A stretch of 64,000 bases of DNA, from sequence record AP019521.1. The stretch is one strand, 5' to 3'. Origin of the DNA: Escherichia phage KIT01. Made by a program: the position numbers and the translations under genes. This document shows, in pieces, positions 1 through 64,000 of the stretch. The notes beneath the pieces are model-generated. The model saw nothing but the letters and a program-made list of their open reading frames with translations. It was not told the origin of the DNA and searched no databases. Position 1 is the first letter of the stretch, and the number at the start of each line of letters is the position of its first letter.

Positions 1-1286
<1,286 letters not shown>

Positions 1287-1315
1287 ACAATAAAGCATAA
1301 CCAAGAGGATTCAAA

Positions 1316-3298
1316 ATGGCTTTATTATCACCGGGCATTGAGCTCAAAGAAACGTCCGTACAGAGTACTGTCGTTCGTAACGCAACGGGTCGTGCAGCGC
1401 TGGTTGGTAAATTCCAGTGGGGCCCTGCTTTCCAGGTAACTCAGATTACTAATGAAGTTGAACTGGTCGACTTATTTGGAGGTCCTAATAACGAAGTTGC
1501 CGATTACTTCATGTCGGGTATGAACTTCCTCCAGTATGGTAACGACCTTCGTACTGTTCGTGTTGTTAACCGTGAATTCGCTAAAAACGCATCTCCGGTA
1601 GCAGGTAACGTCCAAACCACTATTACTACTGCAGGTTCTAACTATGCCGTAGGCGATAAAATTAATATCAAGCACAACCAAACTGTTGTTGAATCCGAAG
1701 GTCGTGTAACTTCAGTAGACACGGATGGTAAAATTCTATCAGTGTTTATTCCTACTGGCAAGATTATTTCTTATGCTCGTTCTCTTAACCAATATCCAGA
1801 CCTTGGGCCTGCATGGACTGCTGAAGTTACTTCAGCTTCTTCGGGTGTGTCCGGTACCATTACGGTCGGTAAAATCGTAACTGATTCCGGTATTCTATTG
1901 ACTGAAGCAGAGAACAGTGAAGAAGCTATTACCTCTCTGGAATTCCAAGCATCTCTTAAACAGTTTGGTATGCCTGGTGTAGTCGCTCTTTATCCTGGTG
2001 AAATTGGTAGTACTCTGGAAGTTGAAATTGTTTCTAAAGCGGCTTATGATGCGGGTTCTAATAAAATGTTGGATATTTATCCAAATGGCGGTACTCGTGC
2101 TTCTGTAGCTAAAGCGGTATTCAACTACGGTCCCCAGTCCGATAACCAGTATGCTATTATTGTTCGTCGTGATGGCGCAATCGTAGAATCCGTCGTACTT
2201 TCTACCAAAGAAGGCGAAAAAGACGTTTATGGTAATAACATTTATCTGGACGATTACTTTGCAAAAGGCACTTCTAATTACATCTATGCCACCTCGTTAA
2301 ACTGGCCTAAAGGCTTCAGTGGTATCATTAATCTGATGGGTGGTGTATCTGCTAACGACCAGGTTACTGCAGGTGATTTGATGCAGGGTTGGGATTTGTT
2401 TGCCGACCGTGAAGCATTACATATCAACCTTCTTATTGCAGGTGCTGTTGCCGGTGAAGGTGATGAAGTTGCTTCTACCGTCCAGAAACACGTTGTTAGT
2501 ATTGCTGATGAACGTCAGGATTGCTTGGCATTTATTTCTCCTCCTAAAGGCCTGTTGGTTAACGTTCCATTGACTCGTGCAGTAGATAATCTTATCGACT
2601 GGCGTACCGGTGCAGGTACTTTCGATACCAACAACATGAACATTAGCACCACTTATGCGGCAATTGACGGTAACTATAAATATCAGTATGACAAATATAA
2701 TGACGTAAACCGTTGGGTGCCTCTGGCCGCTGATATGGCTGGTTTGTGTGCGCGTACAGATGATGTTTCTCAGCCTTGGATGTCTCCGGCCGGTTATAAC
2801 CGTGGTCAGATTCTTAACGTTCTGAAATTGGCAATTGAACCTCGTCAAGCTCAACGTGACCGCATGTACCAAGAAGCTATTAACCCGGTTGTTGGTTTTG
2901 CTGGTGGCGATGGTTTCGTATTGTTTGGTGATAAGACTGCAACTAAAGTTCCATCTCCGATGGACCACATTAACGTTCGCCGTCTGTTCAACATGCTTAA
3001 GAAAAATATCGGTGATGCCTCTAAATATAAACTGTTTGAATTGAACGACAACTTCACTCGTTCAAGCTTCCGTATGGAAGTTTCTCAGTACTTAGATGGT
3101 ATTAAGGCACTTGGTGGGATTTATGAAGGACGTGTGGTTTGTGATACTACGGTGAACACCCCTGTGGTTATCGACCGTAACGAGTTTATTGCTAATATAT
3201 ACGTAAAACCTGCGAGATCGATAAACTACATCACGTTGAACTTCGTTGCAACGAGCACTGGTGCTGATTTTGATGAATTGATTGGACCTTTAGTATAA
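1316..3298 (+). CDS. 18: Tail sheath protein (gp18-like)
   Basis: 660-aa ORF; position after gene 17 and before tail tube gene; TATAAATA box about 30 nt upstream. Confidence 0.9.
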   Translation: MALLSPGIELKETSVQSTVVRNATGRAALVGKFQWGPAFQVTQITNEVELVDLFGGPNNEVADYFMSGMNFLQYGNDLRTVRVVNREFAKNASPVAGNVQTTITTAGSNYAVGDKINIKHNQTVVESEGRVTSVDTDGKILSVFIPTGKIISYARSLNQYPDLGPAWTAEVTSASSGVSGTITVGKIVTDSGILLTEAENSEEAITSLEFQASLKQFGMPGVVALYPGEIGSTLEVEIVSKAAYDAGSNKMLDIYPNGGTRASVAKAVFNYGPQSDNQYAIIVRRDGAIVESVVLSTKEGEKDVYGNNIYLDDYFAKGTSNYIYATSLNWPKGFSGIINLMGGVSANDQVTAGDLMQGWDLFADREALHINLLIAGAVAGEGDEVASTVQKHVVSIADERQDCLAFISPPKGLLVNVPLTRAVDNLIDWRTGAGTFDTNNMNISTTYAAIDGNYKYQYDKYNDVNRWVPLAADMAGLCARTDDVSQPWMSPAGYNRGQILNVLKLAIEPRQAQRDRMYQEAINPVVGFAGGDGFVLFGDKTATKVPSPMDHINVRRLFNMLKKNIGDASKYKLFELNDNFTRSSFRMEVSQYLDGIKALGGIYEGRVVCDTTVNTPVVIDRNEFIANIYVKPARSINYITLNFVATSTGADFDELIGPLV

Positions 3299-3423
3299 TC
3301 TATTATCCCAGGCTGTAATATAAAGAACCTAAAACCATTATACCATGAGTTTGGTTACAGCGTACATCACGTAGAATTGCGCCTGGGATTGATTATTCTT
3401 TAGGAATATGATTTATCAACTGT

Positions 3424-3431
3424 TATAAATA
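3424..3431 (+). promoter_or_regulatory. Late promoter box TATAAATA (gene 19)
   Basis: Exact TATAAATA upstream of the gene 19 start. Confidence 0.5.
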
Positions 3432-3483
3432 AATTAATCAGAACGTTCCTGGTGTGTCCAGGAACTGACTTATGAGGCATCCC

Positions 3484-3975
3484 ATGGAGTTGACAGATAT
3501 CACTCGTGCATTTGAGTCAGGTGACTTTGCACGCCCTAACCTTTTCGAAGTGGAAATTCCATTTCTTGGTAAAAACTTTAGCTTTAAATGTAAAGCAGCA
3601 CCTATGCCAGCAGGCATTGTAGAAAAAGTACCGGTTGGCTACATGAACCGTAAAATTAACGTAGCTGGTGACCGTACGTTTGATGATTGGACCATTACCA
3701 TTTATAACGATGATGCACATGACACTCGTCAAGCAATTGTTGATTGGCAGAATCTCTGTCATGGTATGACCAATGAAATTACCGGTGCAGCACCTGCAGA
3801 ATATAAGAAACAAGCAGTAGTTCGCCAGTTCCATCGTGACGGCAAGACTGTGACCAAAGAAGTTACAATTTACGGCTTATGGCCTACTAACGTTGGTGAA
3901 GTCCAGATGGATTGGGACAGTAACAACGAAGTTGAAACGTTTGAAAGTACGTTCGCTATCGATTGGTGGGAATGA
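3484..3975 (+). CDS. 19: Tail tube protein (gp19-like)
   Basis: 163 aa when started at the second ATG, which has a GAGG ribosome-binding site 6 nt upstream; sequence matches remembered T4 gp19 (ITRAFESGDFARPNLF..., ends DWWE). Confidence 0.85.
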   Translation: MELTDITRAFESGDFARPNLFEVEIPFLGKNFSFKCKAAPMPAGIVEKVPVGYMNRKINVAGDRTFDDWTITIYNDDAHDTRQAIVDWQNLCHGMTNEITGAAPAEYKKQAVVRQFHRDGKTVTKEVTIYGLWPTNVGEVQMDWDSNNEVETFESTFAIDWWE

Positions 3976-3976
3976 G

Positions 3977-3984
3977 TATAAATA
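3977..3984 (+). promoter_or_regulatory. Late promoter box TATAAATA (gene 20)
   Basis: Exact TATAAATA about 50 nt upstream of the portal ATG. Confidence 0.5.
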
Positions 3985-3992
3985 GAATTATC

Positions 3993-4010
3993 AAGGAGCT
4001 TCGGCTCCTT
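3993..4010 (+). terminator. Stem-loop aaggagc-ttcg-gctcctt after gene 19 (terminator or leader hairpin)
   Basis: 7-bp stem with UUCG tetraloop; lies between the late box and the gene 20 start. Confidence 0.4.
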
Positions 4011-4032
4011 ATCCCATTCATCGGAGACTCTA

Positions 4033-5607
4033 ATGGCAAACTTTAATACAATATTAAGTTTTCTTAAGCCATGGGCTAATGAAGACGAAAAAGAATATAA
4101 ACAACAAATTAATAACAATTTAGAGTCTGTCACCGCACCTAAGCTTGATGATGGCGCTCGCGAAATTGAGACACAAGAGCAAAATATCCCTTATAATGCT
4201 CTTATGCAACAGATGTTTGGTAGTAATGAGCCTGAAGTTAAAAATACCAGGGAACTTATTGATACCTACCGTAATTTAATGAATAACTACGAAGTCGACA
4301 ACGCTGTACAGGAAATTGTGTCTGACGCTATTGTCTATGAGGATGATAAAGAAGTAGTTGCATTGAATTTAGACGGGACAGAATTTAGTCAAGCAATTAA
4401 AGATAAAATCTTGGCTGAATTCAGTGAAGTTTTAAACCTTTTAAATTTCCAACGTAAAGGCACTGACCATTTCCAACGCTGGTATGTAGACTCAAGAATT
4501 TTCTTTCATAAAATTATAAACCCTAAAAAAATGAAAGATGGCGTACAAGAGCTTCGTCGCTTAGACCCACGCCAAGTCCAATATATTCGTGAAATCGTTA
4601 CACGTATGGAAGATGGTGTTAAAGTTGTAGACGGATATCGCGAGTTTTTCGTTTATGACACAGGTCATGAAAGTTATTGCGCTGATGGACGCATTTATTC
4701 AGCCGGGACTAAAGTTAAAATTCCTCGTGCTGCTGTGGTTTATGCACATTCTGGATTATTGGATTGTTGTGGTAAAAACATCATTGGCTATTTGCAACGT
4801 GCTATTAAGCCTGCAAACCAGCTTAAATTGATGGAAGACGCAATGGTCATCTACCGTATTACACGTGCTCCTGACCGTCGTGTGTTTTATATCGATACAG
4901 GTAATATGCCTTCACGTAAGGCTGCAGCACAAATGCAACATATCATGAACACGATGAAAAACCGTGTGGTGTATGATGCTTCGACAGGTAAAATTAAAAA
5001 CCAACAACACAATATGTCCATGACTGAAGACTATTGGTTGCAACGTCGTGACGGTAAAGCGGTAACAGAAGTTGATACAATGCCAGGTGCTACTGGTATG
5101 AGTGATATGGATGACGTTCTTTATTTCCGCACAGCACTTTACCGTGCACTGCGTATTCCAGAATCACGTATCCCTAGTGAATCTAATTCAGGAGTTATGT
5201 TTGATGCCGGTACAGCAATCACTCGTGATGAGTTGAAATTTGCTAAATGGATTCGTCAGTTACAAAACAAATTTGAAGAAATTTTCCTAGACCCGTTAAA
5301 AACAAACCTCATTCTTAAAAAGATTATTACAGAAGATGAGTGGGAAAAGGAAATAAATAATATTAAAGTTACGTTTAACCGTGATAGCTATTTCAGTGAA
5401 ATGAAAGATGCTGAAATCATGGAACGCAGAATCAATATGCTAACGATGGCTGAACCATTTATTGGTAAGTACATTTCACATCAAACGGCTATGAAAGATT
5501 TCCTCCAAATGACTGACGAAGAAATTAATCAAGAAGCTAAGCAAATTGAAGAAGAGTCTAAAGAGGCTCGTTTCCAAAACCCAGATGAAGAAGAAGAGGA
5601 TTTCTAA
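4033..5607 (+). CDS. 20: Portal vertex protein (gp20-like)
   Basis: 524-aa ORF at the T4 gene 20 position with TATAAATA upstream; acidic C-terminus. Confidence 0.9.
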
Positions 5608-5870
5608 TGGAAGATTTAATCGAAGCTATTAAATCAAACGACCTCGTAGCAGTTCGTAAAGCAGCAGGCCCGCTTATCGAATCTCGAGTAGCCGCTTTGA
5701 TTGAAGCCCGTAAAGCAGAAATTGCTCGCTCCGTTATGATTGAAGGCGAAGAAGCCGACGAAGATGACGAAGACGACAAAAAATCCGATAAAGCAGATAA
5801 GAAAGACAAAAAAGAATCTGACGATGCGGATGAAGGTGATGACAAAGACGAAGACGAGGACGACGAATAA
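5607..5870 (+). CDS. 67: Prohead core protein (gp67-like), highly acidic C-terminus
   Basis: 87-aa ORF between portal and gp68/gp21; D/E/K-rich tail; start overlaps portal stop. Confidence 0.65.
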
Positions 5871-6298
5871 TGTTCCTTATCCCTGATGATTACGAATTAA
5901 CTCTAGAAAGCGTAGAGGCTAAAATTCCAGAAGCACAGGGACGTTTTGCTGCTCTTTCTGAAGCGCTCGAGAAAAGCGATATAAATAATCTTGTAGAGAA
6001 CATGATTGCTGAAGGCGATATCGAATGTGCTATCGCTCTTGGTTCTTTAAATGAATCAATGGCTCTTAACGAATTTATCGTTAAACACGTTTCCTCTAAA
6101 GGTGTGCTTACTCGTACTAAAGATATTAAAACCCGTCAACGTAACGCATTCCAAACGACAGGTTTATCTAAAGCAAAACGCCGTCAGATTGCTCGCAAAG
6201 CATCTAAAACCAAACGTGCTAATCCATCTACTCAAGTGCGTGCTGAACGTAAGCGTAAGAAAGCCCGTTCTAAACGTAAAGCTTTTGGACTTAACTAA
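5870..6298 (+). CDS. 68: Prohead core protein (gp68-like)
   Basis: 142-aa ORF with basic C-terminus, immediately upstream of the prohead protease; ATGA-type overlap with neighbours. Confidence 0.65.
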
Positions 6299-6933
6299 TG
6301 AAACCTGAATTGCTCATCGAACATTGGGGACAACCAGGTGAAATTATCGATGGGGTTCCTATGTTGGAATCTCATGATGGAAAAAATTCTGGGCTTGCTC
6401 CCGGCCTTTATATAGAAGGCATTTTCATGCAAGCAGAGGTAGTTAACCGTAATAAACGCCTTTACCCAAAACCTATTTTGGAAAAAGCCGTTGCCGATTA
6501 TATGGCTGAACAGGTTGCTACTAAACAAGCTTTAGGAGAATTAAACCACCCACCTCGTGCTAACGTCGACCCTATGCAAGCTGCTATCATTATTGAAGAT
6601 ATGTGGTGGAAAGGTAATGATGTTTATGGACGTGCACGTATCATCGAAGGTGACCATGGCCCGGGTGATAAACTAGCCGCAAATATCCGAGCTGGCTGGG
6701 TTCCTGGTGTTAGTTCTCGCGGTCTTGGTTCTTTAACTGAAACCAATAAAGGATATAAGCGTGTAAACGAAGGTTATAAATTAACCGTCGGTGTTGATGC
6801 AGTATGGGGACCATCTGCTCCTGATGCTTATGTAACTCCAAAGCAAATTACAGAATCACAAACGGTAGAAACCGATACCAGTGCCGATGACGCCTTTATG
6901 GCTCTCGCAGAGGCCATGAAAAAAGCGTTATAA
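6298..6933 (+). CDS. 21: Prohead core protease (gp21-like)
   Basis: 211-aa ORF in the gp21 slot between gp68 and scaffold gene. Confidence 0.85.
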   Translation: MKPELLIEHWGQPGEIIDGVPMLESHDGKNSGLAPGLYIEGIFMQAEVVNRNKRLYPKPILEKAVADYMAEQVATKQALGELNHPPRANVDPMQAAIIIEDMWWKGNDVYGRARIIEGDHGPGDKLAANIRAGWVPGVSSRGLGSLTETNKGYKRVNEGYKLTVGVDAVWGPSAPDAYVTPKQITESQTVETDTSADDAFMALAEAMKKAL

Positions 6934-6936
6934 ATA
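6929..6936 (+). promoter_or_regulatory. Late promoter box TATAAATA (gene 22)
   Basis: Exact TATAAATA about 28 nt upstream of the ATG. Confidence 0.5.
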
Positions 6937-6963
6937 TTATTATCTAAACAACAGGACTACAAA

Positions 6964-7779
6964 ATGCTTAAAGAACAACTGATCGCCGAAGCACAGAATA
7001 TTGATGCTTCCGTTGCTCTTGACAGTATTTTCGAATCAGTTAATATTTCTCCGGAAGCAAAAGAAACTTTCGGCACTGTATTCGAAGCTACCGTCAAGCA
7101 ACACGCCGTGAAACTGGCTGAATCTCACATCGCTAAAATCGCTGAAAAAGCGGAAGAAGAAGTAGAGAAAAATAAAGAAGAAGCTGAAGAAAAAGCCGAT
7201 AAGAAAATCCAAGAAGCTGCCGGTCGTTTCCTTGACCACGTTGCTAAAGAATGGATGGCTGAAAACCAGCTGGCTGTTGATAAAGGTATTAAAGCCGAAC
7301 TGTTCGAATCCATGTTGATGGGTATGAAAGAACTGTTTGTTGAACACAATGTGGTTGTTCCAGAAGAAGCAGTAGATGTTGTTGCTGAAATGGAAGAAGA
7401 GCTCCAAGAGCAGAAAGATGAAACCGCTCGTCTGTTCGAAGAAGTTGGTATGCGCGATGCGTATATTAATTACGTGCAGCGTGAAGTTGCTGTTACGGAA
7501 GCAACTAAAGACCTGACTGAATCTCAAAAAGAAAAAGTTAGTTCTCTGGTAGAAGGCATGGATTATTCCGATGCATTCGGTAAAAAAATTGGCGCTATTG
7601 TTGAAATGGTTAAAGGTCAATCTGACGTTGAAAACCCAATCACCGAAGCCGCTATAAATAAAAATGTAGACGATGCTGCGGCACTGAATTACATTTCAGA
7701 AGCAGTTGAAGAAAAAGGCGCTAAGCCTACCCTGTCCTTCGCGGACCTGTCTGCAATCGCAGCATCACGAATTTCTTAA
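6964..7779 (+). CDS. 22: Prohead scaffolding core protein (gp22-like)
   Basis: 271-aa, highly charged E/K/A-rich helical protein immediately upstream of the major capsid gene. Confidence 0.85.
   Translation: MLKEQLIAEAQNIDASVALDSIFESVNISPEAKETFGTVFEATVKQHAVKLAESHIAKIAEKAEEEVEKNKEEAEEKADKKIQEAAGRFLDHVAKEWMAENQLAVDKGIKAELFESMLMGMKELFVEHNVVVPEEAVDVVAEMEEELQEQKDETARLFEEVGMRDAYINYVQREVAVTEATKDLTESQKEKVSSLVEGMDYSDAFGKKIGAIVEMVKGQSDVENPITEAAINKNVDDAAALNYISEAVEEKGAKPTLSFADLSAIAASRIS
7653..7660 (+). promoter_or_regulatory. Candidate late promoter for gene 23, inside the gene 22 3' end
   Basis: TATAAATA about 140 nt upstream of the gene 23 start. Confidence 0.4.
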
Positions 7780-7800
7780 TTTAATAAGGTTATACAACAC

Positions 7801-9360
7801 ATGAAAAAGAATGCATTAGTTCAAAAATGGTCCGCTCTGCTGGAAAACGAAGCCCTTCCTGAAATCGTGGGTGCTTCTAAACAAGCTATCATCGCTAAAA
7901 TTTTCGAAAACCAGGAGCAAGACATCCTGACTGCTCCGGAATACCGTGATGAAAAAATCTCTGAAGCATTTGGTTCTTTCCTGACCGAAGCTGAAATCGG
8001 TGGTGACCACGGTTATGATGCTACCAATATCGCAGCTGGCCAGACTTCTGGTGCTGTAACTCAGATTGGGCCGGCAGTAATGGGTATGGTTCGTCGTGCT
8101 ATTCCTCATCTGATTGCTTTTGATATTTGTGGTGTTCAGCCTCTGAATAACCCTACCGGCCAGGTATTTGCCCTTCGTGCAGTTTATGGTAAAGACCCTA
8201 TCGCTGCTGGCGCTAAAGAAGCTTTCCATCCGATGTATTCTCCGGACTCTATGTTCTCTGGTCAGGGTGCTGCTGAATCTTTCGAAGCACTGGCTGCAAG
8301 CAAAGTTCTGGAAGTTGGTAAAATTTATTCTCACTTCTTCGAAGCTACCGGTGCTGCACACTTCCAGGCTGTTGAAGCCGTAACCGTTGATGCTGCTGCT
8401 ACTGATGCCGCTAAACTGGATGTTGCTGTTACCGCTTTGATTGAAGCTGGTAAGTTGGCTGAATTGGCTGAAGGTATGGCTACTTCTATCGCTGAACTTC
8501 AGGAAGGCTTTAACGGTTCTACCGATAACCCGTGGAACGAAATGGGCTTCCGCATCGACAAACAAGTTATCGAAGCTAAATCCCGTCAGCTGAAAGCAAG
8601 CTACTCTATCGAACTGGCACAGGACCTTCGTGCAGTACACGGTATGGATGCAGATGCTGAACTGTCCGGTATCCTTGCTACCGAAATTATGCTCGAAATC
8701 AACCGTGAAGTTATCGATTGGATTAACTACTCTGCACAGGTTGGTAAATCTGGCCAGACTCAGACCGTTGGTTCTAAAGCTGGTGTGTTTGACTTCCAGG
8801 ACCCGATTGATATCCGTGGTGCTCGTTGGGCCGGTGAGAGCTTTAAAGCCCTTCTGTTCCAGATTGATAAAGAAGCAGCCGAAATCGCTCGTCAGACCGG
8901 TCGTGGTGCTGGTAACTTCATCATCGCTTCCCGTAACGTAGTTAACGTACTGGCTGCAGTTGATACTTCTGTAAGTTATGCAGCTCAAGGTCTGGGTCAA
9001 GGTTTCAACGTTGACACAACCAAAGCAGTATTTGCCGGTGTTCTTGGTGGTAAATATCGCGTTTACATCGACCAGTATGCACGTTCCGATTACTTCACCA
9101 TCGGTTATAAAGGCGCTAACGAAATGGACGCAGGTATCTACTACGCTCCGTACGTTGCACTGACCCCGCTGCGTGGTTCCGATCCGAAGAACTTCCAACC
9201 GGTAATGGGCTTCAAAACTCGTTACGGTATCGGTATCAACCCGTTCGCTGACCCGTCTGCACAGGCTCCTACCAAACGTATTCAGAGCGGTATGCCTGAC
9301 ATCGTTAACAGCCTTGGTCTGAATGGTTACTTCCGTCGCGTATATGTTAAAGGTATCTAA
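7801..9360 (+). CDS. 23: Major capsid protein (gp23-like)
   Basis: 519-aa ORF with gp23-type codon usage; followed by a strong stem-loop; paralogous to the downstream gp24-like ORF. Confidence 0.95.
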   Translation: MKKNALVQKWSALLENEALPEIVGASKQAIIAKIFENQEQDILTAPEYRDEKISEAFGSFLTEAEIGGDHGYDATNIAAGQTSGAVTQIGPAVMGMVRRAIPHLIAFDICGVQPLNNPTGQVFALRAVYGKDPIAAGAKEAFHPMYSPDSMFSGQGAAESFEALAASKVLEVGKIYSHFFEATGAAHFQAVEAVTVDAAATDAAKLDVAVTALIEAGKLAELAEGMATSIAELQEGFNGSTDNPWNEMGFRIDKQVIEAKSRQLKASYSIELAQDLRAVHGMDADAELSGILATEIMLEINREVIDWINYSAQVGKSGQTQTVGSKAGVFDFQDPIDIRGARWAGESFKALLFQIDKEAAEIARQTGRGAGNFIIASRNVVNVLAAVDTSVSYAAQGLGQGFNVDTTKAVFAGVLGGKYRVYIDQYARSDYFTIGYKGANEMDAGIYYAPYVALTPLRGSDPKNFQPVMGFKTRYGIGINPFADPSAQAPTKRIQSGMPDIVNSLGLNGYFRRVYVKGI

Positions 9361-9376
9361 GATATAACCTTATTAT

Positions 9377-9394
9377 GGGAGACTTCGGTCTCCC
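9377..9394. terminator. Stem-loop gggagac-ttcg-gtctccc after gene 23 (between convergent genes)
   Basis: 7-bp GC-rich stem with UUCG tetraloop. Confidence 0.6.
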
Positions 9395-9409
9395 ATTCTT
9401 GTTTCTGTA

Positions 9410-9676
9410 CTATGCAATCTTAACTCGGCGGTTGATGATATCACGGAAGTCAATACGATTTTCTTGGATTTTCAGCCAGTTACCAGATTTGTCTTTGGTA
9501 TGGGTAGAGTATTCACCGTTCCACCAGAAGTCAGTTTCATAAGCCAGAGCTTCGTATTTCTTAACCAATGCATTAACTGCATTACCGTTAGGATTGGTAC
9601 CGAATTTTTCTACCAGAGCTTTGATGTCTTTGTCAAGGTTAGAAAGCGTGGTACGGATAAAGTTTAATTTGTTCAT
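9410..9676 (-). CDS. Hypothetical small protein between genes 23 and 24
   Basis: Minus-strand ORF; start taken at internal ATG preceded by GAGGAGA ribosome-binding site; early-type promoter upstream at about 9706-9735. Confidence 0.45.
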   Translation of the reverse strand: MNKLNFIRTTLSNLDKDIKALVEKFGTNPNGNAVNALVKKYEALAYETDFWWNGEYSTHTKDKSGNWLKIQENRIDFRDIINRRVKIA

Positions 9677-9705
9677 TTTTAATCTCCTCATGTTTTGATA
9701 GGTCT

Positions 9706-9735
9706 ATAGTAACACGACGCTTTTTGTGTGTAAAC
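9706..9735 (-). promoter_or_regulatory. Early-type sigma70-like promoter (GTTTAC -35, about 17-18 nt spacer, TACTAT -10)
   Basis: Reverse complement reads GTTTAC-N18-TACTAT; shares the extended block tatagacctatcaa with promoters near 53.1 and 53.9 kb. Confidence 0.5.
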
Positions 9736-9741
9736 CACTTT

Positions 9742-9749
9742 TATAAATA
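9742..9749 (+). promoter_or_regulatory. Late promoter box TATAAATA (gene 24)
   Basis: Exact TATAAATA about 30 nt upstream of the ATG. Confidence 0.5.
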
Positions 9750-9778
9750 AAATTATATTCTCAATAAGGAAAATAGCA

Positions 9779-11059
9779 ATGGCTAAAATTAACGACCTTT
9801 TAAAAGAGTCGACCATTACTTCGAGTTCTTCGATTGGTCGTCCAAATTTAGTAGCTTTAACCAGAGCTACGACCAAACTTGTTTATACCGACCTTGTAGC
9901 TCAGCAGCGTACTAACCAACCTTTGGCTGCTCTATATGGTATCAAATATCTTACAGAAAAAGACGAATTATCTTTCCAGACGGGTGCTACTTATTCCGGC
10001 GCAGTATCCGCTAAAGACCGTGCCACTATCCCAGTTTTCACTGCAGGCGCTGTTTATGCTAAAGATGATTTGTTCCAATTTGAAAACGTAGTTTATAAAG
10101 CTTTGGTAGCAAGCCCATTTGCCGGTGCTACTGGTGATGAATACGAACAACTTCAAGAAGCTATTGTTAAGTTGACTATCCGTATTATGTCCGAAGCCGC
10201 ACTGACTGAGCGTTTTGAAGGTCCTCAAGAAGTAGATATCTCTGAAGCCAGATTCATCGTTAATAAATGGAACGCCCCGGTTAAATCACGTAAGTTGAAG
10301 AGTACTGTTACCGTAGAACTGGCTCAAGACCTCGAAGCAAATGGTTTCGATGCCCCTAATTTCTTGGAAGACCTCCTGGCTACTGAAATGGCTGATGAAA
10401 TCAACAAAGATATTCTTCAGTCCCTGGTTACGGTTTCCAAGCGTTATAAAGTTGAAGGTTTGTGTGATGATGGCTTAATTGACCTGAGTTATGCTAACTC
10501 ACCGGAAGCTTCTCGCAAGCTTTATGAATTGGTGTGTGAAATGGTTTCTCATATCCAGCGCGCAACCTCTTATACGGCAACTTATGTAGTAGCGAGTACT
10601 CGTGTAGCTGCTGTTCTGGCTGGTTCCGGATGGTTGAGACATACCCCACAGAACGACAAATATCTTTCTGCAAGTGCATACGGATTCCTGGAAAATGGTT
10701 TGCCTCTGTATTGTGATACCAACACGCCGATTGATTATGTTACTGTAGGTGTTAAAGAGGAATTTGGTGGGAAGGAAGCGGTAGGTTCTCTGTTCTATGC
10801 ACCGTATACCGAAGGCCTTGATTTGGCTGACCCTGAACATGTGGGTACATTTAAAGTGGTCGTTGACCCTGAAAGCCTGCAACCATCTATTGCATTAATG
10901 GTTCGTTATGCACTGGCTGCCAACCCTTATACGGTTACTGCTGATGATAAACAAGCCCGTATTATTGATGCGACTAATATGGATTTGATGGCGGGACGTT
11001 CTGATATGTCCGTATTGCTTGGTGTGAAACTTCCTAAAGTTTTGACTGAATTAAACTAA
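9779..11059 (+). CDS. 24: Capsid vertex protein (gp24-like, gp23 paralog)
   Basis: 426-aa ORF after gene 23 with TATAAATA box upstream; size and position match T4 gp24. Confidence 0.9.
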   Translation: MAKINDLLKESTITSSSSIGRPNLVALTRATTKLVYTDLVAQQRTNQPLAALYGIKYLTEKDELSFQTGATYSGAVSAKDRATIPVFTAGAVYAKDDLFQFENVVYKALVASPFAGATGDEYEQLQEAIVKLTIRIMSEAALTERFEGPQEVDISEARFIVNKWNAPVKSRKLKSTVTVELAQDLEANGFDAPNFLEDLLATEMADEINKDILQSLVTVSKRYKVEGLCDDGLIDLSYANSPEASRKLYELVCEMVSHIQRATSYTATYVVASTRVAAVLAGSGWLRHTPQNDKYLSASAYGFLENGLPLYCDTNTPIDYVTVGVKEEFGGKEAVGSLFYAPYTEGLDLADPEHVGTFKVVVDPESLQPSIALMVRYALAANPYTVTADDKQARIIDATNMDLMAGRSDMSVLLGVKLPKVLTELN

Positions 11060-11066
11060 CAAAAAA

Positions 11067-11082
11067 GGGACCTTACGGTCCC
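11067..11082. terminator. Stem-loop gggacc-ttac-ggtccc between convergent gene 24 and rnlB
   Basis: 6-bp GC stem flanked by A-run and T-run (bidirectional). Confidence 0.6.
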
Positions 11083-11090
11083 TTTATCAT

Positions 11091-12098
11091 TTATTTGGAT
11101 ACTAATTCAATCCATACGGCTCGTAAGGTATCTTTTACGCACTCAACAAGCTGCTTTTTAACTTCAACAGGATTTTCTGCGTCGGTTAATTCTAATTCTT
11201 CACGGGCAGCTTCTTCAAGGATATCCTGGACTGTCAAGCCCATTACCTTTCCAAAATCCTTCGGCGATACTTCACCAATCTTACTGATGACATTGTTAAT
11301 GCGGTTAACAGTCACATAATCAGTGAATTGCCACATCAAATCCATATCATCTTGGGATAAAACCACTGCAACTTTAATAGGCTTATCAGACTTTTTCTTC
11401 TCGCTGAATTTAGAGTTCTTACATTTAATCGCTACACGATTTCCATTAGGAAGCCAGGTAGGAACATCAGGTTTCAGTACAAAGCCTTCAGCCGTGAATA
11501 CTTTACCTTCTACCTTAGGAATAAAGTCTGTCGAGTTTGCAATAGTTAAGCCAGCGTTATCCACTGCAAAATTATAATCGGGAACAACCGAATCAAAATC
11601 ATTAGGAAGTTTAATAAGGTCTTCAAAGCTACCAGTGGCCAGACATGGAGCTACCTTAAACTTATGAATAATACAGAAGGCTTCCATCAATGTATCGGTT
11701 AGAACAGATTCAGTACCGTCTTCCTTAGTAACTCGGATATCAAACACATAAAAGTCTTTATCACCGTAGTCCACATTCTTCTGAATACCTGTCCCAGCGA
11801 ATTCGCCATAAATCTGGTACGACTGGTAATTAATCGATTCAATTAGTTGTTGAACGGATTTAATAGAATCAGCATAGTTCTTAAGTACAATTTCATAACC
11901 ATAGAAATCTTCAGCAGGGAGAATTGGGCCAGTGCGCTTGGCGCATGTGACTGCGTCACGTTCTATGATTAAACTAAAGTTGGTTCCATGAATCTTCTCA
12001 CGTGCTACCCATTCACCGCCAGTCAAACCATTAGTACGGAGTTTTTCGATAAACTTATTGTTGTAGTGGTTTTCGAGACTGCTATATTTCTTGAACAT
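11091..12098 (-). CDS. rnlB: RNA ligase 2 (Rnl2)
   Basis: 335 aa; N-terminus [19 protein letters not shown]... and nucleotidyltransferase motif KIHGTN match remembered T4 Rnl2; same position as T4 rnlB. Confidence 0.9.
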
Positions 12099-12212
12099 AA
12101 ATCACCATAATAAATATAATTAAATAGAAGAGCTAGTAATCTTCTGTCACCAAGCCAAATGGTTTAACGGAAGGACCTAGACCCATTATAACACATCTAA
12201 ATTTAAAGCATA

Positions 12213-12434
12213 TTACTTTGAACTAGAACGCGCTTTGCGCCGAACCTTGTTGTTCAATCTTTTACGATAAACAACCTTTTCTTTCGATTTAAACTTGGCC
12301 TTGGCTTGTTCCACATCAACCCATGCTTTGGCCATGTCCTTAGCGGTACCACCTAATTTTTTAGCAATTTCTATAAAATTCAGTCCAGATTCGTGTAAAA
12401 AATGTACTTTAACCTTATCCATAACAATTCTCAT
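12213..12434 (-). CDS. Hypothetical small basic protein (possible helix-turn-helix; T4 24.x slot)
   Basis: 73-aa ORF with K/R-rich C-terminus; early-type promoter (GTTTAC-18-TAGTAT) immediately upstream on minus strand. Confidence 0.5.
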   Translation of the reverse strand: MRIVMDKVKVHFLHESGLNFIEIAKKLGGTAKDMAKAWVDVEQAKAKFKSKEKVVYRKRLNNKVRRKARSSSK

Positions 12435-12451
12435 ATTAAGTGCGTAAATCT

Positions 12452-12481
12452 ATACTACCATGAGAATTTTAACTTGTAAAC
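12452..12481 (-). promoter_or_regulatory. Early-type promoter for the small basic ORF at 12213-12434
   Basis: Reverse complement GTTTAC-N18-TAGTAT; overlaps the region just upstream of the collagen-like gene on the other strand. Confidence 0.45.
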
Positions 12482-12491
12482 AGGAAATTTT

Positions 12492-14054
12492 ATGGCACAA
12501 ACTACCGGTGAAAAAGAAGGCGTATTTTACGGTTATTCTCTTTATGATTTGAATAAAGAAAAACTAATAACCTTTGACGAATTACTTACAGGTATTAAAG
12601 GCGACGCTGGGGAAAATGGTGATATCGGTCCTCAAGGTCCTATTGGTTTACCTGGCCCGCAAGGTATCCAAGGTGAAGTTGGGCCTAAAGGTCCTAAAGG
12701 CGATATCGGTCTTCAGGGTATAGCAGGGCCTGCTGGTCCTCAAGGTCCACAAGGTGAACGAGGAATACAGGGCTTAACAGGACCACAAGGCCAAATAGGT
12801 ATTGCAGGGCCACAAGGCGTCAAAGGTGATACCGGTCCTCAAGGTCCTGTCGGCCCACAAGGTCCAGCAGGTGTACAAGGCGTACAAGGCGTCAAAGGTG
12901 ATACAGGTCCAGCAGGCCCTGCAGGTTTAACTTGGAAAGGAACTTGGGACTCAGCTACGGAGTATTCAATAAATGAAGCCGTAGGATATGGAGGTTCTTT
13001 GTATTTTGCTACAGAAACCGTGCCTGTCGGCGAAATCCCATCTTTAGCCTCCGACTATTGGGAAGTTTTGGCTACCGAAGGTCCAGAAGGTCCTCAAGGA
13101 CCACAAGGCATTCAGGGACCTATGGGTCCTCAGGGTATTCAAGGTCCTTTGGGTCCTGTAGGCCCGCAAGGTATCCAAGGACCAAGAGGCTTACAAGGAC
13201 CTGAAGGCGAAATAGGACCTCGTGGTTTGCAGGGGTTAAAAGGTGAAACAGGTGCTCAAGGACCGCAGGGCATTCAAGGGCTTAAAGGCGAGCCAGGGGC
13301 CCAGGGACCTGATGGTATTGGTTTAACTGGGCCTCAAGGACCAATTGGCCTTACAGGTCCAGCGGGCCCTCAGGGTATAAGAGGAGCCATAGGACCTAAA
13401 GGTGATACAGGTTTAACTGGTGCCCAAGGCGAGCAAGGTGCCCCAGGTGTTAAAGGTGATACCGGTCCTCAAGGATTACAAGGGGTTAAGGGAGATAAAG
13501 GGGATAAAGGAGATACTGGTGCCCAAGGATTACAAGGGGTTAAAGGAGATAAAGGAGACAAAGGAGATACCGCGCCTCATAATAAAGTATACTATTTAGG
13601 ACAAACCCCATGGTTCCACAACTCGTATGCTAAACATCAACTTCCAGGAACCAATGATTGGCGGATTACTGTAACAGGTACAACCAACTTTGAATCCTAT
13701 TCATCAGGTAACGTTAGAATAGGATTTTTTAATAATACTTCTGCATCCAGATCATGCACGTTTACATTGATTTCTTATGATGCTAACGGCTCACAGAAAA
13801 ATACAAAATACAATACTGTGCATAATGTTATGGTTCAAAGTTCTTATTATAAATTCTGGGGTGATAATGCCGATTCATTTATTATAGGCGGCACTTCTAA
13901 TATATGTGAAGGGTTTTTTACTGATAATGCCACCAATAAAACCTATCATATAAAATTTATAGGATTGGTCAAAGCCACAGCTACGGTACCAGGCAAATAT
14001 GTTCTTGAAGTTGAAGAGATTATTTCTGGTGGCGAACCTGTAAAATATTATTAA
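12492..14054 (+). CDS. Collagen-like repeat protein: two Gly-X-Y blocks split by a W/Y-rich module, plus a C-terminal globular domain
   Basis: 520-aa ORF; two long uninterrupted Gly-X-Y tracts (about aa 37-146 and 198-364); intervening [27 protein letters not shown]...DYWEVLA segment; AGGAAA ribosome-binding site before the ATG. Confidence 0.8.
12600..13570 (+). repeat. Gly-X-Y triplet (collagen-type) coding repeats, two tracts split by a non-repeat module
   Basis: 9-nt periodicity of GGN-NNN-NNN codons visible directly in the sequence within the 12492-14054 ORF. Confidence 0.85.
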
Positions 14055-14064
14055 TGGAGGTTGA

Positions 14065-14928
14065 ATGGAACCGGTACAAGCTATATTAGAGCCTGGCGTA
14101 ATAGATGTAGAATATGGTAATACTTATTCAGCAACAGTAACTCTAACTCCTATAGAAAATATCCCAGATGGTTCCGTGATAAGATATGATTGGGTTGTTA
14201 ATAACAAGTTTGTTGGTACGGGTGAAGCTACTCGTACCACCCAACCATCTCAGACCGGAAATTATGTGTTATCATGTAGAGTATTCATTACCCCGCCTAA
14301 TGAAAATACTGTAATGATAACAACTAATAAATCATATGGGTATGTATATAAAAATTCTGATACAAGTCCAGTAGATGCAGAAATATTATACGATAATAAA
14401 ATATACCAAATAGGGAGCAAAGTTAGATTATTAGCTACGGCTAATAACCCCGATACTAACTATGTTAAAGGTATTATATGGAAGGATGCTGACGGGAATA
14501 TAATAGGTATAGGGCGGGAATATATCCATACAATGCAATCTGAATATGATATAGTTCGTGCTAAAGTCACAATGGATTCGCCTACTAGAGATGAATTCAG
14601 TAAGAACTTTACCATACATTTATATGCTATAAATGTTCAAGAAGGAACTTGTATAAGATACATTCATCCTTTAGACCATCGGGATGCTGGATTTATCTGG
14701 TGCGGATGGTGGGTTATGGATGAAGTTCAACGAGCAGTAAAACTTGGATTGGATTGGAAAAATCCTGAAGGAACTGAGTTAAATTATAAATGTGATTTAG
14801 AAACACTGTCATTATTGCTCAAAACATATCCTGAAGCTGAAGTTCAGGAATCAAGGCACGGGCATATAATAACCAGACCGCAAATTGAGTCCGGTGAAAT
14901 ATATGAAAAGCCATATGAAGTAAAATAA
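14065..14928 (+). CDS. Hoc-like paralog: Ig-like N-terminal region plus Hoc-type capsid-binding C-terminal domain
   Basis: 287 aa; C-terminal HPLDHRDAGFIWCGWWVMDEVQ...YPEAEVQESRHGHII aligns with canonical Hoc C-terminus (HPLPVRNSAYIWCGWWVMDEIQ...YPEVDVQESRNGYIV) encoded convergently downstream; GGAGG ribosome-binding site. Confidence 0.75.
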   Translation: MEPVQAILEPGVIDVEYGNTYSATVTLTPIENIPDGSVIRYDWVVNNKFVGTGEATRTTQPSQTGNYVLSCRVFITPPNENTVMITTNKSYGYVYKNSDTSPVDAEILYDNKIYQIGSKVRLLATANNPDTNYVKGIIWKDADGNIIGIGREYIHTMQSEYDIVRAKVTMDSPTRDEFSKNFTIHLYAINVQEGTCIRYIHPLDHRDAGFIWCGWWVMDEVQRAVKLGLDWKNPEGTELNYKCDLETLSLLLKTYPEAEVQESRHGHIITRPQIESGEIYEKPYEVK

Positions 14929-14933
14929 AAAAG

Positions 14934-14949
14934 GGACCTTACGGTCCCT
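14934..14949. terminator. Stem-loop gggacc-ttac-ggtccc between Hoc-like gene and hoc (same sequence as at 11067)
   Basis: aaaaagggaccttacggtcccttttattt: identical hairpin flanked by A/T runs, shared by convergent genes. Confidence 0.6.
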
Positions 14950-14954
14950 TTTAT

Positions 14955-16085
14955 TTATGGATAGAAATAAATTATTCCTGCCTCCAATGAGGTTTTGTGT
15001 ACGATATATCCATTACGAGATTCTTGTACATCAACCTCTGGATAGTCGGTAATCATTTTTTGAAGTGTATATCGGTGCAAATAATACGGGCTATCCGGGT
15101 CATCGGTTTTCCAGTCTTTGCCTTCAAGAGTCATTTTCTGGATTTCATCCATAACCCACCATCCACACCAGATATAAGCTGAATTGCGAACTGGCAATGG
15201 ATGTACATAAGGTAATTCACCATCTGGAACTGGTGCGACTTTAGCCGTGACTGTCACATTACCGGTTTTGGTAACGGTCGCAGGGTTATAATCAGTCGCC
15301 GAAACCACAACAGAAACTTCAATAACCTGTGAACCTTCAGTGTTTGTATCGATTGCTAGAGTATCTGTGGTACCAGCAATACCAATGCCATCTTTCTTCC
15401 AAGAATAAGCAAAAGTGGCACCACTAGGCGCACCTGCTACGGTAGCTTTAAAAGAAGCCGGAGTTCCTTCAGGTACATTAATAGAGGCTGGCGTTAAATT
15501 AACAGAAACCCCAGACATTGTTTTCTTAACAAAAGAAACCGTTATGCCTTTAGCAGCAGTTGCTGAACCGTATTCCGGAGAGGTAACAGTAACTTCACAA
15601 TTCAAGGTATAATTTGCTTCGGCTGCTTCAGTTAGTGTAATAGTTTTAGAGGTTTGGCCTGAAATTACGGTGGTATTTCGTTTCCAAACATAATTAATTG
15701 TTGCATCAGCAGGAGCACCGGTTACATTAGCCGTAACAACTTGGGATTGGCCGACTTCTTTAGAAACGGAAGTAGGGTCCAAAGCCAAAGAGATATCCAT
15801 AGTTTTATTAGATACGGTAACTTCAAAGGTGTCTTCGGCTGTCTCAAGAGGGCCCGCATCGCCAGGGTCAGAAGTTACTACTACTTTTATAACTTTCTTA
15901 CCCGCAGGAGCAGCACCCGTATATCTCAAAACATTAGTGGTTTCTGGGTTAGCAGCTCCATCAACGGTCCATACATATGCAATGGTTCCCCCTGTTACAA
16001 CTGGGTCGGTTGCGGTAGCAGTGTAATTAGCGCTTTCGCCTATTTTCATAGACGCTGCGCCGGCTATACTTACAGTAAAGGCCAT
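14955..16085 (-). CDS. hoc: Highly immunogenic outer capsid protein Hoc
   Basis: 376 aa, same length as T4 Hoc; near-identical C-terminal capsid-binding region (ELPYVHPLP...IWCGWWVMDEIQKMT...DWKTDDPDS) and Ig-like repeats. Confidence 0.9.
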   Translation of the reverse strand: MAFTVSIAGAASMKIGESANYTATATDPVVTGGTIAYVWTVDGAANPETTNVLRYTGAAPAGKKVIKVVVTSDPGDAGPLETAEDTFEVTVSNKTMDISLALDPTSVSKEVGQSQVVTANVTGAPADATINYVWKRNTTVISGQTSKTITLTEAAEANYTLNCEVTVTSPEYGSATAAKGITVSFVKKTMSGVSVNLTPASINVPEGTPASFKATVAGAPSGATFAYSWKKDGIGIAGTTDTLAIDTNTEGSQVIEVSVVVSATDYNPATVTKTGNVTVTAKVAPVPDGELPYVHPLPVRNSAYIWCGWWVMDEIQKMTLEGKDWKTDDPDSPYYLHRYTLQKMITDYPEVDVQESRNGYIVHKTSLEAGIIYFYP

Positions 16086-16094
16086 AGTTTACCC

Positions 16095-16772
16095 TTATTT
16101 TAAAGTGACAAAAGATGAATTACGCGTTTCACGTACTAATACTGAGCCATTACGATTGATGTAATAAATCAGACTGAATAATGTTTGGTGGGCTGAAGGA
16201 TGTTGGAAATCTTTAGGACGTTCTTTCCAATCAGGGGTTTCAGAAATCCATTGATAAATCCACCAAGGAACAGTACAGTAACCTGGGTTTTTACCAATAA
16301 GCAAAAGATTGGGACTAAAGTTTTCAGGGAGTTCAAATTTAGGTTTTTCTGATTCTTTAACCAAGGTTATAGCTTGATTGAATTTCTCTTCGACAAACGG
16401 GACATCCTCTTCAATAATCTCTACCTTAGGAAGTTCGGCTACCTCAACGACTTCAACAACTGCCTCAGGAGCATCGAACAACAGGGTGGCTTCTTCTTTA
16501 GCCGGTTCAGCACCATCAACAAATTCGTTAGCACCATTGAGTTCGTCGGCAGCATCAATCAAATCAGAAATAGACAAACCTTCGGTTTCCGGAAGTGGTT
16601 CGTCAGCCAAGGCTTTAAGACCTTCAGTGATATTGATAATCAAATTATCAACCGAACGGGTTTTCTTAAGTTTTAAACCGAACTGTTCACCGTATTCGAT
16701 TAACTTAGCTTTAGCTTCTTTTTTATCTTCGAGTGCACGAAGCTCTTCAATATATTGATGGTCCATAATCAT
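16095..16772 (-). CDS. inh: Inhibitor of prohead protease (Inh-like)
   Basis: 225-aa ORF adjacent to hoc in the T4 inh position; acidic middle region. Confidence 0.7.
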   Translation of the reverse strand: MIMDHQYIEELRALEDKKEAKAKLIEYGEQFGLKLKKTRSVDNLIINITEGLKALADEPLPETEGLSISDLIDAADELNGANEFVDGAEPAKEEATLLFDAPEAVVEVVEVAELPKVEIIEEDVPFVEEKFNQAITLVKESEKPKFELPENFSPNLLLIGKNPGYCTVPWWIYQWISETPDWKERPKDFQHPSAHQTLFSLIYYINRNGSVLVRETRNSSFVTLK

Positions 16773-16786
16773 TCTCTTTTCTAGTG

Positions 16787-16794
16787 TATAAATA
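16787..16794 (+). promoter_or_regulatory. Late promoter box TATAAATA (uvsW)
   Basis: TATAAATA about 28 nt upstream of the uvsW ATG. Confidence 0.45.
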
Positions 16795-16822
16795 TAACTA
16801 TATTTATAACTGAGAATTACTT

Positions 16823-18319
16823 ATGCAAATTCAAGTACATTTTGATAATTTTAGTCATGTTCGTGTTGAATGCGATGAATCTACATTCTACGAACTCAGA
16901 GACTATTTTAGCTTTGAAGCTGATGGATATAAATTCAACCCTAAATTTCGTTATGGGCAATGGGATGGACGTATTCGTCTTCTAGATTATAACCGTAAAC
17001 TGCCTTATGGACTCGTCCCTCAAATTAAAAAGTTCGCTGAACAATTTGAATACTCTCTGTGGATTGACCCACGTATTCTTGAACAGGAAGATATTTCTCG
17101 TGAAGATTTTGACTCATGGGTGGCTTCTCAAGAAATTTATTCAGGGTCTACCAAGATTGAGCCGCATTGGTATCAGAATGAAGCCGTATACAACGGCCTG
17201 ACAAAACGTCGCGCAATTCTGAATTTACCTACATCCGCAGGTAAATCATTAATCCAGGCACTCCTGAGTCGATATTACGTTGAGAACTATGAAGGTAAAA
17301 TCCTCATCTTAGTTCCTACTACTGCACTTGTCGACCAGATGATTAATGACTTCATCGATTATCGTTTGTTCCCTAAAGCCGCAATGCTTGGTATTCGTTC
17401 AGGTACCGCTCGTGATTCTGATGCAATGATTTACGTTTCGACTTATCAAACTGCTATTAAGCAACCTAAAGAATGGTTTGCTCAGTTTGGTATGTTTATG
17501 AACGACGAATGCCACTTGGCTACAGGTAAATCTATTTCTACCATCATCGAAGGCCTAACCAACTGTATGTTTAAATTCGGTTTGTCTGGTTCTTTAAAAG
17601 ATGGTAAAGCTAATTTAATGCAATATATGGGTTTGTTTGGTGATGTGTTTAAGCCAGTATCCACCTCCCAGTTAATGGAAGAAGGACAGGTTACAGACCT
17701 TAAAATCAACAGTATTTTCCTTCGATACCCGGACGAATTCACCGTTAAAATGAAAGGTAAAGATTACCAATCAGAAATTAAAGTCATTACTAAGGCTACT
17801 CGTCGTAATAAATGGGTTGCTAATTTAGCTGTTAAACTCGCTAAGAAAGAAGAGAACGTATTCCTGATGTTTAAAAACATTGAACACGGTAAAACTCTTT
17901 TTGAAATGGTTAAAGAGCAACATAAAGAAGTTTATTACGTATCAGGTGAAGTTAATACCGAAACGCGTAATGCTCTGAAAGTAATGGCGGAAAATGGTAA
18001 GGGTATTATTGTTGTGGCAAGTTATGGTGTGTTCTCTACTGGTATTTCCGTTAAGAACCTTCACCACGTTGTATTTGCCCATCCAGTAAAATCTAAAATC
18101 ATTGTACTCCAGACAATTGGTCGTGTACTCCGTAAACATGCCTCTAAATCAACAGCACAGGTGTGGGATATCATCGACGACATGGGTGTTAAGCCTAAAT
18201 CAGCTACGGCTAAAAAGAAATATGTTCATTTGAACTACGCCCTCAAACACGCTTTAGAACGTATTCAACGTTATGCTGATGAGAAATTTAATTACGTAAT
18301 GAAACAGGTGGATTTATGA
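16823..18319 (+). CDS. uvsW: UvsW helicase (SF2, recombination/repair)
   Basis: 498 aa; Walker A GKS (LPTSAGKSL), DECH box (MNDECH); TATAAATA box upstream; position matches T4 uvsW. Confidence 0.9.
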   Translation: MQIQVHFDNFSHVRVECDESTFYELRDYFSFEADGYKFNPKFRYGQWDGRIRLLDYNRKLPYGLVPQIKKFAEQFEYSLWIDPRILEQEDISREDFDSWVASQEIYSGSTKIEPHWYQNEAVYNGLTKRRAILNLPTSAGKSLIQALLSRYYVENYEGKILILVPTTALVDQMINDFIDYRLFPKAAMLGIRSGTARDSDAMIYVSTYQTAIKQPKEWFAQFGMFMNDECHLATGKSISTIIEGLTNCMFKFGLSGSLKDGKANLMQYMGLFGDVFKPVSTSQLMEEGQVTDLKINSIFLRYPDEFTVKMKGKDYQSEIKVITKATRRNKWVANLAVKLAKKEENVFLMFKNIEHGKTLFEMVKEQHKEVYYVSGEVNTETRNALKVMAENGKGIIVVASYGVFSTGISVKNLHHVVFAHPVKSKIIVLQTIGRVLRKHASKSTAQVWDIIDDMGVKPKSATAKKKYVHLNYALKHALERIQRYADEKFNYVMKQVDL

Positions 18320-18543
18320 AAACCTTTAAAGAAGTTATTCAGGAAGCATCTATTGAAAGCTTCATGGCTAAAATTGGTTCTTGTCAGACTATGGATGGTC
18401 TGAAGGAATTGGAAAAGTATTACAAAACTCGTAGTAAGGAAGCCGAACTTCGTGATTCGGACGATATTAGCGTGCGTGATGCATTGGCTGGTAAGAGAGC
18501 TGAATTGGAGTCGATGGACGACGAGGAAGAGGAAGATTTCTAA
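18316..18543 (+). CDS. uvsW.1: UvsW.1-like small acidic protein
   Basis: 75-aa ORF overlapping the uvsW stop (ATGA), followed by a stem-loop. Confidence 0.6.
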   Translation: MKTFKEVIQEASIESFMAKIGSCQTMDGLKELEKYYKTRSKEAELRDSDDISVRDALAGKRAELESMDDEEEEDF

Positions 18544-18551
18544 ACAAAAAA

Positions 18552-18573
18552 GGCCCAACCTTTCGGAAGGGCC
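18552..18573 (+). terminator. Stem-loop after uvsW.1
   Basis: ggcccaacctttcggaagggcc: nested GC stem with tetraloop. Confidence 0.5.
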
Positions 18574-18602
18574 AATAACCATAAATGGCTATACACACTA
18601 GA

Positions 18603-18770
18603 CTAAAGTAGTAATTGGGTTTCGTTCAGCTGTTCTTCAGTGTTTTCCGTAACTGGCAAGCTTTGAACGTAATTATAGCATGAGCCCGGATGAACCGGAC
18701 CTTTTTCTGTTTCAACAACCAATGCAGCATCGATTGGAGTTTTACAGACAACGCAAATCTTATCTGACAT
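18603..18770 (-). CDS. Hypothetical small Cys-containing protein (not in ORF track, below 60 aa)
   Basis: Manually translated 55-aa minus-strand ORF MSDKICVVCKTPIDAALVVETEKGPVHPGSCYNY...; coordinates approximate. Confidence 0.3.
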   Translation of the reverse strand: MSDKICVVCKTPIDAALVVETEKGPVHPGSCYNYVQSLPVTENTEEQLNETQLLL

Positions 18771-18893
18771 GATTGTCTCCTTAGTTTAACTTACATACCT
18801 ATTTATTACTTGCTAAAGCAGCATTAATGAATTCTTGGAGAAGTTTCATCTTATCGGCATCTACTTTAATGGGTTTGGTATTTTTAGTACGTC

Positions 18894-19325
18894 TCATTTT
18901 TCACCTGCTTCAAATTTCCTGAGCTCCAACATATTCTTTAACGAGAACCCTCTAGCTTTGACTGCATCAAGTGCTGAACTACAAAAGTCCTGTAATAAAG
19001 CCCAATACTGAATTGATGTATCGATTTTAATTACACTAGAATCCGCAGCCATAACGGTCTTTAATTCAGACTTCTCATATTGGTCCATACAAACCTCATC
19101 ACCAGGCTCTCCACGTCCCGTGTAGAAATCTAATCGCTTCTTAAGTGAGGTCTTTTTCTGGATTTCTAATCTCATTATTTCTTTCTTGCAATTCGTATAC
19201 AGCCTTAGCCATTTGCTGTGCAGCAAAACGTTGTTCTGTACTTCATATTGTAAACGAGTTCCATCAATCTTTAAATCCTCGTCTAATGCATCTTGAAACG
19301 ACTCCAACTTGTACTCAATTTCCAT
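18894..19325 (-). CDS. uvsY: Recombination mediator UvsY
   Basis: 143 aa; matches remembered T4 UvsY (KLQYE..NNV.L.SKWL...EKSE.KTV...D.S.QYW..L.DFCS.ALDA.K.RGF). Confidence 0.85.
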   Translation of the reverse strand: MEIEYKLESFQDALDEDLKIDGTRLQYEVQNNVLLHSKWLRLYTNCKKEIMRLEIQKKTSLKKRLDFYTGRGEPGDEVCMDQYEKSELKTVMAADSSVIKIDTSIQYWALLQDFCSSALDAVKARGFSLKNMLELRKFEAGEK

Positions 19326-19941
19326 TGTATTTCCTCATAAAAGTAATAACCATACCATCATACCACACTTCCGGATATTTGTGTTCTATTGCTATAGTTC
19401 TAAACCTTCTAGCTTTAGGCATTCCAGATTCTACCCATAATGAATACAGTTCATCCTCTTTATCCCAAGGTATATTTTTACTTCGTCTGTTTGGCCTTGG
19501 TACATCTTTAGCCCAATGGACCTGATGCTTGAATTTTTCCTTCATTGTTTTAGATTGCCGTTCTCTACCTATCTTAGTAGAAGGATTTTTCTTTCCTAAC
19601 ATAGGATGAACTTCCATTAATTGCCCGCCGACACCGCCTTTAGCTATATTAACACAATTACTAAATTTAATTTTGGCTTCGCCAACTAAGAGTTCTTCAA
19701 ACTCAGCATTCAATTCTAGGGTAGGTTGAACGGACAGAATATGTTTTACAAATCTAGTATTTGGGTTTTTCTTGGCAGATTTTATAAAAATACCAGACCC
19801 TAAATAACTATTATTTAGAGAAGTGCTGGTGTGCTTACCAAAATAGACCCAGTAATTATTATCTGTAAATATTTCTGTCATATAACAATAATGTATTTTA
19901 TCTCTCATCGCATGTTTCCTGTGTAATAACCATAGGACCAT
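19315..19941 (-). CDS. Putative free-standing homing endonuclease (GIY-YIG-like, Seg family)
   Basis: 208 aa; N-terminal HYCYMTEIF...YWVYFGKHTS resembles a GIY-(10-13 aa)-YIG module; basic C-terminal half; occupies the uvsY-25 junction. True start may be the internal ATG with an AGGAAA ribosome-binding site (about 19908). Confidence 0.5.
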   Translation of the reverse strand: MVLWLLHRKHAMRDKIHYCYMTEIFTDNNYWVYFGKHTSTSLNNSYLGSGIFIKSAKKNPNTRFVKHILSVQPTLELNAEFEELLVGEAKIKFSNCVNIAKGGVGGQLMEVHPMLGKKNPSTKIGRERQSKTMKEKFKHQVHWAKDVPRPNRRSKNIPWDKEDELYSLWVESGMPKARRFRTIAIEHKYPEVWYDGMVITFMRKYNGN

Positions 19942-19966
19942 TATACACTATTCATTTGAACAGCAA

Positions 19967-20356
19967 TTAACCACTCTGTGAGAGCTGGATTCTAATTTGC
20001 TCTAATGTATCAGGGTCATCAACTATACTAAACTGAACCGTTACTATAATCGAGTTATCATCGTACACGGGTGTCACACCTACAGCTAGAGCAGAAATTC
20101 TAGGTTCGAAGTTCCGCACGGCGGAAACTATATTACGCTTAATGGTATCCGTGATTAATGGGGTGATATTCTCAAACAATTGGTTACTGATGTCACAACC
20201 AAATTCCGGCATAAAAGGGCGTGAACCTTTGCGAGTAGTAATAATGCCTAACAAACTATTTTTTACTGCACGAGCACCTGTAGCTTTAGCGACGTCTCTA
20301 TTCCAAGACGTCCTCATTTCAGGGTCTAAATCTGAATACATTTTATTGATATTCAT
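19967..20356 (-). CDS. 25: Baseplate wedge protein gp25 (lysozyme-like GPW/gp25 family)
   Basis: 129-aa ORF at the T4 gene 25 position, abutting gene 26. Confidence 0.85.
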   Translation of the reverse strand: MNINKMYSDLDPEMRTSWNRDVAKATGARAVKNSLLGIITTRKGSRPFMPEFGCDISNQLFENITPLITDTIKRNIVSAVRNFEPRISALAVGVTPVYDDNSIIVTVQFSIVDDPDTLEQIRIQLSQSG

Positions 20357-20979
20357 TACATCACCTTAAAGAACTCTTTAAGTCCCTCAATAACGTGGAC
20401 GGTATGTTCACCACATTCACAAGAAATAGGTATGGCCAAAATAGGCTTAGGGGTAACTAGTGCATCATAAACTTCTTTTATATCTTTTTCTGTTATCACA
20501 GAATAAAGGTCATCAAGTTCCGCATCGCTTAAATCGGAAAGAAGAAGCTTTTCGCCTGCAGAAGTTAAAATATAATCGATACACCCTGCGACCATCATAG
20601 CTCTATTTTTATCTTCAAAGAGTTTAGGGTATCTGAAAACAATTTTAAAGTTGCCAAAGTCTTTAATAACATCCGGCTCTTTGCCCAATGTTGCGCGAGT
20701 TAGTGTCATAGGGACAACCTGTGAGCGACCACAACTACAACTCCACTCACGTTCTATATTCACTTCAGCTAATGAATGGGCCCACAGGTTTATCACCAGG
20801 AGCTCAGATTCTTGCTTGTTTAAATCACGAGCATCTGTACAATTCGAAATGAGTTCATTGATAAAGGACTCTATTCTGCCTTCTAATTTAGCTTGGAGCA
20901 AGTCCTTATACTCTCTGAGGGTAAATGCTCTGCATTTTATGGTTTTGTTTTTAATTTTTACGTCAAAAGTATAATTCAT
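20356..20979 (-). CDS. 26: Baseplate hub protein gp26
   Basis: 207-aa ORF divergent from gene 51 across a palindromic late-promoter box. Confidence 0.75.
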   Translation of the reverse strand: MNYTFDVKIKNKTIKCRAFTLREYKDLLQAKLEGRIESFINELISNCTDARDLNKQESELLVINLWAHSLAEVNIEREWSCSCGRSQVVPMTLTRATLGKEPDVIKDFGNFKIVFRYPKLFEDKNRAMMVAGCIDYILTSAGEKLLLSDLSDAELDDLYSVITEKDIKEVYDALVTPKPILAIPISCECGEHTVHVIEGLKEFFKVM

Positions 20980-20998
20980 TGTCTTCTCCTTTAAGCTT

Positions 20999-21010
20999 AT
21001 TTATAAATAC
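20999..21010. promoter_or_regulatory. Palindromic TATTTATAAATA: candidate bidirectional late promoter for divergent genes 26 and 51
   Basis: 12-nt perfect palindrome reading as TATAAATA on both strands in the 50-nt gap between divergent starts. Confidence 0.45.
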
Positions 21011-21029
21011 ATCAATAAGAGGACACCCT

Positions 21030-21782
21030 ATGGCTAATATAGTACGTTGTGAAATGCCTGATGGAATCCACCGATTTAAACCTTTTACAGTAGCTGATTA
21101 TCGTGATTTTATTTTGATTCGAAATGACATGAATAATAAATCGCCTGAAGAGCAAAAACAAATTTTAGATGAGTTACTGGAAGAATACTTCGGTGAATAT
21201 CCTATGTCATGGCGCCCGTATATGTTCATTGAACTTTACACGTCATCACTCGGCAAGACCAAAATTCCTATCCGATACACTTGTAGTAAGTGTGAAAAGG
21301 ATAGACAAGTTTTATTCAATTTGAAACAGACCAAGTTAGATAATCCCACAATTGAAGTGGCCGGCTTGAAGCTAACATTCAAATTTCCGGAAATAGAATA
21401 TCAAGACAAATCCGAATTGATTCTGAACACCCTCCAAACCGTGGAAGATGAAAACGGAAAATATAATTGGTCGGACCTTTCTGAAGAGGACCAATTAGCC
21501 GTAATAGATGCTATAGACTTATCCACTTTAGAGGATATAGTCAAACAAACTAGCCCTATTAATTTTGAACTAAAATATGGATGCTGTAATCGTAGAACAA
21601 TTACGTATACCGATATTTTAGAGGTGTTTAAGCTTATAGTCAACCCGGATGAGATATTTTTATTTTACCAAATAAACCATTTATTGGTAAAGAACAATTA
21701 TTCATTAGAAAGCATTATGCAGATGATTCCAATCGAACGCGGTATTGCTTTGTCTTTGGTTGAAAAGGACCTTAAGAAATGA
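21030..21782 (+). CDS. 51: Baseplate hub assembly catalyst gp51
   Basis: Start moved to the internal ATG ([12 protein letters not shown]) preceded by an AAGAGGA ribosome-binding site; gives about 250 aa, near T4 gp51 size. Confidence 0.7.
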
Positions 21783-22948
21783 GTTCAAAAACTATGCAAC
21801 GTGAAGGCTTTCCTAATATTAGTATACGCCTTTACGAAGATTATGACGCCTGGTTAGAGCATCGTTTTGTTGAACTAGGCGCGACATTTACTACTCTAAC
21901 AATGCGAGATGGACTTTACGGTAGTAATGAAGGATTGCTCCAGTTTTATGATGCAAAGAACCTTCATACTAAAATGGACGGCGAACAGATTATCCAAATT
22001 TCTGTTAAAAACGCTAACTCTGAGCGTACCCAGTCAAGAATTTATGGAAGCAAACACTTTGCTGTAGGAGTGGATTCGAAGGGCGACAATATCATAACAA
22101 TACAACTCGCCCCAATCCACTTTTTAGAGAATCTTAAATTTAGTCGTATGTTCTTCCCTAGTGTTCAAGAAACATTAACTGAAATGATTGGTGTTATTTA
22201 TCAAGACCGTCCACTTCTTGCTCCTCCTTTGAACGGGATAAACGTTTACGTTCCTAATGTTCCTTGGTGTGATTCAATGGACCGATATATGGAATTTGTA
22301 CGTGAAGTAGGTATGGCTGTTGAATCTGATAAATTTGTATTTGTCTGGGAAGATATAGATGGTATTTCTATCATGGACTACGAATTTATGGTTAATCAAG
22401 AACCAATTAATTTTGTGGTAGGTGAGCCTCGTTTAATAGGCCAATACGTCCAAGATATGGACACACCTATCGCATTTGATTTTGAATGGTTAACTAAAGC
22501 CAACCAGCATTCCAGAAAGCCATATGAAAACGCTACTGTATACGCCCACTCTTTCTTAGACAAAAACGCCACACGAATTACTTTTGGCGATGGGCAAAAC
22601 AGTATATTGGTTTCTCGCTCTGGTGGATATTCCGATTATACCTACCGAAACGGATTTGAAGAAGCTGATAGATTAGTTACTATGGCCCAGTATGATGGAT
22701 ACGCCCATTGTAAGGTATACGGTAACTTTGAACTAACTCCAGGCGATAAGATTAATTTCTATGACCCTAAAAACCAATTCCAATACGATTTTTATGTAGA
22801 CGAAGTTATTCATGAAGTGAGTAACAATACATCAATTACAAACCTTTATATGTTTACTAATGGTAAGCCTATTAAGATTGAAGAACCACCGAAGGTTAAA
22901 AATGAACTTAAAACTGATACTCCCGATCAAGAAAATAACGCTGGGTGA
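21779..22948 (+). CDS. 27: Baseplate hub protein gp27
   Basis: 389-aa ORF in the gp27 slot. Confidence 0.85.
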
Positions 22949-23429
22949 CAAAGAGATTTCCATTCCTAAATTGGGTCTTAAACACCAGAAATTGGTTAAA
23001 GATGAAAAGGACCCTTACAAGGCCCTCCATATGACAATGGATTCCATTTGTAAAGGATTAACTGCAGCAGAAACAGATTTTGCTGCTTTGCACCTTTTAG
23101 AATTCAATGGAAGATTAAAAAGTAAAGTAACCAAAGACGGGTTCACATATAATTTAAACGACCTTTATATTTGCCAGCGGCTTGAATTCCAATTCCAAGG
23201 TAAAACGTTTAAATTTAAATCACATGAACCATTTCAAACATTTGGGCCTGTTGATAGTGTATTACAATCCCTTTACCTTGGTGATGATGTACCAGATTTT
23301 CTGGATATGCCTGCCTTTGTTGCTACATGGGCCGACGATATAACTTCTACTGTAGCTATCCCTGGCCCTAATGGTCCTATCAAAGGATTGCTTAAAATCA
23401 TGGATATCTTAAATGAAGAACGAATCTAA
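22902..23429 (+). CDS. 28: Baseplate hub distal subunit gp28
   Basis: Start at internal ATG ([11 protein letters not shown]) giving about 175 aa, near T4 gp28 size; overlaps gene 27 3' end out of frame. Confidence 0.7.
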
Positions 23430-25149
23430 TCAGAATAGTTTTCGTCGCAATAAACTGATTGAAGAAATGGCCCCTCAGCGTCGTGCTGAGGCGCTAGCCC
23501 AAACTCAGAACGACGAATTAGGAAATATATCAGATGTTTTATCTGATTCCCAGGCGGCGTCTGAATTGCTCTCTGAAGTGGTTGAGACAAAGTCCAATCA
23601 GATTATTAGTTCTGTGGACCGAGTAGATAAAAGCGTCCAAGATGTTGTTGCCGGAACCGAATTAACGGCCGAAGCTATATCAGAACAAACCCAACAATCT
23701 AAAGCTCTTTCGGATGCATTAAACGAAAAGATTAATAAGCTTTCTAATATGTTGGAGGCTAAATTTTCTGGTATTTCTATTCCGCCGGAAGGGAGTTCGT
23801 TAAAGGTTATTGAAGACTCTATTCCGGAAGAACCTAAGGCTGAAACTCCTAAAGTTCCTGCTGTTATTGAAGATATTCTTCCGCCTGAAGATAATAAACC
23901 TGACGCTGAATTTATGCCTGAACCTCCTAAAAATTCAGATGAAGGTAAAGAAGGTGATAAGACTTCTCTTTCTGATAAAATTGAAGCCCTTACTAAAATA
24001 ACTGAAAAGGGATTTAAAGCTTCTATAGGCGTCGCTGATAGAATTTCAGGCATGCTTTTTAAGTATACTATTACCGCTGCTGCTGAAGCTGCTAAACTCG
24101 CCGCAGGTTTAGTCCTTTTAATATTTGGTATAGATGCCATTCGTGTATACTTCCAATATTTCATGGACCAATTTGAGTCAGGGTGGAAAGAATTTAACGA
24201 TAAGTTTAAAGAGTGGGGACCATTACTTGAAGGGCTAATGACATGGGCCAAGAATGCCGAAGCCATGTTTAGTGAAGGGAACTGGTTAGGTCTGGCTGAA
24301 GCTATTATTCGCGGTATGGTTAATCTTACTAAAAATATGGCACAACTTTTAATGCTTGGTATTTCTAAGTTGATTTCTGCTATTTTAAGCAAAATACCTG
24401 GTATGGGTGAGTTGGCCGAAAACGTAGAGGCTTCCGCCTTAATGTCGTATCAACAAAATACCGGAGCCACTTTAGATGACGAAGACCAAACTAAAGTAGC
24501 CAAATACCATGATAGACGTTCTGCTGAGGCTTTAGAAACTGCCGAGAAAATGAATAAGAAGTATAAGGATAAACCCGAGCTTATAAACCAGGCAGAGAAA
24601 TACGGTAATCTTACTAAAGAACAAGCCGACCAATTACGCGCAGGTGGAATTGACACAAGCTTCCGTGACCTCCCTGAAGAAGAACGTTTAGAGTATTTCA
24701 AGAAACGTGATAAGGCCCAAGCTGATATTATTCGTTTGACTCAAACTGCTGATAATATAATGAAGCCTGATTCTAAAGATATCGAAAATGCTAAAGCATT
24801 TAAAGCTGATATCGAGAAACAATTAGCCGACCCTATTATGGCTAAAGGCGGAGCACCGAAGGACCTTAATATCCAACAATTACTTGATAAGATGAATAAA
24901 TCTTTAGAGAAATTTAATGAAGCTGAAAAGCCTAAACCTGCTTCTGTAGCGGAATCTCCTGAAAATACCCAGGTTAAAAAGGTTGATGAGCAAATGAGAG
25001 CAAAGGAAAATGCTAAATATAGTCAGCAAGCTCCAACTCAAATAAATCAGCAAACGAATATCAAGAAAACGAGTAAGACTAGTTATAATTTACCTCCACA
25101 GTCCTCTACTCCGGCTCCTGGTATGCGTCAAGCTACTAAAGTTAATTAG
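23413..25149 (+). CDS. 29: Baseplate hub / tail length determinant gp29
   Basis: 578-aa extended, helical, charged protein in the gp29 slot. Confidence 0.8.
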   Translation: MKNESNQNSFRRNKLIEEMAPQRRAEALAQTQNDELGNISDVLSDSQAASELLSEVVETKSNQIISSVDRVDKSVQDVVAGTELTAEAISEQTQQSKALSDALNEKINKLSNMLEAKFSGISIPPEGSSLKVIEDSIPEEPKAETPKVPAVIEDILPPEDNKPDAEFMPEPPKNSDEGKEGDKTSLSDKIEALTKITEKGFKASIGVADRISGMLFKYTITAAAEAAKLAAGLVLLIFGIDAIRVYFQYFMDQFESGWKEFNDKFKEWGPLLEGLMTWAKNAEAMFSEGNWLGLAEAIIRGMVNLTKNMAQLLMLGISKLISAILSKIPGMGELAENVEASALMSYQQNTGATLDDEDQTKVAKYHDRRSAEALETAEKMNKKYKDKPELINQAEKYGNLTKEQADQLRAGGIDTSFRDLPEEERLEYFKKRDKAQADIIRLTQTADNIMKPDSKDIENAKAFKADIEKQLADPIMAKGGAPKDLNIQQLLDKMNKSLEKFNEAEKPKPASVAESPENTQVKKVDEQMRAKENAKYSQQAPTQINQQTNIKKTSKTSYNLPPQSSTPAPGMRQATKVN

Positions 25150-25157
25150 GATTAATA

Positions 25158-26246
25158 ATGAAAGTAAAAGAACTTGACTTTGATGTAGCCTCCTTGTTTA
25201 AAGGAGGTTCAAAGACCTCCGCAGGTCAATCTAAAACACAAGCAATAAAAACCACGGTAACCGCTCAGTACCCAGCTGAGCGTGCTTCAGGTAATGATAC
25301 CTCAACCGATATGGTATTAAACGACCTCTATAAAAATGGATTGCTTTTTACTGCATATAATTTTAGTTCTCGTGTATCTCCGGATTTGCGTAACGACCGT
25401 TCGAGTCAAATGACTAAAAAGTTCTCAAGTGCAGCCAGCAAATTAACAGGCAATAGTGGAACATATAGTGCTGTTAAAAACTTATTTGGTGGAAATACTA
25501 AGGGCGTTAAATTTGATACCCAAGCCTTAGCCAATATTCTTTTACCTCGTTCTAAATCTGATGTGGATTCCGTGTCACATAAATTTAACGATGTAGGCGA
25601 ATCATTGATTACTAAAGGTGGTGGTACTGCTACAGGTATTTTGAGTAACGTTGCAAGTACTGCGGTATTTGGTGCATTGGAATCTGTGACTAATGGTGTA
25701 ATGGCTGATTCAGGTGAGCAGATATACACCACCGCTCGTAGTATGTACGCAGGGCCGGATAACCGTACTAAGGTATTTACCTGGGAAATGACTCCACGAA
25801 ACGCCCAAGACCTTATCCAGATTATTAAAATATATGAAATCTTTAATTACTATTCTTATGGCGAAACAGGCAATTCAGCCTTCGCAGGTGAATTAAAAGA
25901 TAAGATTGATACTTGGTACCGTTCTACATTTAAAAAAGAAGCTATTGACAAGTTTGATGGTAAGCTATTAGGGGAAAGTATTACAAGCTTCCTTTCTAAT
26001 GTTATTGTGGTAAGTAACCCGACCATTTGGTATATCCGAAACTTTGGCGATAGCAGTTCATATGATGGTCGTGAAGATATTTTTGGTCCATGCCAAATCC
26101 AGAGTATACGATTTGATAAAACCCCTGATGGCCATTTTAACGGATTAGCTATTGCTCCTAACTTACCATCTACATTTAGTTTAGAAGTTACTTTCCGTGA
26201 AATTATTACTCTTAACCGTGGCTCACTTTATACGGAAGGATTCTAA
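25158..26246 (+). CDS. 48: Baseplate tail-tube cap gp48
   Basis: 362-aa ORF after gene 29; size and order as in T4. Confidence 0.8.
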   Translation: MKVKELDFDVASLFKGGSKTSAGQSKTQAIKTTVTAQYPAERASGNDTSTDMVLNDLYKNGLLFTAYNFSSRVSPDLRNDRSSQMTKKFSSAASKLTGNSGTYSAVKNLFGGNTKGVKFDTQALANILLPRSKSDVDSVSHKFNDVGESLITKGGGTATGILSNVASTAVFGALESVTNGVMADSGEQIYTTARSMYAGPDNRTKVFTWEMTPRNAQDLIQIIKIYEIFNYYSYGETGNSAFAGELKDKIDTWYRSTFKKEAIDKFDGKLLGESITSFLSNVIVVSNPTIWYIRNFGDSSSYDGREDIFGPCQIQSIRFDKTPDGHFNGLAIAPNLPSTFSLEVTFREIITLNRGSLYTEGF

Positions 26247-27199
26247 TGTATACTTTACAAGAATTTCAGAACCAGGCAATTAATATTGACCTACAGAGGA
26301 ATAACCTGTTTAGTGTAGTATTTGCTACGGTTCCTTCTTCTAAATCCCAGGCGCTCCTCGACCAGTTCGGTGGAGCTTTATTTAACAATATCCCATTGAA
26401 TACCGATTTGTTTGGTATTACACAAGGAGAGTTGACCCAAGGTGTTACGACATTAGTGACAGCGGGCACTCAGAAGTTGATTCGTAAGTCAGGCATAAGT
26501 AAATATCTGATTGGAGCTATGTCATCCAGGGTTGTGCAGAGCTTACTAGGAGAGTTTGAAGTAGGTACATATCTGATGGATTTTTTCAATATGGCCTATC
26601 CTACGGCAGGTCTTTTAGTCCACGCCGTTAAAATCCCGGATAATACTTTGAACTATGAAATGGATTTGAACCACAACTCGCCTAACATCAAAATTACCGG
26701 AAGAGAATATTCTCCATTGGTATTAAGCTTCCGTATGGATTCTGAAGCTGCTAACTACCGTGCTTTTAATGATTGGGTCAATAGTGTCCAAGACCCTATT
26801 ACACAATTAAGAGCATTGCCTGAGGATGTTGAAGCCGACATTCAAGTCAACCTTCATTCTCGTAATGGATTACCCCATACAGTAGTAATGCTTAATGGTT
26901 GTGTTCCTGTTGGTGTTTCGTCACCAGAATTATCTTATGACGGTGATAACCAAATTGCTTCGTTTGATGTTACATTTGCTTATAGAAGTGTACAGACGGG
27001 TGCAGTTGGCAAACAAGCTGCTTATGAATGGTTGGAAGATAAAGTCCTTAAAGGCGTGGCAGGGATAAGTGAGAGCAATTCGCTGAGTTCTTCAGTAGCT
27101 AAATTAAGCCGACTTTCAGGAGCTTCTAGTGGATTAACAGGATTAGTTAATACATTTGGTGGGCGTGCTATTAATAATGGAATATCGAGGTTGTTATAA
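26246..27199 (+). CDS. 54: Baseplate tail-tube initiator gp54
   Basis: 317-aa ORF after gene 48; followed by a bidirectional stem-loop. Confidence 0.8.
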   Translation: MYTLQEFQNQAINIDLQRNNLFSVVFATVPSSKSQALLDQFGGALFNNIPLNTDLFGITQGELTQGVTTLVTAGTQKLIRKSGISKYLIGAMSSRVVQSLLGEFEVGTYLMDFFNMAYPTAGLLVHAVKIPDNTLNYEMDLNHNSPNIKITGREYSPLVLSFRMDSEAANYRAFNDWVNSVQDPITQLRALPEDVEADIQVNLHSRNGLPHTVVMLNGCVPVGVSSPELSYDGDNQIASFDVTFAYRSVQTGAVGKQAAYEWLEDKVLKGVAGISESNSLSSSVAKLSRLSGASSGLTGLVNTFGGRAINNGISRLL

Positions 27200-27206
27200 C
27201 AAAAAA

Positions 27207-27224
27207 GGAGAGCATATGCTCTCC
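27207..27224. terminator. Palindromic stem-loop ggagagcatatgctctcc between gene 54 and the alt-region ORF
   Basis: 18-nt perfect palindrome flanked by A-run and T-rich sequence. Confidence 0.55.
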
Positions 27225-27233
27225 TTTAGGGGT

Positions 27234-27524
27234 TTATTTACGGAACGAAATGAAACCTGCTGTGGTCATTAGTGGTTGCTTTTTAACAAAGACCGTGATA
27301 GAAATAGGAGCTTCAGATTCAAGCTGACCGGTTACTACACCATTAAAGATATTTTCAGTTTGTTCTGGATGAGAAAAATTCTCAACAGGTCGGATATCAA
27401 ACTGTTTGTCTTCACCGAAAACTCGACGTAATTCATTACCTACTGCACTGTCAAACTCTTCGGAAGCAGGGATAACGTTTTCAACCACCAGTTCTTGACC
27501 ATTAAAACGGAATGCAGATTTCAT
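27234..27524 (-). CDS. Hypothetical protein downstream of alt array
   Basis: 96-aa minus-strand ORF between the gene 54 terminator and the alt array. Confidence 0.45.
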   Translation of the reverse strand: MKSAFRFNGQELVVENVIPASEEFDSAVGNELRRVFGEDKQFDIRPVENFSHPEQTENIFNGVVTGQLESEAPISITVFVKKQPLMTTAGFISFRK

Positions 27525-27581
27525 AATGTTCTCCTCATGTTTGTGTAAGGTAATAGTACCACATCCTTGTGGTGTTGTAAA

Positions 27582-29705
27582 CTACATTTTGAATTTATTT
27601 GATAAAGAAGAGATATCCAAAGACGCGGCAAGGATTTCCATAGCTTCGTTGCTTTCAGAAACGGATTCATTAACCAAGAATTGACTGAATCCATCCATCA
27701 GGCGAACTTCACCAGTTTCCATCAAATGGTCACCATCGTAAACAGATTCGCTGAGCTCTGAAGGAGGCGTTACGGTAGCTTCCATAAGGTATTTGTGAGA
27801 TACTCTATCATTCATGGCAAAAGCCGCTACTTTATCAACCTTCAACAATAATCCACGCGGAAGGATAATTTCTGCTTCTTCGGCATATTCTGTAAGGTCA
27901 CCAGGAGCGATAACTTTAACTGCTTCAGCACCTCGAATAACCATACCAATTTCAGCAATTCTATCCGCAGGACCTTCAGGTGCAATTGGATTACCGAACT
28001 CGTCTTCTTCCCATTCTACCTCTTCGTCATCGACTTCACCCACATCAGATGAACTACCACTAGCCAATTTAAACAACTCATCAGCAGAGGATAAAGAACC
28101 TTCACCACCAACAAAAACGGCTTGGTTGTCGAGGGCCATATAATTTTTACCAAATTCACCAAAGATGTTAGGCTTTAATGAGGCTGACACAAAGTTCTTA
28201 AAGTAAAATGTTTTGTTATCGATATTATGGCGCAGAATTTTGTATGGCAAATCCTGACCACGATACAAAATAGTACCCTTAGGAAGTTTAATACCCTTAG
28301 TAAATGCTGAGTCTAAATCCTTAATCAATTTAATAGCCGTTGTATTGTTTTCGGATTCAGGTTTACCTAAAAGGAATAAGTTCATAGGAGCATATTCAGC
28401 CGCGCAATATTCAATAATAGCATTGCTTTCGTCTTTGGTTAGGTCCTTAGGTTTAATGAGCTCGCCTGAATAAGCATATGCATCACTAATAGAATCGTTA
28501 ACCAGTTTATAAACGGCTTCCATAGCGAAAGCAATTCGAGATGCTTTCTCTGAAGGGGAACCCTTAAAACGGGTACTCAGGTTATTAACAATTTTCTTAA
28601 TAATATCCAGACTATTGGTTGTATTGATTTGCGAAAGGCCACTTAAAAGTCTATCGACTTCTGTATTAAAAAATGCCATATTATTAGAGTAAATTTCAAA
28701 CCCTTGTTTATCTCTATTAGCATAATTTAGTTTAAATTTACTATCAGTCATTAAAGCGTGTGTGAGAGCAATAGTGTATCTAAAGTTGGCAAGGTCCTCG
28801 CTCTTAGATTTAAACTGAGAAGCCTGGCGCATTTTAGTAATAGCACCTTTTTTAAAGTTCTGACTAATCTGTTCAATACCTTCGTTCTCAGGGCCTTCAG
28901 CCGTGTGAACCGGTACAGAAGCTTCAAACTCGTTATAAACCTGCAATTCTTTAGGGGACAAAGTTTCAGGCTCAGCAGTAGAATACTGCGCGGCCGCTGC
29001 CATACGACGCGAAATCTTAGTACGAGTAATAACAGCCTTATCAGTACGTTTCTCTTCAACTTGTGCAATAGATGCCGCTACGGCTTCGACCTTACTTACG
29101 GCCTGGCCAGTTTTCTTAGAAACATACACTTCGCCAACTTTAGACTCAACTTTAGTATAAAGATCGGCATTAATTTCAGGCATACCCTTGATATCTTCAA
29201 TATTAGCACCACGACGTACTAAAAGAACGTAGGTATGTTTTCCGCTGAATTGGAACATGTCGTCAACAACTTTAAACTTACCACCGGTACGAGCCATAGC
29301 CAAACGAGCTAATACGCGCTGGACGGTAGGACCTTTACCTTTCATTTTCTTAGTAGGGAAACGGAACAAAACCGCGTCCATTTTAAGTTTGTTTACTTGT
29401 TCGTATATGGTATCGAAAATGGTGTTCAGTGTACCGAGTGGATCGGTACCCAAACCACCCTTGAGTTCTGCCGGAGCGCCTTTAGCAGATAAACTCATTA
29501 AGATAACATGGACGTACTTATCACCATTTTTAACCATCTTAATAGCGTCGCCTTCAGACGCATAAGATACCATACGTGCTACTAAATTGTCATTACCAGG
29601 AGCATGTACCGCAAAAATCTGCGGTACGCCTGAGCCAGGTTTAAGATTTGTTACTGGGTAATTTTTTTTATCGCTTTTATCAAAAACTTCGTTTAAATTT
29701 TCCAT
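27582..29705 (-). CDS. alt: Alt-type ADP-ribosyltransferase, paralog A (most 3' in transcription order)
   Basis: 707 aa; N-terminal about 230 aa aligns with remembered T4 Alt; catalytic signatures R (LYRGQ), S-A-S (YFKNFVSASLKP), E-x-E (EAEIILPRG); conserved C-terminal DGDHLMETGE. Confidence 0.8.
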   Translation of the reverse strand: MENLNEVFDKSDKKNYPVTNLKPGSGVPQIFAVHAPGNDNLVARMVSYASEGDAIKMVKNGDKYVHVILMSLSAKGAPAELKGGLGTDPLGTLNTIFDTIYEQVNKLKMDAVLFRFPTKKMKGKGPTVQRVLARLAMARTGGKFKVVDDMFQFSGKHTYVLLVRRGANIEDIKGMPEINADLYTKVESKVGEVYVSKKTGQAVSKVEAVAASIAQVEEKRTDKAVITRTKISRRMAAAAQYSTAEPETLSPKELQVYNEFEASVPVHTAEGPENEGIEQISQNFKKGAITKMRQASQFKSKSEDLANFRYTIALTHALMTDSKFKLNYANRDKQGFEIYSNNMAFFNTEVDRLLSGLSQINTTNSLDIIKKIVNNLSTRFKGSPSEKASRIAFAMEAVYKLVNDSISDAYAYSGELIKPKDLTKDESNAIIEYCAAEYAPMNLFLLGKPESENNTTAIKLIKDLDSAFTKGIKLPKGTILYRGQDLPYKILRHNIDNKTFYFKNFVSASLKPNIFGEFGKNYMALDNQAVFVGGEGSLSSADELFKLASGSSSDVGEVDDEEVEWEEDEFGNPIAPEGPADRIAEIGMVIRGAEAVKVIAPGDLTEYAEEAEIILPRGLLLKVDKVAAFAMNDRVSHKYLMEATVTPPSELSESVYDGDHLMETGEVRLMDGFSQFLVNESVSESNEAMEILAASLDISSLSNKFKM

Positions 29706-29708
29706 TAT

Positions 29709-31754
29709 TTACCCTTGGGTGAATTTTTCTGGGGTTTCGTCAAAATTAATACATGAAGCTAAAATAGGCATTATATCCACCTTGGTCGATTTGACGAATG
29801 AATCAAAAGACACAGGGTTGTCGGTCTCTGTTTCTACGCCTTGGTAAACAACCAATTCGCCGGTTTCCATCAATGCATCACCATCATAGATAACCGCATT
29901 TTCTGCTAGTTGGTCTGTGGTCTGGATGTCAGCTTCCAATAATTTGGTGTTGTAGTTTCCTTTATATGAGGCATCTGTAATTTTAGTAATCTTAACAGTA
30001 GTTCCACGTGGAAGAATAACCTCTTGTTCTGTTGGAGAACCTGACAATTCACCGGGCACAATTACGTTAATAGAGTCTGCACCGGAAATTTTCCAACCGA
30101 TGTTCATCATTGTATTTTCGGAACTCGTCAGCATACTTGGAAGAACAATTTCATTATCGCCTTGGAAAGATGTCCCAGCACGATAGTCCTGATGAACTGC
30201 GGCCATTGCGACGTTTGATACCCAGCCGCCAAAGATAATCGGCTTAAGGGACGTTGATACATAGTTCCTGAAATAAAACAATTTTGAGTGTTTGATTTTA
30301 TCAAAAGTGTTAACATTTAAATATTGACCACGCCAAAGTGTAATATCAGGTGGCAATTTATGGCCAATTTCAAATGCCGCATCCATATCATTAATTACTT
30401 CAATTACACGATAACTATCAATAAATTCTGCATCCTCTTCATAATAATTACCCAACAAATAATTATTAACATCGGTATAATATTGGCCGCAATAAGAAGA
30501 AATAGCCTCACGCTGCTCATACTCAAATCGATTATCGCTATAACTGGCTGTAAAATGCATAACACTTTCTGACGCTTCATTAGCAAAGTCGCTAACAGCA
30601 GCACTTATACGTTGAGCATACTCTTGTTCCCAAAGCTCTGCCGCATATTCTGCCGCATCCATATTAGGAGGAGCCTCATTCATTTTTCTTTCGATAAATG
30701 CAGCTTTGCGAAGGTTAAGAACCTCTGCACATGATTCGGCAAAAATCTGCATCTGCTTCATACTGCCGACAGGAGCACGTTTAAGTTCACGATGCATACG
30801 GTTAAAAATTGGGTCGGAGTCTTCGACTCGAATTTCTTCTTTCCAAACACCGTTTGCTCGCATAGCCATATCTGCCGCGCGCATACGCTCCATAGTATTC
30901 GTTTCAGAAGGTTGAATAAAAATTTCTAGTTCTTCATAATCATCGATAAGTTCTGCTGTTGCTGGGGCGCTAAATTTTGATGCCTCTGCATCAATCTCAT
31001 CCCAACCTTCCGGAACTTCATCTCGAGGAGAATACTGGGCTGCGGCTACAGCACGCCTAGAAATCTTGGTAGTAGTAATAACAGCCTTATCCGTACGTTT
31101 TTCTTCGACTGCAGCTATACTAGCAGATAGTGCTTCTATTTTGGTTACTGATTGGCCTGTTTTCTTGGATACATAAACCTCACCAACTTTAGACTCAACC
31201 TTAGTGTAAAGGTCTGCATCAATTTCAGGCATACCTTTTATGTCCTCAATATTAGCTTGTTTACGAACCAGTAAAACGTATGTATGTTTGCCTGTAAATT
31301 GATACAAATCATCGACAACTTTAAACTTGCCGCCAGTACGAGCCATCGCCAAACGTGCCAATACACGTTGAACAGTAGGACCTTTACCTTTCATTTTCTT
31401 GGTAGGGAACCGGAAAAGAACTGCATCCATACGAAGAGCTTTAACTTGTTCGTATACAGTATCAAAAATGGTATTCAGCGTACCAAGTGGGTCAGAACCT
31501 AACCCGCCTTTCAACTCGGCTGGGGTACCCTTAGCAGACAAACTCATCAAAATAACATGAACATATTTATCGCCCGGCTTAACCATTTTAATAGCGTCTC
31601 CTTGAGACGCATAAGATACCATACGAGCAACCAGGTTATCGTTACCTGGTGCTTGGATAGAGAAAATCTGTGGAATACCGGAACCCGGTTTAAGATTTAC
31701 TACTGGATAGTTTTTAGCGGAATCACTATCAAAAACCTCGTTTAAATTTTCCAT
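29709..31754 (-). CDS. Alt-type ADP-ribosyltransferase, paralog B
   Basis: 681 aa; same N-terminal module; LWRGQ, YFRNYVSTSLKP, EQEVILPRG motifs; divergent central region. Confidence 0.8.
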   Translation of the reverse strand: MENLNEVFDSDSAKNYPVVNLKPGSGIPQIFSIQAPGNDNLVARMVSYASQGDAIKMVKPGDKYVHVILMSLSAKGTPAELKGGLGSDPLGTLNTIFDTVYEQVKALRMDAVLFRFPTKKMKGKGPTVQRVLARLAMARTGGKFKVVDDLYQFTGKHTYVLLVRKQANIEDIKGMPEIDADLYTKVESKVGEVYVSKKTGQSVTKIEALSASIAAVEEKRTDKAVITTTKISRRAVAAAQYSPRDEVPEGWDEIDAEASKFSAPATAELIDDYEELEIFIQPSETNTMERMRAADMAMRANGVWKEEIRVEDSDPIFNRMHRELKRAPVGSMKQMQIFAESCAEVLNLRKAAFIERKMNEAPPNMDAAEYAAELWEQEYAQRISAAVSDFANEASESVMHFTASYSDNRFEYEQREAISSYCGQYYTDVNNYLLGNYYEEDAEFIDSYRVIEVINDMDAAFEIGHKLPPDITLWRGQYLNVNTFDKIKHSKLFYFRNYVSTSLKPIIFGGWVSNVAMAAVHQDYRAGTSFQGDNEIVLPSMLTSSENTMMNIGWKISGADSINVIVPGELSGSPTEQEVILPRGTTVKITKITDASYKGNYNTKLLEADIQTTDQLAENAVIYDGDALMETGELVVYQGVETETDNPVSFDSFVKSTKVDIMPILASCINFDETPEKFTQG

Positions 31755-31757
31755 TAT

Positions 31758-33845
31758 TTACCCTTGGATGAATTTTTCTGGGATGTCATAGAGGTCTATG
31801 CATGAAGCCAAAAGAGACAGTACATCAAACCGTGTAGATTTAACAAATGAATCAAAAGATACGGGGCTTTCGGAAGTATCGAAATCATCTTGATATACGA
31901 CCAACTCACCGGTTTCCATTAGTACGTCACCATCATATACCACAGATTCTTGAAGCTCATCTGATGTCATAACTTCAGCTTGAATAAATTTATTGTTAGA
32001 CCCAGCCCCAGAACCAGTATTGGCTGATGCATCCACGATTTTATCTATTTTTACAAGTAGCCCGCGTGGTAAAATTATTTCCTTTTCGTTGGCATGCATG
32101 CTTAATTGGCCAGGATAAATCACGTTAACCTTATGAGCGCCACTAATAGCCCAGCCAACATCAACCCGGATTTGATCCGGTGCATACATATGTGTACGCA
32201 CTTGACTATCAGAGATGGTAACGCCTTCGTCATTATTATCAACGTTTAATTCTTTTCGAACATCATCGGAAGCAAGACCAATAGCCGCATTCTCTTTAAA
32301 GCCACCAAAAATGATTGGAGCCAATGAGGTTGAAACATAGTTTCTAAAATAGAATACCTTATTTTTAACTAATGCTTCGTAGATAGGCGCGCGCAAAGAT
32401 TGGGCTCTATAAACCATTATTCCTTCAGGTAAACGGTCACCATTTTTAAAGGCCGAATCCATTCCATCAATAGCACGTTTAACTTCGCTTTCGTCCAAAA
32501 CTTCATAAAAGCCTGGTTTATAACGGCCAAGAAGGACATTGTTGATATCAACATAAGCTGAAGAGGCGTATTCTCTGATAGCTCGTTTTTCTGCAAGTGT
32601 ATATTGTTTAGGGTCTCGAGATGTTGTTATATTAAGAATTTCTCTAGTTGATTCTATAGCGTATGTATACATTATCTTAGACAAGAATGAAGACTTACGT
32701 TGTTTCCATACTCTTTCACTGTTTTCATTCAATATCTCTTTTTCCAAATGGAAATTGTCTTTTCTATAATCTTCAAACCAATCACTTTTAATAGATTCTG
32801 CGATTTCATTAGCAGCTTCAACAAAGGCAGCTAAAGCTTTAACTGACGTGGTTTTTTCATTTTTAATTTTTTTGACAAATTTTTCTAAAGAAGAGTTAAT
32901 TTTATCACCGTAAGAAACTTCATCCGCAAATTTAAATGAATCATCCATAGTATTATAAATTTTAAAATCAATAGCCGTAGCCAGCTTATCCTTAGCTGTT
33001 TCGGATGATAATGATAATTCAACTTCGGCTGCTTGTGGAATTAATTCCGCCGTAGCAGGTGCACTGAACTCATTGGCAGTTTGTTCATATTTCTGAAACA
33101 ATTCACCTTCATTACGGTCTGCTTCTAATGACTGACTTGCTGCAATAGCACGACGGGAAATCTTAGTTTTGGTTATAACCATTTTATCAGTGCGACGTTC
33201 TTCAACTTTAGCAATACTGCCGGCAATAGCAGTTTCTTTAGTAACCTGCATGCCTTCTTTTTTAGAAATATAAACTTCACCGACATCAGAATCTACCTTA
33301 GTATATAATTCAGCATTAATTTCTGGTATACCCTTAATATCTTCAATGTTAGCTTGTTTACGAACTACCAGAATATAAGTATGTTTGCCGGTGAATTCAT
33401 ACATGGCTGGAACTACTTTAAATCGTCCACCAGTTTTCTGTGCTACTAAACGTTGAATAATACGTTGAACGATAGGACCTTGTCCTTTCATTTTCTTGGT
33501 AGGGAACCGGAACATCACGGCATCCATACGAAGAGCTTTAACTTGTTCGTAGACAACACTAAAGATAGTATTAATTGCATCGATAGGAGTAGGGCCAAGG
33601 CCACCCTTAAGTTCTGCTGGAGTACCTTTAGCTGATAAACTCATCAGAATAACGTGGGCATATTTATCACCTAATTTAACTTGTTTGATCGCGTCTCCTT
33701 GAGACGCATAAGATACCATACGAGCAACTAATTGGGACTCTGCATCGCCAATCTTCCAAATCTGGGGTACTTTAAGTTTAGGGTTCAAGTTTACTGTAGG
33801 CAGTGTGCCTTCGGACTCAAACACTTCATTTAATTGTTCGGTCAT
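31758..33845 (-). CDS. Alt-type ADP-ribosyltransferase, paralog C
   Basis: 695 aa; closest of the three to remembered T4 Alt (REYASSAYVDINNVLLG, VYRAQ, YFRNYVSTSLAP, EKEIILPRG). Confidence 0.8.
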   Translation of the reverse strand: MTEQLNEVFESEGTLPTVNLNPKLKVPQIWKIGDAESQLVARMVSYASQGDAIKQVKLGDKYAHVILMSLSAKGTPAELKGGLGPTPIDAINTIFSVVYEQVKALRMDAVMFRFPTKKMKGQGPIVQRIIQRLVAQKTGGRFKVVPAMYEFTGKHTYILVVRKQANIEDIKGIPEINAELYTKVDSDVGEVYISKKEGMQVTKETAIAGSIAKVEERRTDKMVITKTKISRRAIAASQSLEADRNEGELFQKYEQTANEFSAPATAELIPQAAEVELSLSSETAKDKLATAIDFKIYNTMDDSFKFADEVSYGDKINSSLEKFVKKIKNEKTTSVKALAAFVEAANEIAESIKSDWFEDYRKDNFHLEKEILNENSERVWKQRKSSFLSKIMYTYAIESTREILNITTSRDPKQYTLAEKRAIREYASSAYVDINNVLLGRYKPGFYEVLDESEVKRAIDGMDSAFKNGDRLPEGIMVYRAQSLRAPIYEALVKNKVFYFRNYVSTSLAPIIFGGFKENAAIGLASDDVRKELNVDNNDEGVTISDSQVRTHMYAPDQIRVDVGWAISGAHKVNVIYPGQLSMHANEKEIILPRGLLVKIDKIVDASANTGSGAGSNNKFIQAEVMTSDELQESVVYDGDVLMETGELVVYQDDFDTSESPVSFDSFVKSTRFDVLSLLASCIDLYDIPEKFIQG

Positions 33846-33881
33846 AATAATTCCTCTTTAATAACCTTATTTATGCCAGAA

Positions 33882-33897
33882 AAGGCCCGAAGGCCTT
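33882..33897 (-). terminator. Stem-loop aaggcc-cgaa-ggcctt upstream of alt paralog C
   Basis: 6-bp stem with GNRA-like loop; may be a terminator or RNA processing/stability element. Confidence 0.4.
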
Positions 33898-34066
33898 AAA
33901 GTGGTAGCAACGTACGGTATACTTCGAATGTCGGGCCTTTTTCGTAGCCATCAAATGTGTCTTTAAAATCGGCAAAAGCTATTTCGTCCTCAAAATCAAG
34001 GATGATTTGAGAGACTGCCGTGGTATTTGTATTTGATACAACAACTGTTTCTAAATAAACTTTCAT
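33896..34066 (-). CDS. Hypothetical small protein
   Basis: Minus-strand ORF between ligase and alt array; start set at the internal ATG to avoid a 41-nt overlap with gene 30. Confidence 0.35.
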   Translation of the reverse strand: MKVYLETVVVSNTNTTAVSQIILDFEDEIAFADFKDTFDGYEKGPTFEVYRTLLPL

Positions 34067-34067
34067 A

Positions 34068-35591
34068 TTATAACCCAGTTTGAGACCAATCGCCAAATAC
34101 ATCTTCAAATGTATCAGCTTCTGTTTTATCGAAACGCCAACCTTTAATGATTGGAAGGAAAATACCTACAGTATCGGTACGTCCTTTAGAATGAACCCAA
34201 CCATTACATTCACAGTCGGCAATACGGCCAATCAATTTACCTTCACGAGCTTGTTTCATAAGAAGTTCACGGTCTAAATCAGGACGGTCTTCCAATGGAA
34301 TCAATACCTTTTTACCTGATTTATCTTTCTTATGGGTGGTATCTTTAAAGCCTGAACCACAGTCACTTGTAATTCTACGACAACGTGATACCAATTCAAC
34401 ACCACCAAGTTTGTTAGGGTCTTTCGAGTGTTCATAGTAACCTACTACTTCTAAAGCGATATCGATTACTTCTTTGAACTTGATAAGATTCTTAGAACGG
34501 CGGTTTTCCCAGTAGGAGTCCATGTTCTTAAGGATAATACCTTCCAGACCTTGGTCGACATATTTCTTATAAACGACTTTAGCTTCTTCAAGATTATTAA
34601 CCCACCGGTTTTCGATAGCTTCAACACGCGTTGTACCGTGCAATACGACATTATGAGCAACCATAAGTTCTAAGGCTGTAAAGCGTACATCGTACTTATC
34701 GCCTTTAATTTTACCTTCGGAATACACGACATCCAGTGGAACATAATCCCATGCCTGTAATACCATACCGGCAGCTTCAGTAGCGGAAATAGTTCCTTGG
34801 AGAGCTTTATTAGCCAGGCCATTTGACGTAGAACGATCGGCGACAGTTTGGAATTCCTTAGCCTTACTTAATTCAGGAAGTTCCTCATCAAACATACTAA
34901 ACAAATCATTAGATGCTTTAGGTTCTACTTTAGGAGTATGGTAAACTAATTCGCCATCAATCATAACACCATTAGGATGGCGTTGTCGAGCTTCTTCGGT
35001 CATGGCCATTAATTCAGCAGCTAAAAGATGAAGCCCTTGGTATTCATTACCACCACGAGTAAGGAATGTCACACCATCGTTACGAACTTCAGCAAAACAA
35101 CGGGCGCCATCAGCTTTTAATTGAGCAAACGCTGGCCATTTAATATTTTTCTTAATCAAATCTTCATCATAAGAGCTAGCTAACATTTGAGGTTGTTCAG
35201 GGATTAAACCTTTCCAAACCTTGTTAGCAATGGAAATCGATGCACCGCATTCAAGGTCGCGCATCATTACACGACGTAATACCTCGGCATCTTGAGCCTT
35301 AGCATCGGCAATGATTTGAGCCAGTTCTTCAATAGCTGCATTACCGGTAACCTTACGAGTGGCTAATGTGAATTCAGCGAAATCAAGAAGGTCTTCAAGA
35401 GTAATCATACCAAAGGATTGAGACGTAAATCCAGGTTCAGGCCACTTTTTAATACCGTAGTTCAGACGACGAGTATAAGCCATACGATATACGCGTTTCA
35501 GAAGCTCATTATCCTTTTCACGAGCAATAATAGCTTCTTTAGCTTTAGTAGAATCAATAGAAGCAATTTCGTTTAAAATATCTAAAATCAT
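34068..35591 (-). CDS. 30: ATP-dependent DNA ligase (gp30)
   Basis: 507 aa; adenylation motif KADG (FAQLKADGARC); position as T4 gene 30. Confidence 0.9.
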   Translation of the reverse strand: MILDILNEIASIDSTKAKEAIIAREKDNELLKRVYRMAYTRRLNYGIKKWPEPGFTSQSFGMITLEDLLDFAEFTLATRKVTGNAAIEELAQIIADAKAQDAEVLRRVMMRDLECGASISIANKVWKGLIPEQPQMLASSYDEDLIKKNIKWPAFAQLKADGARCFAEVRNDGVTFLTRGGNEYQGLHLLAAELMAMTEEARQRHPNGVMIDGELVYHTPKVEPKASNDLFSMFDEELPELSKAKEFQTVADRSTSNGLANKALQGTISATEAAGMVLQAWDYVPLDVVYSEGKIKGDKYDVRFTALELMVAHNVVLHGTTRVEAIENRWVNNLEEAKVVYKKYVDQGLEGIILKNMDSYWENRRSKNLIKFKEVIDIALEVVGYYEHSKDPNKLGGVELVSRCRRITSDCGSGFKDTTHKKDKSGKKVLIPLEDRPDLDRELLMKQAREGKLIGRIADCECNGWVHSKGRTDTVGIFLPIIKGWRFDKTEADTFEDVFGDWSQTGL

Positions 35592-35884
35592 TTTACCGTC
35601 CTTACAGTTTGTGTACTTCTATTATAAGCTACTTCATCTAAAAGCTCATTTAAAGTTTTGTGATACGATATAATACGCTTATCTTTAATATCGTATTCAG
35701 TAACATACATAAATCCGCGCCGAACACATTGGATAAAGATATCTTCATCTTTGGCTTGGAAATACACAGGGTTCAATCGAAGGAATTGTCTAACGTTTCC
35801 ATAATCGTGGGATTTAGGCGTTCCATCAGTAATAGTATGAACTACAAACATATTAACCTCGAGCAATCCATTCAACTGCGGCAT
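35588..35884 (-). CDS. Hypothetical protein (30.1-like slot)
   Basis: 98-aa minus-strand ORF abutting the ligase gene. Confidence 0.45.
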   Translation of the reverse strand: MPQLNGLLEVNMFVVHTITDGTPKSHDYGNVRQFLRLNPVYFQAKDEDIFIQCVRRGFMYVTEYDIKDKRIISYHKTLNELLDEVAYNRSTQTVRTVK

Positions 35885-36491
35885 TATTACGAAGGGATTC
35901 GATTGCTGCTATATCGTCCCACGAATTAACCTTTACGGCTAAATTAGGTTTAAAGTCACGTTCACCACGAGCCAACCAATAAACTTGGATATCCATGAGA
36001 ACATTAGATGCAGCATCACAGTGGTGAGCTAAATCATCAACATAAAACTTAATACGTTTGCCGTATGTATTTTTAGCTCTTATGAAAAGGTCTTCTTTTG
36101 ATTCTGAATGACCACACATCAGAATCTCCTTGAATGCGCCAGGGAACAATGCATTCAAATTGAATTGTCTATTCAGCAGAGCATCAATTGAGTCGCCTAG
36201 CGCAGTCACGGCTACAAAATCAAAGTCTTTTTTGAGCCTGTTGATGTGTTTTAATGCGTCCATGTAAGGAGACAGATAACGAATAAAATCCGACTGATTA
36301 TATTTCTCGATTAAACGAGCGCCTAATTCGTTGTCACAATTAAACAGCTCGCCTGGAGATAAGAAACGTTCGTCCTGAATCATATTCAGAATATGTTCTA
36401 AAGGCAAATTATATTTCTGTGCGAAATAAGGCAAGCCGGACTGCCAACTTAAACATACTCCATCGATATCTGTTAAGATAACTGGTTTCAT
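35853..36491 (-). CDS. Conserved hypothetical protein (30.2-like)
   Basis: 212-aa ORF; N-terminus MKPVILTDIDGV suggests a HAD-like fold; T4 30.2 slot. Confidence 0.55.
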   Translation of the reverse strand: MKPVILTDIDGVCLSWQSGLPYFAQKYNLPLEHILNMIQDERFLSPGELFNCDNELGARLIEKYNQSDFIRYLSPYMDALKHINRLKKDFDFVAVTALGDSIDALLNRQFNLNALFPGAFKEILMCGHSESKEDLFIRAKNTYGKRIKFYVDDLAHHCDAASNVLMDIQVYWLARGERDFKPNLAVKVNSWDDIAAIESLRNNAAVEWIARG

Positions 36492-36955
36492 AATAAATCT
36501 CTCAATTTGTTTAGGATGTCGATAAACTCTTTTTCAGTTAGTATTGTATCACATTCTGTAAGGTGGCTTGCCATAGAATGCTTTAAAACCCTACCTTTTG
36601 TGGATTGTAATGCATCGCGAAATCCTGGGTTTTGGATCGCTGCTTCAAAATAAGCATTTTCGTACAACTCTTTCCATGCTGTAGAGTATCTTGAAATGGG
36701 AGTTCCAAGCCAGAACAGCGTCCCACGGTCCTGAGCTCTAGCATAAGTTCGTCCAGCTTTTTGTGCGTCCAGGCCTGACATTCTGAATATACGTTTTTGT
36801 TGTTCATGATTTTTCACCTTACATCCTTGGAGGAATCCTTCGAGTCCACCAAATTGGATACCGTCCATAACGAAAGGCCATTTGGCAAAGTTACTTAATG
36901 CGCATGATGGCCATGGAAAATTGCTTCTGATTTCTAACTCAGACATCTTTGACAC
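36488..36955 (-). CDS. Conserved hypothetical protein (30.3-like)
   Basis: 155-aa ORF in the 30.x cluster. Confidence 0.5.
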   Translation of the reverse strand: MSKMSELEIRSNFPWPSCALSNFAKWPFVMDGIQFGGLEGFLQGCKVKNHEQQKRIFRMSGLDAQKAGRTYARAQDRGTLFWLGTPISRYSTAWKELYENAYFEAAIQNPGFRDALQSTKGRVLKHSMASHLTECDTILTEKEFIDILNKLRDLL

Positions 36956-37151
36956 TTATAATTTCGACATCAGCCCAATGTCCGTACCCAGGCAGACGGT
37001 CTTCAATAGATAATCCGCCATCAGATTTCAGCATTTTAATTGTTTTAGTATATGGTTCATCTTGCGGATGCACAGGAGATAAATCAGTTACACGATAAGT
37101 CACTTCGACCATTTCCGTACCTAATAATTTCTGAATCAATTTCTTAAACAT
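36939..37151 (-). CDS. Hypothetical small protein
   Basis: 70-aa ORF, same strand and tight packing in the 30.x cluster. Confidence 0.4.
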   Translation of the reverse strand: MFKKLIQKLLGTEMVEVTYRVTDLSPVHPQDEPYTKTIKMLKSDGGLSIEDRLPGYGHWADVEIISVKDV

Positions 37152-37152
37152 A

Positions 37153-37347
37153 TTATCCTCGCTTTAAACATTTGATTACAGACAGTTCGCCGCCCATGCG
37201 AACGTCTTCAGTTCCATCGACCCATAGGACGGTGTAGGCTTCTTTAATAGTAACATTACCTAATTTAAAAGCAGGTAGAACCTTGGAAATCATTCCAGGA
37301 ATACCTACACCTTTTAGCTGAACAGTTTGTGATAAGAATAGTTGCAT
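37153..37347 (-). CDS. Hypothetical small protein
   Basis: 64-aa ORF abutting neighbours. Confidence 0.4.
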   Translation of the reverse strand: MQLFLSQTVQLKGVGIPGMISKVLPAFKLGNVTIKEAYTVLWVDGTEDVRMGGELSVIKCLKRG

Positions 37348-37667
37348 TAGAACCTCATCTGAAAGCCGTGCGATTTAACATTACCACCATAGATGTCAGA
37401 CGTATTGACTTCACGTGCAGCACTTGGGTCGATATTGATATCATGGTTGAGCTTAGTGATTGCCAGGGTATCACGACCATTAACAGTACGGAATTCCACC
37501 GGGCATACAACATCGGCATAAGCCTTAATAGATTCACGAGTAGGTTGTTTGTCGGCAGGAACATCTTTACCTGCTTTAGAGAAAACAACTTCACAGAAAT
37601 TTTTACGAGTATCAAAATAAGTGGTCATAAACATAATATTTTCCTCAAAGGAGGCCGAAGCCTCCAT
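37347..37667 (-). CDS. Hypothetical protein
   Basis: 106-aa ORF; start codon immediately follows a stem-loop. Confidence 0.45.
   Translation of the reverse strand: MEASASFEENIMFMTTYFDTRKNFCEVVFSKAGKDVPADKQPTRESIKAYADVVCPVEFRTVNGRDTLAITKLNHDINIDPSAAREVNTSDIYGGNVKSHGFQMRF
37649..37664 (-). terminator. Stem-loop ggaggc-cgaa-gcctcc between 30.x ORFs
   Basis: 6-bp GC stem with tetraloop, followed by T-run on the plus strand. Confidence 0.4.
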
Positions 37668-37675
37668 TTTTAAGA

Positions 37676-38041
37676 TTAGATATCGAATTCGTTCAGAACT
37701 ACATCAAAGATTGCTTCCAGGTGTTCAGGTTTAGCTCGGTTGCTCAGGATGTGACGAATCCAGGTTTTAACCAGAAGCTTACGATTAACGCCGTTCCAGC
37801 AAGGATGGGTACCTAAATCACGTTGACGGAAATCGTCATCTAAAGCGATTTTAAAAGTAGAACCTTCCATTGTGATTGAAACCGTAATACCATTTTCAAA
37901 GCGCATATAAACGTAGTTAGGAGTCATGCACTGTTCGATTTCGCACACGGTGCCGTTGTTGTGTTTCCACAGGCAAATAACTTCAGAAGAACCAGCGATA
38001 CCGTTAGAAACATATTTACGTTCGAAGTTGATGTAGTTCAT
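37676..38041 (-). CDS. Hypothetical protein
   Basis: 121-aa ORF preceded by a conserved promoter/leader cassette with GGAG ribosome-binding site. Confidence 0.5.
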   Translation of the reverse strand: MNYINFERKYVSNGIAGSSEVICLWKHNNGTVCEIEQCMTPNYVYMRFENGITVSITMEGSTFKIALDDDFRQRDLGTHPCWNGVNRKLLVKTWIRHILSNRAKPEHLEAIFDVVLNEFDI

Positions 38042-38100
38042 TTTATTCTCCAGTTTGTTTTCGTATTATTTGGTACAGGTCTATAATAACACAACCTGTA
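38041..38100 (-). repeat. Promoter/leader cassette, copy 1
   Basis: ttattctccagtttgttttcgtattatttggtaca...tctata; near-identical to 38448-38507; contains ribosome-binding site, -10 element and a 9-bp inverted repeat. Confidence 0.7.
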
Positions 38101-38114
38101 CCAAAGTAAAACAT

Positions 38115-38447
38115 TTATTTCACAACATTCCAATTTTTCATATCAAGTTTACCAACTTTTTTCATCTGAGCAATCAGACGTTCAGCGCGTGTACGGGCAT
38201 TAACGTAATAGAATTCACCAATTTTGTTTTCTTCAATACGGCCAGTAATTACAGTTTTCAGTTCATAAATCCAACCTGTAAAGAAGTTGTGAAGCTCGAT
38301 GGTAAATGTGAAATCAGTACCCATACCTTCAGTTGTTTCAACTTCGATGATATCACCTTCAACTGCAGTCAGGACCCACATGGTTTCTTGATATCCGCCG
38401 TTGAAACATTTAGCTTTAACAGATGCATTCAGATTTACAGTTTTCAT
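38115..38447 (-). CDS. Hypothetical protein
   Basis: 110-aa ORF preceded by a second copy of the same leader cassette. Confidence 0.5.
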   Translation of the reverse strand: MKTVNLNASVKAKCFNGGYQETMWVLTAVEGDIIEVETTEGMGTDFTFTIELHNFFTGWIYELKTVITGRIEENKIGEFYYVNARTRAERLIAQMKKVGKLDMKNWNVVK

Positions 38448-38507
38448 TTTATTCTCCAGTTTGTTTTCGTATTATTTGGTACATGTCTATAGTATCACGC
38501 CTACCGG
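38448..38507 (-). repeat. Promoter/leader cassette, copy 2
   Basis: About 40 of the first 45 nt identical to copy 1. Confidence 0.7.
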
Positions 38508-38545
38508 AGATGTACACCTTTTTTTAAAGATTTAGAAACAAAAAT

Positions 38546-38563
38546 GGGACTCCGAAGAGTCCC
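38546..38563 (-). terminator. Stem-loop gggactc-cgaa-gagtccc downstream of the small basic ORF
   Basis: 7-bp stem with tetraloop; A/T runs on both sides. Confidence 0.5.
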
Positions 38564-38568
38564 ATAAC

Positions 38569-38730
38569 TTATGCCTGAGGCTTACCAAAGCAAGCAGCAT
38601 CTGCACGCAATACTGCACGAGCACGAGCTTGAAGCTTATCAACTACCTGATTGATACGCTTGTTGGACGCACGCTTGTAACCAGCGCGTTTAGAGGTACC
38701 GTCAACTACTTTAACTTCTTTCTTAGCCAT
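38569..38730 (-). CDS. Hypothetical small basic protein (not in ORF track)
   Basis: Manually translated 53-aa ORF MAKKEVKVVDGTSKRAGYKRASNKRINQVVDKLQARARAVLRADAACFGKPQA; stem-loop just downstream. Confidence 0.35.
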   Translation of the reverse strand: MAKKEVKVVDGTSKRAGYKRASNKRINQVVDKLQARARAVLRADAACFGKPQA

Positions 38731-38998
38731 TTTTAAATCTCTTAAATTAGAATGCAGGACTTATTGGCATTGCCTGCGCAAGCCCTCAAGGGGAACATAG
38801 GTTTCGGATATTTAACGACAGGATAACCATAAACCTCGTCATCATACCGACCACGACTTAGACAGATAACCTTTTTCTGACGCGTGATAGTACAAAATAC
38901 ATTCAAGAGGTACACCGTAAAATTGTCGGGGCGGTACTTCTAAAACATATCGATTCGTAAATCGATAATCAGACAATTCGACGGCTCCTCGATTTAAC

Positions 38999-39247
38999 TT
39001 ACTTCAGGGTAATAATAAAATGACGTACTGCTTTACGAGCTGCTGAAGCCAAAGGCTTAGCAAATTTCAGTTCATCTTTAGCTTCCAGTTCAGCAGCCAG
39101 AGTAGCCTGAGCAGGATTCAGATGTTTGAAATAACGCAGGATTTCCAGTGCTTCGGCTTCAACATCAATAGATGCGCCATAGTTTTCGTGACCGTTGTTC
39201 CAAGCGTTGCGTTGCAGTTCAAGAGCGTGATTCAGTTGTTTGTTCAT
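38999..39247 (-). CDS. rIII: rIII-like lysis-inhibition accessory protein
   Basis: 82 aa, the size of T4 rIII, and adjacent to gene 31 as in T4; assignment by size and position. Confidence 0.6.
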   Translation of the reverse strand: MNKQLNHALELQRNAWNNGHENYGASIDVEAEALEILRYFKHLNPAQATLAAELEAKDELKFAKPLASAARKAVRHFIITLK

Positions 39248-39393
39248 TTTAGTTTCTCAATTCGAGATAAAGATTGGTGGACACGTTCTTCTGAATTTCA
39301 CTTCCTTTCGGCAAGTCTCTCAGTTGTAGTCCACCGCTTAGGATTCTCCGGTTAACTAACTAGTCCGGCAGCCAATCCATATTATTATTTATA

Positions 39394-39717
39394 TCACTTA
39401 TAAAGGCAAGGAATTGCTTTATAATGACAGGTAACGAATTTTTGTTTAATTTCTTTAGGTTGTTTAATACCCAATGCAACCAACGGATGAGGCACGTTAG
39501 CAATCTTACCAACAGGAAGTGGAGTCAAATCACCTACTTCACAAAAATCTTCAGGGACATCAGGTCCTACAGAATAAATTTCACAAAGTTCAGGGATTTC
39601 ACCTTGATGAAGTTTGCCAATAACGATACCAGATGCAGTGGTTTCTTCATCGCCAGCTTGTTTTGGTTCGGAAACGAGAATAACATATTCTCCGACCGCT
39701 TTAATAGGAAGTTCCAT
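39394..39717 (-). CDS. 31: Co-chaperonin gp31 (GroES-like)
   Basis: 107 aa; matches remembered T4 gp31 ([18 protein letters not shown]...[19 protein letters not shown]...[15 protein letters not shown]). Confidence 0.85.
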
Positions 39718-39775
39718 ATTTAATCCATATTGTTTTGTTGATAGATTAATAATAACACGCTATTCTTAAAGCATA

Positions 39776-40075
39776 TTACAGGACAAGCAGAGTTTCGGTC
39801 TGAAGGCCGTTAATAGAAATCAGCTTATCGAAACGGAATGAGCGCCAATCATTAACCTTGGTATCAAATACTCTGATGTAATTAACAGGTTCTTTATTGG
39901 CTTCTGGTCCAGGGGCCTGGACTTCTTTATACGGAAGCAGGTCTAAGTCACGTGTACAAGTCATACGACGGGCACTACCATCGGCCTTTTCAAACAGGAC
40001 TTCGTGAGTACCCACAGACAAAATAGTCTTGACTTTTTCACGGAGACGAATTGTTTCTTGTTCAGTTAAAATCAT
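39776..40075 (-). CDS. Hypothetical protein (31.1-like slot)
   Basis: 99-aa ORF between gene 31 and cd. Confidence 0.5.
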   Translation of the reverse strand: MILTEQETIRLREKVKTILSVGTHEVLFEKADGSARRMTCTRDLDLLPYKEVQAPGPEANKEPVNYIRVFDTKVNDWRSFRFDKLISINGLQTETLLVL

Positions 40076-40077
40076 AA

Positions 40078-40311
40078 TTATTCCAGAATAGTTTTGATAG
40101 TGGTTGCATTACGCTCTTTTAGAGCTCTTAATAGGCTATGGCAATTATCAAGAATAGGCACCGTTTTATATTTCATTTCGGCGCGAACCCACTCGGATTT
40201 ATAGTACGTTTTCCAACGAGAGAAAAAGTACTTTTTATATTCTACTGAATAGGCTATCAGGTTTTCACCTTTTGAGTTAAGACCTGAAAATTTAACTAGA
40301 CGAAATTTCAT
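40078..40311 (-). CDS. Hypothetical protein (31.2-like slot)
   Basis: 77-aa ORF abutting cd. Confidence 0.45.
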   Translation of the reverse strand: MKFRLVKFSGLNSKGENLIAYSVEYKKYFFSRWKTYYKSEWVRAEMKYKTVPILDNCHSLLRALKERNATTIKTILE

Positions 40312-40856
40312 TATTCACCACAATAGTTTTGAATTGATTCCCAGTTCAGAGAACGGAGCCCTGTACGATTATACTGGATAACCTCAATGCCTGATTCACG
40401 GAGGATATCGTCCCACCCTTCAGGATTTCGGTCATAGAGCTCAGCATAAACCAATGTTTTAATTCCGGACTGCGCAATAGACTTAGCACAATCAGCGCAC
40501 GGAGATAACGTCACGTACATCGTAGCGCCATCAATAGAACTTCCGGTACGAGCTGCAAACAAAATAGCATTCAGTTCAGCATGGATTTCATTTTTAGATG
40601 ACCATGCAGCGTGAGCCATACGGTGTTCTTTAAGAAGAACAGATTTATGCGACATCCGCGCTGGGTCATACACAACACGGGTCCAGTCTTGTTCCACAGC
40701 GTGGTCACAACAGTTAACACCACCGGATGGTGAGCCGTTATAGCCTGTAGAGATAATGCGGCCATTCTTTTCAATAACCGCGCCTACTTTCCATGAACAA
40801 CATTTTGATTCCTGAGAAATCAGATAGGCAATCTGAAGATATGTGCTTGCTTTCAT
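40311..40856 (-). CDS. cd: dCMP deaminase
   Basis: 181 aa; zinc-binding deaminase motifs HAE...PCADC. Confidence 0.85.
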   Translation of the reverse strand: MKASTYLQIAYLISQESKCCSWKVGAVIEKNGRIISTGYNGSPSGGVNCCDHAVEQDWTRVVYDPARMSHKSVLLKEHRMAHAAWSSKNEIHAELNAILFAARTGSSIDGATMYVTLSPCADCAKSIAQSGIKTLVYAELYDRNPEGWDDILRESGIEVIQYNRTGLRSLNWESIQNYCGE

Positions 40857-41086
40857 TCTATGAACACTCGCTGCGCTTCGACCAGACCATCAGAACCAAG
40901 TTTCAACTGGGTAATCTGGCCGCCATTTTTAGGATTAACGATAACCAATACCGCACGTGGTGATTCCTGAATTACTCGCAGAGTTGCATCAGGAAAACGT
41001 ACAGAAACCTTATTAATCAGGGCCTGAGCAAATTCTTTAACTTTAACTTGGAACTGCTCTACAGTAATAGGTTGTTCGCTCAGCAT
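40853..41086 (-). CDS. Hypothetical protein (cd.x)
   Basis: 77-aa ORF with ATGA-type overlap. Confidence 0.45.
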   Translation of the reverse strand: MLSEQPITVEQFQVKVKEFAQALINKVSVRFPDATLRVIQESPRAVLVIVNPKNGGQITQLKLGSDGLVEAQRVFIE

Positions 41087-41691
41087 TAGATAGTCTCCAA
41101 CTTAAGTTGTTTGGTAGTGGTAGCTTGGGTAACGTCGCCTTTAACAATATAACACACTTGTTGGAACGAACTGGTCAAAAGCTCTTCGGCTTGACGATCT
41201 GCTTGTTCCTTTGTGTTATGGCGAGAATGAACTTCAATTTTACCATTTTTAACAATAAGCACTTTCCAATCGGCTGTAGCTTTTACTGGCTTAGGTTCCG
41301 GCTTTACAGCAATACTCGTAGTAGCCAGTGGACGTACTACTTCAATAAAGTATTCGAATTCATGGGCAAAGGCGCCTACTGAATTAAAAAGAACACTAGT
41401 TGCATCATCGGGATTACCTGTGATTTTGCTCAGGTCAACAAACATCAACTCATCGTATACACGAATTCGGCTTACACGTGGCTTCCCGTTATGGTAATCA
41501 ATTTCAACTTCAAACGGGTTCATACCTACATACTTGGCAAAAGCTGTATTGAGGCCATAAGCACCGTTATTAGTGAATTTGTTTTTAGTGTATTCACCAA
41601 CGAACTTATAAAACTTACGCTCTTCAAAGAACTGGCTCATTTCGATTTCCTCATTTGTTTCGGTAGGACTACTATACCACAGTCCTACCAT
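41086..41691 (-). CDS. Hypothetical protein (cd.x)
   Basis: 201-aa ORF; true start may be an internal ATG. Confidence 0.5.
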   Translation of the reverse strand: MVGLWYSSPTETNEEIEMSQFFEERKFYKFVGEYTKNKFTNNGAYGLNTAFAKYVGMNPFEVEIDYHNGKPRVSRIRVYDELMFVDLSKITGNPDDATSVLFNSVGAFAHEFEYFIEVVRPLATTSIAVKPEPKPVKATADWKVLIVKNGKIEVHSRHNTKEQADRQAEELLTSSFQQVCYIVKGDVTQATTTKQLKLETI

Positions 41692-41702
41692 AGTGTAAAC
41701 AC

Positions 41703-41981
41703 TTAAATTGCTTCAACAACTACCGTTTGTTTCTGGAAGTCCATTTTGCATGAAATAGCCAAAATGTGGTTATCAATTTTAAATGGAACAATTGCAAATG
41801 CTGCACCAGGCGTGAGTTGAACAGTGATTGCATCAACTGCATCAGGGAACATGATTTCCAGAATAGCAGACAAACGACCATGCACCTTTAGTTCAGTCGA
41901 CACGTCGACGGGTTCGTATAGGTAATCAGATACAATCTGACTAAAAATGGTTTTAACAATTTCAGAATAAGTAGGGAACAT
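41703..41981 (-). CDS. Hypothetical protein (cd.x)
   Basis: 92-aa ORF. Confidence 0.45.
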   Translation of the reverse strand: MFPTYSEIVKTIFSQIVSDYLYEPVDVSTELKVHGRLSAILEIMFPDAVDAITVQLTPGAAFAIVPFKIDNHILAISCKMDFQKQTVVVEAI

Positions 41982-41988
41982 AATTACC

Positions 41989-42204
41989 TCAGTGTACTGT
42001 ATGGACCTTCACGTTAACAATAAACCGGTCAACGACTTCAGTCAGAGGAACAAACTCAACATAGTACTCGCCTTTGTAACGTTCATTAAGGTCATTACGA
42101 AGGGCTGCTAGTGAGTTAATGAGGGTAGGAGACATATTCTGGCCTACCAGTTTCTGAAGCTCTTTATAAGCTTCTTCTTCAACTTCGTGGTGTTTGTTAT
42201 ACAT
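41989..42204 (-). CDS. Hypothetical protein (cd.x)
   Basis: Start set at internal ATG to remove a long overlap with the next ORF. Confidence 0.4.
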   Translation of the reverse strand: MYNKHHEVEEEAYKELQKLVGQNMSPTLINSLAALRNDLNERYKGEYYVEFVPLTEVVDRFIVNVKVHTVH

Positions 42205-42393
42205 AATGTTCTTCCAAGAAGGCAAGGAGTTCAGGAGCGGATTTAAAAATACCACCATCGACCTTGTCTTCATCTTTATAGTCCATCACATCCAGGCCAA
42301 TACGTCCGTCAGTTAAAGGCCACACGCCGAAGAAAAAGCATTTACGGTTTTCAATTTCTTCGATTGTACGAAAAATCTTTTCGATATTATTCA

Positions 42394-42394
<1 letters not shown>
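42197..42394 (-). CDS. Hypothetical protein (cd.x)
   Basis: Start set at internal ATG (MNNIEK) abutting the pseT stop. Confidence 0.4.
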
Positions 42395-43591
<1,197 letters not shown>

Positions 43592-43595
<4 letters not shown>

Positions 43596-44110
43596 ACGCC
43601 AAGTTCCTTATAAAGTTCTTCACGGCAAGTTTTAAGGGTTTTACCTGATTCGTAAGCAACACTTTCAGGAACATCACCAAGGGTTACTGCGGATTGCATT
43701 TGGCCATGGCGTTTAGCCGCATATTCAAAACTTTTCACCAGTTCACGAATACGTTCTTTTTCATTGTACTCTTCAATGAATTCAGGGTATTCCCAAACAG
43801 GTCGCATCATACGATACCAATGCTGAATAGTAATATAATTACTTCCATCCAGATTAATAATTTGCGAAGGCTTAATAGACCCTGGAGCATAAAAAGTTAC
43901 CTGTCTTACTACATCAATACCGTCCACCATAGCCCAAGCAAAATCAAAAGTTGCCTTCTTTTCAATTGGTGTACTTGCACAGGACCCTAGTTTTAGGAGC
44001 TTTTGTAATGCAGGTGATTTAACACCTGAAATGTATTCAGGCTTAGCCACAAAACTGTTATCACGTAAAGTCATAGTCATTTCCTCAAATTTTATAATCC
44101 GTAGGAGCAT
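43592..44110 (-). CDS. Hypothetical protein (pseT.1-like slot)
   Basis: 172-aa ORF. Confidence 0.5.
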
Positions 44111-44241
44111 TATACTCTGCTCCCAAGAGTTTGTAAACTACTTTCCAAAAAGACCATGCATACACATACTGAACACAATCCCAAAACAAAAGAATGCAGC
44201 GCCAAATCTAACGGCATCCCAACCGCAAACACATGTCTCAA

Positions 44242-44532
44242 TCATTTGCACTTCCCCTCTTTTAGTCCGGAACGATAATAACATAACATAGATTTCTGGT
44301 CTTGTACATATCTTTTTACGTCATTCAACCAAATACGATGTTCTTGGGAATCTTCAAAAGGCATTCCAACCCAAGCTTTACCGTCGATTACCTTAACCTG
44401 CCACTTAACATTATGTTCGGCAATAGGTTGCGGCCATGAAGGATGCAGTTGTTGCTTAGGCACTACAGGGATATCCTGGGAACATCCAACTAACAAGCCA
44501 ATAGATAATACTAATGCAGCTGATTTAATCAT
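44242..44532 (-). CDS. Outer-membrane spanin lipoprotein (o-spanin, PseT.2-like)
   Basis: 96 aa; signal peptide with lipobox LLVGC; adjacent to the i-spanin candidate. Confidence 0.7.
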   Translation of the reverse strand: MIKSAALVLSIGLLVGCSQDIPVVPKQQLHPSWPQPIAEHNVKWQVKVIDGKAWVGMPFEDSQEHRIWLNDVKRYVQDQKSMLCYYRSGLKEGKCK

Positions 44533-44882
44533 TCTGTAATGCTCCTGAAGTCTTCTGTAAAGGAATCGAAGGACTTGTTGATTTGTTTTTCGACCAGTCC
44601 TGGCTTACTTGCCACCACGTGCGCCTTCTTCGAATCTTTACGGAGCTTTTCATTTTCTACCTTAATTTTATCCATTCGGGCATTCATTTCAGTAGTACGG
44701 AATTCAATATCAGAATATTGACCACGAAGGTCCTCTACAGCTTCAGCGTTCTGTTTGGCCGTTTGCTGGGTAGTTTTCAGTTCTTCAGTAAGGGTATCAA
44801 TACGGCTTGATTGGTACGAAATAAAACCGTAAGCACCTACTGCAATGGCTCCAGCTAAAAGGTAAATACTTAATTTAGACAT
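44529..44882 (-). CDS. Inner-membrane spanin (i-spanin, PseT.3-like)
   Basis: 117 aa; N-terminal transmembrane segment (IYLLAGAIAVGAYGFI) then charged coiled-coil region. Confidence 0.7.
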   Translation of the reverse strand: MSKLSIYLLAGAIAVGAYGFISYQSSRIDTLTEELKTTQQTAKQNAEAVEDLRGQYSDIEFRTTEMNARMDKIKVENEKLRKDSKKAHVVASKPGLVEKQINKSFDSFTEDFRSITE

Positions 44883-45370
44883 TTGGTAATAATCTCGATG
44901 ATGTCATCACGTGACAGGGAATTAATAAGAACCGTTTTAGGGTTTTCACACTGAATTTTATACGTTTCAAACATAAAACACAATTCTTCAGCGGTATGGT
45001 AAGGACTTGAAATGCCAAGGCGATTAAACTTGTCGCTTAATGGGTCACAAATCAAATAGAAAGTGATGCCTGAGATTTTGACATTAGGTTGACTAATATT
45101 AATGAACACCTCGGCATCATACTTGGAAAGGTTGTTTTGGAGAAACTCAACCATAGAGTTGACAGCTTCAGGCATGGCTTCACGCTTTTCTTCTGCGTAA
45201 CGGGTAGAGTATTCTTTTTGCTTGATTTTCTTTTTAGCATTTTTAGCTAAAGTAACACGAAGATCGGTCAGGTAACCTACTGCACGAGAACCTTTAAAAA
45301 CTTGGATACCGTCAGTAGAATCACCAAAAGCCTTAACAACCATTTCGTTAGTAATCATTTGCATATTCAT
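44870..45370 (-). CDS. alc: Alc-like protein (host transcription shutoff), tentative
   Basis: 166 aa, size and position (between spanins and rnlA) as T4 alc; GAGGAG ribosome-binding site; early promoter upstream. Confidence 0.55.
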   Translation of the reverse strand: MNMQMITNEMVVKAFGDSTDGIQVFKGSRAVGYLTDLRVTLAKNAKKKIKQKEYSTRYAEEKREAMPEAVNSMVEFLQNNLSKYDAEVFINISQPNVKISGITFYLICDPLSDKFNRLGISSPYHTAEELCFMFETYKIQCENPKTVLINSLSRDDIIEIITKCLN

Positions 45371-45401
45371 TTTGTTTTTCTCCTCATTAGTTGGTAAGTC
45401 T

Positions 45402-45430
45402 ATACTAACACATCATGAGGAGATGTAAAC
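45402..45430 (-). promoter_or_regulatory. Early-type promoter upstream of the alc-like gene
   Basis: Reverse complement GTTTAC-N17-TAGTAT. Confidence 0.5.
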
Positions 45431-46578
45431 TACTCTAACACAATTTCTTTCAAATATTTTTCAGGGATTTGAGCCTTATGATTTTTCAAGAACACAGAGT
45501 TAATCTGGTCCATGACCGTATCATAATTAATGCCACCTACGTACGCCTGCATAAGAATAGAGAACAGCCCTGGGAAGTCCTTAAGGATTAATTGACCTGT
45601 AACGGCGTAGTCCTTACGGTCACGTCCCTTGAGTTGGGAGTACGCTGCTTCTAACAAAGCCAATGATTGTTCTAAGTAATCTAAATGGATACGTTCAAAG
45701 GCATCGATTTTCTCGATAGCAAACGAATCTGTACTGAACAGGCCACGAAGGTCGTCAGTTCCGCCAGCCACTACAACTTCAAACAAACGTTCGTTATTGT
45801 TAATGGAATCTTTGGTATGGTGCAGTGCACTGTACCAAGCGGTTTTGAGTTTAAAGAACGTACCATCTTTCAGTACAAAGATGAAACCTTCAACACCCTC
45901 TTGTTTACGGATGTTTTCTACGAAATCACCTTCAGTGAGGTCATAGCTTTCAACCAAATGCTTACGCAGCGCGCCGTCCTTAAACAATTCTGCATACGGA
46001 ATATATTCACCCGTTTCATTATTACGAACGTTCAACAGGATAAGATTTGTTTCTTGGTAAGCCAGCACGATACGGTTGGTAGGTGCAACATATTCAAGGT
46101 TACAGGTGTACCCGGCTTTGGTGATTTCTTCCAGACGGGCAGCAAAAGCCTCGTTCTCAGGGAGACGAAGGAAACGTAAAGAATCATGCACCATTGATGA
46201 ATGGATAGAGCCTTTAGATTTAACAGAAAGATACTGACGGTCCATGAATGTAGAAATCAGAGAACCATCTTCCTTAGCCATTACGAGGTCAATATTTTCC
46301 GGCGACAAATCTAGACCGATGGTCAGAGGGTTTTCGTCAAGGTTAAAGAACTTTTGCATAGGACGAGCAGCAATACGCACTGGACCGTTCTCGTCCATTT
46401 CAAACATAATGCCTCGGCACTCTAGTGCGCCGTCTTCCAACCAATCACTGTACGATGCATAGTTATAACTAAAGATGCGATAGTTGACTCCTAGCGCACT
46501 CTGAAAGTCTTTAAAGAAGAACTTAGATTTAGTCGAGTTTTTAACCAGGGCCATCAAGTTATCATATAATTCAATCAT
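45430..46578 (-). CDS. rnlA: RNA ligase 1 (Rnl1)
   Basis: 382 aa; matches remembered T4 Rnl1 (YRIFSYNYASYSDWL...ALECRGIMFEM; KEDGSL lysine motif). Confidence 0.9.
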   Translation of the reverse strand: MIELYDNLMALVKNSTKSKFFFKDFQSALGVNYRIFSYNYASYSDWLEDGALECRGIMFEMDENGPVRIAARPMQKFFNLDENPLTIGLDLSPENIDLVMAKEDGSLISTFMDRQYLSVKSKGSIHSSMVHDSLRFLRLPENEAFAARLEEITKAGYTCNLEYVAPTNRIVLAYQETNLILLNVRNNETGEYIPYAELFKDGALRKHLVESYDLTEGDFVENIRKQEGVEGFIFVLKDGTFFKLKTAWYSALHHTKDSINNNERLFEVVVAGGTDDLRGLFSTDSFAIEKIDAFERIHLDYLEQSLALLEAAYSQLKGRDRKDYAVTGQLILKDFPGLFSILMQAYVGGINYDTVMDQINSVFLKNHKAQIPEKYLKEIVLE

Positions 46579-46988
46579 TGCTTTATCCTATGTTGGGTAT
46601 TCCAAGGTGGATTAAATTTCTTTATGAACATTGGCTCTTCAAGAGACATGGTCTCAACTGACATAGTTCCAAGTTCGTTAGTCATCGACAGATTAAAGCA
46701 CTGCCGTGCATAGAACTCTACCTTTTTACCTGCCATTAATGCTTCATGAATCAGAATGGACTTAGTCGAATCTGACGTTTGGTCCTTACGATTAATAGCG
46801 GTTCGGTAGTAGTTGATGCGCTTACGAAGATTTTTAGTCTTCCCGACGTAGACTAATATATCATCAACCGCTATAGCATATATGACATTTTGTTTATTTG
46901 GTACTGTGAGTGGAGCTATGGTGGCGTCATCTTGGAGTTCTAGGGTGACGTACTTGATAAAGCTAAATTCGTCTGCGATTTCTTTCAT
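46575..46988 (-). CDS. denA: Endonuclease II (GIY-YIG family)
   Basis: Start at internal ATG (MKEIADEFSFIKY...) matching remembered T4 EndoII; GIY-YIG module VIYAIAVDDILVYVGKT..R; stem-loop just upstream. Confidence 0.85.
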   Translation of the reverse strand: MKEIADEFSFIKYVTLELQDDATIAPLTVPNKQNVIYAIAVDDILVYVGKTKNLRKRINYYRTAINRKDQTSDSTKSILIHEALMAGKKVEFYARQCFNLSMTNELGTMSVETMSLEEPMFIKKFNPPWNTQHRIKQ

Positions 46989-46996
46989 AGCAATAA

Positions 46997-47010
46997 GGGG
47001 CCGAAGCCCC
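46997..47010 (-). terminator. Stem-loop ggggc-cgaa-gcccc at the nrdB-denA junction
   Basis: 5-bp GC stem with tetraloop between the nrdB stop and the corrected denA start. Confidence 0.4.
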
Positions 47011-47015
47011 ATTCC

Positions 47016-48224
47016 TTAAAAATATTTCTTGTACGATGCCATTACTTTTTCATCAACATCGTTATCAATTTGTGCTACAAGGTAAGAACTGATTTCCACT
47101 TCCTGAGGAGCAGCCTGTACAGCATCAGAGTTCAGGTATTCTCGAATCCAAGGATACGGATGGCGAGTAGGGGCATCAGTAATAGGACATGGTAAGCCAC
47201 ATTGCTTCATACGAGAAACTGTCAGGTAATCGACAAAAGCACCCATGTTCTGAGTATTTAATCCAGGGCAAGTACCATCTTTGAACAGGTGAGTGGCCCA
47301 TTCTTTTTCTTGACGGTTAACTTCCATGAAAATATCAACTGCTTCTTGTTCGCACTCTTGAGCAATTTTAACCCATTCATCACCATCAGTACCAAGTTGA
47401 AGTTGACGAATAATGTACTGAGTACCTTTAAGGTGAAGCTGTTCATCACGTGCAATGAACTTCATAATCTTAGCATTACCTTCCATGATTTCCATGTTTT
47501 TATGGAAGTTAAAGGTACATGCGAAAGATACGTAAAAACGAATAGCTTCCAGCGCGTTGATTACATGCAGACAGAGGTAAAGAGAACGCATTAGTTCACG
47601 TTTCCAATACATCTCATGCTCTATGGCATCTTCAATATCATCTTCGTCTGCGTTAATTTCTTTTTGGTACTCAATATCAGCTTTAGCATTCTGCCAATAT
47701 CTAGTTTTCTCAATAACGTCGTCGTAATAACGACCAATAGATTCAGCACGTTTCATAATAGCGTCATCTAACAGAATTTCATCAAATACCTTTGATGGGT
47801 CTGTATAGAGGTTACGCATGATATGGGTATATGAACGAGAGTGAATAGTCTCACTAAAGGTCCATGTAGCCACCCATGTATCAAGGCTAGGGTCTGAAAT
47901 CAAGGCTTGAAGTGCAGCAGAAGGAGCACGTCCTTGAATACTGTCCAGAAGTGATTGATACTTCAAGTTATTGGTAAAAATATTTTGTTGGAATTGCGGA
48001 AGCTTATTAAATTGAGCAGCATCCATCATCAAGTTGACTTCTTCTGGGCGCCAGAAAAAACTCAACTGCTTCTCACAAAGCTCTTCGAACACTTTATGAC
48101 GTTGGATATCATAACGAGCAATACCCAATCCTGAACCAAAGAACATCGGTTCGACTAAAACATCAACTGGGGTGGTATTAAAAACTGTAGACATGTTATT
48201 CTCATTTGTTAGTGACTCGTCCAT
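47016..48224 (-). CDS. nrdB: Ribonucleotide reductase beta subunit
   Basis: 402-aa uninterrupted ORF; di-iron ligand context (EAIRFYVSF, ARDEQLHL). Confidence 0.9.
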   Translation of the reverse strand: MDESLTNENNMSTVFNTTPVDVLVEPMFFGSGLGIARYDIQRHKVFEELCEKQLSFFWRPEEVNLMMDAAQFNKLPQFQQNIFTNNLKYQSLLDSIQGRAPSAALQALISDPSLDTWVATWTFSETIHSRSYTHIMRNLYTDPSKVFDEILLDDAIMKRAESIGRYYDDVIEKTRYWQNAKADIEYQKEINADEDDIEDAIEHEMYWKRELMRSLYLCLHVINALEAIRFYVSFACTFNFHKNMEIMEGNAKIMKFIARDEQLHLKGTQYIIRQLQLGTDGDEWVKIAQECEQEAVDIFMEVNRQEKEWATHLFKDGTCPGLNTQNMGAFVDYLTVSRMKQCGLPCPITDAPTRHPYPWIREYLNSDAVQAAPQEVEISSYLVAQIDNDVDEKVMASYKKYF

Positions 48225-48247
48225 GAGTCAATTATAATCAGATTTTA

Positions 48248-50503
48248 TTAAAGCTTACAAGCTGCACAATCGTCGGCTTTAGGAGTTTCGATTTCATAGT
48301 CATCAGTACCGGAGCCGTCACGGGTGTTATGATAGTAAAGGTTCTTACCACCGTAGTACCAGAAATATAGCAGGTCATCAAGCATTACTGACATCGGAAC
48401 TTTTCCTTTTGGAAAAATCTGTGGGTCATAATATGTATTAGCTGATGCCGATTGACACACCCATTTCAACGCTATTGCCACTTGGGTAAGATAAGGTTTA
48501 TTACCTTTCTTAGCAAGGGTCCAAGCATAATCATACAGACCTTGGTTATGTTCTACATTAGGAACTACCTGACGGAAGTTACCTTCTTTAGATTCTTTAA
48601 TACTTACCGGACCACGTGGAGGTTCGATACCGTTTGTAGAGTTGGAAACCTGGCTGCTTGATTCACACGGCATAAGTGCTGATAATGTGCTATTACGGAT
48701 GCCATGTTTAGCCAAGTCTTCCCGCAACGACGTCCAGTCACAAACGTAGTTTGGAGCTGCGATTTGGTCAATCTTTTTATTGTACCAGTCGATAGGTAAT
48801 TCGCCTCGAGACCATTTAGTGTCTGAATAATACTCGCAAGGTCCTTTTTCTTCGGCCAGCTTGATGGATGCTCGGATAAGTCCATATTGTAATCTCTCAA
48901 ACAGTTCATGAGTTAAATCATTAGCATCTTCATAAGAAGCAAAGTTGCTTGCCAACCAAGCGGCGTAGTTAGTAACACCGACACCCAGGTTACGACGTTT
49001 CTTGGCCTTCAGAGCTTCAGGAACAGGATAATCTTGGTAGTCCAACAGGTTATCAAGTGCACGTACTTGTACTTCAGCCAGCTCGTTGATTTTGTCTTGG
49101 TCCTGCCAATCGAAGTTATCCAATACGAATGCAGACAACGTACACAAACCGATTTCAGCGTCCGGGCTATTCACATCAGTAGTTGGGATAGCAATTTCAC
49201 AACACAAGTTGCTCTGGCGAATAGGAGCTTTCTCACGAATAAATGGTGTGAAGTTGTTAGTGTTATCAACGAACTGAGGATAAATTCGTGCAGTGCCTGA
49301 ACGTTCAGTCATGAACAATTCAAAAAGGTCACGTGCCTTAATACGTTTCTTACGAATACTAGGGTCTTTTTCTGCGGCTTCATACAATTCACGGAAACGG
49401 TCTTGGTCTTCGAAATAAGAATAATAAAGCTCACCACTCATTTCATGAGGACTAAACAGGGTAATATAATCATTTTTACCGAAACGTTCCATCATCAGGT
49501 CGTTCAACTGGATTCCGTAGTCCATATGACGAATACGGTTCTCATCGACACCTTTGTTGTTTTTCAGAACGAGCAGATTTTCAACTTCCAAATGCCAAAT
49601 AGGATAATAAGCAGTAGCAGCGCCGCCACGGATTCCACCTTGTGAACATGATTTAACAGCAGTCTGGAAATGTTTCCAGAATGGAATAACACCGGTATGC
49701 TTGACTTCGCCCATGCCAATACGAGAACCTTCAGCACGAATCATACCAACGTTGATACCAATACCTGCACGTTTAGAAATGTATTCAATTATTGAGTTAG
49801 CAGTTTTGTTAATAGATTTCAGCGAGTCGCCTGCTTCAATAACCACACAAGAACTAAATTGACGGGTTGGTGTACGTGCTCCAGCCATAATAGGAGTAGG
49901 CAACGAAACCTGACGAGTACTTACAGCATCATAAAAACGAATAATATGGGCTAAACGATTACCCGGTTCGTCTTGATGTAAGGCCATACCAATACACATT
50001 ATAGCGAACTGAGGGGTTTCGTAGATTTTACCGGTTGTTTTATCTTTAACCAGATATTTCTCTTTAAGCTGCATCGCACCAGCATAAGTCAATTCGAAAT
50101 CACGTTCATGCTTGATATGAGATTCTAAGAAAGTAATTTCTTCTGCAGAATATCGAGACAGCAATTCAGGGTCATATTTACCTTCGTTAACACAATAGGA
50201 AATATGGTCGATAAAGCTACGTGGTTCGAACTGCCCATAAACTTCTTTACGCAGTGCAAACATCAATTCTTTTGCAGCAACATATTGGTAATCAGGCTCT
50301 TCAACCGAGATAAGGTTGGCTGCTACCTTAACAGTCAGATTTTGGATATCTTTGGTAGTCATACCGTCACGAAGATGGGATTTGATTTCTTCGTATAATT
50401 CATAGGGATCGATTTGGGTTCCTTCACAGCCCCAAGTCAGAACTTTAATAATTTTTTGTGCGTCAAAATCTTGGGATACACCACTACTTTTTTGTACTTG
50501 CAT
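48248..50503 (-). CDS. nrdA: Ribonucleotide reductase alpha subunit
   Basis: 751 aa; class Ia active-site region (NLCCEI...; C-terminal CAACKL). Confidence 0.9.
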   Translation of the reverse strand: MQVQKSSGVSQDFDAQKIIKVLTWGCEGTQIDPYELYEEIKSHLRDGMTTKDIQNLTVKVAANLISVEEPDYQYVAAKELMFALRKEVYGQFEPRSFIDHISYCVNEGKYDPELLSRYSAEEITFLESHIKHERDFELTYAGAMQLKEKYLVKDKTTGKIYETPQFAIMCIGMALHQDEPGNRLAHIIRFYDAVSTRQVSLPTPIMAGARTPTRQFSSCVVIEAGDSLKSINKTANSIIEYISKRAGIGINVGMIRAEGSRIGMGEVKHTGVIPFWKHFQTAVKSCSQGGIRGGAATAYYPIWHLEVENLLVLKNNKGVDENRIRHMDYGIQLNDLMMERFGKNDYITLFSPHEMSGELYYSYFEDQDRFRELYEAAEKDPSIRKKRIKARDLFELFMTERSGTARIYPQFVDNTNNFTPFIREKAPIRQSNLCCEIAIPTTDVNSPDAEIGLCTLSAFVLDNFDWQDQDKINELAEVQVRALDNLLDYQDYPVPEALKAKKRRNLGVGVTNYAAWLASNFASYEDANDLTHELFERLQYGLIRASIKLAEEKGPCEYYSDTKWSRGELPIDWYNKKIDQIAAPNYVCDWTSLREDLAKHGIRNSTLSALMPCESSSQVSNSTNGIEPPRGPVSIKESKEGNFRQVVPNVEHNQGLYDYAWTLAKKGNKPYLTQVAIALKWVCQSASANTYYDPQIFPKGKVPMSVMLDDLLYFWYYGGKNLYYHNTRDGSGTDDYEIETPKADDCAACKL

Positions 50504-50569
50504 AATTTCCTCAATATGTTAGGTTCTATAATTATTCTATCATAGAACCTGTTAAGCATGGACTGATAT

Positions 50570-50863
50570 TTATAGGTCTTCTAATGAGAACGTGTCTTTG
50601 AAAAGTTTGTTAACAACCAGGGCTATCACATCCCCATGACAGTCCTTAGGTTTACAGGTACACGCTATACGCATACCTCTAAGGGTTTCAAGATGTTCTC
50701 TTTTAATTTCGCCCGATTTTATTTTAGCAATAAAGTATTCTTTAAAGTTCTTGATGTTTTCCTCGCGGGTTCCATCTTTAAATGGATTACCCCACATAGT
50801 CCCACGTTGGATATTGACATCAAAATCTTCTTTATACTTGTTAACAACTCTGCAGACTCTCAT
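50570..50863 (-). CDS. Hypothetical protein (nrdA.1-like slot)
   Basis: 97-aa ORF with CxC...CHG cysteine/histidine cluster. Confidence 0.5.
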   Translation of the reverse strand: MRVCRVVNKYKEDFDVNIQRGTMWGNPFKDGTREENIKNFKEYFIAKIKSGEIKREHLETLRGMRIACTCKPKDCHGDVIALVVNKLFKDTFSLEDL

Positions 50864-50924
50864 TATAGCACCAAATTAAGCCCGACCATAATAACCAAAA
50901 ACAGAGTACAGATTATTTGAATTT

Positions 50925-51787
50925 TCATACAGCCATTTTAGCCTTAATAGTAGGGTGTGATTCGTAACCTTTAAGAACGAAATCTTCAGGATACATCATT
51001 CCGGTAACCCAAGCCAACTGTTGTTCTGTTGTCCACTCATGGAAATCTTTATGCCAATACCGTATTTCCAGTTCACAAAGCTCTTTAGGTTCGCGACGCA
51101 ATACTTCTTGGCATTGTTCAACGTGGTTAGAATAGATGTGCGTATTGCCGCCTGAGAACACTAAATCGCCAGGAATAAGATTACACATCTTAGCTACAAT
51201 ATGCACAAGAGCGGCGTAAGAGGCGATATTAAATGGCAATCCTAAGAACACGTCAACAGAACGCTGATACCACTGGAGGTCAAGATGACCGTTACGAACG
51301 TTGAACTGGTAAAAACAGTGGCATGGTGGAAGAGCCATCTGGTTAATTTCAGCCGGGTTCCATGCTGATACGATTTGACGACGGTCATTAGGCATTTTCT
51401 TAATGCGTTCAACAATTTCTACAACCTGGTCGATACCACCAAAATCTCGCCATTGTTTCCCGTACACAGGACCCAGTTCGCCATCAGAATATCCCAAATC
51501 AACTGCTTGATTTTCATAATTCTCGTCCCAAATAGTTTTGCCTTCAGTGCGTGAACCGTGAGTACGATGACGCAGGTCATTAACGTTGGTTGAACCTGAA
51601 AGGAACCAAAGGAGCTCAGCAATACAGGCTTTCCATGCTAATTTTTTAGTTGTTACCGCCGGGAAGCCTTTAGTTAAATCAAAACGTAATTTAGTACCGA
51701 ACAGTGCAATTGTACCGGTGCCGGTACGGTCGTCAGTTTCGTAGCCGTTTTCCAGGATATCTTTAATTAAAAATTGGTATTGTTTCA

Positions 51788-51800
<13 letters not shown>
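50925..51800 (-). CDS. td: Thymidylate synthase
   Basis: 291-aa uninterrupted ORF; active-site PPCHCFYQF; no intron. Confidence 0.9.
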
Positions 51801-52832
<1,032 letters not shown>

Positions 52833-52857
52833 TTTATTCTCCTTAGTTGACCAGGCT

Positions 52858-52887
52858 ATAGTATCACTACCATAGCCTGGTGTAAAC
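52858..52887 (-). promoter_or_regulatory. Early-type promoter with inverted repeat across the -10
   Basis: Reverse complement GTTTAC-N18-TACTAT; arms ccaggctat / atagcctgg flank the -10. Confidence 0.5.
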
Positions 52888-53115
52888 TTATTTTTGAATT
52901 AAGCCCATATAAAATTTAGCGTCTTCCGGGTGCATACCGTCACAATACTCGTAAGCCATAAAGCGGGTAAGGTCTTCAAGAGGACCTTGGACTTCAATTT
53001 GCATACTACAGAATTGAGTATCTTTAATATGGGTCATAACTAAAGAAGGATAACGATTACGGATAACTTCGTAAGTGTATTCAAAATCAACGATATCAAT
53101 ATTAACCTTAGCCAT
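52888..53115 (-). CDS. Hypothetical protein (frd.x)
   Basis: Start moved to the internal ATG (MAKVNIDIV) that has a GAGGAAA ribosome-binding site. Confidence 0.45.
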
Positions 53116-53147
53116 TTTATTTTCCTCACTCATTAGTTGATAGGTCT

Positions 53148-53176
53148 ATAGTATCATGTTTAAAGCAGATGTAAAC
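53148..53176 (-). promoter_or_regulatory. Early-type promoter
   Basis: Reverse complement GTTTAC-N17-TACTAT followed by agacctatcaac. Confidence 0.5.
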
Positions 53177-53178
53177 AC

Positions 53179-53439
53179 TTATTTTTGAATTTTATCAAGC
53201 CACTTACCAAGTTTAATCATTTCTTTGGTAGCTTTTTCCATACTTCTGAATTTAACCAGTAAAGGTTGGGCATCAACACCCATAACTAAGGTGGTTACAA
53301 GACTATGTTCACCTACAAGCCATAATGAATACGTTTGGATATCGAGCCCATAATTTCTGTCTTTATGAACTCGTACACCCATCACTTCAAATTTCTCACT
53401 GGCTTTTTCTACTGCATCCAGGAAATCATCTTTAGTCAT
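53179..53439 (-). CDS. Hypothetical protein (frd.x)
   Basis: Start moved to the internal ATG (MTKDDFL) so that it abuts the upstream ORF. Confidence 0.45.
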   Translation of the reverse strand: MTKDDFLDAVEKASEKFEVMGVRVHKDRNYGLDIQTYSLWLVGEHSLVTTLVMGVDAQPLLVKFRSMEKATKEMIKLGKWLDKIQK

Positions 53440-53440
53440 A

Positions 53441-53830
53441 TTAGGCCTTAAAAGTTTTTTGCAAAAGTTCAATGATTTGGTCAACGTTCTGTTCGGTAAC
53501 AATGCAATGGATTTGAGTTACGCCGGTCTTAGCAATAGGCTCATCGATTTCTTTATCTTCCGCAACATATTCACGGAAGCAATAGAACTCGTCTTCATGC
53601 AACTCAAAATAATTTGGCGCCAACCCGTCTGCACTAAAAATCTCGCCATTAGCGCATTCGATTTCAGTCACAAATTTGTCGCCATCCACAGTCAACATAT
53701 CCTTTACTTCAAACCAACCACCGTTGTCTTGGATAAGGTCGACCATGTTTTTATTATTTTCATATTCGTCCATTTCAATAAAGTCTTTAATGCATTCAGG
53801 ACGAAGTTCATAAGTTTTACCGATTTCCAT
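53441..53830 (-). CDS. Hypothetical acidic protein (frd.x)
   Basis: 129-aa ORF; AGGAAA ribosome-binding site; early promoter upstream. Confidence 0.5.
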   Translation of the reverse strand: MEIGKTYELRPECIKDFIEMDEYENNKNMVDLIQDNGGWFEVKDMLTVDGDKFVTEIECANGEIFSADGLAPNYFELHEDEFYCFREYVAEDKEIDEPIAKTGVTQIHCIVTEQNVDQIIELLQKTFKA

Positions 53831-53858
53831 TTTATTTCCTCATGTAGTTGATAGGTCT

Positions 53859-53887
53859 ATAGTATCACGTTTAAAGGCATTGTAAAC
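53859..53887 (-). promoter_or_regulatory. Early-type promoter
   Basis: Reverse complement GTTTAC-N17-TACTAT followed by agacctatcaac. Confidence 0.5.
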
Positions 53888-53903
53888 CGTTAAATGCCAA
53901 AAA

Positions 53904-53923
53904 GGGAAGACCGAAGTCTTCCC
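53904..53923 (-). terminator. Stem-loop gggaagac-cgaa-gtcttccc downstream of gene 32
   Basis: 8-bp stem with tetraloop about 15 nt after the gene 32 stop. Confidence 0.6.
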
Positions 53924-53939
53924 ATTATAAATCAATAAC

Positions 53940-54845
53940 TTATAGACCAGCTAACAGGTCATCCAGACCATCGTCATCAGAAGGACTTACTGACGGCTCA
54001 GGAGTAGTGGAACGAGTAGGTGTAGACGGTTTGGAATCATATGCATCAAGGTCTGCACTGAATGCGTCCAGGTCATCACCAATCTTATCAGCGGCTGCAG
54101 AAGCTTTAGCGGCAGCACCACCAAGAGCAGCTGTACCAACAACTTTCTTAAACTTGGCTTCGTTAGTTTCGAATGATTTGAAATCGAGCAGTTTAGAAAG
54201 GTCGTGCATTTCTTCCATCAATTTAGCTTGGTAAGCTTCATCATTGATGTTAGGAATTTCAGACTGACCCATGAATTTAGAATCGTCGTAGTTTTTGAAG
54301 TCGCCAACTTTCTTAGATTTCAGTACGAAGTTCGCACCATCAAACGGACATGTTACGTCAACCGGCACTTCACCAATATCGGTATCAACTTCAACCATCT
54401 GGTTGATTTTATCCATAATTTTCTGACCGAAACGGAATTTAAACACTTTACCTTCGTTAGCAGGCACTGCACTATCCTTAATAACAAGGATGTTAGCCCA
54501 GAAGGAAGTTTTACGTTTCATCAGTTTGTATTCGGCATTATTAGTATTAAAAGTATCGTTCTGGTTCATGTATTTACATACAGGACACGAATCGAAATCA
54601 CCGTGAGTAGACGTACAGTTTTCAATATACCATTGGCCATTTTTCTTGAAGCCGTGGTTAACGAGCTTAATGAATGGAGATGGATTTTCTTCGTTTTTCG
54701 AAGGTAGGAAACGAATTACCGCAGTACCAACACCGTTGTCATCTTTCAATTTCCATTCAGCTTTATCATCGGAAGAGAAAGAAGAACCACCTTTCATTGC
54801 AGACAGTTGAGCAGCCAGTTGGGAAGGGTCTTTACGTTTAAACAT
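53940..54845 (-). CDS. 32: Single-stranded DNA-binding protein gp32
   Basis: 301 aa, same as T4 gp32; zinc-binding region [10 protein letters not shown]; acidic C-terminal tail [12 protein letters not shown]. Confidence 0.9.
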
Positions 54846-54936
54846 ATTATTTACCTTAGCAGATTTAGCAGTTGTATTTTATTGACAGTTTTTTTAACAG
54901 ATTGAGTTAGTATATTAACACAGTTGATTTGAAGCA

Positions 54937-55590
54937 TTAAAACTTACAAGATTTGATAGTTTCAATGAACAATTTACGAGCTTCTAAATTATCGATTATA
55001 AGAATTTTCTTATAAGCATTTAATTTAGTCGAATACTTAGACCACACTAAATCGTTGGTCTGTTCATCATGTTTATTTATTATGTCCATAAATGAATCAA
55101 GCAAAATAAACGTTTCGAATGAAATAACATTCGATTGAAGGAGCTTAAAAATATAGCTCGAGTTAACTTTTTTATTATAATCAAAAATTTCAGAAAGCGA
55201 TTGAACTTCCACTTTCTTACTAAAATAATAAATGTTTTTGGTATCATCCTCAAAAACTTGTTTTATTCTTTTAAGTCTACCGATATATTCTCGGTAAAAG
55301 ACTAAGGCGTCAGCATCACTGATGTCGCCAATCCATGCATCTTGGTTAGCCACCAAGTTACTCATGAAGATAAGAGCAAGCTCTTTCAAAGTGTATTTAT
55401 CACTCAATTTCTCAAAGAAATATTTGTCGCGACGTTTTTGATAAGCCGTATCAGAGATTCGCATGACCCAGTTATATTTGATAACGTCGTATTTGGCATT
55501 GAAGTGATGTTTGAGCATTAAGTATAGTGAATATACGCTCTTACCATTCACCATACGGTTATTGTTTGGTGGCATGCGAATCTTAATCAT
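54937..55590 (-). CDS. 59: Helicase loader gp59
   Basis: 217 aa; close match to remembered T4 gp59 (YDVIKYNW, FISNLVANQDAWIGDISDADALVFYREYIGRLK). Confidence 0.85.
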   Translation of the reverse strand: MIKIRMPPNNNRMVNGKSVYSLYLMLKHHFNAKYDVIKYNWVMRISDTAYQKRRDKYFFEKLSDKYTLKELALIFMSNLVANQDAWIGDISDADALVFYREYIGRLKRIKQVFEDDTKNIYYFSKKVEVQSLSEIFDYNKKVNSSYIFKLLQSNVISFETFILLDSFMDIINKHDEQTNDLVWSKYSTKLNAYKKILIIDNLEARKLFIETIKSCKF

Positions 55591-55889
55591 AACAAGAAAT
55601 CCAGGGTATTAGTCTTTTGCGTTCGGGCCATTGAAGGTCGAAGCAAGTTATCATCAATGGCTTCGTTCATAATTTTATCAATAATTCCTGCAGGCAAATA
55701 ACGAGCAAAGTTACCTTCAGGGATACTGTTCTCTTCCAACCATGCGGTAGCCGCTTCGAGGTAGCTACAACCTTCAGCCTCAACAAAGGCCTCAATATCA
55801 AGGCCATTCTGTTGTTTGTTTACCAATACATGGACAGGTTCGGAAGCGGTATTAACCGCTCCATCAAAATCATTCAAAGATTGTGTCAT
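55587..55889 (-). CDS. 33: Late transcription co-activator gp33
   Basis: 100 aa; C-terminus ...NLLRPS...KTNTLDFLL matches remembered T4 gp33. Confidence 0.7.
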   Translation of the reverse strand: MTQSLNDFDGAVNTASEPVHVLVNKQQNGLDIEAFVEAEGCSYLEAATAWLEENSIPEGNFARYLPAGIIDKIMNEAIDDNLLRPSMARTQKTNTLDFLL

Positions 55890-56142
55890 ACAGTTCTACC
55901 ACTTCAGTTTTTTCGTCTTCGAAACGTTCACGAGTGCCTTTATGGTACAGGGAGAACAGTTGGTTAAACATTTTACCGTCTACACCGAGTTCAGTCTTAG
56001 CACGGTCTTTGATATCTTTAATTTCGTCGCCATAAGCTTCCATTTTTAATTTAGTATCGGAAGCAGACTTAATCAATTGGGCCAATGTGTTACCATGTTC
56101 TTCTTGGTTGAATTCAATTTTCTCTTTAGCCATTATATTCAC
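55870..56142 (-). CDS. dsbA: DsbA-like double-stranded DNA-binding protein
   Basis: 90-aa ORF between rnh and gene 33, as in T4. Confidence 0.6.
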   Translation of the reverse strand: MNIMAKEKIEFNQEEHGNTLAQLIKSASDTKLKMEAYGDEIKDIKDRAKTELGVDGKMFNQLFSLYHKGTRERFEDEKTEVVELYDTIFE

Positions 56143-56143
56143 C

Positions 56144-57091
56144 TTAATAAAAATCAGCTACTGTAGCAGTTAGTTTAGACAAACCAGATTTAACGAAATA
56201 AGGATAGACTTTAGATTTCGAAGGTTTGTTATATGTATTATATCTTTCAGTAATTAAAGCAACAATATCATCTGGAATAAAGTCCATATCAATTAAGATT
56301 TGGTTTTCACAGAAACGTTCATATTGTTCTTCAGTAAGAAGTGTTTTAATTATATCATGGTCATAATAATTAAGAGCAATCGCTTCAAGTTCCTTGGCAC
56401 GAGTGCTAGGAGTACGTTCGCCTTCAACCATTGTCAACCAGTAATCACCACGAACTTTAATACTCGCAACGTTATCCTTGCGGTCACCTTTAATAACCTT
56501 AGTCACGCAATCAAGCAATGCATCGCCGGATTTTGTTTTGACGAATTTTTTCTGCATTGGGGACCATTGTTTTACCCCAGGGAATTTATGGAGTTGGGTA
56601 AAGTCACCATCAGAAGAACCAATCATAACGGGATGACCTAAAGCTGTAAGGATACGAGTCAATACAGCAATATGGTCATCAGCCTCGATTGTATCGATAT
56701 TCATAACAATATAAGGCATATTATGTTCCAATTCATCGACAATAACATGCATTGCTGTAAATAGGCCTTCCCAATCAAATGGTGATTCGTCACGTGCCTT
56801 AGCACGGTTTTTCTTATAATAAGAAGAATAACGACGGCGCCAATATCCTGATTTGGAATTATCGACACAAATAATTAATTGGTTGTAACCTTGTTTTTTA
56901 AAGTCTTTAATGTTTTTCTTAATTGAATTCAACACGAGGTGTCGAAGCATTGCTGTAGTTACTTTAGGAAATCCGGCATTCTCGCCAAACTCTTGGAAAG
57001 CCGCAGCCATAATGATTTGGCTGAAATCTAGGAGTAAAAACCCATCTTTTTGTTGGTCTTCTTCAGGAAGTAAAAAATCTAAATCGTTCAT
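56144..57091 (-). CDS. rnh: RNase H (5'-3' exonuclease, FEN family)
   Basis: Matches remembered T4 RNase H (CIDN.KSGYWRR, EADDHIAV, SSDGDFTQLHK); start set at the internal ATG with a GAGG ribosome-binding site because the first ATG lies inside the promoter -10 box. Confidence 0.85.
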   Translation of the reverse strand: MNDLDFLLPEEDQQKDGFLLLDFSQIIMAAAFQEFGENAGFPKVTTAMLRHLVLNSIKKNIKDFKKQGYNQLIICVDNSKSGYWRRRYSSYYKKNRAKARDESPFDWEGLFTAMHVIVDELEHNMPYIVMNIDTIEADDHIAVLTRILTALGHPVMIGSSDGDFTQLHKFPGVKQWSPMQKKFVKTKSGDALLDCVTKVIKGDRKDNVASIKVRGDYWLTMVEGERTPSTRAKELEAIALNYYDHDIIKTLLTEEQYERFCENQILIDMDFIPDDIVALITERYNTYNKPSKSKVYPYFVKSGLSKLTATVADFY

Positions 57092-57122
57092 ATGAACCTC
57101 TGTCCAATTAGTGTAGAGGTTC

Positions 57123-57151
57123 ATTATATCATGACCCTAGAAGAAGTAAAC
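57123..57151 (-). promoter_or_regulatory. Early-type promoter for rnh (GTTTAC-N17-TATAAT)
   Basis: Reverse complement gives a near-consensus -35/-10 pair; the -10 TATAATG includes the first ATG of the ORF-track rnh ORF. Confidence 0.55.
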
Positions 57152-57158
57152 ACTTTGC

Positions 57159-57166
57159 TATAAATA
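57159..57166 (+). promoter_or_regulatory. Late promoter box TATAAATA (gene 34)
   Basis: TATAAATA about 33 nt upstream of the gene 34 ATG. Confidence 0.5.
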
Positions 57167-57198
57167 GTTCTATACCCTGAAAACGAAAAGGAAATAAA

Positions 57199-60100
57199 AT
57201 GGCCGATATTTTAAAACCTGCCTTCCGTGCTACATCCGGACTCGATGCTGCAGGCGAGAAAGTTATCAATGTTGCCAAAGCCGATTACAATGTATTAGAC
57301 GACGGCGTCAACGTTGAATTCTTTATAGATGAGAACACCATCCAGGCGTACGACGAGACGCGCGGATATAAGAAAGGGTTTGCCGTAATCCATGACCAAC
57401 GTATCTGGGTTGCTCAACGTGATATCGATGCTCCGGCAGGAGCCTTTGTACCAGGTTATTGGACTGCTACCCGTACTGACCCTAAATGGATTACTGTAGC
57501 GTCTCCTACACGCCAACTGGCTTCTGGTGAATATATTGCGGTGGATTCTGCTGCTAGCTTTACTACATTTACCCTGCCTCCTAACCCTACAGATGGCGAT
57601 ACCGTTGTAATTAAAGATATCGGTGGACGTGTTGGTTATAATGAAATAAAGGTCCAATCTAGTTCTGCTCCTGGCGGCGGTAACCAGAAAATTGTTCGTT
57701 TTGGTAATCAGTTTACTGAGACCTTAATTACGAAGCCTTTTTCTTATAACATGCTTATCTTTGCTAACCGTCTTTGGCATTTCTGGGAATCGGGTAACGA
57801 AGAACGTGGTATCCGTGTAGAACCTAACACCGCTCAGTTCCAAGCTCAAGCCGGTGATAACATTCTCCGTCGTTATACTTCAGGTGCAGTAATTAAGTTT
57901 ACTCTTCCTAAGTATGCGAACCAAGGCGATATTATTAAAACCGCTGATATCGATGGTTTAGGAAGTAAATTCCACTTAATCGTTGAAACATTCGATGCGT
58001 CATCTTCATTAGGTAAGCTAGGTCAGCATAGCATGGAATTCCGTACCTCCGGTGACGGATTCTTTGTTTATAACTCTACCGAAAAATTATGGTATGTTTG
58101 GGACGGCGACCTTAAAACCCGTTTACGTGTAATTCGCGATGATGTTGAACTCTTGGCTAATGAAAGTATTATTGTTTTTGGTCCTAATAATACAACGCCA
58201 CAGACGATTAATATCACATTACCTACAGGCGTAGCCCAAGGTGATGTCGTTAAGATTGCTCTGAACTATCTCCGTAAAGCTCAGACGGTAAATATTAAGG
58301 CTGCTGTAGGAGATAAAATAGCTTCTTCGGTTCAATTGCTCCAGTTCCCTAAACGTTCTGAATATCCGCCGGATACTGAATGGGTATTGAATGATGTATT
58401 GACCTTCAATGGTAACTTAAGTTATACTCCGGTTATTGAACTGAGTTATATCGAAGACATCACTACAGGTGGCAAATATTGGGTTGTTGCTCAAAACGTT
58501 CCTACTGTAGAACGTGTGGATTCTAAAGATGATTTAACCCGTGCTCGTCTTGGTGTTATTGCTCTGGCGTCACAGACCCAAGCAAACGTCGACCATGAAA
58601 ATAATCCTGAAAAAGAACTTGCAATTACTCCTCAGACTTTAGCTAATCGTGTAGCGACTGAATCTCGTCGTGGTATTGCTCGTATTGCTACTACTGCTCA
58701 GGTGAACCAGGATACAACCTTCGCATTCCAGGACGATTTGATTATTTCTCCTAAGAAATTAAACGAACGTACTGCAACCGAAACTCGTCGTGGTGTTGCT
58801 GAAATTGCTACGCAAGTTGAAACCAATGCTGGTATAGATGACACTACAATCATCACTCCTAAGAAGCTACAAGCGCGCCAGGGTTCGGAAAGTCTTTCAG
58901 GTATTGTAACATATACCTCTACTGTAGGAACCACTCCTGCGACTGCTAGGGACACCGTAGGTACTAACGTTTATAATAAGAACGTAGGCAATTTGGTTAT
59001 TTCTCCTAAAGCTCTTGACCAGTATAAAGCTACCCAAGTTCAACAGGGTACGGTATATCTTTCTAACCAATCTGAAGTTAACGCAGGCCAATCGGCAAGT
59101 GGATTTGCCAACAGTGCTGTTTCTCCTGAAACATTACATGCTCGTGTGGCTCTTGATACTCGTACAGGGTTAATTGAAATTGCTACGCAAACAGAGACTG
59201 ATACTGGAACAGATTATACTCGTGCGGTAACGCCTAAGACGTTAAATGATAGGAAAGCTACGGAAGGATTGACTGGTATTGCTAGAATTGCAACACAGGT
59301 AGAATTTGATGCAGGTGTATTAGATAATGTTATTTCAACTCCGTTGAAAATTAAAACAAGATTTAATGATACTGCTAGAACTTCTGTCTCAGCAGCCAGC
59401 GGTTTGGTTGAATCAGGAACCTTATGGAACCATTATACACTAGATATTAGAGAAGCAAATGAGACACAACGTGGCACTGCTCGCCTGGCAACCCAGACCG
59501 AAGTCAACGTTGGTACTGATGACAAAACTATCATCACTCCTTTGAAATTACATTCTAAAAAATCTACTGAAAGTTCTGAAGGTATTATTCGTGTTGCAAC
59601 GAATACCGAAACAACCGCAGGAACTTCTAAAGTTCTGGCTGTAAGCCCTTCTGGTTTAAAATATGTAGTACAGACCGAAACCACTTGGGAAGCTACTGCA
59701 CTTCGTCGTGGATTTGTTAAATTAACTGAAGCTGCTTTAACTTACTCAGGAAATAAAGTTACTGGTTCTGGTGTTAAATTTAACTCAGGTACAGGCCTTT
59801 ATGAGAATGACGATACTGTTCTGAATGCAGCTAACTACCCTAAAACAGGTTATGCTGTTTCATCTTACGAGATGAATAAAACTTTACAGAACTTTTTACC
59901 TATAAATGCTACGGCTGTGAACTCCGAGAAATTGGATGGCCTAGATTCACTCCAGTTCATTCGTAGAGACGTCGACCAAACGGTTAATGGTTCTTTAACC
60001 CTGACCAAACAATTGAACCTGGCAGCACCTCTAGTGTCTTCTAGTACTGCTACATTTACGGATGTTACGGCTACAAATTCTACCTTTGGTACAGTGAACG

Positions 60101-61218
60101 TTGTTAATGGAACCAATAAATGGAAAATAACAGCTCCATCTACCGGAACTACATTAACCATTGGTGATACGACTACTAACGTATTGACTATGAACACCGC
60201 TACAGGTAATGTGGCTGCTCTGAATAACCTTAGTGCTGGAAATGATGTCCAGGCCAAAAATAACTTTGTCCTGAATGGAAGAACCATCGCAACCACCACC
60301 GGTGAAGCTTCTGGTGCTACATTGTCTTTAGGCGATAATTCTCAGAATTTGGTTCTTAAAACATTAGATGCAGGAAATATCGTAGCTAATGGTGGTGGTG
60401 CTTATAAAGTTCTGACCGAGAAAAACGCTGTAGAAATTGTAGACCGAAACTTTGTTAACCAGGCCGGCGACACAATGACAGGTGTTCTCCGTGTTAATGC
60501 TCCGGTACGTGCATTTGGTACTAAGCCTACATTAGCATCCCAGGCTCCTACTGCAGAAACAGTTGGCTTCTGGTCTGTTGATATCAATGACGAGGCTACT
60601 TATAGTAAGTTCCCTGGTTATTGGACAATGGTTACCAAGCGCCAGATTAATATTGATACGGTCCAGACTAAACCTGCTGGGATGTCTTATAAAGATTGGA
60701 ACAACTCTGGGTGGTTAACTGAAAGCGGTACAAATGGAAGAGATGAAAACAACGACCCTATAAAAGGCCCGGATAACCAACCGATTCAGGTTGTACCTAT
60801 TCGTTATCGTAAACCGGATGGAACTTTAGGTGACCCAGTTAGTACACCAGAGGCTCCTATACGTGGTACTTGGTTTGATTATTCTGTTCGTGATAAGGAA
60901 GTTAAATATCCTGGTACGTTAACTCAGTTTGGTAATACATTGGATTCATGTTATCAGGATTGGGTGTGCTATCCTACAGGATTGAATGGTGGTACTATTC
61001 GTTATACACGTACCTGGCAGAAAAATAAAAACGCATGGACTACGTTCTCTATGGTCTATACCGCAGATAACCCTCCTTCTGCTGAAGAGGTTGGTGCATT
61101 GCCTGCTGATAACGCTACAATGGGTAACATTACAATCCTTGATTGGTTACGTATTGGTAACGTTCGTATTATTCCTGACCCGGTCACTAAATCTGTTAAG
61201 TTTGAGTGGATTGAATAA
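57199..61218 (+). CDS. 34: Long tail fiber proximal subunit gp34
   Basis: 1339-aa ORF with TATAAATA box upstream; internal repeated x-RRG-x-A-x-IAT motifs. Confidence 0.9.
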   Translation: MADILKPAFRATSGLDAAGEKVINVAKADYNVLDDGVNVEFFIDENTIQAYDETRGYKKGFAVIHDQRIWVAQRDIDAPAGAFVPGYWTATRTDPKWITVASPTRQLASGEYIAVDSAASFTTFTLPPNPTDGDTVVIKDIGGRVGYNEIKVQSSSAPGGGNQKIVRFGNQFTETLITKPFSYNMLIFANRLWHFWESGNEERGIRVEPNTAQFQAQAGDNILRRYTSGAVIKFTLPKYANQGDIIKTADIDGLGSKFHLIVETFDASSSLGKLGQHSMEFRTSGDGFFVYNSTEKLWYVWDGDLKTRLRVIRDDVELLANESIIVFGPNNTTPQTINITLPTGVAQGDVVKIALNYLRKAQTVNIKAAVGDKIASSVQLLQFPKRSEYPPDTEWVLNDVLTFNGNLSYTPVIELSYIEDITTGGKYWVVAQNVPTVERVDSKDDLTRARLGVIALASQTQANVDHENNPEKELAITPQTLANRVATESRRGIARIATTAQVNQDTTFAFQDDLIISPKKLNERTATETRRGVAEIATQVETNAGIDDTTIITPKKLQARQGSESLSGIVTYTSTVGTTPATARDTVGTNVYNKNVGNLVISPKALDQYKATQVQQGTVYLSNQSEVNAGQSASGFANSAVSPETLHARVALDTRTGLIEIATQTETDTGTDYTRAVTPKTLNDRKATEGLTGIARIATQVEFDAGVLDNVISTPLKIKTRFNDTARTSVSAASGLVESGTLWNHYTLDIREANETQRGTARLATQTEVNVGTDDKTIITPLKLHSKKSTESSEGIIRVATNTETTAGTSKVLAVSPSGLKYVVQTETTWEATALRRGFVKLTEAALTYSGNKVTGSGVKFNSGTGLYENDDTVLNAANYPKTGYAVSSYEMNKTLQNFLPINATAVNSEKLDGLDSLQFIRRDVDQTVNGSLTLTKQLNLAAPLVSSSTATFTDVTATNSTFGTVNVVNGTNKWKITAPSTGTTLTIGDTTTNVLTMNTATGNVAALNNLSAGNDVQAKNNFVLNGRTIATTTGEASGATLSLGDNSQNLVLKTLDAGNIVANGGGAYKVLTEKNAVEIVDRNFVNQAGDTMTGVLRVNAPVRAFGTKPTLASQAPTAETVGFWSVDINDEATYSKFPGYWTMVTKRQINIDTVQTKPAGMSYKDWNNSGWLTESGTNGRDENNDPIKGPDNQPIQVVPIRYRKPDGTLGDPVSTPEAPIRGTWFDYSVRDKEVKYPGTLTQFGNTLDSCYQDWVCYPTGLNGGTIRYTRTWQKNKNAWTTFSMVYTADNPPSAEEVGALPADNATMGNITILDWLRIGNVRIIPDPVTKSVKFEWIE
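58540..59650 (+). repeat. Tandem tail-fibre repeat motifs within gene 34
   Basis: At least six copies of E-x-RRG-x-A-x-IAT-Q-x-E-x-N-x-G spaced about 40-60 aa apart. Confidence 0.6.
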
Positions 61219-61226
61219 GAGGTATT

Positions 61227-62348
61227 ATGGAAAGATTTATGGCAGAATTTGGACAAGGATATGTCCAGGTTCCTACATTATCTGAAAACAATGCTGTAAG
61301 GTATAAACTTAGTATAGCGGGTAGTTGTACTAAGTCTACCACAAAAGCATATGTTAAATTTCAAGATGGGAACTTCGGTTCCCAGAATTTTCAAAATGGA
61401 TTAAACCTTATAGAAATCGATGTTAGTGCTGAACCCAAAATAGTGGCTAACAAAACTTATAGTTTTACAAAAGATTTTGATGTTATTTCTGAAGCTTTTA
61501 TAACGTATATAAATTCTATACCAGCCAATAGAATAGTTTGTTTAGTATCTTCTGGTAGATTAAATGCTTCACAAAAACTTATTGATTGGTTCCATGCAGC
61601 AGGAAGTACCGCATTCCCGACTAAATGGTTAATAGACCGGTTTGAGCCATCTTATTCTGCATTTTATGTTTCAGGAAGGAATGCTATAGTAATGGAACAT
61701 GTGCTTTATAATGATGGGGTATTGATCGAAGATGTTTCTACTCCATTAGAAGTGGTATTTGATGATATCAGCGACGTCGGTGGTACAGGATATCCTGTCA
61801 GAATTGTTGAAGATGAAAACACTTATCTAAGCAATGATGGAGATGAAATTAAGAGATTTCCTACCGAATCTCCTACCACCCCATTAACAGATTATAATAT
61901 GAAACCAGGTGAATTCTTTTACCTTAAGTTTCAATTAATGTGCGACCAAGCTTTAAAAGACGTCGGGACCTCTCAGATGTCTGTTAGATTTTTTAATGCC
62001 TCAGGTGCTTTAACCGGGACAGTTAATATGGACGTTCCTTCCAACGTTCCTGCTGGTGCATGGATGACATTTGAACGAGTAGTAATGGTTCCTGAAGGTA
62101 CTACAGACTTCACCCTTTATGCCAGAAAAACAGCTTCGGCCGGACAAGGTGGAGTTCGAAATGTTATGTTCGGTGAGATATCTGAATCAGAACCTCAGCC
62201 AAAACCTGCTGAATTTGGTGTTAACGGTATTCGTATGAACTTTGGTACAGAAACTAAAAATATGGGTACTACCATAGCCCAGCTATATGATAAAACAGGT
62301 ACTAAACCTGGTCAGGTTTGGGTCGCTGAATTTAGAGAAAAATATTAA
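61227..62348 (+). CDS. 35: Long tail fiber hinge protein gp35
   Basis: 373-aa ORF following gene 34; followed by a stem-loop with T-run. Confidence 0.8.
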   Translation: MERFMAEFGQGYVQVPTLSENNAVRYKLSIAGSCTKSTTKAYVKFQDGNFGSQNFQNGLNLIEIDVSAEPKIVANKTYSFTKDFDVISEAFITYINSIPANRIVCLVSSGRLNASQKLIDWFHAAGSTAFPTKWLIDRFEPSYSAFYVSGRNAIVMEHVLYNDGVLIEDVSTPLEVVFDDISDVGGTGYPVRIVEDENTYLSNDGDEIKRFPTESPTTPLTDYNMKPGEFFYLKFQLMCDQALKDVGTSQMSVRFFNASGALTGTVNMDVPSNVPAGAWMTFERVVMVPEGTTDFTLYARKTASAGQGGVRNVMFGEISESEPQPKPAEFGVNGIRMNFGTETKNMGTTIAQLYDKTGTKPGQVWVAEFREKY

Positions 62349-62366
62349 GGAACCTTCGGGTTCCTT
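62347..62366 (+). terminator. Stem-loop aaggaacc-ttcg-ggttcctt plus T-run after gene 35
   Basis: 8-bp stem, UUCG loop, followed by tttttcgttttt. Confidence 0.65.
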
Positions 62367-62422
62367 TTTCGTTTTTACGACCATAAATATATAAAAGGCT
62401 ATAACTCCCAAAGGAAACTCAA

Positions 62423-63070
62423 ATGGCAGATTTAAAATTAGGTTCTACAGCAGGAGGTTCGGTATTATGGCACCAAGGTAATTTTCCCTTAACGCCTGTA
62501 TCAAATGACCTTCTTTACAAAACATATAAAGTTTACACCGAATATAATAAACCACAAGCCACTGATAACGACTTTGTTTCAAAAGCAAATGGTGGTAATT
62601 ATAAGAATAACGTGTATTTTGAAAAAGGCCTGACCTTTAATGATACTAATGGATATGGTATTAAATTAGGAGCAAGAACTGGCGGAGCACCGTTCACGGC
62701 TTCTTTCCGTATTAAAGGCGCTTTTGGATATGAAACGGAAGACGGTACTCCGTTCATGATATTCAACCCAAGTACAGTAGTAGGTGCTAAACGCCTTACA
62801 GTAATGGGTGATTCATTATTCCGTCAAGTTTATGACGAATCAGGTCGTGTATTCAGTCCAGGCAACACCCCTACTAAAGCTCAAGTAGGATTATCGTTAG
62901 TAGATAACGCAAAACAGGTCCAAATAAATAATACTAACATGCAAACAATGACCGGAGTACTTGCTGCTCCTAACTTTATTTCGCTGAATCCGGCCTCTGA
63001 CGCAGGACACGTTCCTCGTTTTGACCAGATTGTTATTAAAGATTCTATCCAAGATTTTGGTTATTATTAA
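62423..63070 (+). CDS. 36: Long tail fiber distal connector gp36
   Basis: 215-aa ORF in the gp36 slot. Confidence 0.75.
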   Translation: MADLKLGSTAGGSVLWHQGNFPLTPVSNDLLYKTYKVYTEYNKPQATDNDFVSKANGGNYKNNVYFEKGLTFNDTNGYGIKLGARTGGAPFTASFRIKGAFGYETEDGTPFMIFNPSTVVGAKRLTVMGDSLFRQVYDESGRVFSPGNTPTKAQVGLSLVDNAKQVQINNTNMQTMTGVLAAPNFISLNPASDAGHVPRFDQIVIKDSIQDFGYY

Positions 63071-63078
63071 GAGGCATT

Positions 63079-64000
63079 ATGGCTACTTTAAAGCAAATCC
63101 AATTTAAAAGAAGTAAAGTAGCCGGTGTACGTCCAGCACCGGCCCAGTTGGCTGAAGGCGAACTGGCTATTAACTTAAAGGACCGTTTACTTTTTACTAA
63201 AGACGACTCTGGCGCTATCATCGACCTTGGCTTTGCTAAGGGTGGAAATATCGATGGTAATGTTATTCATAAAGGCAATTACAACCAAACCGGCGATTAT
63301 ACACTTAATGGTGTATTTACTCAAATTGGTGATTTCAATCTCAATGGTATTGCTCGTGTAACTCGTGACATCATTGCGGCAGGGCAGATAATGACCCACG
63401 GCGGTGAACTTATTTCTAAGAGCGCCTCAACTTCTCACCTTCGTTTCTTTGATGGTGATGATCGTGAACGTGGTATTATCTTTTCTCCAAATAATGCGGG
63501 TCTTACCAATCAAGTAGTTAATATTCGCGTCCAAGATTACGCTGCAGGAAGTGAAAGCACCTACGCGTTTTCAGGCAATGGTGTATTTTCTTCACCAGAA
63601 GTTTTTGGGTGGAAATCTGTATCAACTCCGGTAATTTATACCAATAAAGTTATTACCAACGGTAAAGTTGCAGGAGATTATGATATCTATTCATTGGCCG
63701 ATAATACCCCATTGGCAGAAAGTGAAACAGCTATTAACCATCTCCGTGTTATGCGAAATGCAGTTAGTTCGAGCATTTTCCATGAAGTTAAAGATAATGA
63801 CGGGATAACCTGGTATGCTGGAGATGGATTAGACGCTTATCTTTGGTCGTTTACCTGGTCTGGCGGATTGAAAGCCGGTCATTCTATTTCTGTAGGCACC
63901 CCAGGCAACTCTAAAGGATATTCTGAATTAGGGACGGCTTCAATTGCTCTTGGCGATAATGATACCGGGTTAAAATGGCATCAGGATGGATATTATTTCA
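63079..64000 (+). CDS. 37: Long tail fiber distal subunit gp37, 3'-truncated at window edge
   Basis: ORF starting MATLKQIQFKRSKVAGVRPAPAQLAEGELAINLKD... (typical gp37/gp12 N-terminus) runs open to the window end. Confidence 0.8.
   Translation, partial: MATLKQIQFKRSKVAGVRPAPAQLAEGELAINLKDRLLFTKDDSGAIIDLGFAKGGNIDGNVIHKGNYNQTGDYTLNGVFTQIGDFNLNGIARVTRDIIAAGQIMTHGGELISKSASTSHLRFFDGDDRERGIIFSPNNAGLTNQVVNIRVQDYAAGSESTYAFSGNGVFSSPEVFGWKSVSTPVIYTNKVITNGKVAGDYDIYSLADNTPLAESETAINHLRVMRNAVSSSIFHEVKDNDGITWYAGDGLDAYLWSFTWSGGLKAGHSISVGTPGNSKGYSELGTASIALGDNDTGLKWHQDGYYF

Follow-up and report, generated by a model that had tools for sequence, protein, structure and literature searches.

Among the injected enzymes with which T4 takes over its host, Alt is the classic example. 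T4-type phages retain two or three Alt paralogs, which have an N-terminal domain in common and diverge most strongly in a single segment next to the active site. As a class, Alt proteins are capsid-packaged, injected, arginine-specific mono-ADP-ribosyltransferases. In 64,000 nucleotides of Escherichia phage KIT01 (AP019521.1), hereafter the window, three Alt paralogs (A, B and C) are encoded, and a sequence-only reading had ascribed two peculiarities to paralog A: an S-A-S in place of the canonical S-T-S motif and an acidic stretch inside the catalytic domain. This raises the question whether A is still a regular Alt enzyme and what these two features mean for it. Judged by its sequence, A is an ordinary member of the Alt family with a modest twist, which may tune which host proteins get modified.

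The window derives from a Dhakavirus, a JS98/QL01-like T4-type phage. Its three alt genes are arranged in tandem on the minus strand and are flanked by the DNA ligase gene (gene 30) and alt.-3/gp54. The order of ligase, alt genes, alt.-3 and gp54 is that of the annotated JS98, T4 and T2 loci, with paralog A located between gene 30/alt.1 and alt.-3/gp54. At the nucleotide level paralog A is 98% identical to the alt genes annotated in phages fDHCT2, QL01 and MX01, and paralog B is present in only some Dhakavirus genomes (two vs three alt genes per genome). Orthologs of A are 'alt_2' of T2-, RB- and AR1-type Tequatroviruses and 'altb' of JS98, IME08 and JS10, which like A are found next to alt.-3 and contain YFKNFVS-x-SLKPNIFGE-GKNYMALD followed by an acidic loop. 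With 96% identity to A, the altb proteins of JS98, JS10 and IME08 have both S-A-S and the complete insert, whereas T2-type alt_2 (54% identity) has S-T-S and a 77-aa loop with 12 D/E and is without the 27-residue block of A. T4 Alt (gpAlt, 682 aa) is an arginine-specific mono-ADP-ribosyltransferase that is packaged in the head and acts on Arg265 of RNA polymerase alpha; by sequence its counterpart is paralog C ('alta') and not A. It resembles A in its three-part architecture, its Pfam and PHROG families, the R, S-x-S and E-x-E residues and the C-terminal motif VYDGDxLMETGE, which is invariant; the two genes also occupy the same slot, between gene 30 and gp54. In contrast, the catalytic domains are only ~35% identical, the motif is S-T-S in T4 Alt and S-A-S in A, and the loop has 68 aa with 8 D/E in T4 Alt but 100 aa with 23 D/E in A. 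A literature search revealed nothing specific on altb, S-A-S or the acidic insert.

Paralog A consists of a conserved N-terminal Alt domain, a variable helical middle domain and a C-terminal R-S-ExE ADP-ribosyltransferase domain. Over the first 240 aa, A, B and C have 66-87% identity to one another, while A shares with B and C 32-36% identity in the catalytic and 15-17% in the middle domain. Since A is unlike B and C across both domains, a distinct target would be expected even without S-A-S and the insert. Full-length matches to phrog_802 and matches to PF03496 assign A, B and C to the Alt-family ADP-ribosyltransferases; for A, the phrog_802 match covers aa 1-707 (2e-248) and PF03496 matches in two stretches (2.6e-17). 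PF26846, the N-terminal Alt domain, is precomputed for P0123 (96% identical to A) and was not returned for A itself in a Pfam scan, and no NCBIfam model matched any of the three paralogs. Homologs were collected with a profile of A, B, C and P0001, which gave 179 matches vs 2 for the catalytic domain of A alone, and their motif residues were scored from an HMM-anchored alignment. Phage GenBank contains roughly 1,750 Alt loci. All 45 invariant columns of the 122-sequence alignment A3 are kept in A, and R482, S507, S509, E610 and E612 are present in A and invariant across the 122 homologs (Table 1). The E-x-E form of the motif is the form of arginine-specific enzymes. Among nine Dhakavirus alleles, pN/pS of the catalytic core was 0.039. 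From the sequence we infer that paralog A is enzymatically active.

Table 1. Features of the alt region and their coordinates in the window
Feature	Position	Strand	Basis or remark
Alt paralog A ('altb' of JS98-type phages), 707 aa	27582..29705	(-)	ORF; PF03496, phrog_802
Alt paralog B, 681 aa, S-T-S, 73-aa loop	29709..31754	(-)	ORF, alignment, phrog_802
Alt paralog C ('alta'), 695 aa, S-T-S, 79-aa loop	31758..33845	(-)	ORF, alignment, phrog_802
YRGQ with catalytic Arg482 (region 1, R-S-E triad)	28254..28265	(-)	R482 invariant in A3 and in every representative covering the column
S507-A508-S509, variant of the S-T-S motif	28179..28187	(-)	alignment; S507 and S509 invariant in A3
LKPNIFG, PN (phosphate-nicotinamide) loop, directly after S-A-S	28158..28178	(-)	P512, I514, F515, G516 invariant in A3
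Alt-family hypervariable segment, aa 517-582, PN loop to strand IGMVI	27960..28157	(-)	gap fraction 0.3-0.84, high entropy
Dhakavirus-specific hyperacidic insertion, aa 549-575, SGSSSDVGEVDDEEVEWEEDEFGNPIA, ~27 residues	27981..28061	(-)	absent from closest S-T-S orthologs
PGDLTEYAE, ARTT-loop equivalent ahead of E-x-E	27879..27905	(-)	alignment; P601, G602 invariant
EAEIILPRG, catalytic E610-x-E612 strand, aa 610-618	27852..27878	(-)	E610, E612, L615, P616, R617, G618 invariant in A3
VYDGDHLMETGE, family-invariant motif before low-confidence C-terminal tail	27708..27743	(-)	Y656, D657, G658, D659, L661, E663, G665 invariant

The predicted fold agrees with the family assignment. The catalytic domain in the AlphaFold2 model of A matched Vis, Certhrax, C3, VIP2 and iota toxin (Foldseek probability 1.00, target-normalised TM-score ~0.6), and with the model of A 72 PDB chains were retrieved at E <= 0.001. 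Vis, Certhrax, C3bot, VIP2, CDTa and iota toxin were the top matches, with target-normalised TM-scores of 0.55-0.67 for the single-domain members. No solved Alt structure was found by sequence search with a single protein, and a profile search of solved structures reached no further than toxin ADP-ribosyltransferases, whose matches came in two pieces on either side of the loop and broke exactly at the variable segment. C3bot, iota toxin Ia, VIP2, CDTa, Certhrax and Vis share with A the fold, the R-S-E active site and the PN and ARTT loops (PMC3000352, from which the role of the PN loop was also taken); the sequence of the ARTT-loop equivalent is not the same in A, B and C. Unlike the toxins, Alt proteins possess large N-terminal phage-specific domains. 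The spacing from S340 to E378 in iota toxin is ~37 residues, whereas Alt proteins have an extra variable segment of 30-60 residues there.

The S-A-S motif of A is contained in YFKNFVSASLKP at aa 501-512 of the minus-strand ORF 27582-29705 (window 28170-28205), and ORF translations and the alignment bear out that B and C read YFRNYVSTSL. S-T-S is also found in T4 Alt and in the closest outside relatives of A, so that A departs from the canonical motif in its middle residue. Threonine at this position is merely nearly invariant in A3. Among 86 diverse Alt-family representatives the middle residue was T in 65, C in 11 and A in 4, with S, F and M once each; 21 of the 86 do not have a plain S-T-S, and the position is not family-defining. 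S-A-S had at least six independent origins, and the nearest neighbour of each S-A-S lineage is an S-T-S sequence. Within 15 Dhakavirus alleles the Ala508 codon was GCC in 11 and GCT in 4. In iota toxin, the equivalent mutant T339A retained ~20% activity compared to 5% for S338A (PMC3000352, Table 3). By this distribution and by analogy with the toxin, S-A-S appears to be a recurrent and tolerated exchange, at the position of the motif that matters least, that would at most slow catalysis, and the view that it is a meaningful peculiarity of A did not hold up. S-A-S as a sign of a distinct mechanism was discarded because it is recurrent and phylogenetically scattered.

A different picture was obtained for the acidic stretch, where the two features part company: a broad alignment might have exposed both as common variants, which applied to the recurrent S-A-S, but the insert proved to be the family extreme among the 86 representatives. 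The region singled out by the sequence-only reading (27880-28215) corresponds to aa 497-609 and ends two bases before the E-x-E codons. The acidic stretch of about 45 aa that it described is present as 44 residues (aa 539-582, 27960-28091) with 15 D/E, 10 G/S and 2 K/R; that B and C lack it was not confirmed as worded, as both have loops of their own. The spacing from S-x-S to E-x-E is 100 residues in A, 73 in B and 79 in C, the stretches of B and C are unalignable, and the net excess of A is 21-27 aa, not 45. The start of the 44-residue stretch, SSADELFKLA, which is predicted to be helical, is common to the closest S-T-S orthologs of A (e.g. SSAEEFFKIG in P0169). Only ~27 residues are lineage-specific, and they lie within a loop of which every Alt protein has some form. 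These residues are missing in the closest S-T-S orthologs, namely P0169 (64% identity), P0134 (59%) and T2 alt2 (54%).

Across the family, a gap and entropy profile of 96 representatives (98 matches minus P0001 and P0002) identified the segment from the PN to the ARTT loop as the most gap-rich and most variable part of the catalytic domain. With 100 residues the loop of A exceeds the mean of the 86 representatives (68, sd 9.6, range 46 to 90; z = 3.4), and with 23 D+E it is even further from their acidic content (mean 8.2, sd 2.8, maximum 15; z = 5.4), making it the family extreme in both respects. The 18 residues DVGEVDDEEVEWEEDEFG, of which 11 are D/E, are the most acidic stretch of this length in the 47 ORFs of at least 150 aa in the window; the runner-up has 10. 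All Alt catalytic domains are acidic, with net charges of -12 to -25, and that of A is the most acidic. Concerning the origin of the insert, the alt region showed no tandem repeat except a trivial 7-nt array, and no donor was detected elsewhere in the 64-kb window by blastn-short and tblastn. Peptide patterns including DDEEVEWE, searched in IMG/VR and metagenome contigs for intermediate forms, retrieved only known Dhakavirus genomes and T2-type orthologs.

Models of A and C were compared by per-residue confidence and secondary structure. In the AlphaFold2 model of A, aa 551-580 have pLDDT < 50, and the insert is predicted, at low confidence, to be disordered. The hypervariable segment is otherwise partly ordered (helix 521-525, strand 530-532, helix 541-548; pLDDT 57-66), while the equivalent segment of paralog C is helical and confidently folded (pLDDT 82-95). 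Published work on related toxins places the contacts to both NAD and the target protein in the PN and ARTT loops and discusses PN-loop insertions as target determinants (PMC3000352). The proposal that this region shapes substrate access is thereby supported, since the insertion lies directly behind the PN loop and ahead of the ARTT loop, in the most variable segment of the family's catalytic domain, and a role of the insert and loop in choosing target proteins is plausible. In a family whose paralogs differ most beside the active site, one lineage has gained a strictly conserved hyperacidic insert in just that place, and the hypervariable segment is the natural place to seek specificity determinants of Alt.

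A variable, disordered loop may also have expanded neutrally, with function changed neither by the insertion nor by S-A-S. The loop length of 46-90 aa across representatives, the lack of alignability, the predicted disorder and the recurrence of S-A-S and S-C-S in the family are in line with such drift. Where S-A-S alone is concerned, we favour neutrality, which already forms part of the explanation preferred below. A neutral acidic spacer should, however, drift in length or between Asp and Glu. Ten insert codons vary synonymously among 15 Dhakavirus alleles and none changes its amino acid (neutral probability ~8e-8), no Asp/Glu swaps were seen in these alleles, and neither indels nor any change of insert length was found in 41 GenBank records at >= 96% identity. 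We therefore regard a neutral insert as unlikely. The allele pattern indicates that the insert is under strict purifying selection, which fits a specificity element; selection shows that the insert matters and does not indicate what for.

Alternatively, the acidic loop could be regulatory or protective, either as an autoinhibitory lid on the basic NAD/target cleft or by preventing sticking to the packaged DNA and so easing ejection. The loop adjoins the PN loop and the active site, is highly negative and predicted to be disordered, and Alt proteins reside among packaged DNA in the head (PMC9026906). On the other hand, packaging presumably proceeds in the same way for B, C, T4 Alt and T2 alt2, which have no such insert, the AlphaFold2 model contains no confident docking of the loop, and inhibition in the capsid is unnecessary because NAD is absent there, which makes this possibility improbable.

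The explanation that we prefer, and to which we give an even chance, is that A is a functional Alt enzyme with a benign S-A-S in which the disordered acidic insert serves as a target-recruiting tether. It builds on demonstrated properties: family membership, intact catalytic residues, the position, outlier status and predicted disorder of the insert, and purifying selection. In this view, the loop of the ortholog group was acidic to begin with and in Dhakavirus gained ~27 hyperacidic residues including aromatics (aa 549-575), which would form a disordered tether next to the NAD- and target-binding face. This tether might act as an electrostatic, nucleic-acid-like bait for the arginine-rich surfaces with which host proteins bind nucleic acids, drawing them to the active site, and would recruit targets such that the spectrum of A is unlike that of B and C. 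Arg265 of the RNA polymerase alpha subunit, the main target of T4 Alt, is a DNA-contacting arginine (PMC2988021). Against this explanation counts that T4 let paralog A decay to the alt.-1/alt.-2 remnants (annotation note), as does the E-x-E deletion of phage vB_EcoM_005 described below. The consequences would be incremental, as annotations of the gene already exist in dozens of genomes and the enzyme calls for no new chemistry.

A more specific version holds that EVDDEEVEWEEDEFGNPI, a conserved acidic block with aromatics, is a nucleic-acid-mimicking short linear motif docking one particular arginine-rich host protein, with A as a dedicated substrate-baiting counter-defence or takeover effector. 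This we consider rather doubtful; candidate partners would be a nucleoid protein, a polymerase domain or a defence nuclease, and part of the function would survive loss of catalysis.

The latter is hinted at by a natural allele. In phage vB_EcoM_005, an in-frame deletion of 99 nt removes E-x-E; the gene is otherwise retained, and its acidic loop is unaltered. Catalysis by A is consequently dispensable for propagating that isolate, and protein A may have a non-catalytic role. Taken further, A could be catalytically weak or inactive and exert its effect without enzymatic activity, for example by capturing a defence protein or nucleic-acid-binding protein of the host as an acidic decoy or DNA mimic. 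DNA-mimic tails typically contain acidic stretches with aromatic residues, the deleted allele is still an intact ORF, and exchange of Thr to Ala costs about five-fold activity in iota toxin. Yet every invariant catalytic residue is kept in A, purifying selection on the catalytic core is as strong as on any other part of the protein, and the deletion occurs in one genome only, of 155 kb vs ~170 kb for its relatives; we consider this reading quite unlikely.

Finally, processing in the prohead was considered. The prohead protease gp21 processes T4 Alt at both termini (PMC9026906). It is highly improbable that the insert brings a gp21 site (I580-A-E582, then I583) at which the packaged enzyme is nicked into two chains: RIAE followed by I fits the L/I-x-E pattern of gp21 sites (PMC9026906) and lies at the end of the disordered segment, but a pattern of three residues often arises by chance, the orthologs do not conserve it, it sits here at the edge of a core beta-strand, and no Alt protein is known to be cleaved internally. 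The N-terminus of A, MENLNE followed by V, fits L-x-E, and the shared N-terminal domain of the Alt paralogs is probably a packaging domain, with A itself likely to be packaged in the capsid and injected. At the other end, the invariant LMETGE motif is followed by a low-confidence tail (pLDDT < 50 for aa 653-686), and VYDGDHLMETGE is a candidate C-terminal processing site of the prohead protease.

The three tandem genes A, B and C all match PF03496; their matches to phrog_802 ('Alt-like RNA polymerase ADP-ribosyltransferase') are full-length. At the nucleotide level gene A is 98% identical to genes annotated as 'Alt-like RNA polymerase ADP-ribosyltransferase' in Escherichia phages fDHCT2, QL01 and MX01, and 91% identity was found to 'altb' of JS98 (genus Dhakavirus); the gene already stands annotated in dozens of deposited genomes. 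A is a bona fide member of the Alt family whose orthologs include JS98 'altb' and the second Alt of T2-type phages. None of the 45 columns that are invariant in a 122-sequence alignment is altered in A, and purifying selection on its catalytic core is strong (pN/pS = 0.039, nine Dhakavirus alleles). On the flank opposite the DNA ligase, the alt genes are bordered by the gp54/gp48/gp29 baseplate genes and a homolog of alt.-3, C-terminal extension mutations of which lead in T4 to escape from the CmdTAC defence system (PMC11618068).

Coordinates of the alt locus and of features of paralog A
Feature	Window position (nt)	Strand	Residues of A	Remarks
Tandem alt ORFs A, B, C	27,582-33,845	minus		707, 681, 695 aa
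Paralog B	29709-31754			
DNA ligase	34068-35591			one flank of alt genes
alt.-3 homolog	27234-27524	minus		96 aa; directly downstream of A; phrog_1739 (unknown function)
Stretch containing S-A-S, YFKNFVSASLKP			501-512	
Acidic stretch of the sequence-only reading			539-582	44 aa; 15 D/E, 10 G/S
Lineage-specific insert, SGSSSDVGEVDDEEVEWEEDEFGNPIA			approx. 549-575	
Stretch containing E-x-E, EAEIILPRG			610-618	
VYDGDxLMETGE	27708-27743		655-666	equivalents in B and C
Equivalent of vB_EcoM_005 deletion	about 27783-27881			99 nt

The S-A-S motif of A was confirmed, the corresponding sequence being YFRNYVSTSL in both B and C. Searching 1.84 billion representative proteins exhaustively with HMMER yielded 98 relatives, of which 86 span both motifs. 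STS was found in 65 of these 86, SCS in 10, SAS in four, STT in three, and SSS, SFS, SCT and SMT in one each. Among 116 closer homologs S-A-S occurs in JS10 altb and, separately, in the 714-aa homolog P0178, whose nearest relative (79% identity) has S-T-S. As the nearest neighbour of every S-A-S lineage is an S-T-S protein, at least six independent Thr-to-Ala changes took place, each a single A-to-G transition. Both motif serines are invariant in the 122-sequence alignment. In iota toxin, T339A leaves about 20% activity compared with 5% for S338A, and the motif threonine is credited with stiffening the active site (PMC3000352, Table 3). Ala508 is old, its codon being GCC in 11 and GCT in four of 15 alleles. 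Judged from these sequences, S-A-S is not unusual in the Alt family.

The acidic stretch, previously put at about 45 residues missing from B and C, is present in A, but B and C carry segments of their own. The spacing between S-x-S and E-x-E is 100 residues in A, 73 in B, 79 in C, 68 in T4 Alt, and 79 and 77 in the first and second Alt of T2; therefore every Alt protein has a long segment here, and these segments cannot be aligned between Alt proteins. Orthologs of A outside Dhakavirus, namely P0169 (64% identity, loop of 79 aa with 16 D/E), P0134 (59%, 86 aa, 17 D/E) and T2-type alt2 (54%, 77 aa, 12 D/E), all have S-T-S. They share the start of the segment (GKNYMALD) with A, followed by SSAEEFFKIG in P0169 versus SSADELFKLA in A, and lack the residues of the insert. 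The lineage-specific insertion thus measures about 27 residues, the net excess being 21-27.

The segment directly follows the PN loop (LKPNIFG); behind it come the strand IGMVIRG, the ARTT-like loop PGDLTEYAE and E-x-E. Toxin ADP-ribosyltransferases use their PN and ARTT loops to bind the nicotinamide phosphate and the target protein, and insertions in these loops were proposed to alter targeting (PMC3000352). The spacing between motif and E-x-E is only about 37 residues in iota toxin, which leaves the Alt family with 30-60 additional residues. When Alt profiles are matched to solved structures, the match breaks into two pieces exactly at this segment; the PF03496 match to A is likewise split there, and no other part of the catalytic domain is as gap-rich and variable across the representatives. 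Among the 86 representatives loop length ranges from 46 to 90 aa (mean 68, SD 9.6; A 100, z 3.4) and the D+E count from 2 to 15 (mean 8.2, SD 2.8; A 23, z 5.4).

An AlphaFold2 model of full-length A (122 sequences, mean pLDDT 76) was confident in the catalytic core, and the modelled catalytic domain matched Vis, Certhrax, C3, VIP2, CDTa and iota toxin. Residues 521-548, including a helix at 541-548, scored modestly (pLDDT 57-66); for residues 551-580 the score stays below 50, which predicts a disordered insert. In the model of paralog C, by contrast, the equivalent segment forms a confident small helical subdomain (pLDDT 82-95), and this region is flexible only at the FGGF tip of the PN loop. 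The models suggest that the Alt 'loop' is a variable subdomain to which A would add a disordered acidic excursion.

The catalytic domain measures 921 nt in all 41 GenBank records at ≥96% identity. When 15 distinct altb alleles were compared codon by codon, 10 of the 27 insert codons were polymorphic at synonymous positions only and none varied in amino acid (15.7 synonymous and 65.3 nonsynonymous sites; neutral probability of 10 synonymous events in 10 about 8e-8); for the whole variable segment (64 codons) the numbers were 21 and two. No Asp/Glu exchange was found in the insert among these alleles, suggesting constraint on the sequence itself, beyond net charge. While the recurrence of S-A-S fits a common neutral variant, the insert is strictly conserved among these Dhakavirus alleles and makes the loop of A extreme for the family.

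Paralog A is a known enzyme in a form particular to its lineage, and a literature search retrieved no paper describing either S-A-S or the acidic insert. The sequence-only reading, that A probably has a distinct target or regulation, gains from the position of the segment beside the PN loop and its variability, and nothing from the recurrent S-A-S. All Alt catalytic domains are acidic (net charge -12 to -25), A being the most acidic, and among Alt targets the best known, Arg265 of the RNA polymerase alpha subunit, is an arginine that contacts DNA (PMC2988021). We therefore favour, as an inference, a model in which an acidic tether with aromatic residues beside the PN loop would capture arginine-rich, nucleic-acid-binding surfaces of host proteins and thereby bias the target spectrum of A. 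Alternatively, the insert may be regulatory or prevent sticking to DNA, A may be a partly non-catalytic decoy, or the insert may add a protease site. A neutral loop is argued against by the synonymous-only variation and constant length. The main use of these observations on A is to point to the hypervariable segment of the Alt family as a likely specificity element.

A natural catalytic-motif knockout was seen in a single genome, that of the Dhakavirus vB_EcoM_005 (155 kb, MK295203.1, locus L001). Its altb ortholog (5801-7825) has an in-frame deletion between short direct repeats (TATG...GAAGC) which takes out 33 aa (EAEIILPRG...YLME), among them the catalytic E-x-E strand, whereas the remainder of the ORF, with the acidic loop, stays intact. 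Catalysis by A is thus dispensable for that isolate.

That alt is duplicated in T4-like phages is known, as is the decay of the second T4 copy to alt.-1/alt.-2 (PMC1524935; T4 annotation). In T4 (KJ477684.1, locus L004) the slot of A holds only these fragments (6029-6232), which the annotation calls remnants of an old duplication that covered the first part of alt, whereas T2-type phages keep a full second copy. The best-studied model phage has therefore lost the A-type paralog, probably the reason why this paralog is uncharacterised. Copy number also varies within Dhakavirus (loci L002 and L018-L021): JS98, EcWhh-1, NC-G and dhabil have two alt genes, the first slot of dhabil holding a different 686-aa allele, the present phage and AnYang have three, and QL01, WG01 and MX01 each give three matches by tblastn. 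In this comparison the locus behaves as a variable effector cassette. The paralogs are modular, A, B and C being 66-87% identical in the N-terminal 240 aa, 15-25% in the helical middle domain and 32-40% in the catalytic domain. In Dhakavirus altb alleles pS is about twofold higher in the N- and C-terminal parts (~0.36) than in the middle and catalytic parts (~0.17), a possible sign of recombination or gene conversion between the paralogs.

VYDGDxLMETGE is invariant in 122 Alt homologs, and in both AlphaFold2 models it precedes a tail of about 40 aa that is modelled with low confidence. The prohead protease is reported to trim T4 Alt at the C-terminus too, which makes this motif, with its L-x-E, a candidate for the C-terminal cleavage site.

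Follow-up and report, generated by a model that had tools for sequence, protein, structure and literature searches.

The three tandem alt genes of Escherichia phage KIT01 are best read as old paralogs that occasionally pair out of register, giving short-tract gene conversion from altB into altC as well as crossovers that change the number of units and form hybrid genes; we put the probability of this reading at roughly 80%. The window analysed is a 64,000-nt stretch of KIT01 DNA. Within it, the genes contain direct repeats, altB and altC share longer identical runs than chance predicts, and altC carries private B-type alleles; among relatives, the array shows hybrid genes and differences in copy number. 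Recombination between paralogs is a known process, and the KIT01 array is a new and well-resolved example of it.

Organization of the alt array

KIT01 belongs to the JS98-like T-even phages (Dhakavirus) and carries three alt genes in tandem on the minus strand. The genes are separated by 3 nt each, with array periods of 2049 and 2097 nt, and no small ORFs lie between them. The array and its surroundings comprise the following features, the three genes being assigned from their ORFs, PF03496 and PHROG 802.

33851–33897, minus strand: putative upstream signals, with a hairpin (33897–33882), a late-promoter-like CATAAATA (33875–33868) and a Shine–Dalgarno sequence (33859–33851)
31758–33845, minus strand: altC, 695 aa, first gene of the array
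33111–33845, minus strand: N-module of altC, carrying B-derived patches as recipient
29709–31754, minus strand: altB, 681 aa, middle gene
31020–31754, minus strand: N-module of altB, delimited by identity comparison of the paralogs
27582–29705, minus strand: altA, encoding an Alt-like ADP-ribosyltransferase of 707 aa, last in the array
28971–29705, minus strand: N-module of altA, approximately 245 aa, bearing an LNE motif (protease site) near its N-terminus and terminating at a conserved TKISRRA
27234–27524, minus strand: alt.-3 homologue (DUF5498), which borders the array on the right in every relative
27204–27227, minus strand: terminator-like hairpin downstream of alt.-3, where the transcription unit probably ends

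Judged by sequence, the array consists of three old paralogs of alt, and its products are predicted to be ADP-ribosyltransferases (ARTs) of the T4 type, packaged in the capsid and injected. PF03496 matches altA, altB and altC with E-values of 2.6e-17, 8.6e-21 and 5.3e-29, respectively, and the PHROG 802 profile (Alt-like RNA polymerase ADP-ribosyltransferase) matches all three end to end (E ≤ 2e-248). The catalytic signature R / S-T-S / E-x-E is present in the alignment of the three proteins, in the variants YRGQ/WRGQ/YRAQ, SAS/STS/STS and EAE/EQE/EKE (altA/altB/altC), the last followed by (I/V)ILPRG; the ART domain of altA contains an insertion, and only profile positions 14–134 match. In tblastn searches, all three proteins cover T4 alt over its full length with 32–43% amino acid identity, altC being the nearest (43%), and the homologue P0001 carries PF26846 (Tevenvirinae_ADPRT). 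The locus, between gene 30 (DNA ligase)/alt.1 and alt.-3/gene 54, is the one expected for alt. An LNE motif at residues 4–7 and a conserved C-terminal tail are visible in the KIT01 proteins. T4 Alt is present at approximately 40 copies per head, where the prohead protease gp21 removes a propeptide from both termini, and after injection it modifies Arg265 of the RNA polymerase alpha subunit (PMC9026906).

Each gene is composed of a conserved N-module of approximately 245 aa, a highly variable linker and ART effector, and a conserved C-terminal tail. AltA and altB are approximately 86% identical in amino acid sequence up to TKISRRA and approximately 25% identical beyond it, and the effector parts of the three proteins are mutually only 25–33% identical. 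The N-module presumably serves as the head-delivery part. Because the C-terminal tail abuts the start of the next alt gene, tail and following N-module together form a homeologous direct repeat of approximately 0.9 kb and 78% identity, which recurs every 2.05–2.1 kb.

Copy number, hybrid genes and effector exchange in relatives

Two alt copies are present in approximately 21 Dhakavirus phages and three in approximately 14, which amounts to two or three N-modules per genome, compared with one in most other genera; altB is missing from the two-copy relatives. In many Dhakavirus arrays the last gene joins a B-type 5′ part cleanly to an A-type 3′ part (B(5′)/A(3′)). Mapping on 147 A/B diagnostic sites places at least five distinct junctions, at alignment nt 51–57, 182–191, 198–206, 267–272 and 357–374. 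In IME281, WG01, PSD9/E33 and PSD2002 the last gene shows a clean B-to-A switch, with four different positions among them, a B-type 5′ tip is found in UGJNEcP3, QL01 and LQ5, and AnYang carries reciprocal A/B patches. Recombinants assembled in silico from the three-copy phages (B[1..x]+A[x..]) differ from the hybrids by 17–43 mismatches over approximately 2.1 kb, whereas pure A sequences differ by 53–98. Copy numbers that change by whole units, with hybrid genes at the junctions, are the pattern left by unequal crossover. Separately, the last gene of phage 04086 is broken and contains a partial internal duplication, which may be an assembly error.

Only one of the five junctions, that of WG01 (nt 357–374), maps inside a long run of identity:

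29326–29351 (altA) and 31375–31400 (altB), minus strand: 26-nt exact A–B run

The remaining junctions fall in identity intervals of 5–8 nt. Crossovers therefore appear to use the whole block of approximately 0.9 kb and 78% identity, and long blocks are not established as preferred sites. All hybrids are A/B; neither a B/C chimera nor a B/C-mediated deletion was found in 24 loci. Synonymous sites between the paralogs are near saturation (same-codon fraction 0.51–0.55 against 0.43 expected), which, together with the single junction in a long run, indicates that the events are recurrent but rare. An earlier note on this DNA had predicted that long shared tracts would drive frequent unequal crossover, and had suggested comparing alt copy number among related phages. 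That comparison bears out contraction or expansion and chimeric genes as outcomes of paralog recombination. It does not bear out the predicted frequency or long tracts as preferred crossover sites; in the 24 loci the chimeras join A and B, whose shared runs in KIT01 are no longer than chance, and not B and C.

Exchange extends to the effectors. The B effector of KIT01 is 80% identical in amino acid sequence to that of the single Alt of Gaprivervirus (VR25), compared with 39% for the N-modules, and Bp7 and VR5 carry T4-Alt-like effectors behind two different N-module types; TKISRRA marks the module boundary in all types. The alt locus thus combines a conserved delivery module, a boundary motif and C-terminal enzymes exchanged between lineages, as polymorphic toxins do. 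As each variable effector probably acts on host targets of its own, differences in host range or anti-defence might reasonably be sought in the array.

Identical DNA runs and probable conversion of altC

An exhaustive search for exact repeats in 27500–34000 also returned the following runs.

33691–33728 (altC) and 31594–31631 (altB), minus strand: 38 nt, conversion patch 1, including a nonsynonymous GAA>CAA
33520–33551 (altC) and 31423–31454 (altB), minus strand: 32 nt, conversion patch 2, with a GCT codon private among C-type genes
33484–33512 (altC) and 31387–31415 (altB), minus strand: 29 nt, conversion patch 3, encoding FRFPTKKMKG
31738–31767 (altC end, stop, 3-nt spacer, altB start) and 29689–29718 (altB end, altA start), minus strand: 30-nt junction run
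29556–29576, 31605–31625 and 33702–33722, minus strand: 21 nt in all three genes, encoding RMVSYAS

The earlier note had quoted two strings as identical in altB and altC, and both are exact: CCTTTCATTTTCTTGGTAGGGAACCGGAA at 31387–31415 and 33484–33512, and CATCCATACGAAGAGCTTTAACTTGTTCGTA at 31424–31454 and 33521–33551. They lie, as described, in the 5′ thirds of the genes, which on the minus strand are the high-coordinate ends. The close variant reported for altA near 29330–29400 corresponds to CCTTTCATTTTCTTGGTAGGGAACCGGAA with two mismatches at 29338–29366; CATCCATACGAAGAGCTTTAACTTGTTCGTA has no match in altA within three mismatches. Shuffling of the whole window shows that neither would be expected by chance. 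The quoted list was sound as far as it went, having overlooked the 38-nt B–C run and the 30-nt junction run.

The B–C runs are private to KIT01 among 24 Dhakavirus loci. Within the first 750 nt of KIT01 altC, 18 bases occur in none of the 23 other C-type genes. Half of these (9 of 18) equal KIT01 altB, at alignment nt 150, 154, 159, 300, 319–321 and 348, and all nine lie in or beside the three runs; the patch 1 alleles (nt 150, 154 and 159), for example, are B-type and absent from the 23 other C-type genes. Those genes differ from altB at three to six synonymous and nonsynonymous sites per run. In phage C6, the B gene has the run-2 sequence of KIT01 altB and the C gene lacks it. Acceptor altC thus carries donor-type alleles absent from its orthologues, with the incongruence limited to the tracts, the pattern expected of ectopic gene conversion. 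As private B alleles occur in altC exactly at the runs, the best reading of the blocks is that short-tract conversion produced them, and that they are not only the pre-existing substrates for which they had been taken. The near-saturation of synonymous sites indicates that such homogenisation has been short and, in evolutionary terms, rare.

Patches and hybrids could instead derive from allelic or homeologous exchange between co-infecting phages, including unsampled donors, rather than from exchange within one genome. We consider this unlikely, although it is the strongest of the alternatives. Inter-phage cassette exchange does occur at the locus, as seen in the C and C′ alleles and in the B effector compared with the Gaprivervirus Alt. 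Private non-B changes in KIT01 altC cluster at alignment nt 273–303, just 5′ of run 2, and the run-2 motif GTTAAAGCTCTTCGT is also present in L033, a distant single-alt metagenomic phage, so an unsampled third donor is possible for patch 2. No four-copy ancestor was found for the WG01 group with its four different B/A junctions, and some of these may therefore stem from co-infecting phages instead of intragenomic unequal crossover. Against this, each of the nine B-matching private bases matches exactly the altB copy 2.1 kb away in the same genome, and the alleles of runs 1 and 3 were confined to B-type genes, which makes the neighbouring gene the simplest donor. We infer that the exchanges were intragenomic. 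Co-infection would involve the same recombination of N-modules and would alter the place of exchange, not its nature.

It is very improbable that the blocks reflect only protein conservation and codon bias in old paralogs. A codon-usage null was simulated 2000 times, keeping the protein alignment and redrawing codons from the usage of the window. The longest A–B and A–C runs (26 nt, P = 0.09; 21 nt, P = 0.06) show no excess over this null, runs fall on the most conserved peptides (RMVSYAS and FRFPTKKMKG), and synonymous sites elsewhere are near saturation, all of which such a model would predict. By contrast, the longest B–C run exceeds the null (P = 0.0005), the length of the second longest was reached in none of the simulations, and permuting the polymorphic sites in a Sawyer-type test yields P = 0.009, 0.0004 and <0.0001 for the three B–C runs, with no signal for A–B or A–C. 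Moreover, the same peptides are equally conserved in the 23 other C-type genes, which nevertheless differ from altB in every run. Identity tracts longer than overall divergence predicts are thus a property of the B–C pair only.

An assembly or polishing artefact, in which reads of one paralog were placed on another and created false patches or copy numbers, is more doubtful still. Repeats among paralogs are well known for causing such errors, the patches are carried by one genome only, and the last gene of phage 04086 has the appearance described above. Nonetheless, the paralogs are only approximately 78% identical around the patches, so that reads of 100–150 nt would map uniquely; C-specific bases flank the patches within 1–10 nt; and arrays of two and of three copies are each found again in many phages sequenced independently, Sanger-era JS98 among them. 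Nucleotide-level selection for an internal promoter, ribosome-binding site, RNA structure or packaging signal is plausible for the 30-nt junction run, as it holds the stop, spacer, likely Shine–Dalgarno context and next start, and is scarcely credible for the blocks as a whole, because the three B–C runs are not conserved in the C orthologues of 23 relatives, promoter-like (sigma-70 scan) and terminator-like matches are no commoner in the array than shuffling predicts, and exact TATAAATA is absent from the array.

Under out-of-register pairing of old paralogs, the T4-type recombination machinery of KIT01, presumably a UvsX-type pathway, would occasionally align the 0.9-kb repeats of different genes. 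Short-tract conversion would then have allowed altB to overwrite three patches (38, 32 and 29 nt) in the altC N-module, giving the near-identical blocks, and crossover would remove or add one 2049-nt unit and leave a hybrid gene, with the B(5′)/A(3′) genes and two-copy arrays of relatives as its likely products. For T4-type recombination, patches of <50 bp suffice (PMC2839356); at microhomologies of 6–10 bp, a few passages are enough for tandem amplifications and deletions to appear, and a compensating deletion has removed alt itself in a T4-type phage (PMC9391042).

Significance and comparison with known systems

The general view that tandem-paralog recombination is expected in T4-like phages is unchanged. 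What the array adds is a natural, nucleotide-level example of a T4-type phage reshaping an accessory array, with conversion scars, multi-junction hybrids, unit loss and cross-genus effector swaps. In practical terms, alt copy number and type vary among otherwise very similar therapeutic E. coli phages, and the gene annotated as 'altb' in JS98-type phages is orthologous to neither parent, being a hybrid.

T4 alt lies at the corresponding locus, flanked by gene 30 (ligase) and gene 54, and encodes the same two-part protein, with LNE at the N-terminus and a conserved C-terminal tail. T4 has one intact alt, whereas KIT01 has three intact, divergent copies; in T4 alt.-1/alt.-2, which Nolan et al. 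2006 (PMC1524935) had already recognised as alt paralogs, a second copy survives as a frameshifted stump of its first ~115 aa. The annotated duplicates 'alta' and 'altb' of JS98, JS10 and IME08 belong to the genus of KIT01 and occupy the corresponding positions. JS98 alta is the orthologue of KIT01 altC. Unlike KIT01, JS98 lacks altB, and its 'altb' is B-type over the first ~200 nt and A-type or mottled over the rest, a hybrid nature of which a literature search found no description.

Short-homology recombination in T4 (Singer 1982; Wu, Wu and Black 1991; Srikant, Guegler and Laub 2022) likewise changes copy number and deletes accessory genes through the phage's own system (PMC2839356; PMC9391042). 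Those cases involve microhomologies of 2–10 bp or patches of <50 bp under laboratory selection, whereas KIT01 presents a natural repeat of approximately 0.9 kb and 78% identity, with comparative rather than experimental evidence. Interlocus gene conversion and concerted evolution, as in rRNA operons and segmental duplications, share with KIT01 short donor-to-acceptor tracts, private alleles matching a paralog and Sawyer-type significance. Homogenisation in KIT01 is minimal by comparison, amounting to three patches of ~30–40 nt between copies near synonymous saturation.

Polymorphic toxins (Rhs, CdiA and the MuF-fused phage effectors of Iyer et al. 2022, PMC9503650) combine, as alt does, a conserved delivery part, a short boundary motif and interchangeable C-terminal 'warheads'. 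We tentatively suggest, at slightly less than even odds, that the T-even alt locus is a polymorphic array of injected effectors. A genus-specific N-module, required for packaging into the head and perhaps of GNAT-like fold, would act as a recombination handle, and TKISRRA and the C-terminal tail would flank ART warheads exchanged inside a genome, among co-infecting phages and from one genus to another, leaving every phage with its own set of one to three host-modifying enzymes, presumably in answer to host defences. Neither cognate immunity genes nor orphan C-terminal cassettes were found downstream in the KIT01 array, and the sole known stump (T4 alt.-1/-2) is an N-module rather than a C-terminal cassette. 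The N-module of alt differs from MuF, and delivery is through the phage head instead of a secretion system. Alt thus resembles polymorphic toxins in its mode of evolution, not in membership.

Organization of the alt array

The window comes from a T-even phage of the JS98 type, genus Dhakavirus, and its three tandem alt paralogs lie between gene 54 (26246-27199, plus strand) and gene 30, which encodes DNA ligase (34068-35591), with altC first and altA last in the array. The closest record to the window, that of phage UGJNEcP3, is 96.8% identical over the array. Five minus-strand reading frames fill the interval between the flanking genes:

27234-27524, minus strand: alt.-3
27582-29705, minus strand: altA, 707 aa
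29709-31754, minus strand: altB, 681 aa
31758-33845, minus strand: altC, 695 aa
Fifth frame between gene 54 and gene 30, minus strand: small alt.1-like ORF

Consecutive alt genes are separated by 3 nt. Matches from a sigma-70 promoter and terminator scan across the array do not exceed the shuffled expectation, and the T4 late-promoter octamer is absent from the array by exact scan. All three Alt proteins possess the ADP-ribosyltransferase exoenzyme domain (ART; Pfam PF03496), align over their full length with the PHROG 'Alt-like RNA polymerase ADP-ribosyltransferase' and retain the R / S-x-S / E-x-E signature in the alignment. No matches were detected by a Pfam search with the conserved N-terminal module (N-module, approximately 245 residues) alone or by a PDB sequence search with altC, and exact-protein look-ups of altC and altB returned no identical records. 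In T4, Alt is non-essential, is present in about 40 copies per head and loses both termini to the prohead protease (PMC9026906); in the window proteins, conservation of the LNE start and of the tail agrees with this removal of the termini.

The similarity among the paralogs is strongly modular. Over the first ~245 codons, altA and altB share 86% protein identity (about 75–80% at the DNA level), and altC shares 66–70% with either (65–70% DNA). The following ~380 codons, comprising a variable linker and the ART domain (together, the effector), show protein identities of just 25–33%, and conservation returns in altB and altC over the final ~55 codons. Tail, spacer and N-module add up to one homeologous block per unit, about 0.9 kb long, with repeat-family periods of 2049 nt and 2097 nt. 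At identical residues of the N-module, the same codon is used in a fraction of 0.51–0.55, compared with 0.43 expected from codon usage. Outside the exact identity runs, synonymous sites are near saturation, which indicates that the paralogs are old and that anomalous similarity is confined to a few short patches.

Exact identity runs shared by altB and altC

Tracts of 25–30 identical nucleotides had been proposed in an earlier note as a substrate for frequent unequal crossover, giving copy-number change and chimeric genes. The strings it quoted are exact in altB and altC where it had placed them, and the close variant in altA exists (the first string with 2 mismatches, 29338-29366). A full search of the array region for exact repeats adds two runs that had been overlooked: the longest run between altB and altC, of 38 nt (run 1, 31594-31631 and 33691-33728), and a 30-nt run across the gene junctions (29689-29718 and 31738-31767). 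Further runs comprise 32 nt (run 2, at 33520-33551 in altC) and 29 nt (run 3, at 33484-33512 in altC), both between altB and altC, 26 nt between altA and altB, and 21 nt common to all three genes.

Two tests address chance identity. With the protein alignment fixed and each codon redrawn from the codon usage of the window, the longest altB–altC run was attained in 0.05% of simulations, and no simulation reached the second-longest; the 26-nt altA–altB run (P=0.09) and the 21-nt altA–altC run (P=0.06) are unremarkable. A Sawyer-type permutation of polymorphic sites gave P=0.009, 0.0004 and <0.0001 for the altB–altC runs and nothing significant for the other two pairs. Identity beyond chance holds for altB and altC by both measures, and not for the pairs that include altA.

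The origin of these runs was examined in an alignment of 60 alt genes from 24 Dhakavirus loci, in which all three are private to the window phage. In run 1, altC of the window has the bases of altB, a nonsynonymous GAA>CAA change among them; each of the 23 other C-type genes departs from this stretch at 3–6 positions. Runs 2 and 3 are likewise B-type in this gene (GCT instead of AAG in the former; CGG and ACC in the latter), again unlike the other C-type genes. The first 750 nt of altC contain 18 bases absent from all other C-type genes; half of these match altB of the window, and all nine that do so lie in or beside the runs. These allele patterns are accounted for best if the blocks are scars left by short-tract gene conversion, and not simply homology awaiting use. 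The direction is from altB to altC, since the B gene of phage C6 shares the run-2 sequence of the window altB but its C gene does not. Functional constraint at the nucleotide level was rejected as an explanation, because the runs are not kept in orthologs.

For run 2, a third, unsampled donor is possible, given that private changes not of B type cluster immediately 5′ of it (alignment nt 273–303) and that a distant metagenomic phage with one alt gene (L033, an ENA metagenome scaffold) shares its motif. A large protein search returned two relatives only, and P0001/L033 served as the outgroup for run 2. The scaffold is a T-even-like contig whose lone alt (9001-11087) is split in two ORFs of 371 and 340 aa. 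The N-module of this alt shares 77% identity with that of altC and matches altB exactly over 35 nt around run 2. No exact match to the run-2 32-mer was found in IMG/VR or in JGI metagenomes, and none to the converted altC allele in IMG/VR.

Outside the array, at 38037-38077 and 38443-38483 (spacing 406), lies an exact direct repeat of 41 nt, longer than any other in the window. It sits directly upstream of two small minus-strand ORFs (37676-38041 and 38115-38447), holds the Shine-Dalgarno sequence and ATG of both, and adjoins a stem-loop with a TATAAT box (about 38074-38104). Repeat and stem-loop together resemble the shuffling promoter-stem-loop cassettes (PeSLs) that Arbiol et al. 2010 described. 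Exact direct repeats of 20–25 nt occur elsewhere in the window (11061/14927; 12654-13524; 53134/53845), with one cluster inside a 520-aa ORF (12492-14054).

Copy number and hybrid genes in related phages

A tblastn survey with the N-module as query shows the predicted differences in alt copy number among relatives: about 21 Dhakavirus phages have two copies and about 14 have three, and other genera mostly have one. Tequatroviruses score two N-module places because of alt.-1/alt.-2; by tblastn, this pair in T4 (6927-7261 of the comparison sequence) is a second alt paralog, frameshifted and reduced to its first ~115 residues. Two higher counts were rejected. The 'fourth' copy of LHE83 is a gene cut by the record origin, and the five copies of Escherichia phage 04086 include a broken last gene (10975-13534), interrupted and with residues ~125–190 partially duplicated internally. 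This structure may be a genuine product of unequal crossover or else a misassembly, in a 177-kb record with poor annotation.

Chimeric genes are present in relatives as B/A hybrids; no B/C hybrid occurs among the aligned alt genes. Painting with 147 sites that discriminate altA from altB reveals clean hybrids in the last position of IME281, WG01, PSD9/E33 and PSD2002: these genes are B-type at the 5′ end and A-type at the 3′ end, and no two of them switch at the same point. B-type sequence is limited to the 5′ tip in UGJNEcP3, QL01 and LQ5, AnYang has reciprocal A/B patches, and a mottled haplotype of greater age is common to the JS98 group. Recombinants of the form B[1..x]+A[x..], assembled in silico from three-copy phages, differ from the hybrids by 17–43 mismatches over 2.1 kb, compared with 53–98 for pure A. 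A single unequal crossover between the N-modules of altB and altA, with loss of a 2049-nt unit, would yield such a last gene; an equivalent exchange between co-infecting phages would lead to the same hybrids.

The junctions map to alignment nt 51–57, 182–191, 198–206, 267–272 and 357–374. Only that of WG01 falls in a long identity run, the other four lying in intervals of 5–8 nt; with one of five fitting, long identity blocks were rejected as preferred crossover sites. Patches of <50 bp suffice for T4 recombination (Singer et al. 1982, cited in PMC2839356). Tandem amplifications and multi-kb deletions arise in T4 at microhomologies of 6–10 bp within few passages, and a compensating deletion of alt is on record (PMC9391042). 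Such events in the array would be rare, judging by the near-saturation of synonymous sites, and not frequent as had been predicted for crossover.

Effector exchange and comparison with known systems

The altB effector (residues ~240–645) shares 80% protein and 65–95% DNA identity with the sole Alt of Gaprivervirus VR25, whereas the N-modules of the two share 39% amino acid and about 50% nucleotide identity. The compared regions are 29709-31754 of the window and 6995-9046 of vB_EcoM_VR25; the Alt of VR7 likewise matches the altB effector. This distribution indicates exchange of the altB effector module across genera, with its boundary at the TKISRRA motif, which coincides with the module boundary and is conserved in all types, including T4. 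The C gene has two allelic forms, 40–70% different in the middle and >90% identical at both ends, and in the WG01 group the first position is held by a D type of 631 aa. Copy 2 of Bp7 and copy 1 of VR5 carry T4-Alt-like effectors (65–69% amino acid identity) behind A/B-type and C-type N-modules, respectively. These Bp7 (5378-7432) and VR5 (7001-9055 and 9059-11107) genes add to the effector types at the locus, and the effector of VR5 copy 2 resembles no other sampled. Taken together, the comparisons show exchange of whole effector modules at this locus.

Paralogy of alt is already known and the process itself is textbook: Nolan et al. 2006 (PMC1524935) recognized alt duplicates both in the alt.-1/alt.-2 pair of T4 and in a full-length gene of 44RR, and the JS98 record has had alta and altb annotated since 2007. 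The literature searched on alt paralog recombination and Dhakavirus alt arrays yielded that remark and general T4 recombination papers only; neither the conversion patches, nor the hybrid nature of 'altb', nor effector exchange between genera was found described there. Given these exchanges, the array evolves like a polymorphic-effector system; unlike such systems, it lacks immunity genes and orphan cassettes and is therefore not classed among them. It represents a well-resolved new example of a known process.
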